Source: an uncultured Cytophagia bacterium | GTDB lineage: Bacteria > Zhuqueibacterota > Zhuqueibacteria > Thermofontimicrobiales > Thermofontimicrobiaceae | Direction of reading: 5' to 3' | NCBI GenBank assembly: GCA_964472785.1 | Contig: CAYYMH010000004.1 | Location: forward strand, 389-64,388 | Length of the DNA stretch: 64,000 bases | Shown here: positions 1 through 64,000 of the stretch, one piece after another | Position numbering within the stretch: position 1 is the stretch's first letter | How the letters are laid out: each line of letters opens with the position of its first letter | Translations under genes and position numbers: made by a program | The notes under the pieces: generated by a model | What the model saw: the letters and a program-made list of their open reading frames with translations, nothing else | What the model was told of the DNA's origin: nothing | The model's database searches: none

Positions 1-164
1 AGAGTTTAGGATTAAATTTCAAAACCGCATCATCACACTAAAATTTACAAATTGAGTATTGAAATGTCTCTGTGCTTTCTATGTCTCTGTGGTATTTTTT
101 GTTGTCTGAATAGTCACTCTTCTCTTCATGTCTTTGAGACTTTGAGGCTAATCAGACCAGAACA

Positions 165-2528
165 TCAATAACTCAAATGCTCGGTCCGTTCAATGATCTC
201 ATTTTGCAAATCTTCCGTCAGGTCAACAAAATAATCACTGTAGCCTGCCACACGCACGATCAAGTCCCGATACTTTTCCGAATCTGCCTGCGCTTTTTTT
301 AAAGTATCCGCAGTCACCACATTAAATTGAATATGATGCCCATCCAATTTAAAATAGGTTCGAATTAAATGAACCAGCTTTTGAATTCCGGCATCCGTTT
401 CGAAAAACTGCGGTGAGAATTTTTGATTTAACAACGTCCCCCCTGTTCGAATATGATCGAGCTTAGCTGCTGATTTGATGACAGCCGTCGGTCCATTCCG
501 GTCTGCGGCCTGAACCGGAGAAATACCCTCTGATAACGGTTGGTTCGCTTTCCTGCCATCCGGAGTCGCACCAATCACGCTGCCAAAATAGACATGAACT
601 GTTGTCGGAAGAAAGTTAATCCGGAAAGTACCGCCCTTTGTCGTCGGGCGTCCATCCACCGCATTAAAAAACGCATCAAACACAAACTGTGTTAACTCAT
701 CCGCGTCATTTTCATCATTACCATATTTGGGCGTCTCGTCCAGCAGCTTCTGCAACAGCTTTTCGTGACCGATAAAATTTTCTTTCAGCCCCCTGAGCAT
801 CTCGGACATGTTTACCAGCTTTGTTTGAAACACATGATAGTTCAATGCTGACAAACAATCGGTGATGCTGCCAATTCCCACACCCTGAATGTATGCCGTG
901 TTGTATTTAGCGCCGCCAGCATTGTAATCCATACCTTTTTCAATGCAATCATCAATAATCAGTGACATAAATGGCGCCGGCATGTATTTGGCGTACAATT
1001 TTTCAATAATTAGATTGCCTTTAATTTTTATATCGATGAAGTGGTTCAGTTGTTTGTTGAACGCGGCTAATAAATCGTCGGTAGATTGAAACCCAATCGG
1101 CTTCCCGCTTTTCATACCGATTTTTTTCCCTGATTGCGGATCGACTCCATTATTCAGCGTAATTTCCAACACCTTGACCAGATTAAAATAGCCGGTCAAA
1201 ATATAACTCTCTTTTCCAAAGGCACCCGCTTCGACACATCCGCTGCATCCGCCGTTCCGTGCATCAACCAAATCTTTACCCTGTCTCACCAATTCCTGAA
1301 TAATCGCATCTGTATTAAAAATGGACGGTTGACCGAAGCCGGTTTTTATAATTTTCAGCGCTCTTTTGATCAATTGATCCGGATTCTTTTTGCTCAATTG
1401 CACCATAGAGCTGGGCTGCAGCAGACGCATTTCCTCGATTACGTCCAGGATTAAATAACTCAACTCATTGGTCGCATCATCGCCGTTTGCTGTGACGCCG
1501 CCGACATTGATCAGGCAAAAATCGGTGTAGGTATTGCTCTCCAGCGCTGTCACGCCAACTTTGGGCGGTGCAGGCTGATTATTGAATTTTATCCAGAATG
1601 CCTGCAAAAGTTCTCTGGCTTTCTCTTTGGTCAAAATACCTGTTTCGATATCTTGTTTGTAAAACGGATAAAGATGTTGATCCAGTCTGCCGGGATTGAA
1701 TGAATCCCAGGTGTTCAGTTCTGTAATCACGCCCAGATGGACGAACCAATAATATTGTAGCGCCTCATGAAACGTGTCCGGTTTATGCGCGGGCACTTTC
1801 TCGCAGATTGAGGCAATGGTTTCCAATTCCTGTTTTCGCCGGGGATCGTTTTCTGTTTCTGCCAATTCCTTTGCTCTCGCTGCGTGTCGCCGGGCAAAAA
1901 TGATCAACGCCTCTGCTGCGTTGTCCATGGCTTTCAATTGTTCCCGTTTTTCAAAAGCGTTGGGATCATTGAAAAAATCCAGCGAATCAATCTGGCTTGA
2001 AATTTCCTCTTTCAGTTCCAAAAAGCCTTTTTTGTAAATCTTATCCCCGGCCACTGAATGCCCCGGCGCCCGCTGTTCCATGAATTCAGTAAAAACACCG
2101 GCATCGTACGCGTCGATCCATTCCGCATCGACCTGTTCGAAAATCCGCTCCCTGATAGAACGACCTTTCCAGAACGGGATAATATCCTTTTCATAAACTT
2201 GTTTGGTTTCTTCGGAGACTGCATAGGCAATTTTGGGACGGGAATCCAAAATGTCCAGATTATTCAGGCTGTGAATACAAAGCTCCGGATAGGTCGGTGT
2301 GGCTTTGGGCGACGGACCGCGTTCGCCAACGATCAGTTCGTGGGGATTGATACAAATTTCTTTGTTTTCCAAAATATACTTGAACGCCAAGGCCCGGGCA
2401 ACAGGCACGGAAACAGTATCAGGTTTCCCACTCCGGTAAAACTCTGTGAGCAATTGTGCCCGCTCATGAGATATGGATGGTTTTGCATCGACAGACTGGT
2501 TTTTAAGTGTCTTTATTCTCTGATTCAT
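165..2528 (-). CDS. hypD: Glycyl radical enzyme, trans-4-hydroxy-L-proline dehydratase type
   Basis: 787 aa; RVAGYS glycyl loop and SGCVE Cys loop; HypD-type motifs EFMEQRAPGH, ELNTWDSFNPGR, ESNTYTDF, LTGYFN, LPTTxH. Confidence 0.85.
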   Translation of the reverse strand: MNQRIKTLKNQSVDAKPSISHERAQLLTEFYRSGKPDTVSVPVARALAFKYILENKEICINPHELIVGERGPSPKATPTYPELCIHSLNNLDILDSRPKIAYAVSEETKQVYEKDIIPFWKGRSIRERIFEQVDAEWIDAYDAGVFTEFMEQRAPGHSVAGDKIYKKGFLELKEEISSQIDSLDFFNDPNAFEKREQLKAMDNAAEALIIFARRHAARAKELAETENDPRRKQELETIASICEKVPAHKPDTFHEALQYYWFVHLGVITELNTWDSFNPGRLDQHLYPFYKQDIETGILTKEKARELLQAFWIKFNNQPAPPKVGVTALESNTYTDFCLINVGGVTANGDDATNELSYLILDVIEEMRLLQPSSMVQLSKKNPDQLIKRALKIIKTGFGQPSIFNTDAIIQELVRQGKDLVDARNGGCSGCVEAGAFGKESYILTGYFNLVKVLEITLNNGVDPQSGKKIGMKSGKPIGFQSTDDLLAAFNKQLNHFIDIKIKGNLIIEKLYAKYMPAPFMSLIIDDCIEKGMDYNAGGAKYNTAYIQGVGIGSITDCLSALNYHVFQTKLVNMSEMLRGLKENFIGHEKLLQKLLDETPKYGNDENDADELTQFVFDAFFNAVDGRPTTKGGTFRINFLPTTVHVYFGSVIGATPDGRKANQPLSEGISPVQAADRNGPTAVIKSAAKLDHIRTGGTLLNQKFSPQFFETDAGIQKLVHLIRTYFKLDGHHIQFNVVTADTLKKAQADSEKYRDLIVRVAGYSDYFVDLTEDLQNEIIERTEHLSY

Positions 2529-3334
2529 GCGCCCTCTTTTATGACAGCGATACCAAAAGATTCGAAAAGACTGACCACGTCGTCTATATTCATTGAAGAT
2601 GAGGAATCGGCAACAGGAAATAATTTTTTGCGCTGCAATTTTTTATATTTGCCTTCACCGAACTTGTTGTAAGGTAAAAACTCTACTGGTGGCGTGTAAT
2701 TTAGCGACGTTAAAAATTGTGCTATTTTTTCAAGGTTCAACTCATTAACGACAACATCCGGAATCAGCGGAATGCGAACAATGACATTTTCGTGGTCTGT
2801 TACAAGAGATTTTAAATTATTTTTTATAATCTGATTTGAGACACCCGTATATTTAAAATGTAAATTCTCATCATTAATTTTAAGATCATACAAGTACATA
2901 TCAACCAGCGAATTTATTTTTTTAAAAATCCAATATTCAGCGTACCCACACGTATCTACAGCGGTATGTATGCCGTCAGCTTTGCAGCGATGCAATAACC
3001 CGAAAAGAAAATTTTCCTGAAGCAGCGGTTCACCACCGGAAAAAGTCACTCCGCCGCTGGACTCTTCATAAAATAAAATATCTTTTCTGACCTCATCCAT
3101 CACTTCATCCACAGTGACGTGGGAGCCAATCTGATCCGGATTTTTTTTGATAAAAAGCGAACTGGTTTTTGATTGAAAATCACCACGCGGCTCGGGCTGC
3201 GCCTCCTGACTCTCCGGATTATGGCACCAAATGCATCGCAGCGGACATCCTTTCAAAAATACCGTGGTGCGAATTCCGGGTCCATCTTGGAGCGCAAACC
3301 GTTTAATATCAAAAATAATTCCCGTTGATTTCAT
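2525..3334 (-). CDS. Glycyl-radical enzyme activating enzyme (radical SAM)
   Basis: DGPGIRTTVFLKGCPLRCIWCHNPES (CxxxCxxC), GGVTFSGGEP; 4-bp overlap with the GRE start; start set at ATG 3334. Confidence 0.92.
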   Translation of the reverse strand: MKSTGIIFDIKRFALQDGPGIRTTVFLKGCPLRCIWCHNPESQEAQPEPRGDFQSKTSSLFIKKNPDQIGSHVTVDEVMDEVRKDILFYEESSGGVTFSGGEPLLQENFLFGLLHRCKADGIHTAVDTCGYAEYWIFKKINSLVDMYLYDLKINDENLHFKYTGVSNQIIKNNLKSLVTDHENVIVRIPLIPDVVVNELNLEKIAQFLTSLNYTPPVEFLPYNKFGEGKYKKLQRKKLFPVADSSSSMNIDDVVSLFESFGIAVIKEGA

Positions 3335-3401
3335 GCGTTTGTGAATTTTGAGCACTTATTTCGACTCGTGATGCAACTACATTTTTTTGAATTGAAAATA
3401 A

Positions 3402-3430
3402 AATTTATAAAATATTTATGCCAATGTCAA
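3402..3430 (-). promoter_or_regulatory. Candidate sigma70 promoter for activase-hypD
   Basis: TTGACA-N17-TAAATT on the minus strand. Confidence 0.45.
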
Positions 3431-3680
3431 TGAAAATTCGAGGCGCACGATAATCGAACTTTATATAAATTAAGGTGAAAATATTCATTTGGAAATTTTG
3501 TGGATAGCAAAGAGTACTCATTTAAATGGGCGCTTAATTCCTTCGAAACAAATAATAACAAAAAAAACCAGAGACCTCTAAAAATTTTGCTGGGGGGAAA
3601 CAAAATATTTATTCAGGCCTCTGGTTTATATGCAAAATATCTCTCTTTGGAGGGTACTATTAATATAACACAAACCCATA

Positions 3681-3719
3681 AAAAAAATGTGACACAGAAC
3701 ACTTTTGTGTCTTTTTTTT
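3681..3719 (-). terminator. Intrinsic terminator after ugd
   Basis: GACACAGAA-cac-TTTTGTGTC hairpin flanked by A and T tracts. Confidence 0.55.
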
Positions 3720-5055
3720 ACGGTTTTTTTATTAAATCTGATTTTATCCCAATACAATAATACTCAAAACCCAGGTCTTTCATTTCATCAGGCTCATAAA
3801 TATTTCGGCCATCGAAGATGACATTCCTCTTAAGCAATTTCTTAATCACTTTGAAATTCGGAAATCTAAATTCATGCCATTCTGTTATGATAACCAAGCA
3901 ATCCGCATCAAGGACAGCCTCGTAAGGATCCTTCGAATATTCTATTTTATCACCTAAAATTCTCTTTGCTTCTTCTTGTGCCTGGGGATCGTACGCTTTT
4001 ATTTTGCAACCGGACTCCAAAAGCTGCTCGATGACGACCAATGAGGGTGCTTCTCTCATATCATCTGTCTCCGGTTTAAAAGATAGCCCCCAGATACCGA
4101 TTGTTTTTCCTTTCAGGTCGTTTTGAAAATACGAGTTGACCTTTTGGACAAGAATCATTTTTTGATCTTTATTCACTTCCTCGACCGCTTTCAAAACCCG
4201 GAGATTATAATTATTTTCATCAGCTGTTTTTATTAATGCTTTCACATCCTTTGGAAAACAAGAGCCGCCATAACCACTGCCCGGATAGATAAACTTGTTG
4301 CCGATTCTGGTATCGCTGCCAATCCCTTTTCGTACAAGATTCACATTGGCGCCTACTATTTCACAAAGGTTGGCGATATCATTCATAAAGCTAATTTTGG
4401 TTGCCAACATCGCGTTAGCTGTATATTTCGTCATTTCCGATGATGCAATGTCCATAAAAACTATCGGATGTCCATTGAGCAAAAACGGTTTATAGAGCCG
4501 TTTCATAATTTCTTCAACTTTTTCAGAATCCAATCCGATTACAATTCTGTCCGGTTTTAAAAAATCTGCTACAGCAGAGCCTTCTTTTAAAAATTCAGGA
4601 TTGGAAGCCACATCAAATCCAAAATCAACGTTCCGTTTATTCAATTCTTCATTCACTGCATTTCTCACCTTTTCCGCTGTTCCCACAGGAACAGTACTTT
4701 TTGTCACCACAACCAAATAATCTTCCATATACCGACCGATATCATGGGCAACTTTGAGCACATGTTGCAAGTCTGCACTACCATCTTCATCCGGGGGTGT
4801 TCCCACTGCGATGAATACAACTTCGCAGCCTTTAATACTTTCGCTAATATCCGTCGTGAATGTCAATCTATCCTTTTCAACATTCCGCTCCAAAATTTCT
4901 TCCAAACCGGGTTCATAAATTGGCAAAATCCCTTTGTTCAGGTTTTCTATTTTTTTCTTATCAACATCAACGCACGTCACGTCGATTCCACTTTCAGCGA
5001 AACAGGTCCCTGTAACCAAACCAACATAACCCGTGCCAACAACAGAAATTTTCAT
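3718..5055 (-). CDS. ugd: UDP-glucose 6-dehydrogenase
   Basis: GTGYVG Rossmann motif, SNPEFLKEG, GYGGSCFPKD catalytic Cys, FKPETDDMRE. Confidence 0.95.
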   Translation of the reverse strand: MKISVVGTGYVGLVTGTCFAESGIDVTCVDVDKKKIENLNKGILPIYEPGLEEILERNVEKDRLTFTTDISESIKGCEVVFIAVGTPPDEDGSADLQHVLKVAHDIGRYMEDYLVVVTKSTVPVGTAEKVRNAVNEELNKRNVDFGFDVASNPEFLKEGSAVADFLKPDRIVIGLDSEKVEEIMKRLYKPFLLNGHPIVFMDIASSEMTKYTANAMLATKISFMNDIANLCEIVGANVNLVRKGIGSDTRIGNKFIYPGSGYGGSCFPKDVKALIKTADENNYNLRVLKAVEEVNKDQKMILVQKVNSYFQNDLKGKTIGIWGLSFKPETDDMREAPSLVVIEQLLESGCKIKAYDPQAQEEAKRILGDKIEYSKDPYEAVLDADCLVIITEWHEFRFPNFKVIKKLLKRNVIFDGRNIYEPDEMKDLGFEYYCIGIKSDLIKKP

Positions 5056-5542
5056 TCATACCTCCTAAAAATTGAGTGTGATAATATGTCGATAAACAAG
5101 CTGATCATATCACTTCAGTGACTTTTATTTTGTTTTTATTATAAGTTTCAAAATACCACAAAAATATTGCCAGTGCGTAAAAAATAATTTGTAACAAACA
5201 TACTGCTGTGCAGTTGCAATCACGATGAATTACAAAAATAATTTTTCATTATCGAACACGAAAAATCAGTTGAGAATTTAATAAATTTTATGATAATAGT
5301 CAATAAGAATCCATGCTTTCTTATTTGTCACTGTTACCTACAGCGGTAGGATTTGAAATATTCGAAAATCTGGTTGCGGGATTTAAATATCTTTTTGATC
5401 GGAAAGACCTGGTTATTTTATTGCATTTTCCCGAGGCAGAATAAACAAGCAGATTTTTTCCACAAAGCTCTATCTTTGTCTCAGATGATATATATTTGTC
5501 TTTTAGCCTATTTCTATTTTTGTTCCAGGCTTTTAAATTTCA

Positions 5543-7372
5543 TCAGTTTACTTCATACGCCGGCAATTTGATTTTCATGGTCGTCCCGACATTTTCTTTG
5601 CTCTCTACCTCTATTTTGCCTTTATGAAAATCAACAATTTGCTTAACGATTGACAACCCCAATCCGGTGCCCGGAATTGGTGTGCCGGAACGGTGAACAC
5701 GATAAAATTTGTCAAATATTCGGGATAAATCCTTTTCCGGTATGCCGATACCATTGTCCTTAATGAAAATCTTAACACTGTTTTCATTATTAGCCAACCG
5801 GACACTCAAGAGCCCTTTTTCTTGAGTAAACTTGATTGCATTTCCCAGTAAATTTACAAAAATTTGTTTAATCGCTTTCTTGTCAACATAAATTGGCTTC
5901 AAATCTTTATCAACCTCTTTCTTGATTTTTATTCCTTTCATTTTAGTCTGATGTTGAAATGTTTTTAATATTTCATCCACAATCGGCTCTAATTCAATTT
6001 TTTCAGGATTGTATAACGATCGACCTGCCTCAATCTTAGAAATGGACAGAATATCTTCGATGAGTTGGGACAATCGGATACTTTCTTTATAAATAATCTC
6101 TGTAAATTCCGTTTTGACTTCATCGATCATATTTTGATCTTTCAAAATCGTACTTGAAAATCCCAGAATTGAAGCCAAGGGAGTTCTCAATTCATGCGAT
6201 ACATTTGATACAAAATCGTTTTTCATCTGTTCAATTTCTTTTTGTTTGGTGAAATCTTTAATAATAAATACTTTCCCTGCAGAATGGCCATCCACATCCA
6301 AAAACGACGTACCAGTAACCAATAATACCCGTTGTATCGGTTTTACAACGCACAATTCAAAATTTGTAAAAGTCGATTGGTGTAATCTCTCCAACAACTC
6401 TTGACCGCTATTCTGACAATTTACCAAAACATCTTGCAAATTAAGGGCGGATTGCTCTTGAGGAAGATTTCCCAGTAATTGTAACGCACGACTGTTAATT
6501 TTCATAATGGTCAGTTGTTCATCAATCACAACCACACCATCGCCCATGCTTTGCAGAATGATGTCAAGCCGTTCTTTGCTCTGGCGAACCTGATTTTCTG
6601 AACGCTTGCGCTCCGATATATCCCGCTGGATAAATACCCACTGCTTAATCGACTTCATATTTTGCGATACAGGCTGCATAGAGAACTCGACCCAAAAAGG
6701 CGTGCCGTTCTTTTTATAAAAAATCATTTCTGTGGACATGCCTGTTTCTTGTTTGAAATTTTCCCGAATCCGTTCTATCCGTTTCTGGTCTGTCCTTTCT
6801 CCGAATAATTGATGCATAGATTTCCCGGCGATTTCTTTCAAACCGTAACCGCTCATTTTTTCAAAAGCTTTGTTCACAAAAATTATTTGATCTTGTAACC
6901 CCTTTGACAAATCCACTTCAATGATGATGACCGCATCGAAAGCATGAAGCACGGCAGATTCGAGAACCTTTACTCTGGTATGGTCCAATGCGGCTTGTTT
7001 CTGTTTGAGCGCGTTTTCAACCGTGACCGGAAGAACAGTTAGATAATGTCGATCCGGATCTTTAATCAGATAATCGTAAGCACCGGATTTCATTGCCCGT
7101 ACAGCAATCTCTTCGTCGCCGGTACCGGTTGTGATAATAATTGATGAATTATTGATATATTTAAAAATATCAAACGCTGTGCCATCGCCAAGAAAATAAT
7201 CTGTAATTACGACATCGAACTGTTTTTCGCTAAGAATGCCTTGTGCCTCACGGAAAGAACTGACAATTTCATATTCATAATTTAGTCCATTTTGTTCCAC
7301 AAATCTCTGGAAAGCTAATTGGTCAACTTTGTCATCCTCAACCAATAAAACTGAATATTTACCATTTTTCAT
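5543..7372 (-). CDS. REC-PAS-PAS histidine kinase
   Basis: N-terminal receiver (VEDD, ITD, YLIK), PAS/PAC, SHELRTPL H-box, NLLGNAIKF, DNGIG, GTGLGL. Confidence 0.9.
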   Translation of the reverse strand: MKNGKYSVLLVEDDKVDQLAFQRFVEQNGLNYEYEIVSSFREAQGILSEKQFDVVITDYFLGDGTAFDIFKYINNSSIIITTGTGDEEIAVRAMKSGAYDYLIKDPDRHYLTVLPVTVENALKQKQAALDHTRVKVLESAVLHAFDAVIIIEVDLSKGLQDQIIFVNKAFEKMSGYGLKEIAGKSMHQLFGERTDQKRIERIRENFKQETGMSTEMIFYKKNGTPFWVEFSMQPVSQNMKSIKQWVFIQRDISERKRSENQVRQSKERLDIILQSMGDGVVVIDEQLTIMKINSRALQLLGNLPQEQSALNLQDVLVNCQNSGQELLERLHQSTFTNFELCVVKPIQRVLLVTGTSFLDVDGHSAGKVFIIKDFTKQKEIEQMKNDFVSNVSHELRTPLASILGFSSTILKDQNMIDEVKTEFTEIIYKESIRLSQLIEDILSISKIEAGRSLYNPEKIELEPIVDEILKTFQHQTKMKGIKIKKEVDKDLKPIYVDKKAIKQIFVNLLGNAIKFTQEKGLLSVRLANNENSVKIFIKDNGIGIPEKDLSRIFDKFYRVHRSGTPIPGTGLGLSIVKQIVDFHKGKIEVESKENVGTTMKIKLPAYEVN

Positions 7373-7404
7373 AACAACGACCCTTTTTCAGTTTCAGATA
7401 AATT

Positions 7405-8388
7405 TTATTTTTCTTCAAAGATTAAATCCGGATACAATTCCTTCGTGCATTCAGGACAAATACTGTGACTGAAATCGACTTCGGCGTGTGCTTTAATATA
7501 TTGTTCAATTTGGTTCCAGTATCCCTTGTCATCGCGAATTTTTTTACATGAGGCGCAAATCGGCAAAAGTCCGCTGAGTGTTTTCACTTTTGCAAGCGCC
7601 TCTCTCAATGCAATCACAAGCTGTTTAATTTCTGCTTCTGCTTTTTTTCGATCGGTAATATCTCTCAGTACATGCACGACTGCCTTTTTGTTGCCATCTT
7701 TGTCCTCAACTGTAGATTGAGAAAGAGATATCGGGAATTGGTATCCGTCTTTTCTTACGCTAAAAAATTCATCTTTCAATTGAATGTTCAAATCTGCGTT
7801 TTCGGCTTTTTCCCTCTCTTTCTTCCTGTTTGTTATTTTAAGCTGAACCCGACTCTTTTTCCCAACAATCTCATTGCGGTTATAACCATAAGTTTCGACA
7901 AAGGAATCATTGACAAAAATAATATGATCGTTCATGTCTGTAATGTAAACGCTGTCCTTGGTAGATTTTACAGCCTGCGACAGTATGTCCAGTTCCTGCT
8001 GCACTTTCTGGTGTTTGATGGCGTTCTCAACAATGACAGGAAGCACTTTCAAGTGATTATATTCCAGATCCTTAATAAGATAATCATACGCACCTTCCCG
8101 CATGGCTTGAACTGCAATATCCTCACCTCCGGCGCCGGTGATAATAATCACCGGGATTTTTTTCATCAAATTAAACACATCGAAAACCGTGCCATCACCC
8201 AAATTATAATCTGCAACGATGATATCGAATTGATGATGTGGCAAAATTTCATTTACTTCTTTTACACTATTAGCAATACGATATGTATAAGGCAAATTAT
8301 CCTTTTTGACAAATCGCTCAAAAGCCATCTGATCCAGTTTATCATCTTCAATCAACAATAATTTCAAACCAATTCGTTTCTCTGTCAT
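7405..8388 (-). CDS. REC-PAS protein with C-terminal Cys/His-rich motif
   Basis: Receiver plus PAS; tail LPICASCKKIRDDKGYW...FSHSICPEC; start set at ATG 8388. Confidence 0.85.
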   Translation of the reverse strand: MTEKRIGLKLLLIEDDKLDQMAFERFVKKDNLPYTYRIANSVKEVNEILPHHQFDIIVADYNLGDGTVFDVFNLMKKIPVIIITGAGGEDIAVQAMREGAYDYLIKDLEYNHLKVLPVIVENAIKHQKVQQELDILSQAVKSTKDSVYITDMNDHIIFVNDSFVETYGYNRNEIVGKKSRVQLKITNRKKEREKAENADLNIQLKDEFFSVRKDGYQFPISLSQSTVEDKDGNKKAVVHVLRDITDRKKAEAEIKQLVIALREALAKVKTLSGLLPICASCKKIRDDKGYWNQIEQYIKAHAEVDFSHSICPECTKELYPDLIFEEK

Positions 8389-8410
8389 TGGATTAAATTC
8401 CCGCAGCTGA

Positions 8411-8827
8411 TTATTCAGGTAACTCACTCAATGTCCAATACATGTTAATCGTTCGCATCGTCTCAACAAACTGCATATAATCGACCGGCTTGATCATGTA
8501 TCCGGCTACTCCCAATTCAAAACTCTCTATTTTATCCTGTTCCTCTTTTGAAGTGGTCAGCACGACCACAGGAATTCGCTTTAATTTCGCTTCGCTTTTT
8601 ACAATTTTTAAAAATTCTAACCCGTTCATCTTGGGCATATTTAAATCCAGCAAAATAATTCCCGGATTATCATGACCGGAATTGGTTAAAAATTCCATTG
8701 CTTCCTCACCATTACCAACCGTATGCAGCGGATTTGTGACACGAATATCTTTTAAGGCGCGCTTTACTGTCATTGCGTCAACGACATCATCCTCGACCAG
8801 CAATATACTTCGTGAATTTCTCATCAT
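8411..8827 (-). CDS. Single-domain response regulator (Rcp1-like)
   Basis: VEDD, LLDLNMPKMNG, LTTS, KPVD, YW tail. Confidence 0.92.
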   Translation of the reverse strand: MMRNSRSILLVEDDVVDAMTVKRALKDIRVTNPLHTVGNGEEAMEFLTNSGHDNPGIILLDLNMPKMNGLEFLKIVKSEAKLKRIPVVVLTTSKEEQDKIESFELGVAGYMIKPVDYMQFVETMRTINMYWTLSELPE

Positions 8828-8865
8828 GTGTTCCCCATGTTATGTGCGTTTCTCCAGTCCGTTAT

Positions 8866-10074
8866 TTAATTTTCAACCGGTTGACTCTCTGCAACCGCTG
8901 ATTTTGGAAAAGTAAAAGAAAATGTGCTCCCCTTGCCCACTTCCGATTCAACCCAGACTTTTCCACCGTACATCTCAACAATTTTTTTGACCAGCGATAA
9001 TCCGACACCGGTACTCTCAATTTCATCCCGCGGTGCCAGCGTCTGAAATATTTGAAATATTTTCTTATAATGTTTCGAATCAATTCCCGGACCGTTGTCA
9101 GTAACATTGAATACCCATTGCTCCTCTTCTTCTTTGGACGAAATTTTAATCAAACCTTTTTCCTTGTCCATATATTTGACCGCATTTGATATTAGATTTT
9201 GAAAAACCTGTTCGATGCGGGTGTTCTCTGCAAATATTGTTGGAAAATGGTTTTCAACTTCAATGTGAATGTTTTTCGGCGGATCAATCATTTCGATTAC
9301 GTTATTAACCAACGTCCCCAGCTCAACACTTACATATTCCTCTTTCACACGACCGACGCGCGAATATTTCAGCACACCATCGATTAAATTATGCATACGT
9401 TTTACACGACCTAACAGCAACTCCATCAGCTCCTGCCCTTTGGAATCCAGTTTATCCTGGTAATCACAGGACAACCAATTCACCAGAGAGCTGATCGCAC
9501 GCAACGGCGCTTTCAAATCGTGGGACACAATGTAGGCGAATTCCTTTAAATCCTGATTCCTACTGGCTAATTCATCCGCCTGCTTTTGCAGCAGTTTCTC
9601 TTTTTTTTGAAGTTCCAGAAAAGCAGCGTTCAGCTCAGTAACTTTGTGCTCAAGTTCAAGTGACTGTTCTTTAATTACTTTGCGTTGATTATACAGGTCG
9701 AGAAATACATTTACTTTCGATTTGAGAATCTCCGGATCGAGCGGTTTGAATAAATAATCAACTGCACCTGTTTCATAACCTTTGAACACATATTTTTGAT
9801 CTTTGTTAATGGCGGTTACAAAAATAATCGGAATGTTTTTTGTTTTTTTGTTTCCGCGGATGAGTTCGGCAGTTTCAAAGCCATCCATATCCGGCATCTG
9901 CACATCCATCAAAATCAGGGCAAAGTCGTGCTCCAAAATCAGGGAAAGCGCTTCGTTCCCTGACCGCGCCTTGAATAAAATCAATTGGGGATCATCTAAA
10001 ATTCCCTCCAGTGCGACTAAATTTTCTGCCTTATCATCAACCAACAAAACATTCGTTTTTCTTCTGTCAGTCAT
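8866..10074 (-). CDS. REC-histidine kinase (phytochrome-type HisKA/HATPase, no photosensory module)
   Basis: Receiver, then FAYIVSHDLKAPL, QVFQNLISNAVKY, DNGPG, STGVGL; AGGAG RBS before ATG 10074. Confidence 0.9.
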   Translation of the reverse strand: MTDRRKTNVLLVDDKAENLVALEGILDDPQLILFKARSGNEALSLILEHDFALILMDVQMPDMDGFETAELIRGNKKTKNIPIIFVTAINKDQKYVFKGYETGAVDYLFKPLDPEILKSKVNVFLDLYNQRKVIKEQSLELEHKVTELNAAFLELQKKEKLLQKQADELASRNQDLKEFAYIVSHDLKAPLRAISSLVNWLSCDYQDKLDSKGQELMELLLGRVKRMHNLIDGVLKYSRVGRVKEEYVSVELGTLVNNVIEMIDPPKNIHIEVENHFPTIFAENTRIEQVFQNLISNAVKYMDKEKGLIKISSKEEEEQWVFNVTDNGPGIDSKHYKKIFQIFQTLAPRDEIESTGVGLSLVKKIVEMYGGKVWVESEVGKGSTFSFTFPKSAVAESQPVEN

Positions 10075-10096
10075 CTCGCTGCTCCTAAATTTTGAG

Positions 10097-10684
10097 TTAT
10101 CCTTTATCATAAAAAATCACATTCTTTTTTAAAAATCCGGCTATGTCTTTCAACGGTAAAACAAAATCAATATTCGTCGTCTGAATAGCGGATTTTGGCA
10201 TCATATCCGCTTCCGCAGTCTCGGGATCCTGCACAATAACAGTCCCACCGAATCGTTTTATCTTTCGAACACCTTCACTGCCGTCTTTATTTGCACCGGT
10301 TAAAATAACACCAACAAGTTTATCCTGATAAACTTCCGCTGCGGTCTCAAACAATACATCTATCGAGGGACGCGAATAACTCACACTATCACAAACTGAC
10401 AATGAGAAGGTTCGGTTGTGCTCGATCAATAAATGATAATTCGCCGGCGCAAAGTAAATATGACCGGGCAAAACCACTTCTTTCTCATCGACTTGTGAGA
10501 CGGCGTATTCCGTTTTGCGTCCCAGATCCCGAATTAAGAAATTATCCGAATGCGGATGCAGATGTTGTACAATAATGATCGGAACCTTTAAAGTTTCCGG
10601 CAAATTTGGAATGATCGCCCTCAAGGCATCCATTCCGCCTGCAGACACGCCAATTACGATTGCTTCGCTGTAGATTTTTTTCAT
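10097..10684 (-). CDS. cheB: Stand-alone CheB-type methylesterase
   Basis: GVSAGG, VQH and GANKDG triad motifs; RPSIDVLF; no receiver domain. Confidence 0.9.
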   Translation of the reverse strand: MKKIYSEAIVIGVSAGGMDALRAIIPNLPETLKVPIIIVQHLHPHSDNFLIRDLGRKTEYAVSQVDEKEVVLPGHIYFAPANYHLLIEHNRTFSLSVCDSVSYSRPSIDVLFETAAEVYQDKLVGVILTGANKDGSEGVRKIKRFGGTVIVQDPETAEADMMPKSAIQTTNIDFVLPLKDIAGFLKKNVIFYDKG

Positions 10685-10692
10685 GTTCGAAT

Positions 10693-11517
10693 TTAGCTGA
10701 TTTTTCGATAAATTTTTGCTCTCTCCACCACAGTTTCAAAATTTTTCGCGTATTCAGAAAACATCAGAGTTTCTTTGGATCCAAGACCTAAAAACCCGAG
10801 ATGGCACAGGCTCTCTCGAAAAAGTCCGATCACACGACTTTGCAATTCCCGCTGAAAATAGATCAGCACATTTCGGCAAACAATTAAATTCATTTCACCA
10901 AAAACACCGTCTATCGCCAAATTATGGTCGGAGAATACAATATTCTTTTTAAGTGACTGTTTTATTACAGCGGAATCATACCCGGCTGTATAATATTCGG
11001 CGAATGATTCCGTCCCACCGGCCTTTTGATAATTGTAAGTATAATCTTTGATCTGATCTAACGGTATGATTCCCTGTTTCGCCCGATCCAGTATCACTTC
11101 ATTAAAATCCGTGGCGTAAAGCTGAGTTTTATCGTACAATCCCTCCTCATTGAGAAGGATTGCCATGGAATAGACTTCTTCACCAGTTGCGCAGCCAGCG
11201 TGCCAGATCTTTATAAATGGATAGGTCTTTAAAACCGGAATCACTTCTTTTCGAATTTCTCTATAAAAAAATGGATCACGAAACATTTGAGTGACATTAA
11301 TGGAAAGATCGAGCAGCAAGGTCTCGAAAAAATTTAGATCATTAAGCAAGCGATGTTGCATTTCCGAAATTGAATTCAAACCCGATAAAGACAGTCGGTG
11401 CTGAATCCTCCTTTTTAAAGAAGCACGGGAATACAATCGAAAATCGTAGCCGTACTTTTGGTAGATAGCTTCCAACAACAATTCAACTTCGATATTCTCA
11501 TTTTCAATATGATTCAT
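10693..11517 (-). CDS. cheR: CheR-type protein-glutamate methyltransferase
   Basis: INVTQMFRD, WHAGCATGEEVYS, CRNVLIYF; start set at ATG 11517. Confidence 0.92.
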   Translation of the reverse strand: MNHIENENIEVELLLEAIYQKYGYDFRLYSRASLKRRIQHRLSLSGLNSISEMQHRLLNDLNFFETLLLDLSINVTQMFRDPFFYREIRKEVIPVLKTYPFIKIWHAGCATGEEVYSMAILLNEEGLYDKTQLYATDFNEVILDRAKQGIIPLDQIKDYTYNYQKAGGTESFAEYYTAGYDSAVIKQSLKKNIVFSDHNLAIDGVFGEMNLIVCRNVLIYFQRELQSRVIGLFRESLCHLGFLGLGSKETLMFSEYAKNFETVVERAKIYRKIS

Positions 11518-11584
11518 AAATTCCTTTGTCCGGATTTTTAAACGATCCTTTGGCCAAACCTTTTTGATCGCTGTGATTTGACGA

Positions 11585-14500
11585 TTAACGGTATAGCCAA
11601 ACACGGAGCATGGACAATAATTTGTCATTATCCACAGGTTTTGATAAATAATCATTAGCTCCGGCTTCAATACATTTTGTTCGGTCGCCCTTCATCGCTT
11701 TTGCAGTTAAGGCAATGATCGGAATCTTTTTATTGGTTCCGTCTTTTCGGATGCGCCGCATAGCTTCGTAACCATCCATTTCCGGCATCATAATATCCAT
11801 TAAAACGAGATCGACGTCCTTGTTTTCATCAAGTAGCTTTAAACCTTCGCGTCCATTTTTAGCAATGACCGCTTTCATACCCCGTTCTTCGAGCAAATTT
11901 GAGATGGCGAATACGTTCCGCATATCATCATCTACCAACAGTATTTTTTTGTTTTGGAATAACTGATCTTTGTCATGAATCATGCGTAAGATTCGTTGCT
12001 TTTCTTCGGGTAAATTTTTCTCAACCCGGTGCAAAAATAGTGTAACTTCATCAAATAACCGGTCCTGGGAACGAACTCCTTTGATGATGATGCTTTCCGC
12101 GTGTTTCTTCAATTTGGACTCTTCCTGTCGCGAAATCTCTTTGCCGGTGTAAATAATTATCGGTATATGTGAAATTGCTTTCTCTGACTCAATCATTTGC
12201 AGCAATTCAAAACCGGAAATATCTTTCAACCCCAAATCCAAAATCATACAATCGTATTTGTTTGTTTTGAGCAACTCAAACGCTTCTTTACCGCTACCGG
12301 TTGCAGTCGAATGAACATCATTATTCCCGATCAATTCAATTATACTCTGACTATGCTTTTCGTCATCCTCCACAACCAGTAAGTTTTTAATCGTTTTCGA
12401 GATCATTTCTTCAATTTTGTTAAATGCCTCCTCCAATCCTTCCATCGATACCGGTTTGCTCAAAAATCCAATCGCTCCCATCCGCAAAGCTTCCATTGAT
12501 TTATCCGAAGCAGACATGAAATGGACCGGAATATGACGGGTTTCTGAATTATCTTTTAGCCGCTGCATAACCGTCCATCCGTCAATGTCCGGCAAGCCGA
12601 TATCCAGAATAATCGCATCCGGTTTGTATTCCTCAGCCAGCCCTAACCCTCTTTTACCGGTTTTCGCAATGAGACATTTAAAGTTTTTCTCATGCCCAAT
12701 CTCAATCAATATTTTGGCAAATTTCACGTCATCTTCGATTATAAGAATGGTGCGATCATTTTTGCTGATGATTTTTCGGTCATCAAGTCCCCCGGAAAAA
12801 TCTTCATCTTTGCCATTATCAGGAACTTCAGTGCTTTGCTCAGGATCAGTATCTGGTTTGCTTGCTTTGTAAATTTCAGATCGGAACTCTGCTTCCCCCG
12901 TTTCTATGGTTTCGGTTGATTCAATATTTGAGAAATAAAAAGTGAATGTGCTTCCTTTGCCGGCTTCACTTTTTAATTGTATTTCACCTCCCAGCAGATG
13001 AGCCATTTCTTTGGCAATGGACAACCCCAGTCCGGTACCTCCATATTTCCGGCTGGTCGTGCCGTCTTCCTGTTGAAATGCTTCGAAAATCAACTGCTGC
13101 TTCTCTTTGGAAATTCCTTTTCCGGTATCGTTTACCGAAATGGCAACTGCATCGGAAGGATTTAATCCACTGTTAGACAAGTCCGTATTCTTATCCACTT
13201 TCGTAAAATCTATTGTGATTGAACCTTTCTCAGTAAACTTGATGGCATTGGAGAGAAAATTTTTAATTACCTGCTTAACACGTTGCTCGTCAGTCCGAAT
13301 CGACTCGGGTAATTTATCATCAAGATTCAAACGAAATTTCAATCCCTTTTCCTCAATCAGATGCCGATAATTTTTTTCAATATCCTGAGCGCATTCTTTT
13401 AAATCAACATGTTCAACATTTAATTCAAGCTTTCCGGACTCGACCTTGGCGAGGTCTAAAATCTCATTGATGATATTTAACAGTTCGGTTCCGGCAGCAT
13501 GAATGGTATTGGCAAATTCGACCTGTTTATCGGTAAGATTTTTATCTTTATTCTGGAAAAGAATTTTTGAAAGAATTAACAGACTGTTCAGCGGCGTTCT
13601 GAGCTCATGAGACATATTGGCTAAAAATTCGGATTTGTATTTGCTGGTAATTTCTAATTGTTTTGCGCGTTCTTCCAGTAAATTTTGTGCGTTTTCTAAT
13701 TCTTTGTTTTTGTTTCGTATGTCTTCTTTTTGTTCTTCCAGACTCTGGGTCTTCTCTTCCAGTTCTTCGTTCGTCTGCCGCAACTCTTCTTGCTGAGCCT
13801 GAAGCTTTGCTTCCGACTCTTTGAGATATTTCGCTTGTTCCTCCAATTCTTCGTTAGTCTGGCGATGCTCTTCCTGTTGTGTCTGAAGTTCTTCGGCTTG
13901 CTGCTGCGATTTTTCCAGTAATTCCTGCAATCGTGAGCGTGATTCTGCAGTATTAAAATTAATGGCGATATTCTCGCTTGCTTGATCCAAAAATTCAATT
14001 TGCTGTTCGGTGAACTCTTGAAATGAACCTAATTCAATCACACCTTTTACATCCCCTTCATAAACAAACGGAACCGCTAAAATATTTTTGGGTGATGCCT
14101 CTCCGAGTCCGGAATTTATTTTGACGTAATCATCCGGAATATTGCTAATCAAAATGGGCTTCTTTTCCAACGCCGCCTGACCGATGATGCCTTCGCCTTT
14201 TTTGTACTGGTTCGAAAGGTTTTTTCGCTTTGTAAAAGCATAACTTCCGACCAAATCGAAAGTGCTGTTATGCGAGTTCAGGTAAATCCCACCAATCTGG
14301 GTATTTAAGTATTCAGCCAGAAAGCTGATAATATTTTGAGCCAATGTGACTTGTTCCTGTTCGCCACGCATTCTATTGTTCAGCTCTGCCATTCCTGTTT
14401 TAAGCCAATTTTGTTTTGTGTTTTCATCCGTGGTTTCTTTCAACGATTTGGTCATTGCATTCAGAGAGTTGACTAATTCATCTTTGTCTGACCGGGGCTG

Positions 14501-15394
14501 TAGTTTTGCCGAATAATTACCTTTGGCGATCTTATTGGCATGACTGATTGTTTCTTCCATGCTTAATTTCATCTGTTGTATCGAATCAGCTAACTGTCCG
14601 ATCTCATCTTTCGCCTTGATATCGATTTTGATGGTTAAATCGCCAACAGCCAATTTGTTAACAATTTTAAGCAGCAGATTGGAAGGTCTGGTAATGTTCA
14701 TCGAAATATAGCGTATCAATAAAATGATAATCCCGCCCAAAATAAAAATCGATGCGATTAAACCTAAAAACAATAACCTCTTTGCAAACTGGTTAATTTC
14801 CTCAATTGATTCTGCAAACGAATTTTCTAAAAACACCATGCGTTCGATCGCTCTTTCGAGTTCTTGTAACATCACTTCATTCGGTGACTCAAGATATGCT
14901 GACATAACTTCTTTCAATCTTCTTCCATTCTCAACACCATTTTTTGCCGCTTCAATGCTGTTTCTGAATTGCGTGTTATTGATCGAATGCAGCAAAAAAA
15001 TTCGGCTTGCCAGCAGCTCAGCTATTTCCCGGTTTTTGAGTATTTTCTTGTAAGTAACATATAGCCGATCCACAAATTCTTCATTTGACGTCTCCGCCAA
15101 AATATCGTCGATGTCACCGAAAAACGCCGTCAATTTGTTCGCTTCATCCAGATAATTATAGGCTTTATCCAGAGCGTCCTTGTCATTGGTTGCTAAATAC
15201 CGGTAAAATAATTGAATACTGGTATAATAAGCAACATTGACTCGTCGTTCACCGTTTAAAATGACACTGACAACATGGCTGGTATTGAGAAAATAATGGG
15301 AAATAATGCCCAGAAAAACTAAACTCATTAAAGCAATGAGCATAATAAGATTCAGCTTATTTTTAATTTTCAGATCGATAAACCACTTTTTCAT
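11585..15394 (-). CDS. Membrane hybrid kinase: TM-sensor-TM-HAMP-GAF-coiled coil-HisKA-HATPase-3xREC
   Basis: Two TM segments, HAMP (DEIGQLA), GAF, FLANMSHELRTPL, GGTGLGL, three receivers; GGAGG RBS before ATG 15394. Confidence 0.92.
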   Translation of the reverse strand: MKKWFIDLKIKNKLNLIMLIALMSLVFLGIISHYFLNTSHVVSVILNGERRVNVAYYTSIQLFYRYLATNDKDALDKAYNYLDEANKLTAFFGDIDDILAETSNEEFVDRLYVTYKKILKNREIAELLASRIFLLHSINNTQFRNSIEAAKNGVENGRRLKEVMSAYLESPNEVMLQELERAIERMVFLENSFAESIEEINQFAKRLLFLGLIASIFILGGIIILLIRYISMNITRPSNLLLKIVNKLAVGDLTIKIDIKAKDEIGQLADSIQQMKLSMEETISHANKIAKGNYSAKLQPRSDKDELVNSLNAMTKSLKETTDENTKQNWLKTGMAELNNRMRGEQEQVTLAQNIISFLAEYLNTQIGGIYLNSHNSTFDLVGSYAFTKRKNLSNQYKKGEGIIGQAALEKKPILISNIPDDYVKINSGLGEASPKNILAVPFVYEGDVKGVIELGSFQEFTEQQIEFLDQASENIAINFNTAESRSRLQELLEKSQQQAEELQTQQEEHRQTNEELEEQAKYLKESEAKLQAQQEELRQTNEELEEKTQSLEEQKEDIRNKNKELENAQNLLEERAKQLEITSKYKSEFLANMSHELRTPLNSLLILSKILFQNKDKNLTDKQVEFANTIHAAGTELLNIINEILDLAKVESGKLELNVEHVDLKECAQDIEKNYRHLIEEKGLKFRLNLDDKLPESIRTDEQRVKQVIKNFLSNAIKFTEKGSITIDFTKVDKNTDLSNSGLNPSDAVAISVNDTGKGISKEKQQLIFEAFQQEDGTTSRKYGGTGLGLSIAKEMAHLLGGEIQLKSEAGKGSTFTFYFSNIESTETIETGEAEFRSEIYKASKPDTDPEQSTEVPDNGKDEDFSGGLDDRKIISKNDRTILIIEDDVKFAKILIEIGHEKNFKCLIAKTGKRGLGLAEEYKPDAIILDIGLPDIDGWTVMQRLKDNSETRHIPVHFMSASDKSMEALRMGAIGFLSKPVSMEGLEEAFNKIEEMISKTIKNLLVVEDDEKHSQSIIELIGNNDVHSTATGSGKEAFELLKTNKYDCMILDLGLKDISGFELLQMIESEKAISHIPIIIYTGKEISRQEESKLKKHAESIIIKGVRSQDRLFDEVTLFLHRVEKNLPEEKQRILRMIHDKDQLFQNKKILLVDDDMRNVFAISNLLEERGMKAVIAKNGREGLKLLDENKDVDLVLMDIMMPEMDGYEAMRRIRKDGTNKKIPIIALTAKAMKGDRTKCIEAGANDYLSKPVDNDKLLSMLRVWLYR

Positions 15395-15616
15395 AAAACC
15401 TCCGGTGAGATTTAGTATCAACTCGATAAAATCATTGTCATAAAAAGTTCTGTGACCTTTTAGTCAAAATTTCATTTTGCTGCTCAGAAGAAAAACCACA
15501 GTTTTCAAATTGTAATATTTTAAAAAAATTAGAGAAGAAATCCATTTAATTTTAGATGTAACTGCTTAAAAAACATAATTGCAAAAACTTAACTATCTTA
15601 TGTTTCTATAATTCAG

Positions 15617-15632
15617 GCAACATTTGTGCCAA
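15617..15632 (-). promoter_or_regulatory. sigma54 (-24/-12) promoter
   Basis: TTGGCAC-AAATG-TTGC on the minus strand with exact spacing, about 220 bp upstream of the hybrid kinase. Confidence 0.7.
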
Positions 15633-15826
15633 TTGGTTGATTTTAATGGAGTAGTGATTTTACAAAAAGGTGTAAGCGATGTTGTCTAAACCTGTCAGGA
15701 GTGACACGTGATTTTGGCAGGGAAATGATAACTTTATTAGTCTTACACAGTGTATTTAATGGGACAATGATAGGATAAAGGAAAATCCTACCATCGTCAA
15801 ACAGAATCGGTTTATATGCGGTGTGG

Positions 15827-16192
15827 TTATTTCAATAATTCATCAATCATATTCAACAGCTCTTTTCGTTCAAATGGTTTTGATAGTGTGCGATGTGCGC
15901 CCAATTTTTCTGCAATTTCCAGATAATCGTTGGGCAACACGCTTCCGCCACCTGAAACGGCGATGATTTTTAAATCGGGGTAGTCGTTTTTCAAGTCCAG
16001 AATTAAGCCGATTCCTTCTTTATTCGGCATAATGATATCCGTGATAATCAAATCAAAAGGCTGATCCTGTTGCTTACGCATACCATCTTCCCCATCGTAA
16101 GCCACTTCAATCTCATATCCGGCACGTTTCAAAGTGTGGAGCATCATATTCCTGAATTGATCATCATCATCAATGACTAAAATACGTTTCAT
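15827..16192 (-). CDS. Single-domain response regulator
   Basis: IDDD, ITDIIMP, VSGG, KPF. Confidence 0.92.
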   Translation of the reverse strand: MKRILVIDDDDQFRNMMLHTLKRAGYEIEVAYDGEDGMRKQQDQPFDLIITDIIMPNKEGIGLILDLKNDYPDLKIIAVSGGGSVLPNDYLEIAEKLGAHRTLSKPFERKELLNMIDELLK

Positions 16193-16204
16193 GTTTAAAA
16201 TTCC

Positions 16205-19200
16205 TTATTTCTTTTTCATCACTTTGGATGCGCTGTCGCTGTTGCCATTTCTTTTATTTAGAACATCTCCAATGTTTTTTAAAAGTTCATTCCTGAATAA
16301 AGGCTTCTCCAAAAACGCTTTAATACCCATTTTGGCAGCCCTTTTTTCGTCGATCACATCGCTGAAGCCCGTGCAAAGAAAAATCGGCATGTCAGGACGG
16401 ATGTTAAGTATTTTTGAAGCAAGCTCCTTCCCTGTCATTTTTGGCATTGTCTGATCAGTAATAACCAAATCAAATTTATCCGGGTTTCGTTTAAAAATCT
16501 TTAACGCTTGCAAGCTACTTGTCGTGCTGACAACTTTATAGCCATGACGTTCCAAAGCAATCCGGTTAGATTCTACCAGGCTTTTCTCATCGTCAACAAA
16601 CAGAATACAGCCTTCCCCGTCTTCAGGTCCCTCCTCGATATCTTTGGATTCTTTTACCCCTTTTTTTTCAGTGAGTGGTAGAAAAATGTTGAACGTAGTT
16701 CCGATACCCAATTCACTGTAAACCGTAATTTCTCCGTTGTGGATTTTTACAATACCATGAACCAGAGCTAACCCCATTCCAGCACCGTCTCCACTCTTCT
16801 TGGTTGTAAAATATGGATCAAAAATGCGATCCATAATTTGAGAATCGATGCCTTGTCCGGTATCACGCACCGAAAGTTTCACGAATCGTCCCGGTTTCAG
16901 TTCCTGAAATTGTTTGGCGTCCTCTTTACTGATTTCAACCTCTTTCAATCCAACATCCAATATTCCGCGTTTTTCCTTCATCGCATAAGCTGCGTTGTTG
17001 CACAGATTAAAAACGAGTTGATGAATCTGAATTGGATCGGCAAGCACCAGACTCGATTTGGCAGTAATATTATGTTTAATCTCAATCGTCGATGGCAAAG
17101 AGGCTCGCAGTAATTTCAATGCTTCTTTCACAATCAAACTAATCTGCAGCGGCACCCGTTCTTTCTCACTCTGTCTTGCAAAAGCAACGATTTGTTTTAT
17201 CAAATCTTTAGCCCGCTGACTCGCCTTCATGACCTGTTTAAGATAATCCTTTGTTGGTTCATTGACCACATCATCCAAAGCGAGTTCTGTGTACCCGCTG
17301 ATCGCACCAACGATATTGTTAAAATCATGAGCAATCCCGCCAGCAAGTGTTCCGATCGCTTCCATTTTCTGCGCCTGACGCAGCTTTCTTTCCATCTCCA
17401 AATGCTCGGAAACATCTCGTTGAACAGAAACATAATTTATTATTTTCCCTCTGTCATCAAAGATGGGTGAAATGGCGACGTCTTCCTCATACAAAGTACC
17501 ACATTTTCTTTTGTTTGTAATTCGTCCTGTCCAGGTTTTTCCAGTGGAAATCGTATCCCATAAATCCTTATAAAAGGAATTGCTGTGTTTTCTGCTTTTA
17601 ATGATATTAGGGGTTTTATTAACAGCCTCATCGTAAGAAAAACCGGTTGTTTTTTCAAAAGCCGGGTTTACATATTGGATTGTGGCATTTTCGTCAGTAA
17701 TAATGATGGCTTCTGCCGCAGAGTTGATCGCTGTCGCCAGTCGTACCCTCTCTTCTTCCGCTTTTTTACGTTCTATTGCCAAAGCAATCTGATCGGAAAC
17801 AAATTCCAAAATCTTTAAATGTTCTTTCGTGTAAAGCGATTCATCTTTATAACTCTGCAAGGCGATGACACCGATTACATCGCGCCCTGTCTTCAAAGGA
17901 ACACCCATCCACACTTTCGACAGTTCGCCAACAATTTCGACCACGCCTTCTTTAACCATTTCCTTCATTCGGTCATGAGTAGCCAATAATGGTTTTTTGG
18001 TCTTTATCACATAAGATGTAAAAGTTTTACCAATCGGAAATTCTTTAAATTTATCCTTCTCATCCACATGGTAAGGCAAGGTTATCGACTTGTTTTTTTG
18101 ATTGTAGAGTGCGATATAAAAATTGGTGGTGTCAATAACTCTGCCTAAATGATTTTGAATCGACTTGAATAATTCCTGTAAATTCCCGGTAACATTGACC
18201 GCTTCGGAAATCTCATACAACACTTCCTGAATTTCCTGGCTTCGTTTCTGCTCAGTAATATCCTGAATCATGCCAAAGACAAATTTGGGGGTGCCTGAAG
18301 CATCTTTGAATAATGAAGATGTCAGAATTGCCCATACGACCTTCTTATCTTTTCTGATAAACGGTTTAATAATCTGATAGGATTCACGTTTGCCTTCGAT
18401 TAACTCCCAGAATAGTTTCTCCTCTGTTTTATAGTCATCCGGATCGGAGATTTTTTTCATATTTAGCTTTTTGAGCTCATCTTCACTGTATCCAACCATT
18501 TTCTGAAAAGCCGGATTAAATTGAGTGGTCTTATTTATCAAATCAATAAGTGCAATACCAATAGCAGAACTTTCGAACAAGGTGCGAAATCGTTCTTCGT
18601 TTTCTTTTAAAGCCTCCTCTGCCTTTTTGCGTTCAGTAATGTCTCGTGAAATACCACAGAGCCCGATAATTTTCCCAGCGTGGCTGCGCATCGGCGCTTT
18701 GACGATATGAAATGTCTTGCGCTGATTATTCACAATTTCGGTCAGTTCTTCTGAAATGATCTCACCCTGAAGTACTTTGAGATCGGCGTCCCGAATTTTT
18801 TTCGCTTTCTCTGCGCTAAATAATTCATCATCGGTATAACCTCTTATTTCTGAGCTGGATTTACCCAACCGTTTCTCCATAGCTGGGTTTACATGCGTGT
18901 AAGCCCTAAATTGATCTTTAATAAAAATGCGATCCGGGGAAGTCTGAATCAGCGTTCTAAACCTCTCCTCACTTTCTCGCAGCGCTTCCTCGCCTCGTTT
19001 CTGGGCGATATAATTGGTGACGATGCCGACCGCCTCACCAATCAGGCTTTTTAAATCATCGGTCCATTCAAATTCTCTGTCTTTTTTTCTGCATACGTCA
19101 AAACTCAGTATTCCCTCTAACTCTCCATTCTGATAGTACGGCACAATTAACACCGATTCCAAATCATATTTCTTAATAAAACTTTTAATAATTGGCTTGG

Positions 19201-20317
19201 CCAAGGGGTACAATGCTTTAGGTATATAATCTAAAACAGTCTCTTCTGTGAGTAATGTCATGTCTCTGTCAAGCAGAAAATTCACCATTTTCGCTGGCAG
19301 TGTGTCATTCAGAGAAGATTTCAGACCAGGTCTGCACCATTCAATAATACATTTGAACTTTCCATCTTCTAAAAAATTACCATACAATCTATTGTAACTC
19401 ACACGGCCGACATCAAGAGCTGGACCGATTTCATCCAACATTTTCTGAATGATCTGATCTTCCTTCAACGATTTATCCGAAGCCAATTTCCATAAATTTG
19501 CCCGGAGCACATTATGCCGATTTTGTCGAGCAAGGTATTGTTGCGCTTTTCTTCTCTCTGTATTATCCTGGAAAACGAGCACCACTCCGGTAATTTCCTG
19601 CTTGTCATTCATAATTGGTGATGCATTCTGAAGTATCGGGCGTTTGGTTCCATCTTTTGAAACCAACAAAGTCTCATTCGCCAGATCGCCTGTGGTTTTC
19701 TGATTGATCAAACTTTTTACAGGATCGTCAAGGATTGCACCGGTTTTCTCATGAATAATTTTAAAAACATCACTCAGATCATTATCCAACGCGTCAATCT
19801 GCTTCCAGCCGGTCAATTTCTCTGCAACCGGATTCAAAAATCTGATTTTTCCCTTTTTATCGGTTGCAATAACACCGTCCCCAATACTCTTCAAGGTAAT
19901 GGATAACCAGCGCTCATTTTCTTTGAGCTTTTTGTCCATCTTATGTTTATACAGCGCCATTTCAATAGTCGATGCCAGCTCCCGCTCTTCAAACGGCTTA
20001 AGTACATACCCGAATGGTTCGGTAATCTTTGCCCGTTCCAGTGTATCGTCATCGGCAAAAGCAGTCAAGTAAATAACAGGAATATCGTGCTCTTTCCGGA
20101 TAATATCCGCAGCTTCAATTCCATCCATTTCTGATCGGAGATGAATATCCATCAAAATCAGGTGGGGCGATAGCTTACCGACCTGTTTTACAGCTTCCTC
20201 CCCGGTTGCCAGCGTTTTAACAACTTCATAACCTAAATTTTCCACCCGGTCCTGAATTTCCAAAGCAGTGATATTCTCATCTTCAACAATCAATATTTTA
20301 CGTTTCTTCGACATCAT
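16205..20317 (-). CDS. Cytoplasmic hybrid kinase REC-PAS-GAF-PAS-PAS-GAF-PAS-HisKA-HATPase-REC (CckA/NtrB-type H-box)
   Basis: QKMEAIGTLAGGIAHDFNN, DPYFTTK, GAGMGL; receivers at both termini. Confidence 0.92.
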   Translation of the reverse strand: MMSKKRKILIVEDENITALEIQDRVENLGYEVVKTLATGEEAVKQVGKLSPHLILMDIHLRSEMDGIEAADIIRKEHDIPVIYLTAFADDDTLERAKITEPFGYVLKPFEERELASTIEMALYKHKMDKKLKENERWLSITLKSIGDGVIATDKKGKIRFLNPVAEKLTGWKQIDALDNDLSDVFKIIHEKTGAILDDPVKSLINQKTTGDLANETLLVSKDGTKRPILQNASPIMNDKQEITGVVLVFQDNTERRKAQQYLARQNRHNVLRANLWKLASDKSLKEDQIIQKMLDEIGPALDVGRVSYNRLYGNFLEDGKFKCIIEWCRPGLKSSLNDTLPAKMVNFLLDRDMTLLTEETVLDYIPKALYPLAKPIIKSFIKKYDLESVLIVPYYQNGELEGILSFDVCRKKDREFEWTDDLKSLIGEAVGIVTNYIAQKRGEEALRESEERFRTLIQTSPDRIFIKDQFRAYTHVNPAMEKRLGKSSSEIRGYTDDELFSAEKAKKIRDADLKVLQGEIISEELTEIVNNQRKTFHIVKAPMRSHAGKIIGLCGISRDITERKKAEEALKENEERFRTLFESSAIGIALIDLINKTTQFNPAFQKMVGYSEDELKKLNMKKISDPDDYKTEEKLFWELIEGKRESYQIIKPFIRKDKKVVWAILTSSLFKDASGTPKFVFGMIQDITEQKRSQEIQEVLYEISEAVNVTGNLQELFKSIQNHLGRVIDTTNFYIALYNQKNKSITLPYHVDEKDKFKEFPIGKTFTSYVIKTKKPLLATHDRMKEMVKEGVVEIVGELSKVWMGVPLKTGRDVIGVIALQSYKDESLYTKEHLKILEFVSDQIALAIERKKAEEERVRLATAINSAAEAIIITDENATIQYVNPAFEKTTGFSYDEAVNKTPNIIKSRKHSNSFYKDLWDTISTGKTWTGRITNKRKCGTLYEEDVAISPIFDDRGKIINYVSVQRDVSEHLEMERKLRQAQKMEAIGTLAGGIAHDFNNIVGAISGYTELALDDVVNEPTKDYLKQVMKASQRAKDLIKQIVAFARQSEKERVPLQISLIVKEALKLLRASLPSTIEIKHNITAKSSLVLADPIQIHQLVFNLCNNAAYAMKEKRGILDVGLKEVEISKEDAKQFQELKPGRFVKLSVRDTGQGIDSQIMDRIFDPYFTTKKSGDGAGMGLALVHGIVKIHNGEITVYSELGIGTTFNIFLPLTEKKGVKESKDIEEGPEDGEGCILFVDDEKSLVESNRIALERHGYKVVSTTSSLQALKIFKRNPDKFDLVITDQTMPKMTGKELASKILNIRPDMPIFLCTGFSDVIDEKRAAKMGIKAFLEKPLFRNELLKNIGDVLNKRNGNSDSASKVMKKK

Positions 20318-20323
20318 AAACTC

Positions 20324-23299
20324 CTATTTTCCAAATTTATCGTTAAATGAAATTTGAAAAACTGTTCCTGGTACATTCACCAATTCAATTTCTCCGTTCA
20401 ACTGATCAACCAGGGCATTAATCAATTTTAGACCTAATGTTTGCGCATTTCGCACATCAAAATTCTCCGGTAAACCAACGCCCGTGTCCCCAACCTGAAG
20501 CAGATATGTTTGACGATTGTTTTTCTTAAATGAAATATTGATCTCTCCCTTACAATTGCCCGGAAAAGCATATTTTAGTGAATTTGAAACCAACTCGTTA
20601 ATAATTAATCCACAGGGGATCGCCATATCAATATTCAAACGAATATTTTGAACATCCAAATTTAATTTTACTTTTTGATAGTTTGTTGAATATGAATTAA
20701 AAAGAGACCGCGTAAGCTCTCTAATATAAGTAAAAAAATTGATTTGAGCAAGGTTTTTTGATTGATATAGTTTTTCATGAATTAAAGACATCGATTGAAT
20801 TCTATTTTTGCTTTCCTGAAAAATATTGAGCGCCTGTTCCTCATTGATATTTTTTGATTGAAGGTATAAAAGCGAGGAAATCACCTGCAGGTTGTTTTTA
20901 ACACGGTGATGTATTTCTTTTAACAGCACATCTTTCTCCTTTAATGACGCTTTTAACTGTTGCAGTGTCTGTGTGCATTCGGTGATGTCTAATATTTGTG
21001 CGATGGTTTTTATTTTATTGTCTGTGCTCTTCACAATCGCTGAACTGATCTCAACCCGCCTTTTTTCTCCTGATTTGTGAATCACATTAAATTCATATCT
21101 TGAAGGAACCGCGATACCACGCTGTCTGTTGATATAATTTCGGATAACAAGATTTTTGCTCTCCTCATCCAAATGATTTCGAAAATCCTCACCCAACAAT
21201 TCCTGCTGAGTATAGCCTAAAATTTTTGTCAATTGTTCATTCATATATTCAAACCGGAAATTATCATCAACAATCAAAATACCGCTATGAGAATTCTCGA
21301 CAATAGAGCGATAGCGTTCTTCCGATATTTTTAAGGCAGCCTGCGCCTCCTTCCATTCAGTAATATCTCTGACAATGGCTAATACTTCATTATGATTTTT
21401 ACTCACCAATCTGGCTTCCTGGTGGGTCAATTTATCATCGAGCAAAAGCTGATATTCATATTTCTGCAATTTCCCGGTTTTGAGAGCTTTTTTAATATGA
21501 TTCATCGTTAGCCTTGCCAATGTTTTCGGCAAGACATCAGCGATGTTTTTACCAACAAATCGGTCAGGAGGAACGTATAATTTCTCCGGATTTGGCGCCC
21601 GATAATCAAGAAACACGCCATCGCGATCCAGCCGGAACATTAAATCCGGTATCGCTTCCAATATCGCCTTATTCTGATATTCGCTCTTCAGGAGTGCTTG
21701 TTCCGCTTTTTTATTTTCGGTTACATCTTTGAGGTAAACCAGATCAGCCTTGCCGGAATTAAACGTTATTAAACTGGAACGAATCTCGACAATTAATTCC
21801 TTATTATCCGCTGTTTTGATCATCGTTTCGAAAACCGGTTCAGTCGATTCAACGTTTATTTTTCTTTTTAAAAATGTTAAAATATGGGGGATTGTGTTTC
21901 GATGAATGAACTTTTTAAATGGTTTATTTAGGATTTGTTCTTTCGGAAGACCTAACATTTCGCATACACGTTCATTGACAAAGCGTATTTTCAAGTTTTG
22001 CACTATAGCGATGCCGTCATTTGAACGTTCGACAACTGTTCGGTATTTCTCTTCACTTTCTTTTAACGCTTTTTCAGCTAATTTTCGCTGATGAATTTCC
22101 AGATGGGTACCGACCATTCTCCTTGGTTCGCCGTTATCTTTTCTGGCGACAACTTTTCCCCGGTCCAAAATCCAGATCCAATTTTCGCCCTTTCCCCGCA
22201 AACGATATTCGCACTCAAAGAATGGTGTCTTTTGTTGTAAATGACGTTCCAGAGCATCACTAAAAAGCTGGCGGTCGTTGGGATGAACTTCATTTTCATA
22301 ACCTTTGAAACTGATCACCTTTTTTAAATAAGAATCCATTGTAAATCCAAGCATGGACGCAAACCGCTCGTTGTAAATTAAAACATCCTTTTTAATCTGC
22401 CAGTCCCACATTCCTAATTCCGCACCGCTCAGTGCAAGTTCTAATCTGTCCTGACTAATCAATAAAGCTTTTTCAGCCTTCTTAAGCTCACTGATGTCAT
22501 GCAAGACTCCTTGTATCGCAGTCATTTCCTCATCATCTATTTGGCTGTAATCCATTTCCGCATCAAATAGAGAGCCATCTTTTTTTCGAGCCTGAAAAGT
22601 AACTTTATCAAAATCGTGATCCGAAAAAGATGCAGCGTTTTTAAAATGACTGAGAAATTGGTCCCAATCATCCTGAGCCATTAGTTGTTCAAATTGCATC
22701 CCAATGATCAAATCCGGATGTGAAAAGCCAAACATCTGTGCAAAACACATATTACAATATTTCAACTCATAATCTTGCATGATAAAAATACCGGCTCTGA
22801 CCCGCTCAACAATAGGTTTGTAAAGCGAAATGGGTAAGTCAATTTTATCCTGTTTTGTTGAATCATCATCTTTGAGATTAGTCTTTGATACTTGATTTAC
22901 TAACTGACGATATTTTCTTTCAATTTCATAATGATTTAGCAACTTATCAAGTAACGGTGTCAAACGAACTCTATTATTTTTAATAACATAGTCATCAACA
23001 CCATTGTTCATGTATTTGATTGCTGTTTCTTCATTCGATGCCTCAACAAGCATCAAGCAAGGAATTTCATGTTTTTTCTTATTAAATACTGAAGCGAACT
23101 CTGCACAGAACCCGTTTAATGATTCAGCATCAACAAAAATAATATCGTAAAGATGATTGTTTATTTTCGTTTCAAAATCGTTTAAATTAGCAACCTGAGT
23201 AAAGGTTGGTTGATAACCATTTTTTCCAATTTCATCATTTAGTACGTTCAGTTCATCTTCAGAAGAACCAACAAACAGTATCCGGATGTCGCGCTCCAT
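20324..23299 (-). CDS. Multi-PAS HisKA_2-family histidine kinase with degenerate N-terminal receiver
   Basis: [27 protein letters not shown], about five PAS domains. Confidence 0.9.
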   Translation of the reverse strand: MERDIRILFVGSSEDELNVLNDEIGKNGYQPTFTQVANLNDFETKINNHLYDIIFVDAESLNGFCAEFASVFNKKKHEIPCLMLVEASNEETAIKYMNNGVDDYVIKNNRVRLTPLLDKLLNHYEIERKYRQLVNQVSKTNLKDDDSTKQDKIDLPISLYKPIVERVRAGIFIMQDYELKYCNMCFAQMFGFSHPDLIIGMQFEQLMAQDDWDQFLSHFKNAASFSDHDFDKVTFQARKKDGSLFDAEMDYSQIDDEEMTAIQGVLHDISELKKAEKALLISQDRLELALSGAELGMWDWQIKKDVLIYNERFASMLGFTMDSYLKKVISFKGYENEVHPNDRQLFSDALERHLQQKTPFFECEYRLRGKGENWIWILDRGKVVARKDNGEPRRMVGTHLEIHQRKLAEKALKESEEKYRTVVERSNDGIAIVQNLKIRFVNERVCEMLGLPKEQILNKPFKKFIHRNTIPHILTFLKRKINVESTEPVFETMIKTADNKELIVEIRSSLITFNSGKADLVYLKDVTENKKAEQALLKSEYQNKAILEAIPDLMFRLDRDGVFLDYRAPNPEKLYVPPDRFVGKNIADVLPKTLARLTMNHIKKALKTGKLQKYEYQLLLDDKLTHQEARLVSKNHNEVLAIVRDITEWKEAQAALKISEERYRSIVENSHSGILIVDDNFRFEYMNEQLTKILGYTQQELLGEDFRNHLDEESKNLVIRNYINRQRGIAVPSRYEFNVIHKSGEKRRVEISSAIVKSTDNKIKTIAQILDITECTQTLQQLKASLKEKDVLLKEIHHRVKNNLQVISSLLYLQSKNINEEQALNIFQESKNRIQSMSLIHEKLYQSKNLAQINFFTYIRELTRSLFNSYSTNYQKVKLNLDVQNIRLNIDMAIPCGLIINELVSNSLKYAFPGNCKGEINISFKKNNRQTYLLQVGDTGVGLPENFDVRNAQTLGLKLINALVDQLNGEIELVNVPGTVFQISFNDKFGK

Positions 23300-23357
23300 C
23301 TGTTTCCTTTATCTTTTCTAAATAATTTGAAAAACTATAATCCGCCTTGATCTGGAT

Positions 23358-26300
23358 TCACGAATGTTGTTTATCTTTTTCAGCATTTTTATCACGAAAA
23401 CATATTTGAAATTCTGTTCCATAGTCAGTATTAATATTGATGGTGCCGCCTAACTGACTCGCCAGGGTTTCGACCAACTGCAGACCAAGTGTTTTTCTTT
23501 TATGTCCCAAAATTTCTTTTTTTACACCAATTCCGTTGTCGCTGACAATAAGTTTAAATGTATCCGGTTTTCGCTTTTTGAAAATAATTTTTACTTCGCC
23601 TTCTTTCGATTCAGGAAAGGCGTACTTCAGCGCATTAGAAACGAGCTCATTAATAATCAATCCGCAGGGGATGACCGAATCGATGCTCAGATTCATTTTT
23701 TTGATTTCCAATACAGCTTTAATTTTTAGCTGATCTACGCTATATGAACGGTACAGGTAACGAACCAGATCTTCGATATATTGTTTAACGTCAATCTTAG
23801 CTAAATTATTCGACTGGTAAAGTTTCTCATGCACCAGGGACATAGACCGAACCCGGTTTTGGCTCTCTCTGAAAATCGCTAATGTATTTTGCTCATTCAC
23901 ATTTTTTGATTGGAGATAAAGCAGAGAGGAAATGATCTGTAAATTGTTTTTCACCCGATGATGAATCTCTTTCAATAATACGACTTTCTCTTCAAGAGAG
24001 CTTTTCAGCCGTTCTTCTGCTTGCTTCTTCTCAATTGAAAGTCCGATTTGATCTGAGGTGAATTTCAATATTTCCAGTTCCTCAATTCCAAAAGCGGTTT
24101 CATCGTCATAGCTTTGCACCGCAATAACACCGATAACCTCGTTTTTTGCTTTTAGCGGGACCCCGAGCCAGATTTTTATTTGGCTGGGATTTGTTTTAAT
24201 TTTACCCTCTTTTACCATTCGCTGTATTTTTTCTCTGGTTAACAACATGGGTTTTTCATGCTTAATCACATAGCCGGTTAATGTTTTTCCGGCAGGAAAC
24301 ATTTTAAAATCGTCTTTCTCACTTTTATAAAATTCGAGTGAGATCATGTCCGTACTTCTATCGTACAGCGAGATTGAAAAGTTTTGGGTATCTAATACGT
24401 TGCTTAATTCATATTCAATTGCCTTGAACAACTCATTCAGATCCTGAGTCATTAAAACCGCGTTGCTTATGTTATAAACAAGTTCTTGAATTTTTTCGGC
24501 ACGCTTACGAAATGTGATATCTCTGAATACAATTTGAGAGGCTGGTTTTCCATGATAAATAACGCGGGCTCCCGCTACTTCCACATCGATGACTTTGCCA
24601 TCCCTTCTGATAAATTTTTCTTCGATCAGGGAAACCGGGGTCTTTTTAACTTCCAGATGTTTGGTTCTTTTTTGAGTGAGCTGGCGAAAATCCGGATGCA
24701 CAAAAGCTAAAAATGGTTTACCCAAACATTCCTCTTCCGATTTAATTTTCAATATTTTCATAGCTTCATGATTCACATAAACCACTCGTCCCTGGCTATG
24801 TACCAAAATCGCATTTGGAGACTCATGAGCAAGACTTTTGTACCGTTCCTCACTTTCCCGTAATGCCTCTTCTGCTTTTTTTCGTCCTGTAATATCGGAT
24901 ATTTGAACAAGAAAGTACTGGGGATCGCCATTGTAATTTCGTATGAGTGAGGCTCTTAAAATACCACAAACAACATTCCCGTCTCTTTTGATAAACCTTT
25001 TTTCGATTTCAAATTCTGAAATCTCCCTTGATAATAATTTCTGTTGCAACTGATTGACGTGATCCCTATCGTAAGGATGCGTATGGTCGGCAATCTTCAT
25101 TCTTTTCAATTCAGTCTCATCAAATCCCAGTGTTTTACAATAAACATGATTCGCTTTGGCGATTGTATGATCTAATCCCACCAAAGCAATACCAACAGGC
25201 GCCAATTTGAAAATTGAACGAAAGTGTTCTTCACTTTCCTGTAATGCGCCTTCCATCTTTTTTCGTTCTGAAATATCCTGAATGACAACATAAACCAGCT
25301 TTCTTCCGTAAACATCAATCGGACCAGAATAGGTCTCCACATTCCGAATTTCACCGTTGGCAAGGCGATGTTTAAATTCAAAAATATTTTTATTCTCCAT
25401 TCTCCCTTTTGCCATTTGCTCGCGAACTTTTTCCGGCGGTAATGTATTTAAATCCATGATGGTCATGTTTAACAGTTGCTCTCTGGAGTAACCATAATAT
25501 TCGATAGCTGCTTCATTGGCATCAATGATGGGAAGATTTTTGTCTTTAACATCAATCAATAATATGACACCCTGATTTTTCATAAACAGCGAATGGAAAA
25601 TCGCTTCCCGTTCTTTAATTGCATTTTCTATTTGCTTTCGTTTCGTAATTTCTTCAAAAGTACCCATGTACAGAGAAGGTTCTCCCCGATCATCCGTAAT
25701 AAGTGTTGCGTTTACCCGAACATCAAAAGGTGATCCGTCTTTTCGAATACCGACAAGTTCACCAACCCATTTGCCATGGCGCAAAATTTCATCAATGACT
25801 CTCTTCGCCCTTTTCTTGCTCTGCCAGTACTTGATACCATAGGTTCCAAGAATTTCATCTTCCCTTGAGTATCCCCACATGTCCAGCATCGCCTGGTTGA
25901 CATAGGTTAGTTTTCCGCTTAAATCCTCAATTCCGATCCCATAAAGCGAGGATTGAAATGCGATGTCCTTAATTTTTAATTCATGTTCCGCCTTTTTTTG
26001 CTCTGAAATATCCGTAAGTGATAACAAAGCACGCGAAAAATCTTTCTCGTGTTCCGGTAAAATTGTTAATTTGAGAATGACAATCTTTTCCTCTCCCGAT
26101 AACGTTCTGATTCTCAATTCACGTTTGAATTTAAAGTTACCCTCGAAAAGTTGAATAACTAAGTCTTTAAAATGATTAATTGAATTTTTATCAAATATGA
26201 CAGACGGATGTTCGATAATTTCTTTTTTGGTCGCTGCGTTAAACAACTCCAATGTGGCGCTGCTCATGTCTAAAATCTTTATCACGGATAAACAGGTTTC

Positions 26301-26879
26301 CGCAGCATCAGGATTGTTGTCAAAATAGGCTTTAAAATCCTTTACATTGTTATTTTTTAAAAAGCTGATGAAAGCTTGAATGCCAGAAATATCAACTTCT
26401 AATAAAGGCACTGGCGATTCATCAAAAAGCATTTGGTATCGTGATTTATTTGTTAGAATTCGATTTTTAAGACTTTGAGGATTATCTTTCCAATTCTTTT
26501 CATTCAATACTTTTTCCACCGCTGGTTTCAGTTTCATCATTTCATCTTCAAATACATAATCTCTTTCATTGACATTGATGGATGTTACAGTTAATTCTTC
26601 ATCAAGATTTTTGGATACAAAAATAAACGGCGCTTTCATTCGATTTTTATCAGTAATTTCCATTGCCCTTATCCGTTCACAATTATAAGAGTTAGAATTC
26701 GCGATAACAAGATCACAGTTTCTGTGTTTTGAACCGACTGTGATCTCCTCTTCGGAAGCCAGCTTAATATATTCAAACCGAATATCTTCCTGATCCAACT
26801 CTTGCATGATACGTGATATATCCTGATCCGACTCTTCGATAATTAGAACCTGAAAATCATTGCGCATTAACTTTTTCAT
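23358..26879 (-). CDS. Multi-PAS/GAF HisKA_2-family histidine kinase with pseudo-receiver
   Basis: [28 protein letters not shown]; PAS repeats and a GAF. Confidence 0.9.
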
Positions 26880-26991
26880 TGAATGAGACTCTCTCTAAAA
26901 ATTTTCTGAAATATTTTATCCCCCATTTTCTTTATTTTGAATTAACATCCAAAAATATCAATTTCGAAAAACGACCTTGTTGCTTTTTATA

Positions 26992-27399
26992 TCAAGATTT
27001 ATCAGACAAAACACTCACTTTATCAGCTGCATTTGATAACGCTTTTTGAATCATGGTTTTGAGTTCATCTTCTTCAAAAGGTTTTATGAGATATAATACC
27101 GGGTCAGAATTCAATCTCGCCCGATCCAGCGTTTCCTGATCTGTATAAGCAGTGAGATAGATAATCGGAATTCGCCTTCTTTCCCAGATTCTTCTGGCAG
27201 CCTCCACACCGTCAATTTCGCCTTTTAAGCTAATATCCATCAAAATAATGTCCGGCCTGAGTTGATCTACCATCTCTATTGCATTTTCACCTGAAACAGT
27301 CATTCCGGGTACATCATATCCTAAACCTTCTAATCTATCCTTAATCTCCATACCAATGATATTTTCATCTTCAACAATCAAAACTTTTTTGGGTGCCAT
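26992..27399 (-). CDS. Single-domain response regulator
   Basis: VEDE, LMDI, LTAY, KPF; GAGGAG RBS before ATG 27399. Confidence 0.9.
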   Translation of the reverse strand: MAPKKVLIVEDENIIGMEIKDRLEGLGYDVPGMTVSGENAIEMVDQLRPDIILMDISLKGEIDGVEAARRIWERRRIPIIYLTAYTDQETLDRARLNSDPVLYLIKPFEEDELKTMIQKALSNAADKVSVLSDKS

Positions 27400-27509
27400 T
27401 GGTAATCTCCTCATGCGTTAACGTAAATAAGCATAAATGTTAACAAAAAATTAAGTCACTGTGTTCCATTATTATTATTTTTAAACATACTTTATTTTCC
27501 ACGATATTA

Positions 27510-29027
27510 TTAAACAGGTAATGAAAAATAAAAAGTTGCTCCAATCTTTTCATTACTTTCTGCCCAAACGTTTCCACCGTGCCGGTGAATGATTCTTTTC
27601 ACAGTAGTCAACCCGATACCATTACCCGGAAAGTCAGAATTTTTATGCAGCCGCTTAAACGGTGCAAATATCTCTTGGCTGCTCGTTTGATTAAAACCCA
27701 CTCCATTATCTCTGACATAAAAAGCGGGTTCCGCAATATGGTTTCTCAACCCGAATTCAATCCTTGTTAACCGATTTTTTTTAGTGAATTTCCATGCATT
27801 TTCAAACAGATTTCTCAACACATAATTTATAAGCCGATGGTCACCATAGGCTTTTAAGCCATTTTGAATTTCAAATTCCGCTTCTCGTTTTGGATCGGTT
27901 TGTTTAAGGTGATGAGAAATTAATTTTGCTATCTTACTCAAATCAACCTCTTTAACATCCAGTTTACTCAGATTAAATCGAGAAAGTGACAAGAAATCAT
28001 CGATCAAACCAAACATGTTTTGGATGGAATGTCGAATTCTGTTTAAATAATGCCTGGCTTCACTGTTCAAATTTTCCAAATGCTCGTCAATCAACAATTG
28101 TGAAAATCCATCGATCCTGATTAACGGTGCTCTCAGATCATGGGACACGGATGAAGTAAAAGCCTCAAGTTCTTTATTCATTGCTTCAAGCTGAGCAGTA
28201 CGATTCCGGACTCGTTTTTCCAGTTGGCGATTCAATTCTCGAAGTTGCTTTTCAGCCTCTCGCTGTGGAGTAATGTCCTTTACGCCAAGAATCAACCCGA
28301 TAATTTGTTGGTGCGAATTTTTAAAAGGATATGCATTTACTGCAATCTGTTTAACCGAATTGCTTTTTTCTGAAATAGTATACTCAGTTTTTTGAGGCTG
28401 ACCCGTTCTTAACGTAATTCGTGACGGACAATTCGCGCAAGGTTTCGACTGATTTTTTAGAATCTGGTAGCATTTTTCTCCGTGGAGTGGTTGTCCGTTT
28501 TTAAATTGATCAGACATCCACCGGTTAACCCGGATAATATTGAAATCATTATCAATTACACAAATGCCCTCTTGAACAGAATTAAAAACATCTAGTAAAA
28601 ACCGTTCACGAAGCTGCAGATCTTTTAAAACCAGTTTCTGCTGTTGTTGCGTTTTGCGGTGATTGAATTCCCGATGAATTATTGGAAGAAGTCGCTTTAA
28701 ATCTGATCTCGTAATAAAATCGATAACTCCATAACCGAACGCATCAACGGAAATGTCTTGAATGACATGATTACTAATCAGAACGATGGGAACTTCTTTC
28801 AGATGACAATGAATCGAGCGGAGAAATGTTAACTGATTTTTTTCAATCAAATCATAATTCAGGAAGACAAAATCCAAGGAATGATCGTCCACAAATTTGT
28901 GGATATTACTAAATGTTTGAACGCGTTGCCAGGTTACCCGAAATTTTCCGGACTCAAGCGTTTGAACAATTTTGTCCACAAATTTTGCCGACTCCCCGAC
29001 AAAAAAGACTTGCAGTGTTTTCCCCAT
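27510..29027 (-). CDS. Pseudo-REC-PAS histidine kinase
   Basis: SVSHDLRAPL, NLFENAWKF, DNGVGF, GNGIGL; PAS with CY...PCxxCP. Confidence 0.88.
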   Translation of the reverse strand: MGKTLQVFFVGESAKFVDKIVQTLESGKFRVTWQRVQTFSNIHKFVDDHSLDFVFLNYDLIEKNQLTFLRSIHCHLKEVPIVLISNHVIQDISVDAFGYGVIDFITRSDLKRLLPIIHREFNHRKTQQQQKLVLKDLQLRERFLLDVFNSVQEGICVIDNDFNIIRVNRWMSDQFKNGQPLHGEKCYQILKNQSKPCANCPSRITLRTGQPQKTEYTISEKSNSVKQIAVNAYPFKNSHQQIIGLILGVKDITPQREAEKQLRELNRQLEKRVRNRTAQLEAMNKELEAFTSSVSHDLRAPLIRIDGFSQLLIDEHLENLNSEARHYLNRIRHSIQNMFGLIDDFLSLSRFNLSKLDVKEVDLSKIAKLISHHLKQTDPKREAEFEIQNGLKAYGDHRLINYVLRNLFENAWKFTKKNRLTRIEFGLRNHIAEPAFYVRDNGVGFNQTSSQEIFAPFKRLHKNSDFPGNGIGLTTVKRIIHRHGGNVWAESNEKIGATFYFSLPV

Positions 29028-29593
29028 TTGTGTTCCTTTTAACTTTTTGACTGTTCAAAGGTTTAATAATTTGGATACAAACCAACCGGTAAATTTAGTT
29101 TAAGTATCTGTAATGAAAACCCCGACAGTATAAAGTTTGCAATAAACTTCATTTCAATCTGTAACTTAATATTTCATTTTGAAATGAATATTCCCAACTA
29201 AAAACATTAATCATCTTAAATTTAAACCAATTAAAACAATATATTAAATTTTGAAGGAAGGACTTGGTGCTATTAACTTATTGTTTTAATATTAGTTACT
29301 CTGTTTTTCAATTTTTATTTACATCAGTTTGTTCTGCATGCATCTGTATCGAAACATCCGGTTAACAAACTTTTATATTACTGCGCAAAAAATATTCCAG
29401 TAATTTTTGGTGTAACAAACAGGATAATAGTAAATTGGATGTGATTTTTTATTGCTGGGGACATTTTCGATATGGGTTTCGTATTACATTAATTGTATTT
29501 TACACTTGATCATTCTGCCCAACAATCATTCTGTCATATACGTTATGTACATCTCTGGTTCTATAAAAAGCGAAGTTATTGTAGTTTACTTCC

Positions 29594-32572
29594 CTACAAA
29601 AACCGAACTTCAAACACCGTCAATGTCACAGCGCCGAATTCCTGTTCCACTTTTCCTTTGAGGACATAGGGACGGGAATGACTGAGCATGTAACAAAACT
29701 TTTTGTAGGTATTGGGAAAGAAAACCGTTTCATAAATGGCTGTGGTATCTTCAAAACTGATAAATTCCATCATTTCATTGTTCTTCGTGCGGGTCATTTT
29801 CCGGGTTACCAGCCAACCAATGGTGACCACTGTTTTGCCGACATAGCCGGACAAATTTTTCGCTTTCACGTAGCAGAGTTTTTCAATTTTTTCCTGATAA
29901 AGGGATAACGGATGGCGACTGATCAAAAAACTCAATGTTTCGCATTCATGTTGCAGTTGGGTTTCGGAATCATAATTTGCCGAACGTGGCAAAATTTTGG
30001 GTTGGTCATCAAATAACGACAGGGTGCTGTTGGATTTTTTGACCTTCTGATTCTGATGTTGCAGCATTTGCCACATCAATTCGGGACGCGTGCGACGAGG
30101 CTCAATTTCATCGAACACGCCGGCTTTAATTAAAATTTTCGCATCATTGGGAACAATGTCAACCCGGTCGAGAAAATTCTTAAAAGATCGATAGGCGCCA
30201 TTTCTCCGTCTCTCCTCCAAAATCTGGTTCACGGTTTCCCGCCGAATTCCTTTCAATTGCATTAAACCGACGCGCACCTGTTTGTCTTTTCCGGTGTAAT
30301 GCCATTCGCTTTTGTTAATCTCGGGCAGCAGCACTTCCAGCCCCATGCGCCGGGACTCCGAAATATAAGCAAAGGTCGAATAATAACCACCCTGATTACT
30401 AATCACCGCAGCAATAAATTCCGCCGGGTAATGCGCCCGCAGATAACACGATTTGTAAGACACCATAGCAAAAGACGCCGAATGCGGTTTGCAAAAGCTG
30501 TAACCTGTAAAACTCAAAATCATTTCCCAAATCCGCTCGATGGTTTGATGATCCACACCGTTTCGACGCGCACCACGGAAGAATTTTTCTTTGAAATCAT
30601 CCATTTTCTTCCCGATACGCTTTTTGGAGAGAATGCGGCGCAAATCATCTGCTTCAGCCGGATCAAAACCAGCTAACGCGATCGCGACTTTGGAAACATC
30701 CTCCTGATAAATCATGATGCCGTATGTTTCTTTTAAAATATGTTCCAGCAACGGATGCAACGGATCGTACTTTTCACCATGAAGACGTTTCACATATTCA
30801 CGGATGTAATCATTTGCTGCCGGACGAATGATCGAGCTGTGAATCACCAGGTGACCAAAATCTCCGGTTTTCGCCTTTTTCTGCAACAACCGCATCGCCG
30901 GTGATTCCACATAAAATACGCCAATGGTCTCCCCGTCCCGAATCAACGCCTGGGTTTTCGGGTCGTCGAGCGGATTCCACAGTTCGTATTGAATGTCCAC
31001 ATCATAATTTATTTTAATTGCCTCGAGCGCATCCCGAATAACAGCCAACGAACGATTGCCCAGCAGATCGATTTTTACCAAACCAGCTTCTTCGGACTGA
31101 TCTTTTTCCCACTGAACAATATTTACTCCTTTTGGCGCCGGTTCGGTGGCAACGTATTCGTTAATATGATTGGGCGTGATCACTACCCCCCCGCAATGCA
31201 CGGACAAATTTCGCGGACAGCCCTGTAATTTTTCAGCCAATGAAAATATCTCTTTCCACTGCCCGTCAAAATCATGATGGCGATACGCCGGATGGTTAGC
31301 CACTAATTCCCGCACCCGATCCGCCCGATAAAAGCCGGATAATTTTTTGGTGACAAGATTAATTTCAGTCTCGGGCAAACCGTACACTTTGGCAACCTCT
31401 CTCACAGCAGCCCGCGCTTTGAATCCCACGTGATTCGCGATCATGCCGGTGCGATGAACACCGTATTTTTTAAACACATAATCCAAAATATCATCCCGCT
31501 CATCCCAGGGAAAATCCACATCAATGTCCGGCGGGTCTTCTCTTCCCATGTTTAAAAAACGTTCGAAAAACAGATTTTGCGTAATCGGGTCAACGTGGGT
31601 GATTTCTAAACAGAAAGCAACAATACTGGCTGCCGCAGAACCGCGTCCGCAGGTGCGCTGCGACTGTTTAACGATGTCCTGCACCACTAAAAAATAAGGC
31701 GCAAACCCTTTGGTCTTAATAATTTCCAATTCATAATCCAGCCGCTGTTTGACCGCGTCATTTATTTCTCCGTAGCGCTTTTTTGCACCCTGATCGCAGC
31801 TCTTTTTTAACACGTCAAATGCCTGATCATTTTTAAAACCATTAAATTTGGGAAAAATAGGTCCGTTAAAATTCAGATCGTGCACACATTGATCAGCAAT
31901 TTTTCGAGTGTTCTCCAATGCGGCTTGACAATCCGGAAATACCTGCTCCATCTGTTTCGGTGTCTTGAGCCAAGCGCTTTTCGGTGCCAATTCGTTGGTA
32001 TCCAGTTGGGGAATTGACGTATTGCAATCAATGGCTCGCAACAGCCGGTGCAGCGGAAAATCTTCCGGGTTGATGAAGTGGACATTGTTGGTGGCAACCG
32101 GAGGAATGCCACTGGAACGCGCATATTTTATTAGCGAAACACGTCGCGGTCCCGGCTGAATTTCAACAAACAGCTTGCCGGGTGAAATTTTGGATCGAAG
32201 TAAATTGAGCAACGGAATGGAATCGGTCAGCAAAAAAAGGCCTTGCTGAAAATGAATCAGAACGTCCAAAAGAGAAAAATCCTTGTCTTGATGGCGCAGT
32301 GAAATAATCCGGCATAGATTGCTGTAACCCTGCCGGCTTTTCACCAATAACAACACGCGCAATCCACCAGACACAATTTCGGCTCCGATAATCGGCTTGA
32401 TGCCCACCTCTTTGGCAATTTGCAGAAACCACACCAAACCATACACGCCGTTGGTATCGGTCAACGCAATCGTATCAAAACCGCGCTTTTTTGCCGCCAG
32501 ACATAAATCTTCAATGGAATTCGCTCCCCGACAAAACGAATAATGGCTGTGGATATTGAGATGGACAAACAT
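29594..32572 (-). CDS. dnaE2: Error-prone DNA polymerase III alpha (DnaE2/ImuC-like)
   Basis: PHP domain (HLNIHS), GRGSAA, PPDIDVDF, KIDLLG, YSFCKPH, C-terminal OB fold; lies downstream of lexA and imuB. Confidence 0.88.
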   Translation of the reverse strand: MFVHLNIHSHYSFCRGANSIEDLCLAAKKRGFDTIALTDTNGVYGLVWFLQIAKEVGIKPIIGAEIVSGGLRVLLLVKSRQGYSNLCRIISLRHQDKDFSLLDVLIHFQQGLFLLTDSIPLLNLLRSKISPGKLFVEIQPGPRRVSLIKYARSSGIPPVATNNVHFINPEDFPLHRLLRAIDCNTSIPQLDTNELAPKSAWLKTPKQMEQVFPDCQAALENTRKIADQCVHDLNFNGPIFPKFNGFKNDQAFDVLKKSCDQGAKKRYGEINDAVKQRLDYELEIIKTKGFAPYFLVVQDIVKQSQRTCGRGSAAASIVAFCLEITHVDPITQNLFFERFLNMGREDPPDIDVDFPWDERDDILDYVFKKYGVHRTGMIANHVGFKARAAVREVAKVYGLPETEINLVTKKLSGFYRADRVRELVANHPAYRHHDFDGQWKEIFSLAEKLQGCPRNLSVHCGGVVITPNHINEYVATEPAPKGVNIVQWEKDQSEEAGLVKIDLLGNRSLAVIRDALEAIKINYDVDIQYELWNPLDDPKTQALIRDGETIGVFYVESPAMRLLQKKAKTGDFGHLVIHSSIIRPAANDYIREYVKRLHGEKYDPLHPLLEHILKETYGIMIYQEDVSKVAIALAGFDPAEADDLRRILSKKRIGKKMDDFKEKFFRGARRNGVDHQTIERIWEMILSFTGYSFCKPHSASFAMVSYKSCYLRAHYPAEFIAAVISNQGGYYSTFAYISESRRMGLEVLLPEINKSEWHYTGKDKQVRVGLMQLKGIRRETVNQILEERRRNGAYRSFKNFLDRVDIVPNDAKILIKAGVFDEIEPRRTRPELMWQMLQHQNQKVKKSNSTLSLFDDQPKILPRSANYDSETQLQHECETLSFLISRHPLSLYQEKIEKLCYVKAKNLSGYVGKTVVTIGWLVTRKMTRTKNNEMMEFISFEDTTAIYETVFFPNTYKKFCYMLSHSRPYVLKGKVEQEFGAVTLTVFEVRFL

Positions 32573-32604
32573 TGCTGCACCAGATTCCTTGTTAAATTCC
32601 ATTT

Positions 32605-33759
32605 TCAATTACGAGCAAACTTCACCGCTTTTTCACCAAACCGTTGCCGAATCCGATCCACTGCCTGGTTCAACTGATGTTCCAGTGCACATTTTTTCGA
32701 TTCATCAAACAGCGAAAGCTGCCTCGAGAGCGGACGCAGGTCAAAATAGCGCACTCCGATTCTTCGCACCCGAATGCGTCGCGTCAAAATTTTTTTCAAC
32801 AAGGAATCGGCAGTGACAAATAATTGTTGATCCAAATTGGTGTTGCCGGGAAGTTTTCTCTGCCCGCTTGCCTGTCGATGATCGGCGTAATCAATTTCCA
32901 AAATCATTTTTCGCGCCACTTGAAATGTACCCCGCAACTGTTGCCCGACCTGTTCCACCAATCGAAACAAAGCAGCTCGAATTAATCCGATGTCATTGGT
33001 ATCCTCAGCCAGTGTCTGCTGCTCATAAATATTGGGCAACTGGTGAGGCGGAAAAACCGGCGTGTTATCAATCCCCCGTGCCATCCGGTGCAGTTTCAAA
33101 CCCACTTTTCCAAATACCATCGTCAAATGCGGCACCGAAAGACTGGCGACATCTCGGATGAAGCAGATGTTCAGTTCGGTCAACTGTTTTTTCACCATCC
33201 GACTGATTGCTGGCAAATGGTAAATCTTGAGCGGGGCAATGAATTGTTGCTCAGTCCCGGCATGCACATCCTCAATACTGGCAGGACCGCTAATCTCCGA
33301 TGCGATCTTACTCACCAATTTATTACTCGCCACGCCCAGACTGGTCGGCAAAAAAACGCTGCTTTCAATTTCCCGCTGAATCTTCCAGGCTGTGTCCACC
33401 GGAACGCCAAACAGCCGGGACGTGCCGGTCACATCGAGATAGGCATGGCCATAATTTACCGGTTCGATGAGCGGAGAAAATTGAGCAACGATTTTCATCA
33501 TCGCCTGCATGGCGCGGCTGTACAACGGTTCGTTGGGCGGAATCACCGTCACATCACGGCATTGACGGAGCGCCTGGCGCAGCAGCATTCCCCGATAAAT
33601 TCCTGCCTGGCGCGCTTCCGTTGACGTGGAAAACACCACACTGCGATCAGTGTCAGGATAAGCGACAATGACCGGACGGTCACGCAACGCTCTGTTTACT
33701 ACTCGCTCCACCGATACCGGAAATGAATTCACATCAATATGTAAAATCTGGCGGTTCAT
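32605..33759 (-). CDS. Y-family polymerase homolog lacking the catalytic DE pair (ImuB-like)
   Basis: ILHIDVNSF, EARQAG, NKLVSKIAS; SIDE site reads NYGH; QLSLF clamp motif; start set at ATG 33759. Confidence 0.85.
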   Translation of the reverse strand: MNRQILHIDVNSFPVSVERVVNRALRDRPVIVAYPDTDRSVVFSTSTEARQAGIYRGMLLRQALRQCRDVTVIPPNEPLYSRAMQAMMKIVAQFSPLIEPVNYGHAYLDVTGTSRLFGVPVDTAWKIQREIESSVFLPTSLGVASNKLVSKIASEISGPASIEDVHAGTEQQFIAPLKIYHLPAISRMVKKQLTELNICFIRDVASLSVPHLTMVFGKVGLKLHRMARGIDNTPVFPPHQLPNIYEQQTLAEDTNDIGLIRAALFRLVEQVGQQLRGTFQVARKMILEIDYADHRQASGQRKLPGNTNLDQQLFVTADSLLKKILTRRIRVRRIGVRYFDLRPLSRQLSLFDESKKCALEHQLNQAVDRIRQRFGEKAVKFARN

Positions 33760-33793
33760 ATTTGCGTTAACTGTTTTAATTTTAAAAAAATGG

Positions 33794-33879
33794 TCAATGA
33801 TCAACGGTTAATTGTCAATTGATAATTACAATCTATTTTTCATTAATCATTGACAATTGAACATTTACCATTGACAATT
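33794..33879. repeat. 86-bp heptad-periodic hairpin repeat, copy A
   Basis: TCAATGATCAACGG...CATTGACAATT, near-identical to 34327-34412 and 34426-34511. Confidence 0.92.
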
Positions 33880-34251
33880 AAAAAAACCCACCTCATCGCT
33901 GCCGTTTACCTGCGGTGCGAATACGGCATTGATTATTTTCGCCAATTCTGCATTTTCATCACAGATTGACTGTAGTTTAATTTGCGAAATCATCTTACTT
34001 CGCTTAAGAATTTCCAGCCAGATAAATGACTCATTGAGCTCCTTCAGAACAACACCCAGTTTGTGTACAAAATCGTTTTTGCTCTCAGCCGCTCGCGCCT
34101 CTCCGTAGTTGGGAGCAGGCGATGTTCCTGAACGCAGTAACTGCCTTGCAATGTGTTTTCCCGCTTGAGTCTTCGGCAAAGAAGATGTCAGCCCAATAAT
34201 GAGCACCGCAAAATTTATCATTCGCTCCTGAATATCGTCGCCTTTCGCCAC
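33865..34251 (-). CDS. Four-helix bundle protein (23S rRNA IVP / Avd-like family), with apparent 3' frameshift
   Basis: QLLRSGTSPAPNYGEA..AES..DFVHKL...LKELNES..WL; GAGGAGGGAGG RBS before GTG 34251. Confidence 0.88.
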   Translation of the reverse strand: MAKGDDIQERMINFAVLIIGLTSSLPKTQAGKHIARQLLRSGTSPAPNYGEARAAESKNDFVHKLGVVLKELNESFIWLEILKRSKMISQIKLQSICDENAELAKIINAVFAPQVNGSDEVGFFNCQW

Positions 34252-34269
34252 GTGCCTCCCTCCTCTTTT

Positions 34270-34511
34270 CATTAACAATTAAAAATTGACCGTTCACTAT
34301 TGACAATTCAAAAATAAAAAAAACGATCAATGATCAACGGCTAATTGTCAATGGATAACCACAGTCTATTTTTCATTAATCATTGACAATTGAGCAATTA
34401 CCATTGACAATTTAAAAAAAAACGATCAATGATCAACGGCTAATTGTCAATGGATAACCACAATCTATTTTTCATTGACAATTGACAATTGATCATTTAC
34501 CATTGACAATT
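34270..34511. repeat. Half copy plus two tandem 86-bp heptad hairpin repeats (B and C, 99-bp period)
   Basis: Right-arm-only copy ~34270-34308; full copies at 34327-34412 and 34426-34511, separated by A tracts. Confidence 0.92.
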
Positions 34512-34523
34512 AAATCAAAAAAG

Positions 34524-35162
34524 TCACTGCACCTGCTCCCGAATCAGCGCCAGCACTCTTCCCTGCAACGACCAGGGCTCCTGTGGGCGAATATCAGAAT
34601 ATTGTGGATTTTCAGGTTTTAAAAAACGATCTTTTCCATCATCAACCAATCGCTTTACCGTGACTTCATTTCCGATCAGCGCCACCACAATATCTCCGTT
34701 TTTGGCTTCGGAGGTTGACTGTACAATCACCAGATCGCCATCATGAATACCGGCATTGATCATACTGTCCCCCTGAACATGCAATGCAAAACAGGGCTGT
34801 TTTTCATTGACCAGATAGTGGGGCACGTAAACATAGCGTTCGATATTTTCCTCGGTCAGCACCGGCGCTCCGGCAGTCACTGTACCCACCAGCGGTAATT
34901 CGAGTCCCTGAAAAGCATCAAATTCATAAGCGTTATTAAGGGGGTGATTCAGCCGTTTTAAAATCCGAATATCCCGCGCCTTGTTCGACCGTTCGATGTA
35001 ACCTTTTTTCACCAGCGCATCCAGATGAGCCAGCACAGCGTTTTTTGAGCCCATACCCAACTCTTCACGGATTTCTTCCAACGTCGGAGGAACGCCATCG
35101 CCCTCAATTTTTTGATCGATGACCTCCAACACTCGCGCCTGTTTTTCCGTTAATTTTTTCAT
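34524..35162 (-). CDS. lexA: LexA repressor
   Basis: LTEKQ...PPTLEEI HTH, TAG cleavage site, GDSM serine, TVKR lysine. Confidence 0.95.
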   Translation of the reverse strand: MKKLTEKQARVLEVIDQKIEGDGVPPTLEEIREELGMGSKNAVLAHLDALVKKGYIERSNKARDIRILKRLNHPLNNAYEFDAFQGLELPLVGTVTAGAPVLTEENIERYVYVPHYLVNEKQPCFALHVQGDSMINAGIHDGDLVIVQSTSEAKNGDIVVALIGNEVTVKRLVDDGKDRFLKPENPQYSDIRPQEPWSLQGRVLALIREQVQ

Positions 35163-35183
35163 AGCACGCTCCTTTATTACTAT

Positions 35184-35257
35184 ACATTAATTAAGTTAAT
35201 TTATGTTAAGTTAACTTTTGTACAGTATAAATATACATTATTTTTGGAAAAAGTCAA
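35184..35257 (-). promoter_or_regulatory. lexA promoter with candidate operator palindromes
   Basis: TTGACT-N16-TATATT (35257-35230); ACATTAATTAA-G-TTAATTTATGT (35184-35206); AAGTTAACTT (35208-35217). Confidence 0.5.
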
Positions 35258-35311
35258 GGGAAAAATTTATCACAATCAAAAAGTGACTCAAAATTTTCAA
35301 GATTATTTTCC

Positions 35312-35340
35312 TTGTATTATTTCAAACAATTTGCTATATT
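35312..35340 (+). promoter_or_regulatory. Candidate hicBA promoter
   Basis: TTGTAT-N17-TATATT with TGn extension. Confidence 0.45.
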
Positions 35341-35383
35341 AAAGTGAGTTTCTGGAAAGACAACCTATTATGAGGAGCAAAAA

Positions 35384-35590
35384 ATGAGGCAAGTGATCAT
35401 TTATCCGGGCGAAGATGGATATTGGGTAGCAGAATGTCTCTCTTTACCTGGCTGCTTAAGCCAGGGGCGAACCAAGGAAGAAGCCATCACAAACATTCGC
35501 GAAGCAATTGAAGTCTACATTGAAGCATTGAAAGAAGATAATCTCGATGTACCGGAAGATAAATTTGAATCCGTTGTGGTAGCAGTATGA
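35384..35590 (+). CDS. hicB: HicB-family antitoxin (short, no DNA-binding domain)
   Basis: LPGCLSQGRTKEEAITNIREAI; GAGGAG RBS. Confidence 0.9.
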   Translation: MRQVIIYPGEDGYWVAECLSLPGCLSQGRTKEEAITNIREAIEVYIEALKEDNLDVPEDKFESVVVAV

Positions 35591-35811
35591 AAAAATTGCC
35601 TGTGATCTCCGGAAAAAAATGTGTTCGCGCCCTCGAAAAAACTGGTTTTTTTGTTAAACGCCAATCAGGTAGTCACATCATCATGAGAAGAGATAATCCA
35701 TTTTCTCAAGTTGTTGTACCCGATCACAAAACATTAGATAGAGAAACGTTGCGAGCAATTATAAAACAGGTAGGAATGACTGTTGATGAATTTATCTATT
35801 TGTTAAAATAA
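35587..35811 (+). CDS. hicA: HicA-family mRNase toxin
   Basis: RQSGSH, VVVPDH; ATGA overlap with hicB. Confidence 0.9.
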   Translation: MKKLPVISGKKCVRALEKTGFFVKRQSGSHIIMRRDNPFSQVVVPDHKTLDRETLRAIIKQVGMTVDEFIYLLK

Positions 35812-35878
35812 AAAAGAAAGCCTCATCAAATTTTATTCACAAAAATCTCAATATTTACTGTAACTACTTTTCCAATTT

Positions 35879-36667
35879 TCAAACGCCGGCCGTGAACTTC
35901 ACAAACTCATTCAAACGCTCTCGAAGTGTCGTATAATCCAGCTCAGGATAAAGTCTGCCTTCATAAGCGAGCGAAATTTTGCCCGTCTCTTCGGAAACTA
36001 TGATGACAACTGCATCCGATTCTTCGGAAAGGCCAACTGCAGCCAGATGGCGGGTACCAAATTTGGGATCGATATTCGGATTTTGGCTCAAGGGAAGGAT
36101 GCATTGCGCCGCTTCGATCACATCATTTTGAATTATGATGGCGCCGTCATGTAATGGTGAACGTGGATTAAAAATTGACACGATCAGTGGTACGGAAATT
36201 TCGCTTTGAATTTTCTGCCCGGTTTCGATAATCGATTTAATGCCGGTATTCTGCACCAAAACGATCAGTCCACCAAACCCGCGTTTACTCAACTCAATTG
36301 CGGCTTTCACTACCTCTTCGGTCAATCGTTTGGAAGGTGTCACTTTCAATATTTTTCGGACTAACGGTGTTTGCCCCATGTAAATGAGAATCCGGCGTAA
36401 TTCCGGCTGGAACAGAATGACGAACCCGATTAACCAAACCGTTCTTAAATTATCGAAAATCCAATTTAAGCCGCTGAAACCAAATAACTGCACAATGACA
36501 GACGCAATCAAAATCAACACCAGTCCGATAAACATCTGCGCGGCACGCGAACCTCGAATAAAAAAATATAATTTATATAAAATAAACGATATAATCAACA
36601 CATCCAAAATATCGATCAATGTCACTGTTAGAAATCCGATTTTAAATAATTCCAAACGAAGTCCCAT
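35879..36667 (-). CDS. cdaA: Diadenylate cyclase CdaA/DacA
   Basis: Three TM segments, LFQPELRR, PLHDGA, GTRHxAA, VSEETG. Confidence 0.92.
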   Translation of the reverse strand: MGLRLELFKIGFLTVTLIDILDVLIISFILYKLYFFIRGSRAAQMFIGLVLILIASVIVQLFGFSGLNWIFDNLRTVWLIGFVILFQPELRRILIYMGQTPLVRKILKVTPSKRLTEEVVKAAIELSKRGFGGLIVLVQNTGIKSIIETGQKIQSEISVPLIVSIFNPRSPLHDGAIIIQNDVIEAAQCILPLSQNPNIDPKFGTRHLAAVGLSEESDAVVIIVSEETGKISLAYEGRLYPELDYTTLRERLNEFVKFTAGV

Positions 36668-36706
36668 GGTCTTACCTTTTTATCCTTTTTTTAAACGAAG
36701 AAATAT

Positions 36707-37909
36707 CTATTTCGACAGTAAATCTGCAATCACACAAACACGTTTCATCTGTTTAACATCATGAACCCGAACAATGTGCGCGCCGTTCTTGATTCCAATT
36801 GCCACCGCCGCGGCAGTGCCTTCTACGCGCTGATCTGATGGTAAATCGAGCACTTTTCCGACGAATGACTTGCGGGAGGGTCCGATCAAAATCGAGCAGC
36901 CTAATCCCTGAAATTCGTTCAGCCGCCTTAAAATTTCATAATTATCCTCGATTTTTTTTCCAAAGCCAATGCCGGGATCAACAATGATCAACTCTTTTTT
37001 AATGCCAGACTCAATAGCGAAATTTATCGTATCAGCCAAGTACTGGTAAATTTCTGTCATCAAATCATCGTACCGGGGATTTTGCTGCATGTTCTTGGGT
37101 GTGCCTTTGATGTGCATAATGACTACCGGTATTTCATTTTGAGCAATCACTTTGACCATTTCTGGATCAAAATGGAGTCCGCTGATATCGTTAATCAAAT
37201 CCGCACCGTGTTCGATAGCGGCTTTGGCAACTGCGGATTTGTAGGTATCCACCGAAATCGGTACGTCAACCTGTTTTTTCAATTCGTCCAATACCGGAAT
37301 TAACCGGACTAATTCTGCTTCCAAAGGCGCCGGTTCTGCGCCCGGGCGAGTGGATTCGGCGCCAACATCCAAAATATCGGCGCCCTCCTCAACTAAACGG
37401 ATGCCGTGTTCAACCGCCGCATTTTTTTCGATAAAATCGCCACCATCTGAAAATGAATCCGGGGTAATGTTCAAAATCCCCATAATATATGTTCGCTTCG
37501 AAAAATCGAACACCTGGTTTTTTATGGATAATTTCAGATGTGCTGAATTTTCTTTCTGCCTGATCAATTGTTCCAAATCATCTGCCATCTTTTTCAATCC
37601 GAACGGCTGCTGTCTCAACTTCGGCACTAATTTTTGAAAATCTTTCAGACTGCCCATCAAAATTGCATCAACATGTTCAGCCTCGTTCTTTATCACTGAT
37701 CGATGATTGGCACAGTCCCCTCCTAAAGTTAACATTTCTTGCTTCAGAATCAATGCTGCCGGGCTCGATAATCCACAGACTTTGATGTTTAACTGAAAGG
37801 CTTTGCTTTCCATCATTTTGATCCCTGCCGGATCAACGCCGATCAACGAGAACTCTTTGCGAATATCAGACGGCTTTTCTGTGTGTAATATGCGAATGCT
37901 GTTATGCAT
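36707..37909 (-). CDS. folP: Dihydropteroate synthase with N-terminal extension
   Basis: MGILNITPDSFSDGG, ESTRPG, DPGIGFGK, SRKS, RVHDV. Confidence 0.95.
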   Translation of the reverse strand: MHNSIRILHTEKPSDIRKEFSLIGVDPAGIKMMESKAFQLNIKVCGLSSPAALILKQEMLTLGGDCANHRSVIKNEAEHVDAILMGSLKDFQKLVPKLRQQPFGLKKMADDLEQLIRQKENSAHLKLSIKNQVFDFSKRTYIMGILNITPDSFSDGGDFIEKNAAVEHGIRLVEEGADILDVGAESTRPGAEPAPLEAELVRLIPVLDELKKQVDVPISVDTYKSAVAKAAIEHGADLINDISGLHFDPEMVKVIAQNEIPVVIMHIKGTPKNMQQNPRYDDLMTEIYQYLADTINFAIESGIKKELIIVDPGIGFGKKIEDNYEILRRLNEFQGLGCSILIGPSRKSFVGKVLDLPSDQRVEGTAAAVAIGIKNGAHIVRVHDVKQMKRVCVIADLLSK

Positions 37910-37912
37910 ATA

Positions 37913-39511
37913 TTATTTTTGGGTCTCCGTTACGGTTGAATCCTGATGAATTAAATTGTAAAGATGTTTCCGGGCTTCCTCTGCGAATTCATCGTCCCGA
38001 CCTTTTCGGTAGCGAATCCGGTAACGCAGATGTTTAATCGCCTCTTCAAGTTTTCCCTGTTCCTCATAAATATAGGCTAAATAAAGATGAGAATTGAGAT
38101 GGTTGTCAATAGCCAGCGCCCGTTTGAAAAAATTTTCCGCATTTTCATAATCTTTCGAATTATAGTATAAAATGCCCAAATTATAATAAGCATCCGAATT
38201 ATCCGGTTCCAGTTCAAGCACACGATTAAAAACCTCGACAATTTTCAGCATCTCATTTCTGACCAAATACATTTTTCCCAACGCCATTAATGAGCGAACA
38301 GAATTTGGGTTAATTTTAAGATATTTTTTGAGCACCCTCACCGCATCTTTTCGGTTATTCGCATATAAATAATAATCCGAAAGCATCAGATAAGCGTCCT
38401 CATAGCACGGATTCATAAAAATAGCGCGTTTATATAATTGCTCTTCATTTTTAAATCCCAGTTTTCGATAACGGGAATCGTGCAACAGTGATAATGACAG
38501 ATAAATCCGGGCAAAATTCGGATTCAGTTGATAGGCGAGAGAAAGTGCTTCTTCAGCCAGCGACCAGCGTTCCGAATACACATAATACTCTCCCAGAAAC
38601 GTAAACGCCTCTGAATTTGTGGAATCCAATCGAATTGTTTCCTCAAAAAATTCTCGGGACTTTTCAAACAATTCAACCGGCACTTCACCTTGCTTCCGCT
38701 TTTCCAGTGCAAGTTCGAAATTACTTTTCCCAGCTAAAAGATAAGCCTCAACTAAATTACTGTCAGCCGCGATTGCTTCCCCTGCAACCTGAATTGCATT
38801 TTCAAATCGCGCGTTTTGATAATGTTCTTTAGCAGTAATAAATTTTTGATAGCTTTCAATGGTCACTTCACGAAATTTATGTGCAGACCCGAGCGGTGTC
38901 ATTTCAAAATAATCCATAATTTCATTACAGATTACCATACTCAATTGAGGAAACTTTTTTGGTTCAAGAATAACGGCATCACCAAAAATAACGCTCTGAT
39001 CTTCATTTTTTATAAATTGATACACGAATTGTTGATCAGCAACTTCACCTGTTAAATAATATTCCGTTTTAATTCTTTCATTGAATCGGTTCACATATTC
39101 CGGTATTTTGAGTGAATCTACATTGATAATTTCGTCAAGATAATCCGAACTCAACACCGCGGCCAGATCTCCAACCATCTGCTGGAGTTGTTGCGCCACC
39201 ATCGACCAAAAAACCTCTCCCTGCCATCTCTGATCTGTTGACTGTACTTCTTGCTGCAACGGCATAAACGCTAAACGAAACTTTAATTGAAGTGGCTGAT
39301 TTTTTAAAACGATAAAACAATTAATCACCAGAAATGCAATCACGACAATCAAAGTAATAAAGAGAATCACCTTTTTGCTCATCACCTCTGATGTAAAGTA
39401 GAGAAAAATTAAAATCCCGACAATGCTCACAAAGGCAACTATCATTAACGGTGAAACTTTGATGAAATTTAGCAAACTGAATAATAAAATATGCGCCATC
39501 ATTTTTTTCAC
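37913..39511 (-). CDS. Membrane-anchored TPR-repeat protein
   Basis: N-terminal hydrophobic helices, multiple TPR repeats (AYYNLGILY). Confidence 0.8.
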   Translation of the reverse strand: MKKMMAHILLFSLLNFIKVSPLMIVAFVSIVGILIFLYFTSEVMSKKVILFITLIVVIAFLVINCFIVLKNQPLQLKFRLAFMPLQQEVQSTDQRWQGEVFWSMVAQQLQQMVGDLAAVLSSDYLDEIINVDSLKIPEYVNRFNERIKTEYYLTGEVADQQFVYQFIKNEDQSVIFGDAVILEPKKFPQLSMVICNEIMDYFEMTPLGSAHKFREVTIESYQKFITAKEHYQNARFENAIQVAGEAIAADSNLVEAYLLAGKSNFELALEKRKQGEVPVELFEKSREFFEETIRLDSTNSEAFTFLGEYYVYSERWSLAEEALSLAYQLNPNFARIYLSLSLLHDSRYRKLGFKNEEQLYKRAIFMNPCYEDAYLMLSDYYLYANNRKDAVRVLKKYLKINPNSVRSLMALGKMYLVRNEMLKIVEVFNRVLELEPDNSDAYYNLGILYYNSKDYENAENFFKRALAIDNHLNSHLYLAYIYEEQGKLEEAIKHLRYRIRYRKGRDDEFAEEARKHLYNLIHQDSTVTETQK

Positions 39512-39545
39512 CTCTCTCTGTTATCTGTGATTATTACTAACAAAA

Positions 39546-39572
39546 CAACCCCAACTAAAAAAGTTGAGGTTG
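39546..39572 (-). terminator. Hairpin terminator after ftsH
   Basis: CAACCCCAACT-aaaaa-AGTTGAGGTTG. Confidence 0.5.
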
Positions 39573-39614
39573 GAAAAAAATTTCTAAAAATTTACAACGA
39601 CCAACCGATCCGGT

Positions 39615-41705
39615 CTATTTTTTTTCTGATGTATCTTTTTGCTCAATTTTTTTAGTTGTTGATTTTTTCGATGTTGAATTTTTCTTTGTTGATGTTCGTT
39701 TCGCTGACGTTTTTGACTCTGTTTTTGGTTTACGTTGCGTCTTTTTCCGGGTCTTTTTCTTACCATCACTTTCCAGCAACTCATCAATATCATTTCCGTC
39801 AACGATTTCTTTTTCTAACAATAACTGGGCTAAACAATGCAATTTATCAATATTTTCACTCAATATTTTTTCTGCTGTACTCGATGCCTTTTCAACAATA
39901 CTTCTGACTTCAGTATCGATGAGCTGAGCCGTTTTTTCGCTGTAATCCCGATGCTGCGCGATTTCTCTGCCGAGAAAAATTTCTTCATTCTTTTTACCGA
40001 ACGTCATCGGGCCTAATTTATCGCTCATTCCCCATTCACAGACCATTTTTCTGGCTAATTTGGTGGCTCGCTCAATATCATTGCCGGCGCCGGTTGTTAA
40101 CTGATTTAGCACTAATTTTTCAGCAGCCCTGCCGCCTAACAATTGAATCAAAGATATTTCACAATATTCTTTTGAATAATTATGTTTTTCGTCAATCGGC
40201 AATGTCGTCGTCGCTCCCAAAGCCCGCCCTCTCGGAATAATGGTGACCTTGTGCACCGGATCAGAGCCCGGAGTTAATCTCGCAACCAAAGCATGTCCCG
40301 CTTCATGATAAGCCGTACTCTTCTTTTCTTCATCACTAATCAACAGACTCTTGCGCTCCGTTCCCATTAACACTTTATCCTTTGCTTCTTCCAGATCTTC
40401 CATCTCGACTCTATCCTTGTTCCTCCGTGAAGCTAACAGTGCCGCCTCATTGACCATATTGGCAAGATCAGCGCCAGAGAATCCCGGCGTTCCTTTCGCA
40501 ATAATCGATAAATCCACTTTTGTGCCCAGAGATATTTTACGGGTATGAACTTTTAGAATTCCCTCACGACCTCTCACATCAGGTCGGTCAACAACAATCT
40601 GCCGGTCAAATCGTCCGGGGCGCAACAGTGCGGAATCCAGCACATCGGGGCGGTTGGTCGCTGCGATTAGAATAACACCCTCATTTGATTCAAAGCCATC
40701 CATTTCCACCAGCAACTGATTCAACGTCTGCTCCCGCTCATCGTGTCCGCCGCCGAGTCCTGCCCCGCGATGTCTGCCAACCGCGTCCAACTCATCGATA
40801 AAAATAATACAGGGTGCATTTTTTTTGCCCTGCTCGAACAAGTCTCTCACGCGTGACGCGCCAACCCCAACAAACATTTCAACAAAATCAGCGCCGGACA
40901 TACTATAAAACGGCACGCCCGCTTCACCGGCAACTGCTTTCGCCAGCAAGGTTTTTCCGGTTCCCGGCGGTCCTAAAAGCAACGCTCCTTTGGGTATTTT
41001 ACCACCTAATTTTTGAAATTTTTCAGGCTCTTTAAGAAACTCGATAATTTCGCGTAATTCCTGTTTCGCTTCCTCTGCTCCGGCAACGTCATTGAAGGTC
41101 ACTTTTATTCTGTTTTCTGTTAATAATTTTGCCCGTGATTTTCCAAAGGAAAAAATGCCCTTTTGTCCTCCACCCTGCATTCGCCTCAAGAGGATAAACC
41201 ACACGACGATCAACAGAAAAAATGGTAACGACTGCAACAGGTAGCCCCACCAATTTACTTTTCTTGATTTAAACTTCGGTTGCACACCGTATTTTTCAAT
41301 CCATTGATTAGTGGTTTCAATATCTAACTTATCCGGCAGCACAGTATGGAATGATGTAATGGTTGTTCGAAAATTATTCGGATTTTCCTGGGGTTCTTTC
41401 AATTTTCCGTGAAGTTCATCACCCTCGATCACTATTTGGGAAACAACCCCCTTTTCTAAATATTGCTTAAAAACCGGATAATCTACTTCTTGTTCATCGT
41501 TACCAATATTGGTGAGCCGCTGGGAAATCCAGATCGTCACAATAATGATGACCAACCAAAACAGGAAATTTTTCGACGCCTTTTGCCACTGGAAATTGTC
41601 ATTCTTATCATTTCGATTATCACCATCATCAGGTTTGTTTTTTTTCTTTCTTTGAAAATCGGGACGGTTTTTATCGTTCCGATTTAAAACATATTTATTT
41701 TTCAT
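39615..41705 (-). CDS. ftsH: ATP-dependent zinc metalloprotease FtsH
   Basis: [21 protein letters not shown]...RPGRFD, HEAGH. Confidence 0.97.
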
Positions 41706-41727
41706 ATTTTAATTATTCTCCAACGCT

Positions 41728-43668
41728 TTATTCATCCAACACATAAATAGACTTCAAATCCCGATCCTTCTGATCAAAATCCAAGCCATATCCGACCACA
41801 AATTTTTTGGGAATCGTGAATCCCACATAATCTAATTTAAAATCGACAACTGCATTATCTTCTTTTAATAACAATGACACGAATTTAAGCGAAGCGGGTT
41901 TCGTTCCGACAAACATTTTTTCCAAAAACTTTATTGACCTGCCTGAATCAGCAATATCTTCGACAACAAGAATATGACGACCATCCACATCGCAATCAAA
42001 CCCCTTTTTACTCTTAATGAATCCTGAAGAAACCCTGCCGCTTCCATAACTGGAAATTTTTACAAAATCGACTTCACAGGCAATATCCATTTCCCGAATC
42101 AAATCAGCTAAAAATACAAACGCACCGTTTAATACACCAATTAATATTGGGCACTTGCCTCTGTAATCATTAGAAAGTTGTTTTGCTAATTCCTTGACAC
42201 GTTTTTTAATCTGCTGTTCGCTGATAAATTCAACATATTTTTCATCATCTCGTTCCACACACTTTGTATCGTTCATGCAATCAACCCTCATAACTTGTAG
42301 CTTCAATTTTTTCTTCGTGTGTTTTGTCACTTTGTATCGATCATCCAGCCGATAACCAATAATCCACACAATCCCCTTTTGACAAACCAAGAGCGGAATC
42401 TCTCTTCTCCTGTGGAGCGGTATTTTTTGATCATTAAAAAAGTCTGAAACTTTTTTTTCGCCACCCAGATTTATGGGACGAAATTTATCACCGTAACGAA
42501 AATTCCTTACTTTTAATAATCCATCGACATTATCATAATCAATATATTCGATCTTCGGATCAATAGAAAACTTCTCCGGCAGTTCATTCTCACTAATTTC
42601 TTTCACACTCAAAACGAACGAATTAGGTAAATCATACTCTTTTCCAGGCTCAACCAAGAACTCATAATCAGTTCGCTGATTTGATTTCAAAAAAATAACA
42701 GCTCCGTGATCCACTAAAGCCTGCAAATCTGCGGTTAAATCAATTCTGTTTCCTGTTTTTGTCTGCTCAATCTGGTCCAATAAAAATTCAAATTTTCTGC
42801 TGTTTAAAACAGATCGGTCAACCTTAAAATGATCCAGCGCAATAAAGATGATATGTTTTTGAATAACTCTAAAATAGCTTAAAAATGTATTAATTTCAAG
42901 TATTATTTTATTTTTTTTACAATTAATCAGACATCTGTTAAATGCTTCTTGAGCCTCTTTATTTAAATAACTTTCCGTTTCATTTATAAACTGGGAAGTT
43001 TTTAAAATCGTCTTTCTGATCGCCGGATTAAATTGTTTTTCCAGATAGGGAATCAACTCATGCCTGATTTTATTTCGCTGATATTTTAACAGTTTATTTG
43101 TCGGATCAGTTCGATATTCTAATGCGTGTTTTGTGCTGTAATTTTCAATCTCTTTTCTCGTTGCAAAAAGCAGCGGACGAATATATCGTCCCCGACGCGC
43201 TGCCATGCCGGACATACCTTTTAAACCGCTTCCGCGAATAAGGTGTGCGAGAACCGTTTCTACCTGATCATCCGAATTGTGACCAATGGCGACTGCATCC
43301 GCACGGCTCTCATCCAGCATCTCTTCGAAAAAACGGTAACGCAAAATCCGGGCACTTTCTTCTTCGGTTTTCTTATTTTGTTTAGCAAAGCCGAGGACAT
43401 CCACTTTTCGGGACACGGTTGCAATCTTTTTTTCTGCGGCTAAAATTTCAACAAATAATTGGTCTTCATCTGCTTGTTTTCCGCGGATGCCATGATTTAG
43501 ATGGATGATTTCCAGAATCAAATCAAAATCATCTTTTATCTTTAACAAAAGATCATACAGGACAACCGAATCGACACCACCGGAAACAGCGACTAAAAGA
43601 TAATCGTGCTGATGAATCAATCTGTTTTCCAGGACAAAATCCTTAAATTTGCTTAACAGATCGTCCAT
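41728..43668 (-). CDS. tilS/hpt: TilS-hypoxanthine phosphoribosyltransferase in-frame fusion
   Basis: SGGVDS, HxxDQVET, RPLL, RNKIRH, followed without a stop by VLNGA, VEDIADSG, VVGYGLD. Confidence 0.88.
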   Translation of the reverse strand: MDDLLSKFKDFVLENRLIHQHDYLLVAVSGGVDSVVLYDLLLKIKDDFDLILEIIHLNHGIRGKQADEDQLFVEILAAEKKIATVSRKVDVLGFAKQNKKTEEESARILRYRFFEEMLDESRADAVAIGHNSDDQVETVLAHLIRGSGLKGMSGMAARRGRYIRPLLFATRKEIENYSTKHALEYRTDPTNKLLKYQRNKIRHELIPYLEKQFNPAIRKTILKTSQFINETESYLNKEAQEAFNRCLINCKKNKIILEINTFLSYFRVIQKHIIFIALDHFKVDRSVLNSRKFEFLLDQIEQTKTGNRIDLTADLQALVDHGAVIFLKSNQRTDYEFLVEPGKEYDLPNSFVLSVKEISENELPEKFSIDPKIEYIDYDNVDGLLKVRNFRYGDKFRPINLGGEKKVSDFFNDQKIPLHRRREIPLLVCQKGIVWIIGYRLDDRYKVTKHTKKKLKLQVMRVDCMNDTKCVERDDEKYVEFISEQQIKKRVKELAKQLSNDYRGKCPILIGVLNGAFVFLADLIREMDIACEVDFVKISSYGSGRVSSGFIKSKKGFDCDVDGRHILVVEDIADSGRSIKFLEKMFVGTKPASLKFVSLLLKEDNAVVDFKLDYVGFTIPKKFVVGYGLDFDQKDRDLKSIYVLDE

Positions 43669-43711
43669 GTTACCCGCATTTTTCAAATCATCAATTATAA
43701 TTTGTACTTAT

Positions 43712-43741
43712 AAAAAAACGCCTTCCTGACTAGAAAGGCGT
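43712..43741 (-). terminator. Terminator after tRNA
   Basis: ACGCCTT..AAGGCGT stem followed by a U tract on the minus strand. Confidence 0.65.
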
Positions 43742-43767
43742 ATCATCATATCAAACTTGACGTTTGA

Positions 43768-43844
43768 TGGTAGCGGCGCAGGGACTCGAACCCCGGACAC
43801 GTGGATTATGATTCCACTGCTCTAGCCGACTGAGCTACGCCGCC
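43768..43844 (-). tRNA. tRNA with CAT anticodon, most likely elongator tRNA-Met
   Basis: GGCGGCG acceptor stem, TAGCTCAG, GTGGA-ATCATAA-TCCAC anticodon arm, GGTTCGAGTCC, encoded CCA; 77 nt. Confidence 0.93.
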
Positions 43845-43858
43845 AATCAAGAAGTTTA

Positions 43859-43887
43859 AATATAACATATTTATCATTTAAAGTCAA
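43859..43887 (-). promoter_or_regulatory. tRNA promoter
   Basis: TTGACT-N17-TATATT with TGn extension. Confidence 0.6.
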
Positions 43888-43948
43888 GAAAAAATTCCGC
43901 TTAATACAATAAGAACACACAACAGATATCAGTTATTTAATTTTTATC

Positions 43949-43977
43949 TTGACAAATTTAAAAAAAAATACTACATT
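43949..43977 (+). promoter_or_regulatory. csp promoter (long 5' UTR follows)
   Basis: TTGACA-N17-TACATT. Confidence 0.55.
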
Positions 43978-44090
43978 ATTTCGTATGGCAGTCGTTTCAT
44001 CGAAGTACAGGTTGACTGGACTAGTCGAGAACGTTCTGTCACACGTGCAATTTGTTTTATGTATTATCACGCGAAGGAGGTGAATGTATC

Positions 44091-44303
44091 GTGGCAGAAC
44101 GGGAGACCGGAACTGTCAAGTGGTTTAACAAAACCAAAGGCTTTGGCTTTATAGAACGTCAAGAAGGGGATGACATATTCGTGCATTACTCTGCGATACG
44201 CGGAGATGGTTTCCGTACCCTGCAACCTAATCAAGAGGTTGAATTTACCATTGAGGAAACAGAAAAAGGACCTCAGGCACAGGATGTAATTTCTCTGTCT
44301 TAA
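44091..44303 (+). CDS. csp: Cold-shock protein
   Basis: [20 protein letters not shown]; AGGAGG RBS before GTG 44091. Confidence 0.95.
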
Positions 44304-44329
44304 ATTTGACGATAACGCCTCAAGTTTGA

Positions 44330-44370
44330 GTGCGACGTTCTAAGGGTATTACAGGACGTCGCACCTTTTT
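44330..44370 (+). terminator. Terminator after csp
   Basis: GTGCGACGTTCT..AGGACGTCGCAC then a T tract. Confidence 0.7.
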
Positions 44371-44491
44371 ATATATTCACGATTTGACTCAATTGTTTTT
44401 TTTAAATCAAAAGTGAAAACACACCTTCCTAAATTATTAGCGTCCTCGCTATGCAAACAACACAATCGATTATTAAAGTGGGAGAAATAGG

Positions 44492-45706
44492 ATGCCGAAT
44501 AAACATTATCAATCAATCCCAACTGACCATTCTTTAACCAGACGTAACTTTTTGAAAAGCAGCGCAATCAGTGCGGGCTTGTTATTAGGTTCTCCGAAAT
44601 TATGGGCACAGGAAAAAACGAAAAAGTCTAAAAAACCGAAAACAAATCTGAACGAAGTGATAAATATCCCGCGTCAGGAATTATCGGTTCCCGGAAGATT
44701 TCCGGGCAAAGTTCTCGAAGTTGCACACAAATCCGCGATGAAAGATGACACGCCGGATGCAAAAATCGTTTCAGAAATGGTTCATACCGGTATCCAAAAA
44801 TTGACCGACAAATCATTGGAAGAAAGCTTTGGCTTGTTCTTTAAACAGGACGACATCATCGGCATCAAAGTCAATCCGGTGGGTGCCGGTTTGATCAGTA
44901 CCCGACTCGAAGTTGTGGATGCGGTCATAGAATGGCTGCTGAATAATGGCGTCCCAAAGAAAAACATCATCATTTGGGATCGATTCGATTACATGCTCGA
45001 AGAGGCTGGATTCACCGGTGAACGCTATCCGGGAATCGCCATCGAAGGGCTTCAAACAATGGATGAGTCTGCTGCCGAAGAAAAATCTGACGACAATAGC
45101 CGCTGGCTCGACGAAAACGGAAATCACATAAGCATCGACAACTTTGATAAAGATGTATATTATTGGGCTGATGTGGATGGTCCCGAGGACATGGCGTATT
45201 TGAATCAGCATGTGGTCAACGGAAAATATTCTTACTTTGGTAAACTACTCACTCAAAAACTGACTAAAATTATCAACGTTCCGGTATTTAAAAATACGGG
45301 AAACGGCATTTCGATGGCAACGAAAAATATCGGCTACGGCGCAGTCTGCAATACCGGTCGTCTGCACAAACCGCTGTTTTTTGATGTCTGCACCGAAATT
45401 TTCGCTTTTCCCGCGATCCGCGATAAACTGGTTCTTAACATTACCGATGGATTACGCGCACAATACGATGGCGGTCCCGGTCCGAATGCCCAATTCACTT
45501 ATAATTTCAATAAATTGTTCTTTGCAACGGATCCCTTTGCGCTGGACATGATCTGCCATCAGCAAATGGTTGAAAAGCGAAAAAGTATGGATGTCAAAGT
45601 CAATGAACATCCGATTTTTACGGAATATTTGCATTATGCGGAAAAGTTAGGTCTCGGCATCGCAAATACGGAGAAAATCGAACATGTAGAAATGGTTTTG
45701 GGTTAA
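44492..45706 (+). CDS. Tat-exported DUF362-like protein
   Basis: TRRNFLK signal; IKVN, INVPVFK, MATKNIGYG, DGL, ATDPFALD. Confidence 0.7.
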   Translation: MPNKHYQSIPTDHSLTRRNFLKSSAISAGLLLGSPKLWAQEKTKKSKKPKTNLNEVINIPRQELSVPGRFPGKVLEVAHKSAMKDDTPDAKIVSEMVHTGIQKLTDKSLEESFGLFFKQDDIIGIKVNPVGAGLISTRLEVVDAVIEWLLNNGVPKKNIIIWDRFDYMLEEAGFTGERYPGIAIEGLQTMDESAAEEKSDDNSRWLDENGNHISIDNFDKDVYYWADVDGPEDMAYLNQHVVNGKYSYFGKLLTQKLTKIINVPVFKNTGNGISMATKNIGYGAVCNTGRLHKPLFFDVCTEIFAFPAIRDKLVLNITDGLRAQYDGGPGPNAQFTYNFNKLFFATDPFALDMICHQQMVEKRKSMDVKVNEHPIFTEYLHYAEKLGLGIANTEKIEHVEMVLG

Positions 45707-45718
45707 TATACTAATGTG

Positions 45719-45808
45719 AAAGTGGTTTTAAGATTTCACCTTTTTATCCTTTCTTGCTAAGAGAGGATTAAGGTGAGTTTTTATAATAGAAAACATTAAA
45801 ACCACTTT
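45719..45808. repeat. 90-bp intergenic nested palindrome
   Basis: AAAGTGGTTTTAA...TTAAAACCACTTT outer arms; inner TCACCTT/AAGGTGA and ATCCTTTCTT/AAGAGAGGAT. Confidence 0.7.
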
Positions 45809-45852
45809 GTGATGACTATATTTTATTGCACAGCAACTGACGGTTTTGATTT

Positions 45853-46722
45853 ATGAAATTTAATGTGAAGATAATTTTCGTTATTTTAGTAGTGATCCTG
45901 AATAACCAATTAGCGTTTACGCAAAACACGAGTTCGGAAAAATCTATCCTCAAAGATTGGCAGCTTGTGTCAATCCAAGAATTCAAAGGCAAGGACTTGT
46001 ACGGACACATTAACGGCGGCGCGGAGTTGTTTCATGAATTCGGATTTGATAAATTAGTCGTTCAGCATTATCAAAATGATGGTGCTGAAATTACCGTGGA
46101 GACTTACAACATGGAGTCCCCCACCGCCGCTCTTGGTATTTATTTGATAAAATGCGGTAAAGAAACACCCCAGAAAAAAGTTAACGCTCGCAACACCGGA
46201 AACCGGTTTCAACTCACCATGGTGAAAGACAGTTGCTTTATTCAGATCAACAATTTTAGCGGCGATCCCAATTTGAAAATCGCAATTACTGTACTGGCGA
46301 ACCAACTCCTCGATAGAATTCAAAAAAACCGTTTGGTTTCGCTTTTGAATATTCTTCCGCAGGAAAACTTAACCTCCGGATCAGAGATGATAATTCGCGG
46401 TCCCTTTGCTTTGGATCCGATTTATACCTTTGGAGAAGGTGATATACTGCAGCTTAAAGGAGAGATATTTGGTGTAGTTAGTGATTATCAAATTGAGGAC
46501 GAGCAGTTCACTCGCATCATCATTCCTTACCCGTCCGGTCGATATGCCCGACAGGTTTTTGAAAATTTGCTCGAAAATCTTGATCCGTACTTGGAGATAC
46601 TCTCGAGAAATGAAGAGCAGTTCATATTTTCTGATTATCAAAATAAATATGGATTGGTCGAAATCGAAAATTCCGTAATCAACATAAAAATACATCTATC
46701 AGAGAAATCCGGGTTAAATTGA
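45853..46722 (+). CDS. Secreted protein, DUF6599-like
   Basis: Signal peptide; LYGHINGGAELFHEFGF motif. Confidence 0.55.
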   Translation: MKFNVKIIFVILVVILNNQLAFTQNTSSEKSILKDWQLVSIQEFKGKDLYGHINGGAELFHEFGFDKLVVQHYQNDGAEITVETYNMESPTAALGIYLIKCGKETPQKKVNARNTGNRFQLTMVKDSCFIQINNFSGDPNLKIAITVLANQLLDRIQKNRLVSLLNILPQENLTSGSEMIIRGPFALDPIYTFGEGDILQLKGEIFGVVSDYQIEDEQFTRIIIPYPSGRYARQVFENLLENLDPYLEILSRNEEQFIFSDYQNKYGLVEIENSVINIKIHLSEKSGLN

Positions 46723-46775
46723 CATAACAACAATTGCTATTCACTTTCAAAAACAGAATATCAAATCAAGGAACC

Positions 46776-47525
46776 ATGAACGAGATTCTCAAACTACTGT
46801 TACTCTTCTCTGTCGGTGCCATTGCCGGATTTATCAATGTCATGGCGGGCGGCGGTTCAACGTTGACTCTGCCTGTGCTTATTTTTCTGGGACTGGAAAG
46901 TTCACTGGCAAACGGGACCAACCGAATTGCAGTTTTTCTGCAAAATGTATCGGCGATTATTTCATTCAAACAGGAAAAATTCGCTCAATTTAAATTGAGT
47001 TTAAAGTTGACATTATTCACGTTACCTGGAGCGGTGATTGGCGCACTGATCGCCACCAACATCAGCAATGAATTATTCAAAAAAATATTGGCTGGCATTA
47101 TGATCGGCATTATTTTCACGCTGTTAATTCCGAAATCAAAAAAGAAAGCATTTGAAAACGGAGAAAAATATAATCCCTGGCTGGTTTATCCGGCGCTGGT
47201 AGGAATCGGTTTTTATGGTGGTTTTATTCAGGCTGGTGTGGGATTCATCATTATGGCAACACTGCATCATCTGATGCGACTGAACCTCGTCCACGTTAAC
47301 ATGCACAAAGTATTCATCATTTGCATTTACATGATCCCAACCATCATCGTCTTTGCACTGACGAATAATATCAACTGGGTTTACGGATTATTGCTTGCAG
47401 CAGGTAATGCCTTTGGTGCCTGGTGGGCAGCAAAATTGGCAGTCAAAAGAGGGGAAAAAGTGATCAGATTTATACTTTTGATTGCTATCCTAATTATGGC
47501 ACTGAAATTGTTGAAAGTGTTTTAA
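46776..47525 (+). CDS. TauE/SafE (TSUP) family transporter
   Basis: AGFINVMAGGG, ANGTNR, GFYGGFIQAGVG. Confidence 0.88.
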   Translation: MNEILKLLLLFSVGAIAGFINVMAGGGSTLTLPVLIFLGLESSLANGTNRIAVFLQNVSAIISFKQEKFAQFKLSLKLTLFTLPGAVIGALIATNISNELFKKILAGIMIGIIFTLLIPKSKKKAFENGEKYNPWLVYPALVGIGFYGGFIQAGVGFIIMATLHHLMRLNLVHVNMHKVFIICIYMIPTIIVFALTNNINWVYGLLLAAGNAFGAWWAAKLAVKRGEKVIRFILLIAILIMALKLLKVF

Positions 47526-47562
47526 ACATTCAAACCAATACTTCCAGCAAACTAATATTTTA

Positions 47563-47591
47563 ATAAAGCCCTGTCTTTAACAGGGCTTTAT
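47563..47591. terminator. Bidirectional terminator between convergent tauE and fprA
   Basis: ATAAAGCCCTGT-cttta-ACAGGGCTTTAT. Confidence 0.75.
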
Positions 47592-47592
47592 A

Positions 47593-48756
47593 TTATTGAA
47601 CTTGATCTTCGATTTGCTTCGTTATATCTCCTAACGTCTCCTCATCCGGCACATACTGAATTCTAACCTGATCGAGCAAGTCAAACTTACACTCCTTCAG
47701 CACATTTTCGATCAAGCCGACACTTTGTCCGCCCCAACCATAGGAACCGAACGCCATGGCAATGCGATCTTTGGGAGCCAGACCTTTCATGTAGGTCAGA
47801 AACGCAGCAACGGTCGGTAACATATTATTATTCAGTGTCGGAGAACCAACACAGATGTAACGCGCCGTGATGAGTTCCGTCATAATATCAGAAATATGAT
47901 TCGCTTGCAAACTCAACAAACGGTAGTTGTAACCTTTGTTCTGAAATCCTTTGGCAATGGCTTTGGCAATTTCAGCCGTAGAGTGCCACATCGTATCATA
48001 AATGATCAGCGCTTTTTTCTCTGTTTCATTACTCGACCATTTCTGGTATTCCTGAATAATTTCATTTATATATTTCCGCCACAGCAACCCATGACTCGGC
48101 GCTATCAGCCGAATATCCAGCCCTGCTACGGATTCCAACGCTTTTCTCACCTGCATTGAATAAGGCAGCACAATATTGGCATAATATTTCTTAGCTTCTT
48201 CCATTTGAATATTATACAAATATTCGTCATCAAAACGCTCCGATGTCGAGATATGCTGTCCAAATGCATCATTGGAAAAAAGTATCTTCTCCTCCGGGCA
48301 ATAACTCACCATATTGTCAGGCCAATGCACCATGGGCGTCAACACGAACTGTAAATTCCGTTTGCCGAGGTTTAATGTGTCCCCGCTCTTGATGACTTTG
48401 AAATTCCAGTCTTTTTTGTAATGCGCTTTCAACCCTTTAATTCCGTTCGGTGACGTGATTATCTCCATATCCGGATTCAATTCCATCAGTTTCGGCAAAC
48501 TTCCGGAATGATCCATTTCCACGTGATTGGAAACATGAATATCAATTTTCTTCGGATCGATGACATGAGAGATACGCTCGATCATCTCATTGTACAAATA
48601 GTGTTTCACCGTATCAATCAATGTCACTTTATCATCAACAATCAAATATGAATTATAGGTTGAACCTCGCTGGGTCAAATAGCCATGGAAATTTCTCAAA
48701 TCCCAGTCGATGCCGCCAACCCAATACACATTTTTGCTTAATTCAATCGGTTTCAT
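47593..48756 (-). CDS. fprA: Flavodiiron protein (class A)
   Basis: HVEMDH, HWPD, SNDAFG, PSHG; flavodoxin domain with GSYGWGG. Confidence 0.95.
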   Translation of the reverse strand: MKPIELSKNVYWVGGIDWDLRNFHGYLTQRGSTYNSYLIVDDKVTLIDTVKHYLYNEMIERISHVIDPKKIDIHVSNHVEMDHSGSLPKLMELNPDMEIITSPNGIKGLKAHYKKDWNFKVIKSGDTLNLGKRNLQFVLTPMVHWPDNMVSYCPEEKILFSNDAFGQHISTSERFDDEYLYNIQMEEAKKYYANIVLPYSMQVRKALESVAGLDIRLIAPSHGLLWRKYINEIIQEYQKWSSNETEKKALIIYDTMWHSTAEIAKAIAKGFQNKGYNYRLLSLQANHISDIMTELITARYICVGSPTLNNNMLPTVAAFLTYMKGLAPKDRIAMAFGSYGWGGQSVGLIENVLKECKFDLLDQVRIQYVPDEETLGDITKQIEDQVQ

Positions 48757-48796
48757 ATCACAAACTCCTCACTCATCTCCTTAAATAATTCAACCG

Positions 48797-49261
48797 TTAA
48801 TTTTCTTTATAAAAATGATCATCGTATTCTTTTTCTAATTTTGCTTTATGCGATTTTTCCTCATCTGCCAGTTTGTCAAACACATTCTCCAGTTCCGTTC
48901 CGGAAAAATGCGATTTCATATCGTTGTAAAAATTGAATGCTTTCTCTTCTTCCTTCATAGCAAATATCATGACTTCCTGGGGTGTGGCATATTTTTCCAG
49001 TTCTGTCTGTTTTAAAAAATTAGAAATCCCGGGCGTTTGTTTTGGCGTATCGCTGCCCAGTTTTTGAAATTTACCTTCGTCGAGAACATTCTCCAGTAAT
49101 TTCCGATGTCCCAACTCCTGCTGGGCTAAATCTAACAGCATTTTTTTGGAACTGTTGCTGACAACTTTCTCGCTGGTATCTTTATAAATATTATAGGCAT
49201 CGATCTCTTTTTGAATTGCAATTTTTATCGCTTCTTCAACAGTTAACGATTTTTCTGCCAT
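48797..49261 (-). CDS. Ferritin-like/rubrerythrin diiron-domain protein
   Basis: Two E..Y / ExxH half-sites (QELGH, EEKSH). Confidence 0.85.
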   Translation of the reverse strand: MAEKSLTVEEAIKIAIQKEIDAYNIYKDTSEKVVSNSSKKMLLDLAQQELGHRKLLENVLDEGKFQKLGSDTPKQTPGISNFLKQTELEKYATPQEVMIFAMKEEEKAFNFYNDMKSHFSGTELENVFDKLADEEKSHKAKLEKEYDDHFYKEN

Positions 49262-49625
49262 TTTATTCTCCTGATATTTTTTTGAAAGATTTTATTTCAA
49301 TCAATTAAACCAAAATGCACCTTGAATATCACTTAAAATATTATTTTACCTCGAAGGCGCAAAGACTCAAAAATCAATTGATTAGAATTATATTCATATT
49401 TTAATAATAGAAAACTATGTTTAGAATTTAATTATTTTGTAATTTGTTATTTCTTCGTGACTTCAAGTCTTGGTGGCAATCATTTATTCTATTACACCCA
49501 AAAACTTTGTTATTTTAACAAAATTTCAGATCAATTTTTTTAATCCGTGCAAATCCGTTTAATCCGTGTCATCCGAGTTCTATTTTGGTTGCGGCTTTGC
49601 TGTGTTAGGAATAACACAGGTTAAA

Positions 49626-50114
49626 TTATTCTCCCCAAAGCCACATGCCGCCTTTGTTGCTGATTTGATAAAATTCATCACTCAAAATACGACGATGCAA
49701 TGTTTCTTCATCAGCTAATTTTTCAAACATTTCCTTCCCTCGTGGATCAGAGGTTTGGTCTACCATTATTAGATAATGTTCCCGCGCTTTTTCCTCAGCT
49801 TCAATTGCCATGGATAAAATGTCCAGCACGTCATCGGTATTTTCTTCAACTTTGCCGGATATTTCTGAACCTGTTTTTGATTTGAATGATGTGCCTTCAT
49901 ATTCGATAAATTCATCTTTTTCTGTTAGTGATTTTTTAAGCTCGTTCAATTTATCGTAATGCGTTTGCTCAAAATCTGCCAGTTGCTGAAGTAAATCTTT
50001 GCCGCGTTCGTTGTGTACTTTCTCTTTTGCATCTGAATAAAATTTGTTCGCTTTTTGTTCCGCTTCCATGGCGATGTCGATTGCTTCCAATAGTCCTAAG
50101 TTTTTTTCTCCCAT
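49626..50114 (-). CDS. Ferritin-like/rubrerythrin diiron-domain protein
   Basis: FEQTH, EETLH. Confidence 0.85.
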   Translation of the reverse strand: MGEKNLGLLEAIDIAMEAEQKANKFYSDAKEKVHNERGKDLLQQLADFEQTHYDKLNELKKSLTEKDEFIEYEGTSFKSKTGSEISGKVEENTDDVLDILSMAIEAEEKAREHYLIMVDQTSDPRGKEMFEKLADEETLHRRILSDEFYQISNKGGMWLWGE

Positions 50115-50188
50115 CAGTGAGCTCCTCTTTTTTAAATTTTTTTTTTATTCATCCTGTTAAATTTATTTATTTCGATTTTTGAAAATTC

Positions 50189-50893
50189 TTAATAAACCAA
50201 ATCACCACCCTGCTGTCCGATAAATGAGACGATTGGCAAATACGAAAAAATGATTGCCGGAATCATGATGTTAAATCCGCTTGCTGATTTTAGGATCATC
50301 AAATTATTCGCAAGTACAACTAAAACGATAACATCAAATATAAGCACCACAAAAGAAAAGATAATTTTACGTTGCACATTGGAAATCGGCTTTCCCAAAT
50401 AATTCAATTTCCAGGACAACCATCCTGTTACCATTGCGAATGGTAAAGAAATTGTGCCTAAAATATGCAGATACAAAATGCCGTGCAGCAAGGGTTCCAG
50501 CGGATCAACCACATAGTACCAGAATAAAAATAGCGAAGCTGTAATAAAAAACGCCATCGGAAAATGCACGACCATTGGATGCGGATGCCTTTTTAAAAAT
50601 GGATAATCATCGAAGATTTTATTCAACCATTCCGGCAGTGGCGGGCGTACATCTTCATCTTTGGAAGTAGCAAGATCAGCTACCTTTTGGAATTTATTCA
50701 ACACTTCAGCACCGTGAGGCGCTGCCCTGAGCTCTTTGCTCAAATCGGTGCCGGCATGATGACGGTTCATGTGCGTTCCGTTTTTCCACAACTTGCTATC
50801 AGAAATATCGTAAATTATTCCATCGACTGCGACATAGCCGGGATTTCCATTCTTCCCGTTTTTATCGGCTAACTGCTGTTTATCCAGTTCCAA
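50189..50893 (-). CDS. Cytochrome b5-like domain fused to a 4-TM (DUF2231-like) domain
   Basis: YVAVDGIIYDIS..WKNGTH..HHAG..APHG; HPHPMVVHFP followed by TM helices. Confidence 0.8.
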   Translation of the reverse strand: MELDKQQLADKNGKNGNPGYVAVDGIIYDISDSKLWKNGTHMNRHHAGTDLSKELRAAPHGAEVLNKFQKVADLATSKDEDVRPPLPEWLNKIFDDYPFLKRHPHPMVVHFPMAFFITASLFLFWYYVVDPLEPLLHGILYLHILGTISLPFAMVTGWLSWKLNYLGKPISNVQRKIIFSFVVLIFDVIVLVVLANNLMILKSASGFNIMIPAIIFSYLPIVSFIGQQGGDLVY

Positions 50894-50922
50894 TATGTTC
50901 CTCCCTTAACAAAGATCCCTTG

Positions 50923-51960
50923 TTATTTTTTACGCATGCTTGGGGATAGTCCGGAAAAAATCGTCAAAGCCACTGGTAAATATAACAGGATCAAAACAAT
51001 CAATGCACCGGCAATTTTTTGAATATCCTGTTGATTGTGGGCGCCTTGCAAGATATAAGCTAATATGAGCAAAATACCGGTAATGTTATGTATTTTAATC
51101 GTCAATTCATTTGCTGGTGCTATCTTTTGTCCATCATCTTTATTCTGATACAAAATGCTAAACGCTTGCCAAAACCAGGGTAATGTCATCAATCCAATAA
51201 AAACGAAATAACTCGTCAGGTTGAGAAAAGGCACTACCACTATGATTAAATAACTGATCGCCATGCTAATTCCGTAGAACCATACTGCCTTTTTTACACC
51301 AAATCTAACCACCAGATTCATCTTCCCTGCCTGACGATCCTCTTTGACATCCGGGATTTCGTTGATAATAATCATCCCAAACATCATAAATCCGAGGGGA
51401 AGTACCGCAAATAGAGGTTCCCAAGCCAACTGTTGTGTTTGAACAAAATAGGAGCCTAAGCCAATCGTGATGCTAAAGTTGATAAGCTGGGACAATTCCC
51501 CAAACCCGCGGTATCCGTAACGAATTGGTGGCGCCGTGTAAAAATAAGCGCAACTCATGCCAAAGCCGCCGATCAAAAAAACCATCCATCCTCGAACCGC
51601 TGTTAAATAAAGTCCCAGAGCGATCGTGATAAAATAACCAATTGTGAACACCTTCAACATACTTTCCGGTTTTACGAATCCTGCGGTCAAAACACCACTA
51701 CCGCCCGCGTACGGATTCTGATGTTTTCCTTTCACATCAACAACGTGCTTGTAATCAAAATAATCATCCGTTATATTCAGGGCAATGTGATTCACTGTTA
51801 CGCCAATGACAGCAACCAGAAAATACCAGAAATGGAATTTACCGGTCGTTGCCCATGCAACCACACCGGCTAATATCGCCGGAAGAAAGCTGGGTGGCAC
51901 AAAATGATATCGAAATGCCTGCCACCAGATTTGCCACCTTTTTGTATGGTTTTTCAACAA
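50923..51960 (-). CDS. UbiA-family prenyltransferase, MenA-like
   Basis: DDYFD, GGSG, YTAPP...YRGFGE, NEIPD..ED...GK. Confidence 0.8.
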   Translation of the reverse strand: MLKNHTKRWQIWWQAFRYHFVPPSFLPAILAGVVAWATTGKFHFWYFLVAVIGVTVNHIALNITDDYFDYKHVVDVKGKHQNPYAGGSGVLTAGFVKPESMLKVFTIGYFITIALGLYLTAVRGWMVFLIGGFGMSCAYFYTAPPIRYGYRGFGELSQLINFSITIGLGSYFVQTQQLAWEPLFAVLPLGFMMFGMIIINEIPDVKEDRQAGKMNLVVRFGVKKAVWFYGISMAISYLIIVVVPFLNLTSYFVFIGLMTLPWFWQAFSILYQNKDDGQKIAPANELTIKIHNITGILLILAYILQGAHNQQDIQKIAGALIVLILLYLPVALTIFSGLSPSMRKK

Positions 51961-51988
51961 TTATCGATCACAGTTTAGTTTGGGAAAT

Positions 51989-52513
51989 TTAAAACTTTCC
52001 GTCCATGCGAAATTCCGGAATATCGAACCAAAAGCCCGTACCTTTAATATAATCCAGCTCCGCCTGAATAATGTCGTAATGCGCATCTTCCCATTCTGCC
52101 AATCTGGTAAACAGATTTTTTGCCTCCGGCTCTTCCACCTGATTTGCCTGTTCCCTGAAAAACGAGGCTGCCTTTTTCTCCAAATCCAATGCGGTTTTCA
52201 AAGCGTCAACTTCAGCCAGACCAGACTCCCCTTTGGTGCGTTGCTGTTTCTCCTGTACTTTCGGAGACAAATGTTCGATATCGGACTTTGGTATTTCCAC
52301 CGACTTCCAACTTTTACCGTCCAGCAAATCGTTGAGTTGTTTCTCGATAATCCTTCGATGGTCATGTTCGTCCTGAGCCAATCGAATGAACATGTTTTTG
52401 CCAGTCATATCCTGTGTTTTTCTGGCGAATTTCAAAAATGTTTCCAATCCTTCGTCTTCCACTTTCAGCGCTGTTTTCAGTGCTTTTATCGAGGTTTCAA
52501 TTGAATCGGGCAT
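51989..52513 (-). CDS. Ferritin-like/rubrerythrin diiron-domain protein
   Basis: DEHDH, WEDAH. Confidence 0.85.
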   Translation of the reverse strand: MPDSIETSIKALKTALKVEDEGLETFLKFARKTQDMTGKNMFIRLAQDEHDHRRIIEKQLNDLLDGKSWKSVEIPKSDIEHLSPKVQEKQQRTKGESGLAEVDALKTALDLEKKAASFFREQANQVEEPEAKNLFTRLAEWEDAHYDIIQAELDYIKGTGFWFDIPEFRMDGKF

Positions 52514-52558
52514 GGTGTTTTCTCCGTAGAATATGTTCTTGTTTAGTTGATTCCGCGA

Positions 52559-53509
52559 CTAAAATCTTTTTTGGTAAATATGACAATAGGGTCGCTTTCC
52601 TGTTTTTGAATAATAATCCTGATGATAATCTTCCCCTTCCCAGAATGTATCCGCCTTATCTAATTGAGTCACGACCTTGTAACCTTTGTCTTCCAATTCT
52701 TTGATCAGTTTTTCTGCAATCTGTTTTTGCTCATCATTGGTATAAAAAATCACCGAGCGGTATTGATCGCCAATATCCGGTCCCTGACGATTGATTTGGG
52801 TCGGATCATGAATTTCAAAAAACAATTTTGCCAATTCCTCGTAATCGGTTTGAGTTTTATCGAACACCACTTCCATGGCTTCAGCGTGACCGGTGGTTCC
52901 GGCGCACACATCTTCGTAGGTCGGATTTTGTTTGTGACCGCCCATGTAACCAACCTGTGTCGAAATAACGCCATCGATTTCTTTGAAATGATATTCGACA
53001 CCCCAAAAACAGCCGCCGGCGAAGTAGGCTTTTTCGATTTGCTGATTTTCTTTTTTATCCGCCGGAATAAAATTCATGGAAATCGAATTCACACAGTGAC
53101 GGACATTTTTATCCGTAAATCCTTCTCTTAAAAACACATGTCCCAGATGTGCGCCGCAGTTATTACAAATGATTTCGGTACGGATACCGTCCGCATCCGG
53201 CACATGTTTTACCGCATTTTCAATTTCATCGTCAAAACTGGGCCAACCGCAATGAGACTCAAATTTATCTTCTGACCGATAAAGCGGGGCATTGCATCTT
53301 TTGCACACATAAACGCCTTTTTCATCATGTTTGTAATACGTCCCGGTAAAAGGTCTTTCCGTCCCTTTATGAACGATCACTCGTTCTTCTTCTGGTGTTA
53401 ATTTATCGTATTTCATATTGTTATCCTGTCCAATTAATAAACTATTAACTAATAATAAAAATAACAGAAAGTTAAGTAAAATCCTGGTGAATTTTATCAT
53501 GATTTTCAC
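52559..53509 (-). CDS. msrBA: MsrB-MsrA fusion with signal peptide
   Basis: GTERPF, CGWPSF, HLGHVF, RHCVNS; GCFWG, YHQDY; hydrophobic N-terminus. Confidence 0.92.
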   Translation of the reverse strand: MKIMIKFTRILLNFLLFLLLVNSLLIGQDNNMKYDKLTPEEERVIVHKGTERPFTGTYYKHDEKGVYVCKRCNAPLYRSEDKFESHCGWPSFDDEIENAVKHVPDADGIRTEIICNNCGAHLGHVFLREGFTDKNVRHCVNSISMNFIPADKKENQQIEKAYFAGGCFWGVEYHFKEIDGVISTQVGYMGGHKQNPTYEDVCAGTTGHAEAMEVVFDKTQTDYEELAKLFFEIHDPTQINRQGPDIGDQYRSVIFYTNDEQKQIAEKLIKELEDKGYKVVTQLDKADTFWEGEDYHQDYYSKTGKRPYCHIYQKRF

Positions 53510-53677
53510 CTCCTAAATTGAATGCCTCTAACAATGCTCGAATCAGAGCAAAATCAAGTGAACTGATTAATATCGTTTAAGTTGCCCCATATTAATCATA
53601 TTCCCAAGGTGGGATTTAGTTCCCTCATCTTTTGGACTAATTCATCGAGATTTAGAGGTTGAACAATCACCTTTCAT

Positions 53678-54526
53678 TTATTTTTTGAAGTCAGCGCGAA
53701 TTCGGCTGACATGGTCATCGAAGGTTTCGGTTTCCTCCTGATAAAAAGTTCGCAGGTAAATCGGTGCTTTGCTTTCGGCAAATTTTAGTGCCTTCTGTTT
53801 ATTATCCGGTTGAAAATCATCTGGTAATTCGGCAATATTTTCATTCCAGCTTTTGTAAGTCACTTCTTTATTAAACTCCACGCAAGGCGATAAATCGTGT
53901 ACAAAAGAGAATCCCTTGTGTTGCATCGCCGCTAAAATAGTTTCTGAAACGAGCTTCCGATTTTTTGAAAATACACGGGCAACAAAGGTCGCTCCATACG
54001 AAATCGCCAGTGCAGTCGGATTCAATTGCCGGGAAATATTTCCGTATGGCGAAGTGGCACTGAGCATTCCCATCGGTGACGTCGGTGAAATTTGTCCCTT
54101 AGTCAATCCGTAAATACTATTATCCAGCAGAATATAAGTCAGATTAAAATTATTCCTCGCCGCATGGGGAAAATGTCCGCCGCCGATCCCCACACCGTCG
54201 CCGTCTCCACCGACAACGACAACGTTCAAGTTTGGGTTGGCGATTTTTACTCCTGTTGCCACCGGAATAGCCCTGCCATGCAGCGTGTGAAAACCGAAAC
54301 CATTCACGAAAAACGGAAACCGGCCGGAACAGCCGATACCGGAAACCACCACAAAATCTTTGGAAGGAATGTTCAACTTTTCTGCTGCCTCGTACAGCCC
54401 GTTCAGCGCGGTAAAATGACCGCAGCCCGGACACCATGTGGGCAAATTACCCCGCCATTTCTGCGCGTTTATTTTTTTAGCATATTTCAATCCATCGACA
54501 ACAGATCGCTTACTGAACGAGTTCAT
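53678..54526 (-). CDS. 2-oxoacid:ferredoxin oxidoreductase beta subunit
   Basis: WCPGCG, SGIGCS, GGDGD, YGLTKGQ. Confidence 0.93.
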   Translation of the reverse strand: MNSFSKRSVVDGLKYAKKINAQKWRGNLPTWCPGCGHFTALNGLYEAAEKLNIPSKDFVVVSGIGCSGRFPFFVNGFGFHTLHGRAIPVATGVKIANPNLNVVVVGGDGDGVGIGGGHFPHAARNNFNLTYILLDNSIYGLTKGQISPTSPMGMLSATSPYGNISRQLNPTALAISYGATFVARVFSKNRKLVSETILAAMQHKGFSFVHDLSPCVEFNKEVTYKSWNENIAELPDDFQPDNKQKALKFAESKAPIYLRTFYQEETETFDDHVSRIRADFKK

Positions 54527-56270
54527 GTTGAACCTCCACAATTTTCTCTGCTATTTGAGCGGGGCTTACCGGCTTGACTGCCGGCAGGTGCATTTCAATC
54601 GGCTTGATTCCGTATCTGGATTTCAAAAGCGATGCATACTGACCTTGATAGTTCATTTCCGGAACAATGATTTTCCTGCACGATTCAAAGAAATTTTTGA
54701 ACGACGCTTCATGTTGCGGAAAGATCATGATTGATTTAATGAGTTTCGACTTCGCCCCCTTCTTTCTCGCCATTGCCATCCCTTCCAAAATTGCGCCAAC
54801 ACTCGATCCCCAGGTTGCGATGCCAATATCGGCATCCTCATCTCCATAGACATCGGCTTCCGGAATGTCTTTAATCATTGTGTTAAATTTCTGATGACGC
54901 TTTTCCGTCATCTTCCAGTGCACATCCGACTCGTAATTCGGATTTCCTTCCAAATTATGTTCCAGCCCTGTGATCGTGTAATATGCGCCGGGTTCGCCGG
55001 GTACAATAAGCGGCGAAATGCCATCCTCGGTTAATTGGTATCGGTGATAATTCTTTAATTGATCGTCTGTTGGTTTCTTTCGCGTTGATCGGTTGCGGTC
55101 GATGTTTTCATTAAATTCCACTGTTTCCAACCGTTGCCCCAAAAATAAATCGCTGAGAAAAATAACCGGCGTTTGATATTTTTCAGCTAAATCAAAAGCT
55201 AATTGAATACCGGTGTAACATTCTTCAGTATTTGTTGGCGCCATCACGACGCGCGGAGAGTCGCTCGCACCGCCGTAAAGTGCGATGTTCAAATCTGCCT
55301 GCTCCACTTTGGTCGGTAAGCCAGTTGACGGACCGCCCCGCTGGACATCCACAATCACTGCCGGAATTTCTGCCATGACTGCTAAATTGATCATCTCGCT
55401 CATCAATGCTAATCCGGGACCGGAAGTCGCTGTCATCGCCCGTTTTCCTGTAAACCAGGCGCCAACCACAGAGGAAATAGCTGCAATCTCATCCTCTGTT
55501 TGAATGACCCAGCCGTCCAATTTTGGCAAGTCTTTGGCGCAGATTTCCATTATTTTGGTTGCCGGTGTGATCGGATAACCGGCGTAAAATTTCAATCCGC
55601 AATCCATCGCCCCTTTGGCCAACGCATCGTTGCCGGTAATCAATGTTTTGGCAGGTTTATCAGATTCGAAATCGAGTTCATAATTAAGCGGATAATTTTC
55701 CTCACAATATTCGTATCCTAATTTAAAGGCGTCAATGTTGCTACTGACAACTTTTTCACCTTTTCGACCAAATATTTTCTCGATGTATTTATGAAAAATT
55801 TCTTCGGGTAAATTGTAAATATAACAGAGCGCTCCCATGGCAACAATATTGCGGCCCCGGTCTGTTCCCGATGCTTGATTCGCCAATTTTTTAAGTGGCA
55901 CGCCGTAGCCATTGAGTTCCGGCGGAATATAGGCAGCCAAGCTCTCGCCCTCTTTAACATCGCCCGGCATGCTTGTTTCATAAATCACCGAACCATCTGT
56001 TTTGACATCTTCCAGTTCAACCACTGATTCCAACGCTGCCATTCCCACCAGCACGTCGATTTTATCGCCCATGCTGTAAACTTTTTCTTTGGAAAATCGG
56101 ACAGTCGAAGTTGATTTTCCCAAGCCCCGAATTTCGGCGCTGTAAATGTCATTCACCATGACGTGCATTCCGAAGCTGGCAACAGTACCGGATAGAATTT
56201 TCCCTGAAGAGACGACGCCGTCACCGGCGATTCCACAGAAACGAACCGCTAATTCCTCTAATTTCATCAT
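54510..56270 (-). CDS. 2-oxoacid:ferredoxin oxidoreductase alpha (gamma-alpha fusion)
   Basis: AEIRG, YAGYPITP, TSGPG, QRGGPSTGLPT. Confidence 0.93.
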   Translation of the reverse strand: MMKLEELAVRFCGIAGDGVVSSGKILSGTVASFGMHVMVNDIYSAEIRGLGKSTSTVRFSKEKVYSMGDKIDVLVGMAALESVVELEDVKTDGSVIYETSMPGDVKEGESLAAYIPPELNGYGVPLKKLANQASGTDRGRNIVAMGALCYIYNLPEEIFHKYIEKIFGRKGEKVVSSNIDAFKLGYEYCEENYPLNYELDFESDKPAKTLITGNDALAKGAMDCGLKFYAGYPITPATKIMEICAKDLPKLDGWVIQTEDEIAAISSVVGAWFTGKRAMTATSGPGLALMSEMINLAVMAEIPAVIVDVQRGGPSTGLPTKVEQADLNIALYGGASDSPRVVMAPTNTEECYTGIQLAFDLAEKYQTPVIFLSDLFLGQRLETVEFNENIDRNRSTRKKPTDDQLKNYHRYQLTEDGISPLIVPGEPGAYYTITGLEHNLEGNPNYESDVHWKMTEKRHQKFNTMIKDIPEADVYGDEDADIGIATWGSSVGAILEGMAMARKKGAKSKLIKSIMIFPQHEASFKNFFESCRKIIVPEMNYQGQYASLLKSRYGIKPIEMHLPAVKPVSPAQIAEKIVEVQHELVQ

Positions 56271-56390
56271 TCCGTTCTCTTTTTTATTTAAACCTCACGC
56301 AAAGCCGCGAAAGACGCCAAGAATTTATTGAATTACAATGAGCGAGTTTGGCGTCTTGGCATGATCAATTTGTTCTCATCACGATCAACA

Positions 56391-57392
56391 TTAACCCCAC
56401 CATCTTGCTTTCAACGGTTTACCCATTATTTTAAAGGGGATGGTGTCCTGAATTTTATATTTCTCCTTTTTTCCAACCATATTTTTCCCGGCGATCTCAC
56501 CCTGTTTCTTGGCATTCGGATAACCGAAATTGATCCAGTAATTTTCAAATTCAGGATGATAAATCTCAACACAATCACCGGCAGCAAAAATATCTTCCGC
56601 CGATGTTTGTAAATATTGATCCACTAAAATGCCCAAACTTTTTTCGATTGGTGAACCTTCAATAAAATCAATATTGGGTTGATAATAGTCCCACCCGAAA
56701 ACGATATCAGCTTTGATTTCACGCTTCTCAAGCGTACTCACGATGTATTTTTTCTCTGCTTTTTTGATGGAGACCGGTCTGTCCTGAGCAATAATTCGAA
56801 TCCCTTTGTCATTTAAAAATTGATGGATTTCCTCATTCACTTCTTTATCCAACAGTGGAAAATACGCTTTTTCTCCTTTAACGATGTATGTTACATCTTT
56901 CCCTAAATTGTGCATGCCAGCCAACAAATCCAACGTGCTGAGTCCCTGTCCGAAAACCACGCAATCGTTTACTTTTTCCAGTTGTCTTTTTAATAATAAA
57001 ACGTCTTCCAGTGAATAATACTGTTGCAGATTTTTTTTGAAAGGACGGAGCACCGGACCAAGCTGAGGCCCACCGCCGGTGGCAATGAGCAATTTGTCGT
57101 AACCAATTATTTCATTGTGATTCAGTTTTATTTGCTTGTGTTCAGCGTGAATCGATTTAATGAACTGCCCTTTCCGAAAAATAATGTCATGTTGTCGGAA
57201 TGACGGACAGTCAAAATAGAACAAATTTTCCTCGTCAACTTTTTCACACAAATATTCGGTGAGCAAATGTCTTTTGTAAGGAAGAAATTGTTCCTTGCCG
57301 ATCAAAATAATCTCTGCTTTTTTATCCATTGATCGGACGGTTTGAGCGGCAGTGGTTCCGGCGATTCCCGCACCGACAATCACATGTCTCAT
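56391..57392 (-). CDS. FAD-dependent oxidoreductase, NROR/NirB-like, with degenerate NAD-binding motif
   Basis: GAGIAG, IATG, IFAAGD; second motif reads GQGLST. Confidence 0.75.
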   Translation of the reverse strand: MRHVIVGAGIAGTTAAQTVRSMDKKAEIILIGKEQFLPYKRHLLTEYLCEKVDEENLFYFDCPSFRQHDIIFRKGQFIKSIHAEHKQIKLNHNEIIGYDKLLIATGGGPQLGPVLRPFKKNLQQYYSLEDVLLLKRQLEKVNDCVVFGQGLSTLDLLAGMHNLGKDVTYIVKGEKAYFPLLDKEVNEEIHQFLNDKGIRIIAQDRPVSIKKAEKKYIVSTLEKREIKADIVFGWDYYQPNIDFIEGSPIEKSLGILVDQYLQTSAEDIFAAGDCVEIYHPEFENYWINFGYPNAKKQGEIAGKNMVGKKEKYKIQDTIPFKIMGKPLKARWWG

Positions 57393-57450
57393 CAGAGGTT
57401 TCTCCTCAGCTTTATTTTAAAATTCATTGATGATCTTGCATAAATTAAAA

Positions 57451-59127
57451 CTACTCTTGATCTTCCATTTCCAGGCTGTATTTTGAGATTGAAATGCAAT
57501 CCACCGGACAGACGCGGTAACATTTGCCGCAACGGATGCATTTATTATTATCAATCGCGATCGCCTGTACTTCATTCCAGTTTTTTGCTTCTACGTAATT
57601 CAGATTCCCATCCTCATCGATCTCAATCTCTTTTGCCATTTTGATGCAATCCACGGGCATGACGTCGATACAGGCGAGACAATAGATACACTTCGTGATA
57701 TCAATTTGAAAATTGAAATGGCATAAATAACAACGGCGCGCCTCAATCAGCGACTTCTCATCAGAAAAACCGAGCTCAACTTCCTTTTCCGCGGCTCTTC
57801 TTTCGGAAAGCGGCAATTCGTCCATTGGCTGCCGCTCGATAAAATCGTCCGTGCGTTTTCTACCCGTCGTTGTAACCGGTTCAATATTGACTACTTCCTG
57901 AAAATTTTGGATCTTCGACAAATATCTGTGAACTTCCCGGGCAGCTCTCCTGCCGTCGGCTGCCGCACCAATCACCGTCGAAGCGCCGTTTCTGAAATCG
58001 CCGGCTAAAAACACATTGTCTTCCCGCTGATCCAGAGTTGAACCGATCAAATTCTCTTCCTGTTTTTGTCCGATGGCAAAAACAATCGTGTCCGCATCGA
58101 TAACGAATTCCGAACCCGGGATCGTCTCGATGGATTTATCCTCCTGCAATTCATTCCGAATCAATTCCAGTCCGACCACTTTATTATTCTCTGAAATCAC
58201 AGCCTTTGGTGTTACCAGAAATGAGAAATCAACACCTTCAGCCTCCATGGCAATGATTTCGTGCTCACCGGCACTCATCATATCCTTTGTGAATAAAAAC
58301 GCAATGGTGGTTTTCTCTGCACCCAACCGGTACGCCAGCCTCGCGCAATCTACTGCCGTAAATCCTCCACCGATAACCACTACGTTCCGAACCGGATAAT
58401 CAATCTCCTGCTGATTCGCTGCAATCATAAAATCCAGGCCGTAAAAACACCCTGTGCTGTCCAATCCGGGAATATCCAGCGTTTTTGCCAGCATACAGCC
58501 GCCTGCCATCACCACCGCATCGTATTCTTCGGCTAACACCTGAATTTTATCCTCGGTATCCACCCGGAACTTGGTCTCAATTTCGACGCCCAAATCCGTG
58601 ATTGATTTGACATCTTTTTGCACGACATCATGGGGTAAACGAAATTGCGGCAGTCCGTAACGCAGCATTCCACCCGGCTCATCGAATTGTTCCATGATTG
58701 TCACCTGATAGCCCTTTAATGCAAGGTCATTGGCAACCGTCAATCCGGCGGGACCGGAACCCACGACACAAACTGTTTTTTCGTTTGGTTTGATGTCATC
58801 AACCGAAAGTGGTTTCATTCCAAAATCAGCAGCCGATCTTTTCAAAAAACAAATGGAAACCGGATCGCCCAAGCCGTCCCAGCCGTGGCGGCAGGCACCT
58901 TCACAGGGACGGTGGCACACTCTGCCTAAAATTGACGGAATCACGTTATCGCGCCGATTGATAAAATAGGCTTTTTCGTAGTCACCTTCCATAATCGCCT
59001 GAATGTAACCCGGAATGTCCGTCATGATCGGACAGGCCGCTTTGCAAGGAATATTCACATCAATCCATTTTCGGTCCACAATATCTTTGGAAATTTCAGT
59101 TTGAGTGGCTTGTTTATCACTTGGCAT
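57451..59127 (-). CDS. GltD/SudA-like FeS flavoprotein with C-terminal ferredoxin
   Basis: CKAACP, GRVCHRPCEGAC, GSGPAG, GGGFTAVD, EARRCYLC, CxxCxxC motifs. Confidence 0.85.
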   Translation of the reverse strand: MPSDKQATQTEISKDIVDRKWIDVNIPCKAACPIMTDIPGYIQAIMEGDYEKAYFINRRDNVIPSILGRVCHRPCEGACRHGWDGLGDPVSICFLKRSAADFGMKPLSVDDIKPNEKTVCVVGSGPAGLTVANDLALKGYQVTIMEQFDEPGGMLRYGLPQFRLPHDVVQKDVKSITDLGVEIETKFRVDTEDKIQVLAEEYDAVVMAGGCMLAKTLDIPGLDSTGCFYGLDFMIAANQQEIDYPVRNVVVIGGGFTAVDCARLAYRLGAEKTTIAFLFTKDMMSAGEHEIIAMEAEGVDFSFLVTPKAVISENNKVVGLELIRNELQEDKSIETIPGSEFVIDADTIVFAIGQKQEENLIGSTLDQREDNVFLAGDFRNGASTVIGAAADGRRAAREVHRYLSKIQNFQEVVNIEPVTTTGRKRTDDFIERQPMDELPLSERRAAEKEVELGFSDEKSLIEARRCYLCHFNFQIDITKCIYCLACIDVMPVDCIKMAKEIEIDEDGNLNYVEAKNWNEVQAIAIDNNKCIRCGKCYRVCPVDCISISKYSLEMEDQE

Positions 59128-59174
59128 GCCATTTACTCCAAAATTTATATCCTGCTTGTCGCTCAGATTAATAT

Positions 59175-59657
59175 CTATTCCAAACCTTCAGTCGATTTTA
59201 TCAATTTAATCACGTTTCCCTGAACAAAGAAAACATCCGCTTTATCCCGCTGAATAATTTCCGTAATCAGTCCGGTCTGCGGATTTGGGATGGTAAAAAG
59301 CTGTTTCAATCCGCCGCCGGTGTCAATAACCTCATCCGAAGTAAACTGGATGCCCTGTTTTCTCATCTGTTCCGAAGCCGAATAAATGTCATCCACACAA
59401 TAAGCCATGTGGTGCAACCGGTCACCGTTCTTTTTGACCCATTTGGTAATGATATTATTTTCATCCATTCCCTGATCCACAAAAATGTAAAATGGCGCGC
59501 CCGGCAAATTGAGCACTTTGGATTTTGCTGTGCTGTTGCCAAAATCCATTTCCAATTCCTGAACGATTTGAAAACCGAGTTTATTGGTATAAAATTCGAC
59601 CACCGGATTTAAATCAGCAGTCCGAAAAGCAATATGATCAAGTCGTTTGAGTGACAC
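59175..59657 (-). CDS. VOC-family protein resembling the HPPD catalytic domain
   Basis: LDHIA, LHHMA, LKQLFT, EIIQR, F..GN..L; GTG start with AAGGAG RBS. Confidence 0.75.
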   Translation of the reverse strand: MSLKRLDHIAFRTADLNPVVEFYTNKLGFQIVQELEMDFGNSTAKSKVLNLPGAPFYIFVDQGMDENNIITKWVKKNGDRLHHMAYCVDDIYSASEQMRKQGIQFTSDEVIDTGGGLKQLFTIPNPQTGLITEIIQRDKADVFFVQGNVIKLIKSTEGLE

Positions 59658-59835
59658 GATTTATCTCCTTCTATTTATGACCCATGGAACACACGAAATA
59701 ACTCAAAAATCAAAAAATAGCCTTTCGTGTTTTTTAGTGTGTTTAGCGAAATTAAATTAGATACTAATACTCGCTTTATAATTTCAATTATTTTTCTCTG
59801 TGCCTCTAATTCTCTGTGGCAGTTTCTCTTCAGGA

Positions 59836-61338
59836 TTAAACACTCAAATCCATATTCTCATAAATCGGCGCGGTGTTGAACACCGTACCCGGATTGAGTA
59901 AGTCCTGCGGATCAAATAATTCTTTGATCATTTTCATGTATTTAAAAGCCGGACCCAATTCTTGCTCAAAATAAACAGAACGTGAACGCCCGGCGTTGTG
60001 TTCGCCAACCAATGTACCATGATATTTTCTCAAAATTTCAAACGTATTTTGAGAAACATCCACAATTTTCTTATGAATATCACCACGGTTCGGATCAAAG
60101 TATGGTCTGGCATGAATACTGCCAAATCCCAAATGACCGAAAAAAGAAATTTTCTGACTGCGGCTATCCATCAGTTGCTGGATTTCTCTTCGCACCGCTG
60201 CAAAATCTTTCAGATGAATGGCAATGTCGTCAATAATTGAAGGCAAGATTAATTTATGTTCCCGGGCAAATTTCCATAACGATGGCAGGATTTTTTTGCG
60301 GTCATCCCATAGTGTCATTTCCTCTTCGCTTCCGGATGGGATATCCCACAGATTGGAAATATCATATTTCTCTAAAATGTACTTGCCCTGATTCGCCTGA
60401 TCCTTTGAATTATCAAATTCAACAATGAGCGTACCGATAACATCAGGATCAGACATGTTCAAAATTTTACCATTCACGTATTCGGAACACGACGCATCTG
60501 AAAATTCCAACGCTGCCGGATTCAGTGCTTTCAATCGATTGGCAGCATCTGCGAATTCATCAAAATCTCTGAAATGGGCGACAAAGGTGCCCAGCGAAGG
60601 TTTGTGCTGCATCAATTTCAGGCGAACTTCAGTGACAATGCCAAGTGTGCCGACACTGCCCACCAGCAGATGAGCTGTCAATTCATTAATATTCGTGTAT
60701 TTTTCAAATGCTTTTAAATTGTATCCGCCGGCGATATAAGGTCTGTTATTGACAATTTCGCGGGATTGGTTGTCACTCAAATACTGCTGTTGAATAAGTT
60801 TTAATCCCTGTTCCAAATAACCGGGTAGCGATTCTCTGGTGTCAATAACTTCTGCCTGTGATGTGACAAACTTCAATGAGGTAACAAATTCATCAATTGT
60901 CCCATAACGTGCTGTGCGGGGACCTGTCGAGCGCGTTCCCACATTGCCACCCAACGCGCACAGCGCGCTGCTCGAAGGAACCGACGGCAGCATTAGATTC
61001 AGTTGATGCATCTGCTTCAAAAAATGGTCGAGAACCGTTCCGGACTGAACAACCGTTTCTTCACCGACCGATAAAACCTGATTAAAATATTTTTTAAAAT
61101 TTAAAATAATACCGTCCCCGATTCCAGCGCCGCTCAATCCGCTTCCGCCACTTCGTGCCGTGATACTCAGGTTTTGGTTACGAGCGAAATGAATCGTTTT
61201 TGCGACGTCGTCTTCGGTTTTGGGTTCAATAACATACTTCGGAATGATTCTGTAAGAACTGGAGTCTTGACTGAATCGTTTCAGTGTGACAGAATCTCGA
61301 TGCAATTCTCCCGAAATATTCAATTCCGAATCAATCAT
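59836..61338 (-). CDS. FAD-linked oxidase (GlcD / D-2-hydroxyacid dehydrogenase family)
   Basis: RSGGSGLSG, LGG, GSVGTLGIVT, GHLG..H, GEHNAG, FDPQDLLNPG. Confidence 0.85.
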   Translation of the reverse strand: MIDSELNISGELHRDSVTLKRFSQDSSSYRIIPKYVIEPKTEDDVAKTIHFARNQNLSITARSGGSGLSGAGIGDGIILNFKKYFNQVLSVGEETVVQSGTVLDHFLKQMHQLNLMLPSVPSSSALCALGGNVGTRSTGPRTARYGTIDEFVTSLKFVTSQAEVIDTRESLPGYLEQGLKLIQQQYLSDNQSREIVNNRPYIAGGYNLKAFEKYTNINELTAHLLVGSVGTLGIVTEVRLKLMQHKPSLGTFVAHFRDFDEFADAANRLKALNPAALEFSDASCSEYVNGKILNMSDPDVIGTLIVEFDNSKDQANQGKYILEKYDISNLWDIPSGSEEEMTLWDDRKKILPSLWKFAREHKLILPSIIDDIAIHLKDFAAVRREIQQLMDSRSQKISFFGHLGFGSIHARPYFDPNRGDIHKKIVDVSQNTFEILRKYHGTLVGEHNAGRSRSVYFEQELGPAFKYMKMIKELFDPQDLLNPGTVFNTAPIYENMDLSV

Positions 61339-61339
61339 A

Positions 61340-61678
61340 TTATAGACCTAATGTCTTTTCCGGCGGACGCCTTTCCGGTACCTGAACATGAGGGATTTTA
61401 TTATCAATCCAATCCTGTGAAACGTAAAGCCAGCAGTAACATGCGCCGTATTCCTCAATGTCCGGTTTTGCATAAACACACGGACAGACAATATCCTTGT
61501 CCTTTTCTTTATCGCCTGTCGCAGCCCGGCAGGGACACGTTCTCAATCCATAGCGCTCACCATTTTTCAATAAACCTTCTAATAATGGTTTGACGGTTTC
61601 CCAATCCGGGTTCAAAATCAATCCTTGCTTTGGTGCGTACTTTTTCAATGTTTCATAATATTTTTCTACTGACATCAT
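61340..61678 (-). CDS. Ferredoxin-thioredoxin reductase catalytic subunit-like protein
   Basis: CPCR, CPC, CYC motifs. Confidence 0.88.
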   Translation of the reverse strand: MMSVEKYYETLKKYAPKQGLILNPDWETVKPLLEGLLKNGERYGLRTCPCRAATGDKEKDKDIVCPCVYAKPDIEEYGACYCWLYVSQDWIDNKIPHVQVPERRPPEKTLGL

Positions 61679-61956
61679 AAATTCAACACCTCCTTGACAC
61701 CATCATAATCTTCACCAATCACTGCTAAATCGCCCACGATCAATGTCGGGAAAGACAAACTCGGATTGCTGGGCTGCATAAACTTGAGATGCTTTTTTTT
61801 CTCTTCCATCGATAACAAATCAATGTCAACAACCTTGGCTTCCACATTGTTCATTTCCAGGAACCTTTTCATGCGAGCACAACGCGGACAGGTGCTGATT
61901 GCAAACAAAATTGGAACTTTATTATTCAATTCATTTTCGTACATATTCAACTCCAC
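61675..61956 (-). CDS. Glutaredoxin-like protein
   Basis: CPRC, SFPT cis-Pro; overlaps the FTR start. Confidence 0.85.
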   Translation of the reverse strand: MELNMYENELNNKVPILFAISTCPRCARMKRFLEMNNVEAKVVDIDLLSMEEKKKHLKFMQPSNPSLSFPTLIVGDLAVIGEDYDGVKEVLNL

Positions 61957-61998
61957 ATTTTTTCACAACTTTTCAATTTATGTTTCTACAACATTCAA

Positions 61999-62454
61999 TT
62001 ACAAAACACTTAACACGTCTTCGCCGTGTATTGCCGTATTTACTTTATCAAATACTTGTTTGATAATACCATCTTTTCCGATCACAAAGGTCGAACGTTT
62101 GATACCCATATATGTTTTCCCGTACATCTTCTTTTCACCCCAGGCACCGTACTTTTCCGCCACTTCATGTTCCGGATCTGACAGTAAGGTAAAATTCAAA
62201 TTGTTTTTATTAATAAAATTTTGATGCGATTTCACGCTATCCGGACTCACGCCCAAAATAACCGCATTTTTGGCTTCGATCTTTTCCGAATTGTCTCTGA
62301 AAGAGCATGCCTCTTTGGTACATCCCGGCGTATTATCTTTTGGATAAAAATAAAGGATCACATCTTTTTCTCCCAAAAAATTGGATAATGATACGTCCTC
62401 TCCTTGATCCGATTGCAATTTAAAATCCGGTGCTTTATCTCCAACTTTTAACAT
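61999..62454 (-). CDS. bcp: BCP/PrxQ peroxiredoxin
   Basis: YFYPKDNTPGCTKEAC; start set at ATG 62454. Confidence 0.93.
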   Translation of the reverse strand: MLKVGDKAPDFKLQSDQGEDVSLSNFLGEKDVILYFYPKDNTPGCTKEACSFRDNSEKIEAKNAVILGVSPDSVKSHQNFINKNNLNFTLLSDPEHEVAEKYGAWGEKKMYGKTYMGIKRSTFVIGKDGIIKQVFDKVNTAIHGEDVLSVL

Positions 62455-62480
62455 TATTTTTTCTCCTGATATAAACGACC

Positions 62481-62541
62481 AAAAAAATTGGTGAGTGGCT
62501 CTTGAATGGTATTCAAAATTATCCAATAAAACCACTCACCA
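62481..62541 (-). terminator. Hairpin/terminator between rubredoxin and bcp
   Basis: TGGTGAGTGG...CCACTCACCA followed by a U tract on the minus strand; large loop. Confidence 0.45.
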
Positions 62542-62599
62542 TCACTTTGACCAACTTCATCCGATTCAATATAACAACCCGTAATAACCCAGTGTACAA

Positions 62600-62761
62600 T
62601 TATTCTTGTACTGAAAATTCGCTTTTATCTGCTCCGCAAACCGGACACACCCAGTCTTCCGGAATATCTTCGAATGCGGTTCCGGCTTCTACTCCACTAT
62701 CCGGATCACCTTCTGCCGGATCATAAACGTAACCACAAACATCACAAATGTACTTTTTCAT
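62600..62761 (-). CDS. Rubredoxin
   Basis: [10 protein letters not shown]...WVCPVCG; AGGAG RBS. Confidence 0.95.
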
Positions 62762-62879
62762 GCGCTTTCTCCTTCTTAAATAAAGTGAATAATTTGATTT
62801 TTTTTTAAATACGTTTGTAGCTGTCATTATTCAAAAATGAACGTAATATCATTGGTATATTAAACAAAGCTAACTAAAA

Positions 62880-63320
62880 TTAAGCAGGGTATTTTCCAGC
62901 GACGTATTCCTTCAAATATTTATTTTCCACATGAAGGTCTGCCAAATGCGCTTTGACAATATCCCCGATAGAAATAATCCCACAAATGTTGTGATCTTTC
63001 ACGATGGGCAAATGACGGATACGATTTTTTGTCATTAACTTCTGTACATCTTCCAGACTATCTTCAGGGGCACCAACGATGATATCTCTTGTCATAATAT
63101 CTTTTACTTTACTCTGCTTGATACCTTCGCACTTGCTTAATGTCTCCATAAGTACATCCCGGGCACCTATAATGCCCACAGGATCTTCATTATCGTTCAA
63201 GACTAAGAGTGATCCCACTTTATTTGCAGCAAAAACTTGCATCGCCTCCCAAACTGTTTTTTCTTCATGTACACTAACCACATTAGAGCCCTTTTCAGAG
63301 AGAATGTCTTTAACTTTCAT
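62880..63320 (-). CDS. CBS-pair protein
   Basis: Tandem CBS domains, RIRHLP, ISIGD. Confidence 0.9.
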   Translation of the reverse strand: MKVKDILSEKGSNVVSVHEEKTVWEAMQVFAANKVGSLLVLNDNEDPVGIIGARDVLMETLSKCEGIKQSKVKDIMTRDIIVGAPEDSLEDVQKLMTKNRIRHLPIVKDHNICGIISIGDIVKAHLADLHVENKYLKEYVAGKYPA

Positions 63321-63459
63321 TTCGCTTGCTCCTTTTTGAGATTCTAATTTTCAATGAATTAATAATTATCACCATTGGCTGTTGTTTTAATAATTTTAGT
63401 TATTTTAGATGAGAATCAATCCGAAATTATGCATAAAATTTTAGAATTTCTTTCCATTT

Positions 63460-63963
63460 TTACATCATCGGCCAAAATTGATTATCATACCAAACGCTTT
63501 CTTTTAACTCCTTATCCAAATCGCTCAAAAACTGCAAATGTGTCTTTTCCCAGTTCGCCAACCAATTGTACAACTCCTTTGCTTCTGTATTTTCAGCCAA
63601 ATCCGCCTGTTCTGAATAAAATGTCACAGCGCGTTCTTCCATTGCCATGGCAGCAGAAATCGCAGCCGCTTCATAGCTGGCAGCGTGAATCTGTTTTTTA
63701 ATCGCACCAGTGAGCACCGCATCTGCAACCTGTGCTGGCGTATCAGGCAACTCCATCGCTTCAGGTTTCCCGCCGCTTAATACATTTTTAAATTGCTCCG
63801 TGAGAATGCTGATATGTTTATCTTCCTCTTCAGCCATTGTTTGAAAAATATCTTTCACCGCATCGCTTTGGGTCTGTTTCACAATATTCTGATAAAACGC
63901 CTTTCCGCGCCGTTCTAATAAAATAGCATCTTTAATGATGTCCAGCGTCTTTTCTTGTGGCAT
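63460..63963 (-). CDS. Ferritin-like/rubrerythrin diiron-domain protein
   Basis: EEDKH, WEKTH. Confidence 0.85.
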   Translation of the reverse strand: MPQEKTLDIIKDAILLERRGKAFYQNIVKQTQSDAVKDIFQTMAEEEDKHISILTEQFKNVLSGGKPEAMELPDTPAQVADAVLTGAIKKQIHAASYEAAAISAAMAMEERAVTFYSEQADLAENTEAKELYNWLANWEKTHLQFLSDLDKELKESVWYDNQFWPMM

Positions 63964-64000
63964 ATTAACTCTCCTCGATTATAAGATAATTATAAAATTT

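Follow-up and report, generated by a model that had tools for sequence, protein, structure and literature searches.

A PF05635 gene framed by inverted heptamer arrays between lexA and imuB, and the apparently undescribed cassette architecture to which it belongs

Introduction

Between lexA and the genes of two mutagenic polymerases, an uncultured Cytophagia bacterium carries a small gene of the PF05635 family that is enclosed by inverted arrays of heptamers. The cassette belongs to a widespread and apparently undescribed architecture, which links the intervening sequences (IVSs) of 23S rRNA to the heptamer repeats of bacteria. On balance we lean towards reading it as a selfish cassette of the IVS type, co-transcribed with its host operon and repeating the design of a 23S rRNA IVS outside rRNA. 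The stretch of DNA that was analysed, 64,000 nt of contig CAYYMH010000004.1 (assembly GCA_964472785.1), is referred to as the window throughout.

Two lines of earlier work meet at this locus. To our knowledge, the function of the S23p protein and the mobility of the IVSs that encode it have been an open question since the 1990s. The S23p domain was still called functionally uncharacterized in 2024 (PMC11270868, available in part). The other line concerns an excess of heptanucleotide repeats in bacteria, which is noted and left unexplained in the accessible portions of PMC4692102 and PMC4679880. The former describes tandem, intergenic heptamers in Xanthomonas (GGGAATC) and Nostoc, the latter heptamer repeats in Beggiatoaceae (TAACTGA), cyanobacteria (STRR) and Bacteroidetes. 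In the open literature we found no paper linking heptamer arrays to the PF05635 family, and a mention in older IVS papers or supplements, for example on Leptospira or Xanthomonas, is possible.

The lexA–imuB junction of the window

In the window the spacer from lexA to imuB measures 764 nt and reads in sense order, on the minus strand: unit 3, unit 2, half unit R', ribosome-binding site, 128-aa gene, unit 1 (Table 1). The match upstream of lexA is the sole strong minus-strand promoter match in 33600-35450. Further out, upstream of lexA and divergent from it, is a HicB-HicA toxin-antitoxin pair (35384-35811, plus strand; HicB_lk_antitox 34.9 and HicA_toxin 68.7 bits), and three very large PAS/GAF histidine-kinase genes, a response regulator and another kinase follow downstream of dnaE2 (16205-29027, minus strand). 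As had been noted at first sight, there is no transposase, integrase or reverse transcriptase (RT) among the ORFs at 16-50 kb of the window. An Rfam search of 33000-35500 returned no rRNA and a single match far below the gathering score, and LSU rRNA was not found in the 93%-complete assembly.

Table 1. Features at and around the lexA–imuB junction, in window coordinates
Feature	Position	Strand	Evidence or remarks
dnaE2-like DNA polymerase III alpha gene	29594..32608	-	DNA_pol3_alpha 248.5 bits; PHP, finger, HHH_6
imuB-like Y-family DNA polymerase gene	32605..33759	-	IMS 132.1 bits, IMS_C 60.4, IMS_HHH_1 30.9
Hairpin unit 1	33784..33880	-	arms R1 33837-33879 (overlaps 3' end of the gene) and L1 33789-33831; then U7 on the sense strand
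Four-helix-bundle gene (PF05635 / TIGR02436), 128 aa, GTG start	33865..34251	-	profile matches
Ribosome-binding site GAGGAGGGAGG	34255..34265	-	read from sequence; 3 nt upstream of the GTG
Half unit R', upstream arm of the gene	34266..34308	-	inverted partner of L1 across the gene
Hairpin unit 2	34312..34413	-	arms 34327-34358 and 34370-34413; then U8 on the sense strand; 91% identical to unit 3
Hairpin unit 3	34414..34518	-	arms 34426-34457 and 34468-34515; then U9 tract on the sense strand
lexA	34524..35162	-	Peptidase_S24 114.4 bits, LexA_DNA_bind 70.3 bits
Sigma-70-like promoter match upstream of lexA, TTGACT-16-TATATT	35230..35257	-	10/12 positions; consensus match only

The first-pass annotation had proposed a four-helix-bundle gene with a strong ribosome-binding site of its own. 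Gene and binding site are both borne out, while the start of the gene had to be moved to the GTG at 34251, with the stop at 33865. The protein matches PF05635 with 57.1 bits (cut-off 33.8), TIGR02436 ('four helix bundle protein') with 78.5 bits (cut-off 24) and PDB entry 2RLD over residues 5-112 (E=3e-18), and it does not match NF033474, the equivalog model of Avd. As a member of PF05635 the gene is ordinary. Going by the family name, its product would adopt a four-helix bundle, and it may form a pentameric ring by analogy with the family member Xcc0516, which forms pentamers as cited in the available part of PMC4990558. Compared with a ~96% variant from the metagenome of another study, codons 1-110 show 14 synonymous differences and one non-synonymous, which indicates that the domain is under purifying selection. 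The last ~5 codons overlap the right arm of unit 1; in this comparison a 1-nt insertion shifts the tail beyond codon 110, so the C-terminal tail running into the repeat is not conserved.

Three hairpin copies plus a half unit, complementary arms and a heptad rhythm had been recognized by eye, and all of these are recovered computationally, the full units measuring ~99 nt. Direct copies of 120 nt lie at 33767, 34300 and 34399, the latter two 85% and 80% identical to the first, and the 54-nt right arm occurs four times (33837, 34266, 34370 and 34469; 76-80%). There are 15 inverted pairs, for example 33789-33831/33837-33879 (43 nt, 74%) and 34410-34457/34468-34515 (48 nt, 71%). TRF reports period 7 with consensus ATTGACA and 4.4-5.4 copies per right arm (33849-33879, 34382-34412 and 34474-34511), together with a 99-nt period repeated 2.5 times at 34266-34522. 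With at most one mismatch, the core 11-mer CATTGACAATT matches the window 16 times, against 4.74 ± 2.35 in shuffles, and 13 of these matches fall in 33789-34511. The gene had also been described as bounded by direct repeats. These are present, but the arrangement is better read as an inverted pair, L1/R', plus an extra copy: L1 (33789-33826) and R' (34270-34308) enclose the ORF with a score of 36, above all 1498 random placements.

Folded as sense RNA, units 3, 2 and 1 reach -30.2, -28.9 and -23.4 kcal/mol (z -4.71, -4.29 and -2.09), and the plus strand -25.2, -19.7 and -20.3. As terminators the units would offer sense hairpins with energies from -23 to -30 kcal/mol and a U7-U9 tract behind each, yet they are AU-rich with large loops, and a simple terminator scan did not call them. 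The fold of the whole junction favours long-range pairing among the arms, and local hairpins are therefore not assured.

Could the repeat array or the position of the gene result from misassembly of the metagenome bin? In the probable source run, public contigs end within units 2-3, and one unit is missing from a contig of another sample, perhaps truly, perhaps through assembly collapse. However, a 34-kb contig of the probable source run extends from imuB past unit 1, the gene and R' to reach unit 2, and a second contig, of 9.4 kb, joins unit 3 to lexA; both back the position of the gene. The 48-nt piece common to the two contigs, and to units 2 and 3, has about double depth, and the second study's variant comprises the gene together with a flanking arm. 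An artefact is hardly credible. In run X5, a 160-nt contig shows a 634-nt 'skip', which was considered as an empty allele and rejected: it is most simply a left arm aligned to another left arm.

The same junction in relatives

The imuB orthologue was located in relatives and 30 junction loci were examined by tblastn. In this comparison of filled and empty junctions, which had been suggested, the window locus is the only one of the 30 with the four-helix-bundle gene. Distant relatives have lexA and imuB 15-40 nt apart without such an element, and relatives of the same family have a gene-less spacer of 128-368 nt. Heptamers of the ATTGACA/ATTCACA type occur at three junctions (G004, G005 and G012), another holds a run of TGGTTAC (G003) and yet another a hairpin of a different heptamer type (G008). 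This variety of heptamer elements points to a junction that has been occupied by such elements repeatedly, and among the genomes searched the gene is retained there only in the window genome.

Other features were seen at these junctions. In a relative of the same order (G014, locus L048) the junction spans 742 nt and holds an unrelated ORF of about 130 codons and no heptamer element. G008, G013 and G009 (loci L042-L044) share a conserved stretch of about 100 nt immediately before imuB (…CATGACGACAC…GAGCGGGAA…GAAATGGGGCGCTTC…); this stretch, which is absent from the window, is perhaps a leader or regulatory RNA.

Further heptamers and PF05635 genes in the genome

A genome-wide search for the repeat and for co-occurring genes had been proposed as a check. 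The full hairpin unit has three copies in the genome, all at the window locus, and a few half units of the window type lie elsewhere, on contigs C78, C44 and C20, the last upstream of a gene. The genome holds six PF05635 matches, and five of the six genes have flanking inverted repeats scoring above all 1498 random placements; the copy on contig C35 falls below by strict pairing. By eye, four of the genes other than that in the window are framed by short-period inverted arrays of their own, such as GGTTCAG/CTGAACC on contig C65 and TTGTTAAT/ATTAACAA on contig C55. Eight of the 22 period-7 arrays with at least four copies in the whole genome lie beside three PF05635 genes. The cassette copies within the genome have diverged from one another and bear no trace of recent copy-and-paste. 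A TTGGTCA array at C20:39421 was set aside as a chance occurrence in a coding region.

The two RTs of the genome are found on contigs C11 and C65 only. On C11 (37589-38841) a weak PF05635 match adjoins the RT, its inverted repeat is non-tandem and arrays are absent, so we take this gene to be the Avd of a retroelement. C11 and C65:16400-21700 are two probable diversity-generating retroelements (DGRs). On C65 the RT and a heptamer-framed PF05635 gene are 3 kb apart; the contig also has two gene 3' ends that are nearly identical, with AACCC-type heptamers behind each.

Heptamer arms without the gene were observed in several settings. At C78:12246-12360 a gene-less pair of window-type arms lies between two tRNA genes and beside an SRP RNA gene; this tRNA cluster is a stable-RNA operon and in that respect resembles the rRNA setting of IVSs. 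At C44:33196-33520 window-type arms enclose a stretch of ~240 nt with four GC-rich stem-loops and no gene, and the G012 lexA–imuB junction (L039) holds a multi-hairpin stretch that resembles it. Rfam gave no family for either cargo region, and on C78 only tRNAs and the SRP RNA. The multi-hairpin stretch is possibly an alternative, non-coding cargo.

Within a CRISPR array with a 37-nt repeat on contig C49, two copies of a ~145-nt element with heptamer arms (CGGAATG ... TCCGAAA) lie at 27980-28125 and 28230-28370, where they replace one spacer and a portion of a repeat, apparently after insertion of the element into the array. Contig C72 ends in a GGTTTTGGGTTCAG/TTTAGGG heptamer array (17525-17598), and many PF05635 matches in relatives sit at contig ends. 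Judging from these contig ends, heptamer arrays probably break short-read assemblies, and the PF05635 family is probably under-counted as a result.

Gene and heptamers move together

Relatives of the window protein at E<=1e-8 are found in 59 of 125 genomes of the class. The closest published homologues, 62-69% identical, come from six genomes (G124, G115, G112, G010, G037 and G038), the identity being 61% and 54%, with an in-frame stop, in G037 and G038; two closer homologues from unpublished genomes were left out of the comparison. The heptamers that flank the closest homologues (AATTGTC, AATTGAC, AATGGTC, AAATTGT) are of the same family as those in the window. Their neighbours represent five unrelated neighbourhoods: GH16/symporter, SpoIIE/GntR, ABC ATPase/permease, TonB receptor/phosphatase and a cNMP-binding protein. 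SOS genes were not found among them.

How far does the heptamer follow the protein? Between pairs of loci in different contexts, the heptamer agrees within one mismatch in 30.8% of cases at a protein identity of at least 70% (26 pairs), in 14.0% at 60-70% (13/93), in 6.0% at 50-60% (890 pairs) and in 1.2% below 30% (1718 pairs). A Ruminococcus bin and Thiohalocapsa halophila, for instance, both have AGTGGTT at 60% protein identity. In-frame stops interrupt 21 of the 128 PF05635 matches in relatives. The gene and its heptamer arms are inherited as one unit, and the cassette is found at unrelated positions in other genomes as well as in viral contigs.

The architecture across phyla and viruses

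Searching species genomes with an alignment built from typical members of the family gave 596 relatives, of which the best 80 were examined. These 80 come from Bacteroidota, Acidobacteriota, Pseudomonadota, Planctomycetota, Verrucomicrobiota, Clostridia, Elusimicrobiota, a candidate-phylum bacterium and an archaeal bin. At 59 of these 80 diverse loci the inverted repeat in the flanks scores above the null's 99th percentile, compared with 9 of 1021 shifted windows, and the other 21 have no clear one. Their 39.9 kb of flanks contain 93 TRF arrays, 64 of them with period 7, and 186 kb elsewhere contain 32. A crude ORF call puts both neighbours in the orientation of the gene at 58 of the 80 loci and both opposite at four.

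Combining the best 80 of the 596 with the six loci of the genome itself, 29 from relatives and 27 class loci yields 142 pooled loci. An array of period 5-9 lies within 220 nt at 121 of them, on both sides at 74, and 21 are without an array. Among 195 pooled arrays, 160 have period 7 and 27 period 8. At the 74 two-sided loci the upstream consensus is the reverse complement of the downstream one, with at most one mismatch, in 50 cases and directly identical in 12. Arrays stop a median of 50 nt before and begin 47 nt after the Pfam match, so that the loop contains little besides the ribosome-binding site and the ORF. The period-7 arrays peak at 4.0-5.0 heptamers (59 of 160), with a median of 33 nt. 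An RT lies within ~1.5 kb of a single PF05635 locus out of the 142, and that locus has no arrays. All of these counts overstate, and they are descriptions rather than tests, because kin are not independent.

Among the 29 loci from relatives, 19 have an inverted-repeat score above 26. At HicA control loci of the same relatives such a score is reached at none of 29, and arrays are present at one of 29. On viral contigs, 47 of the 58 testable loci have an inverted repeat and 48 of the 58 have arrays, with period 7 in 73 of 85 arrays. The array architecture is specific to the PF05635 family.

The arms have a polarity. In 58 of 60 aligned pairs the sense-upstream arm is G-rich, so that, the repeat being inverted, the G-rich strand runs inward on either side. 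Aligned arms are only ~83% complementary, and over 2564 columns from 63 loci the 442 mismatches comprise 90 that are G:U-compatible on the sense strand, 112 on the antisense strand and 240 of transversion type. With no excess of sense-strand G:U, selection for a sense-RNA stem is not shown. RNA duplex energies of the 150-nt flanks were uninformative, controls being nearly as low. Two other roles for the heptamers were considered and dropped. If they served to stop translation in three frames, stops should be enriched, yet a sense stop occurs in 43 of 80 consensus units from the upstream side, against 41.2 ± 3.8 in shuffled ones; and as Shine-Dalgarno mimics, 6 of 80 qualify.

Relation to known elements

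The IVSs of 23S rRNA that encode S23p, known from Coxiella burnetii and Leptospira, resemble the window element in having a PF05635 ORF within an inverted-repeat stem loop, as far as the accessible accounts go. According to the available text of PMC4990558, the Coxiella IVS is a selfish element without a recombinase, has a 28-bp stem of terminal inverted repeats with the S23p ORF in the loop, and is cut by RNase III in the stem. The same text describes GACAGAT heptamers in tandem ahead of the ORF, two or three depending on the strain, which adds a likeness to the tandem heptamers beside the ORF in the window. In contrast to the IVSs, the window element lies between protein-coding genes rather than in helix 25 or 45 of 23S rRNA, and it has a strong ribosome-binding site and extra, gene-less hairpin units. 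RNase III cutting, reported for rRNA IVSs, is putative for the window element.

Avd, the accessory protein of DGRs, is a small, basic four-helix bundle of the same PF05635 superfamily, and this relative of the PF05635 proteins binds nucleic acid. Unlike Avd, the window gene has no RT nearby and leaves NF033474 unmatched. The pairing of REPINs with RAYTs offers another likeness: a single-copy gene flanked by its cognate hairpins, gene-less hairpins elsewhere, and a repeat type that follows the lineage of the gene. However, the protein in the window is no Y1 transposase, its hairpins consist of tandem heptamers, and they have few copies per genome. TRAP is a ring-shaped homo-oligomer of 11 subunits, which reads short tandem RNA triplets, one per subunit, and thereby chooses between RNA hairpins. 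It is an analogy only to a putative PF05635 ring; the fold is unrelated, and 11 subunits with triplets stand against heptamers.

The repeats of Xanthomonas, Nostoc, Beggiatoaceae and the STRR type often have about four units and lie close behind the upstream gene, like the window arrays, judging from the accessible parts of the papers. In X. campestris, 70 cases of two nearby convergent repeat sites are reported among 186 repeat patterns (PMC4692102, partial text), which is the polarity seen in PF05635 arrays. These repeats differ in being mostly gene-less and numerous, and the accessible portions of the papers draw no link to a four-helix bundle. '23S rRNA IVP' is also named among CRISPR-array-associated proteins (PMC10910872, in the part available); our guess is that this may reflect heptamer arrays mistaken for CRISPR arrays.

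What kind of element is it?

The first-pass annotation had offered two explanations, an undescribed repeat-guided mobile mini-cassette or an attenuator gating the error-prone polymerase. The former stands in its general form, with gene and heptamers in unrelated neighbourhoods, gene-less junctions in relatives and no recombinase near. 'Undescribed' applies in part: the architecture is apparently undescribed, but the design of the Coxiella 23S IVS had already been reported (PMC4990558, partial text). In an IVS-type cassette, the lexA promoter would drive the cassette transcript along with the operon, and the heptamer arms would pair in the transcript into a stem of ~30 bp. RNase III, for which the genome has one gene, would cut this stem as it does in rRNA IVSs; the cassette mRNA would thereby be released and lexA parted from the imuB/dnaE2 messages. 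The two extra units and unit 1, each a hairpin with a U tract, could act as partial terminators, and any effect on the error-prone polymerases would be collateral. The IVS-type model does not explain the preference for 7 nt or the polarity with the G-rich arm first.

In another reading a homopentamer would bind its own arms as RNA or ssDNA, each subunit taking one heptamer in the manner of TRAP, and so would control arm pairing, its own expression or the spread of the cassette. The peak in array size at 4.0-5.0 heptamers would suit the pentamers of the family (Xcc0516; PMC4990558, as available), the heptamer type tracks the protein phylogeny across contexts with a fixed period and a free sequence, and the relative Avd binds nucleic acid. 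But only 13 of 93 pairs at 60-70% identity keep the heptamer within one mismatch, so that recognition would be either loose or fast-evolving, and the size peak could equally reflect a preferred stem of ~30 bp. We consider such binding unlikely, and it is compatible with an IVS-type cassette rather than exclusive of it. Alternatively the hairpin might be mobile at the DNA level, its ssDNA arms being cut and joined by a recombinase in trans as in REPIN/RAYT, IS200/IS605 or integron attC, with the gene as an accessory. This would accommodate the gene-less hairpins of the same type on C78, on C44 with its 240-nt cargo and at the junctions of relatives, the heptamer-armed element inside the CRISPR array, an arm polarity alike on both strands, and the ten Y1-transposase matches in the genome. 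None of nine examined Y1-transposase places is heptamer-flanked, however, except one beside the C11 retroelement; integrase and transposase are absent in 16-50 kb of the window, and the full unit has just three copies genome-wide. The orientation bias of the ORF and its purifying selection moreover imply that the protein matters, and a DNA-level hairpin is in our estimate quite unlikely.

The attenuator leads to a last alternative, namely that array and protein evolved as a dedicated regulator gating imuB and dnaE2 after lexA, or that the repeats are LexA operators. The position inside the lexA–imuB–dnaE2 operon fits this idea, as do the sense-strand U tracts behind all three hairpins and the lack of a strong promoter match between the units and imuB. 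Against it, the gene and its heptamer type also occur in non-SOS contexts, and the 15-40-nt junctions of distant relatives do without the element. Operators were rejected, as ATTGACA heptamers are absent upstream of lexA and the repeats flank homologues in non-SOS contexts. As the purpose of the element, attenuation is unsupported because the same cassette type occurs in non-SOS neighbourhoods, and we give a dedicated SOS role very little credence. Judged from the sequence, the units with their hairpins and U tracts may nevertheless damp read-through into imuB/dnaE2 as a side effect.

Conclusions and outlook

A broader proposal can be put forward tentatively, although in its full extent we hold it to be rather unlikely. 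PF05635 genes with inverted heptamer arrays would form one self-contained, unrecognized class of selfish cassettes in bacteria and viruses, with rRNA IVSs as one habitat, and would account for part of the heptanucleotide-repeat excess. A pentameric ring would read about five heptamers, one per subunit, as RNA or ssDNA, controlling arm pairing and promoting spread, perhaps via an RNA intermediate like Avd.

The survey joins two open puzzles, the function of S23p and its IVSs and the unexplained excess of heptanucleotide repeats. It also defines a small unit for experiments: one protein of 128 aa and two arrays of ~32 nt. In this genome, lexA and the mutagenic polymerases have a passenger between them, whose transcription would accompany the SOS response.
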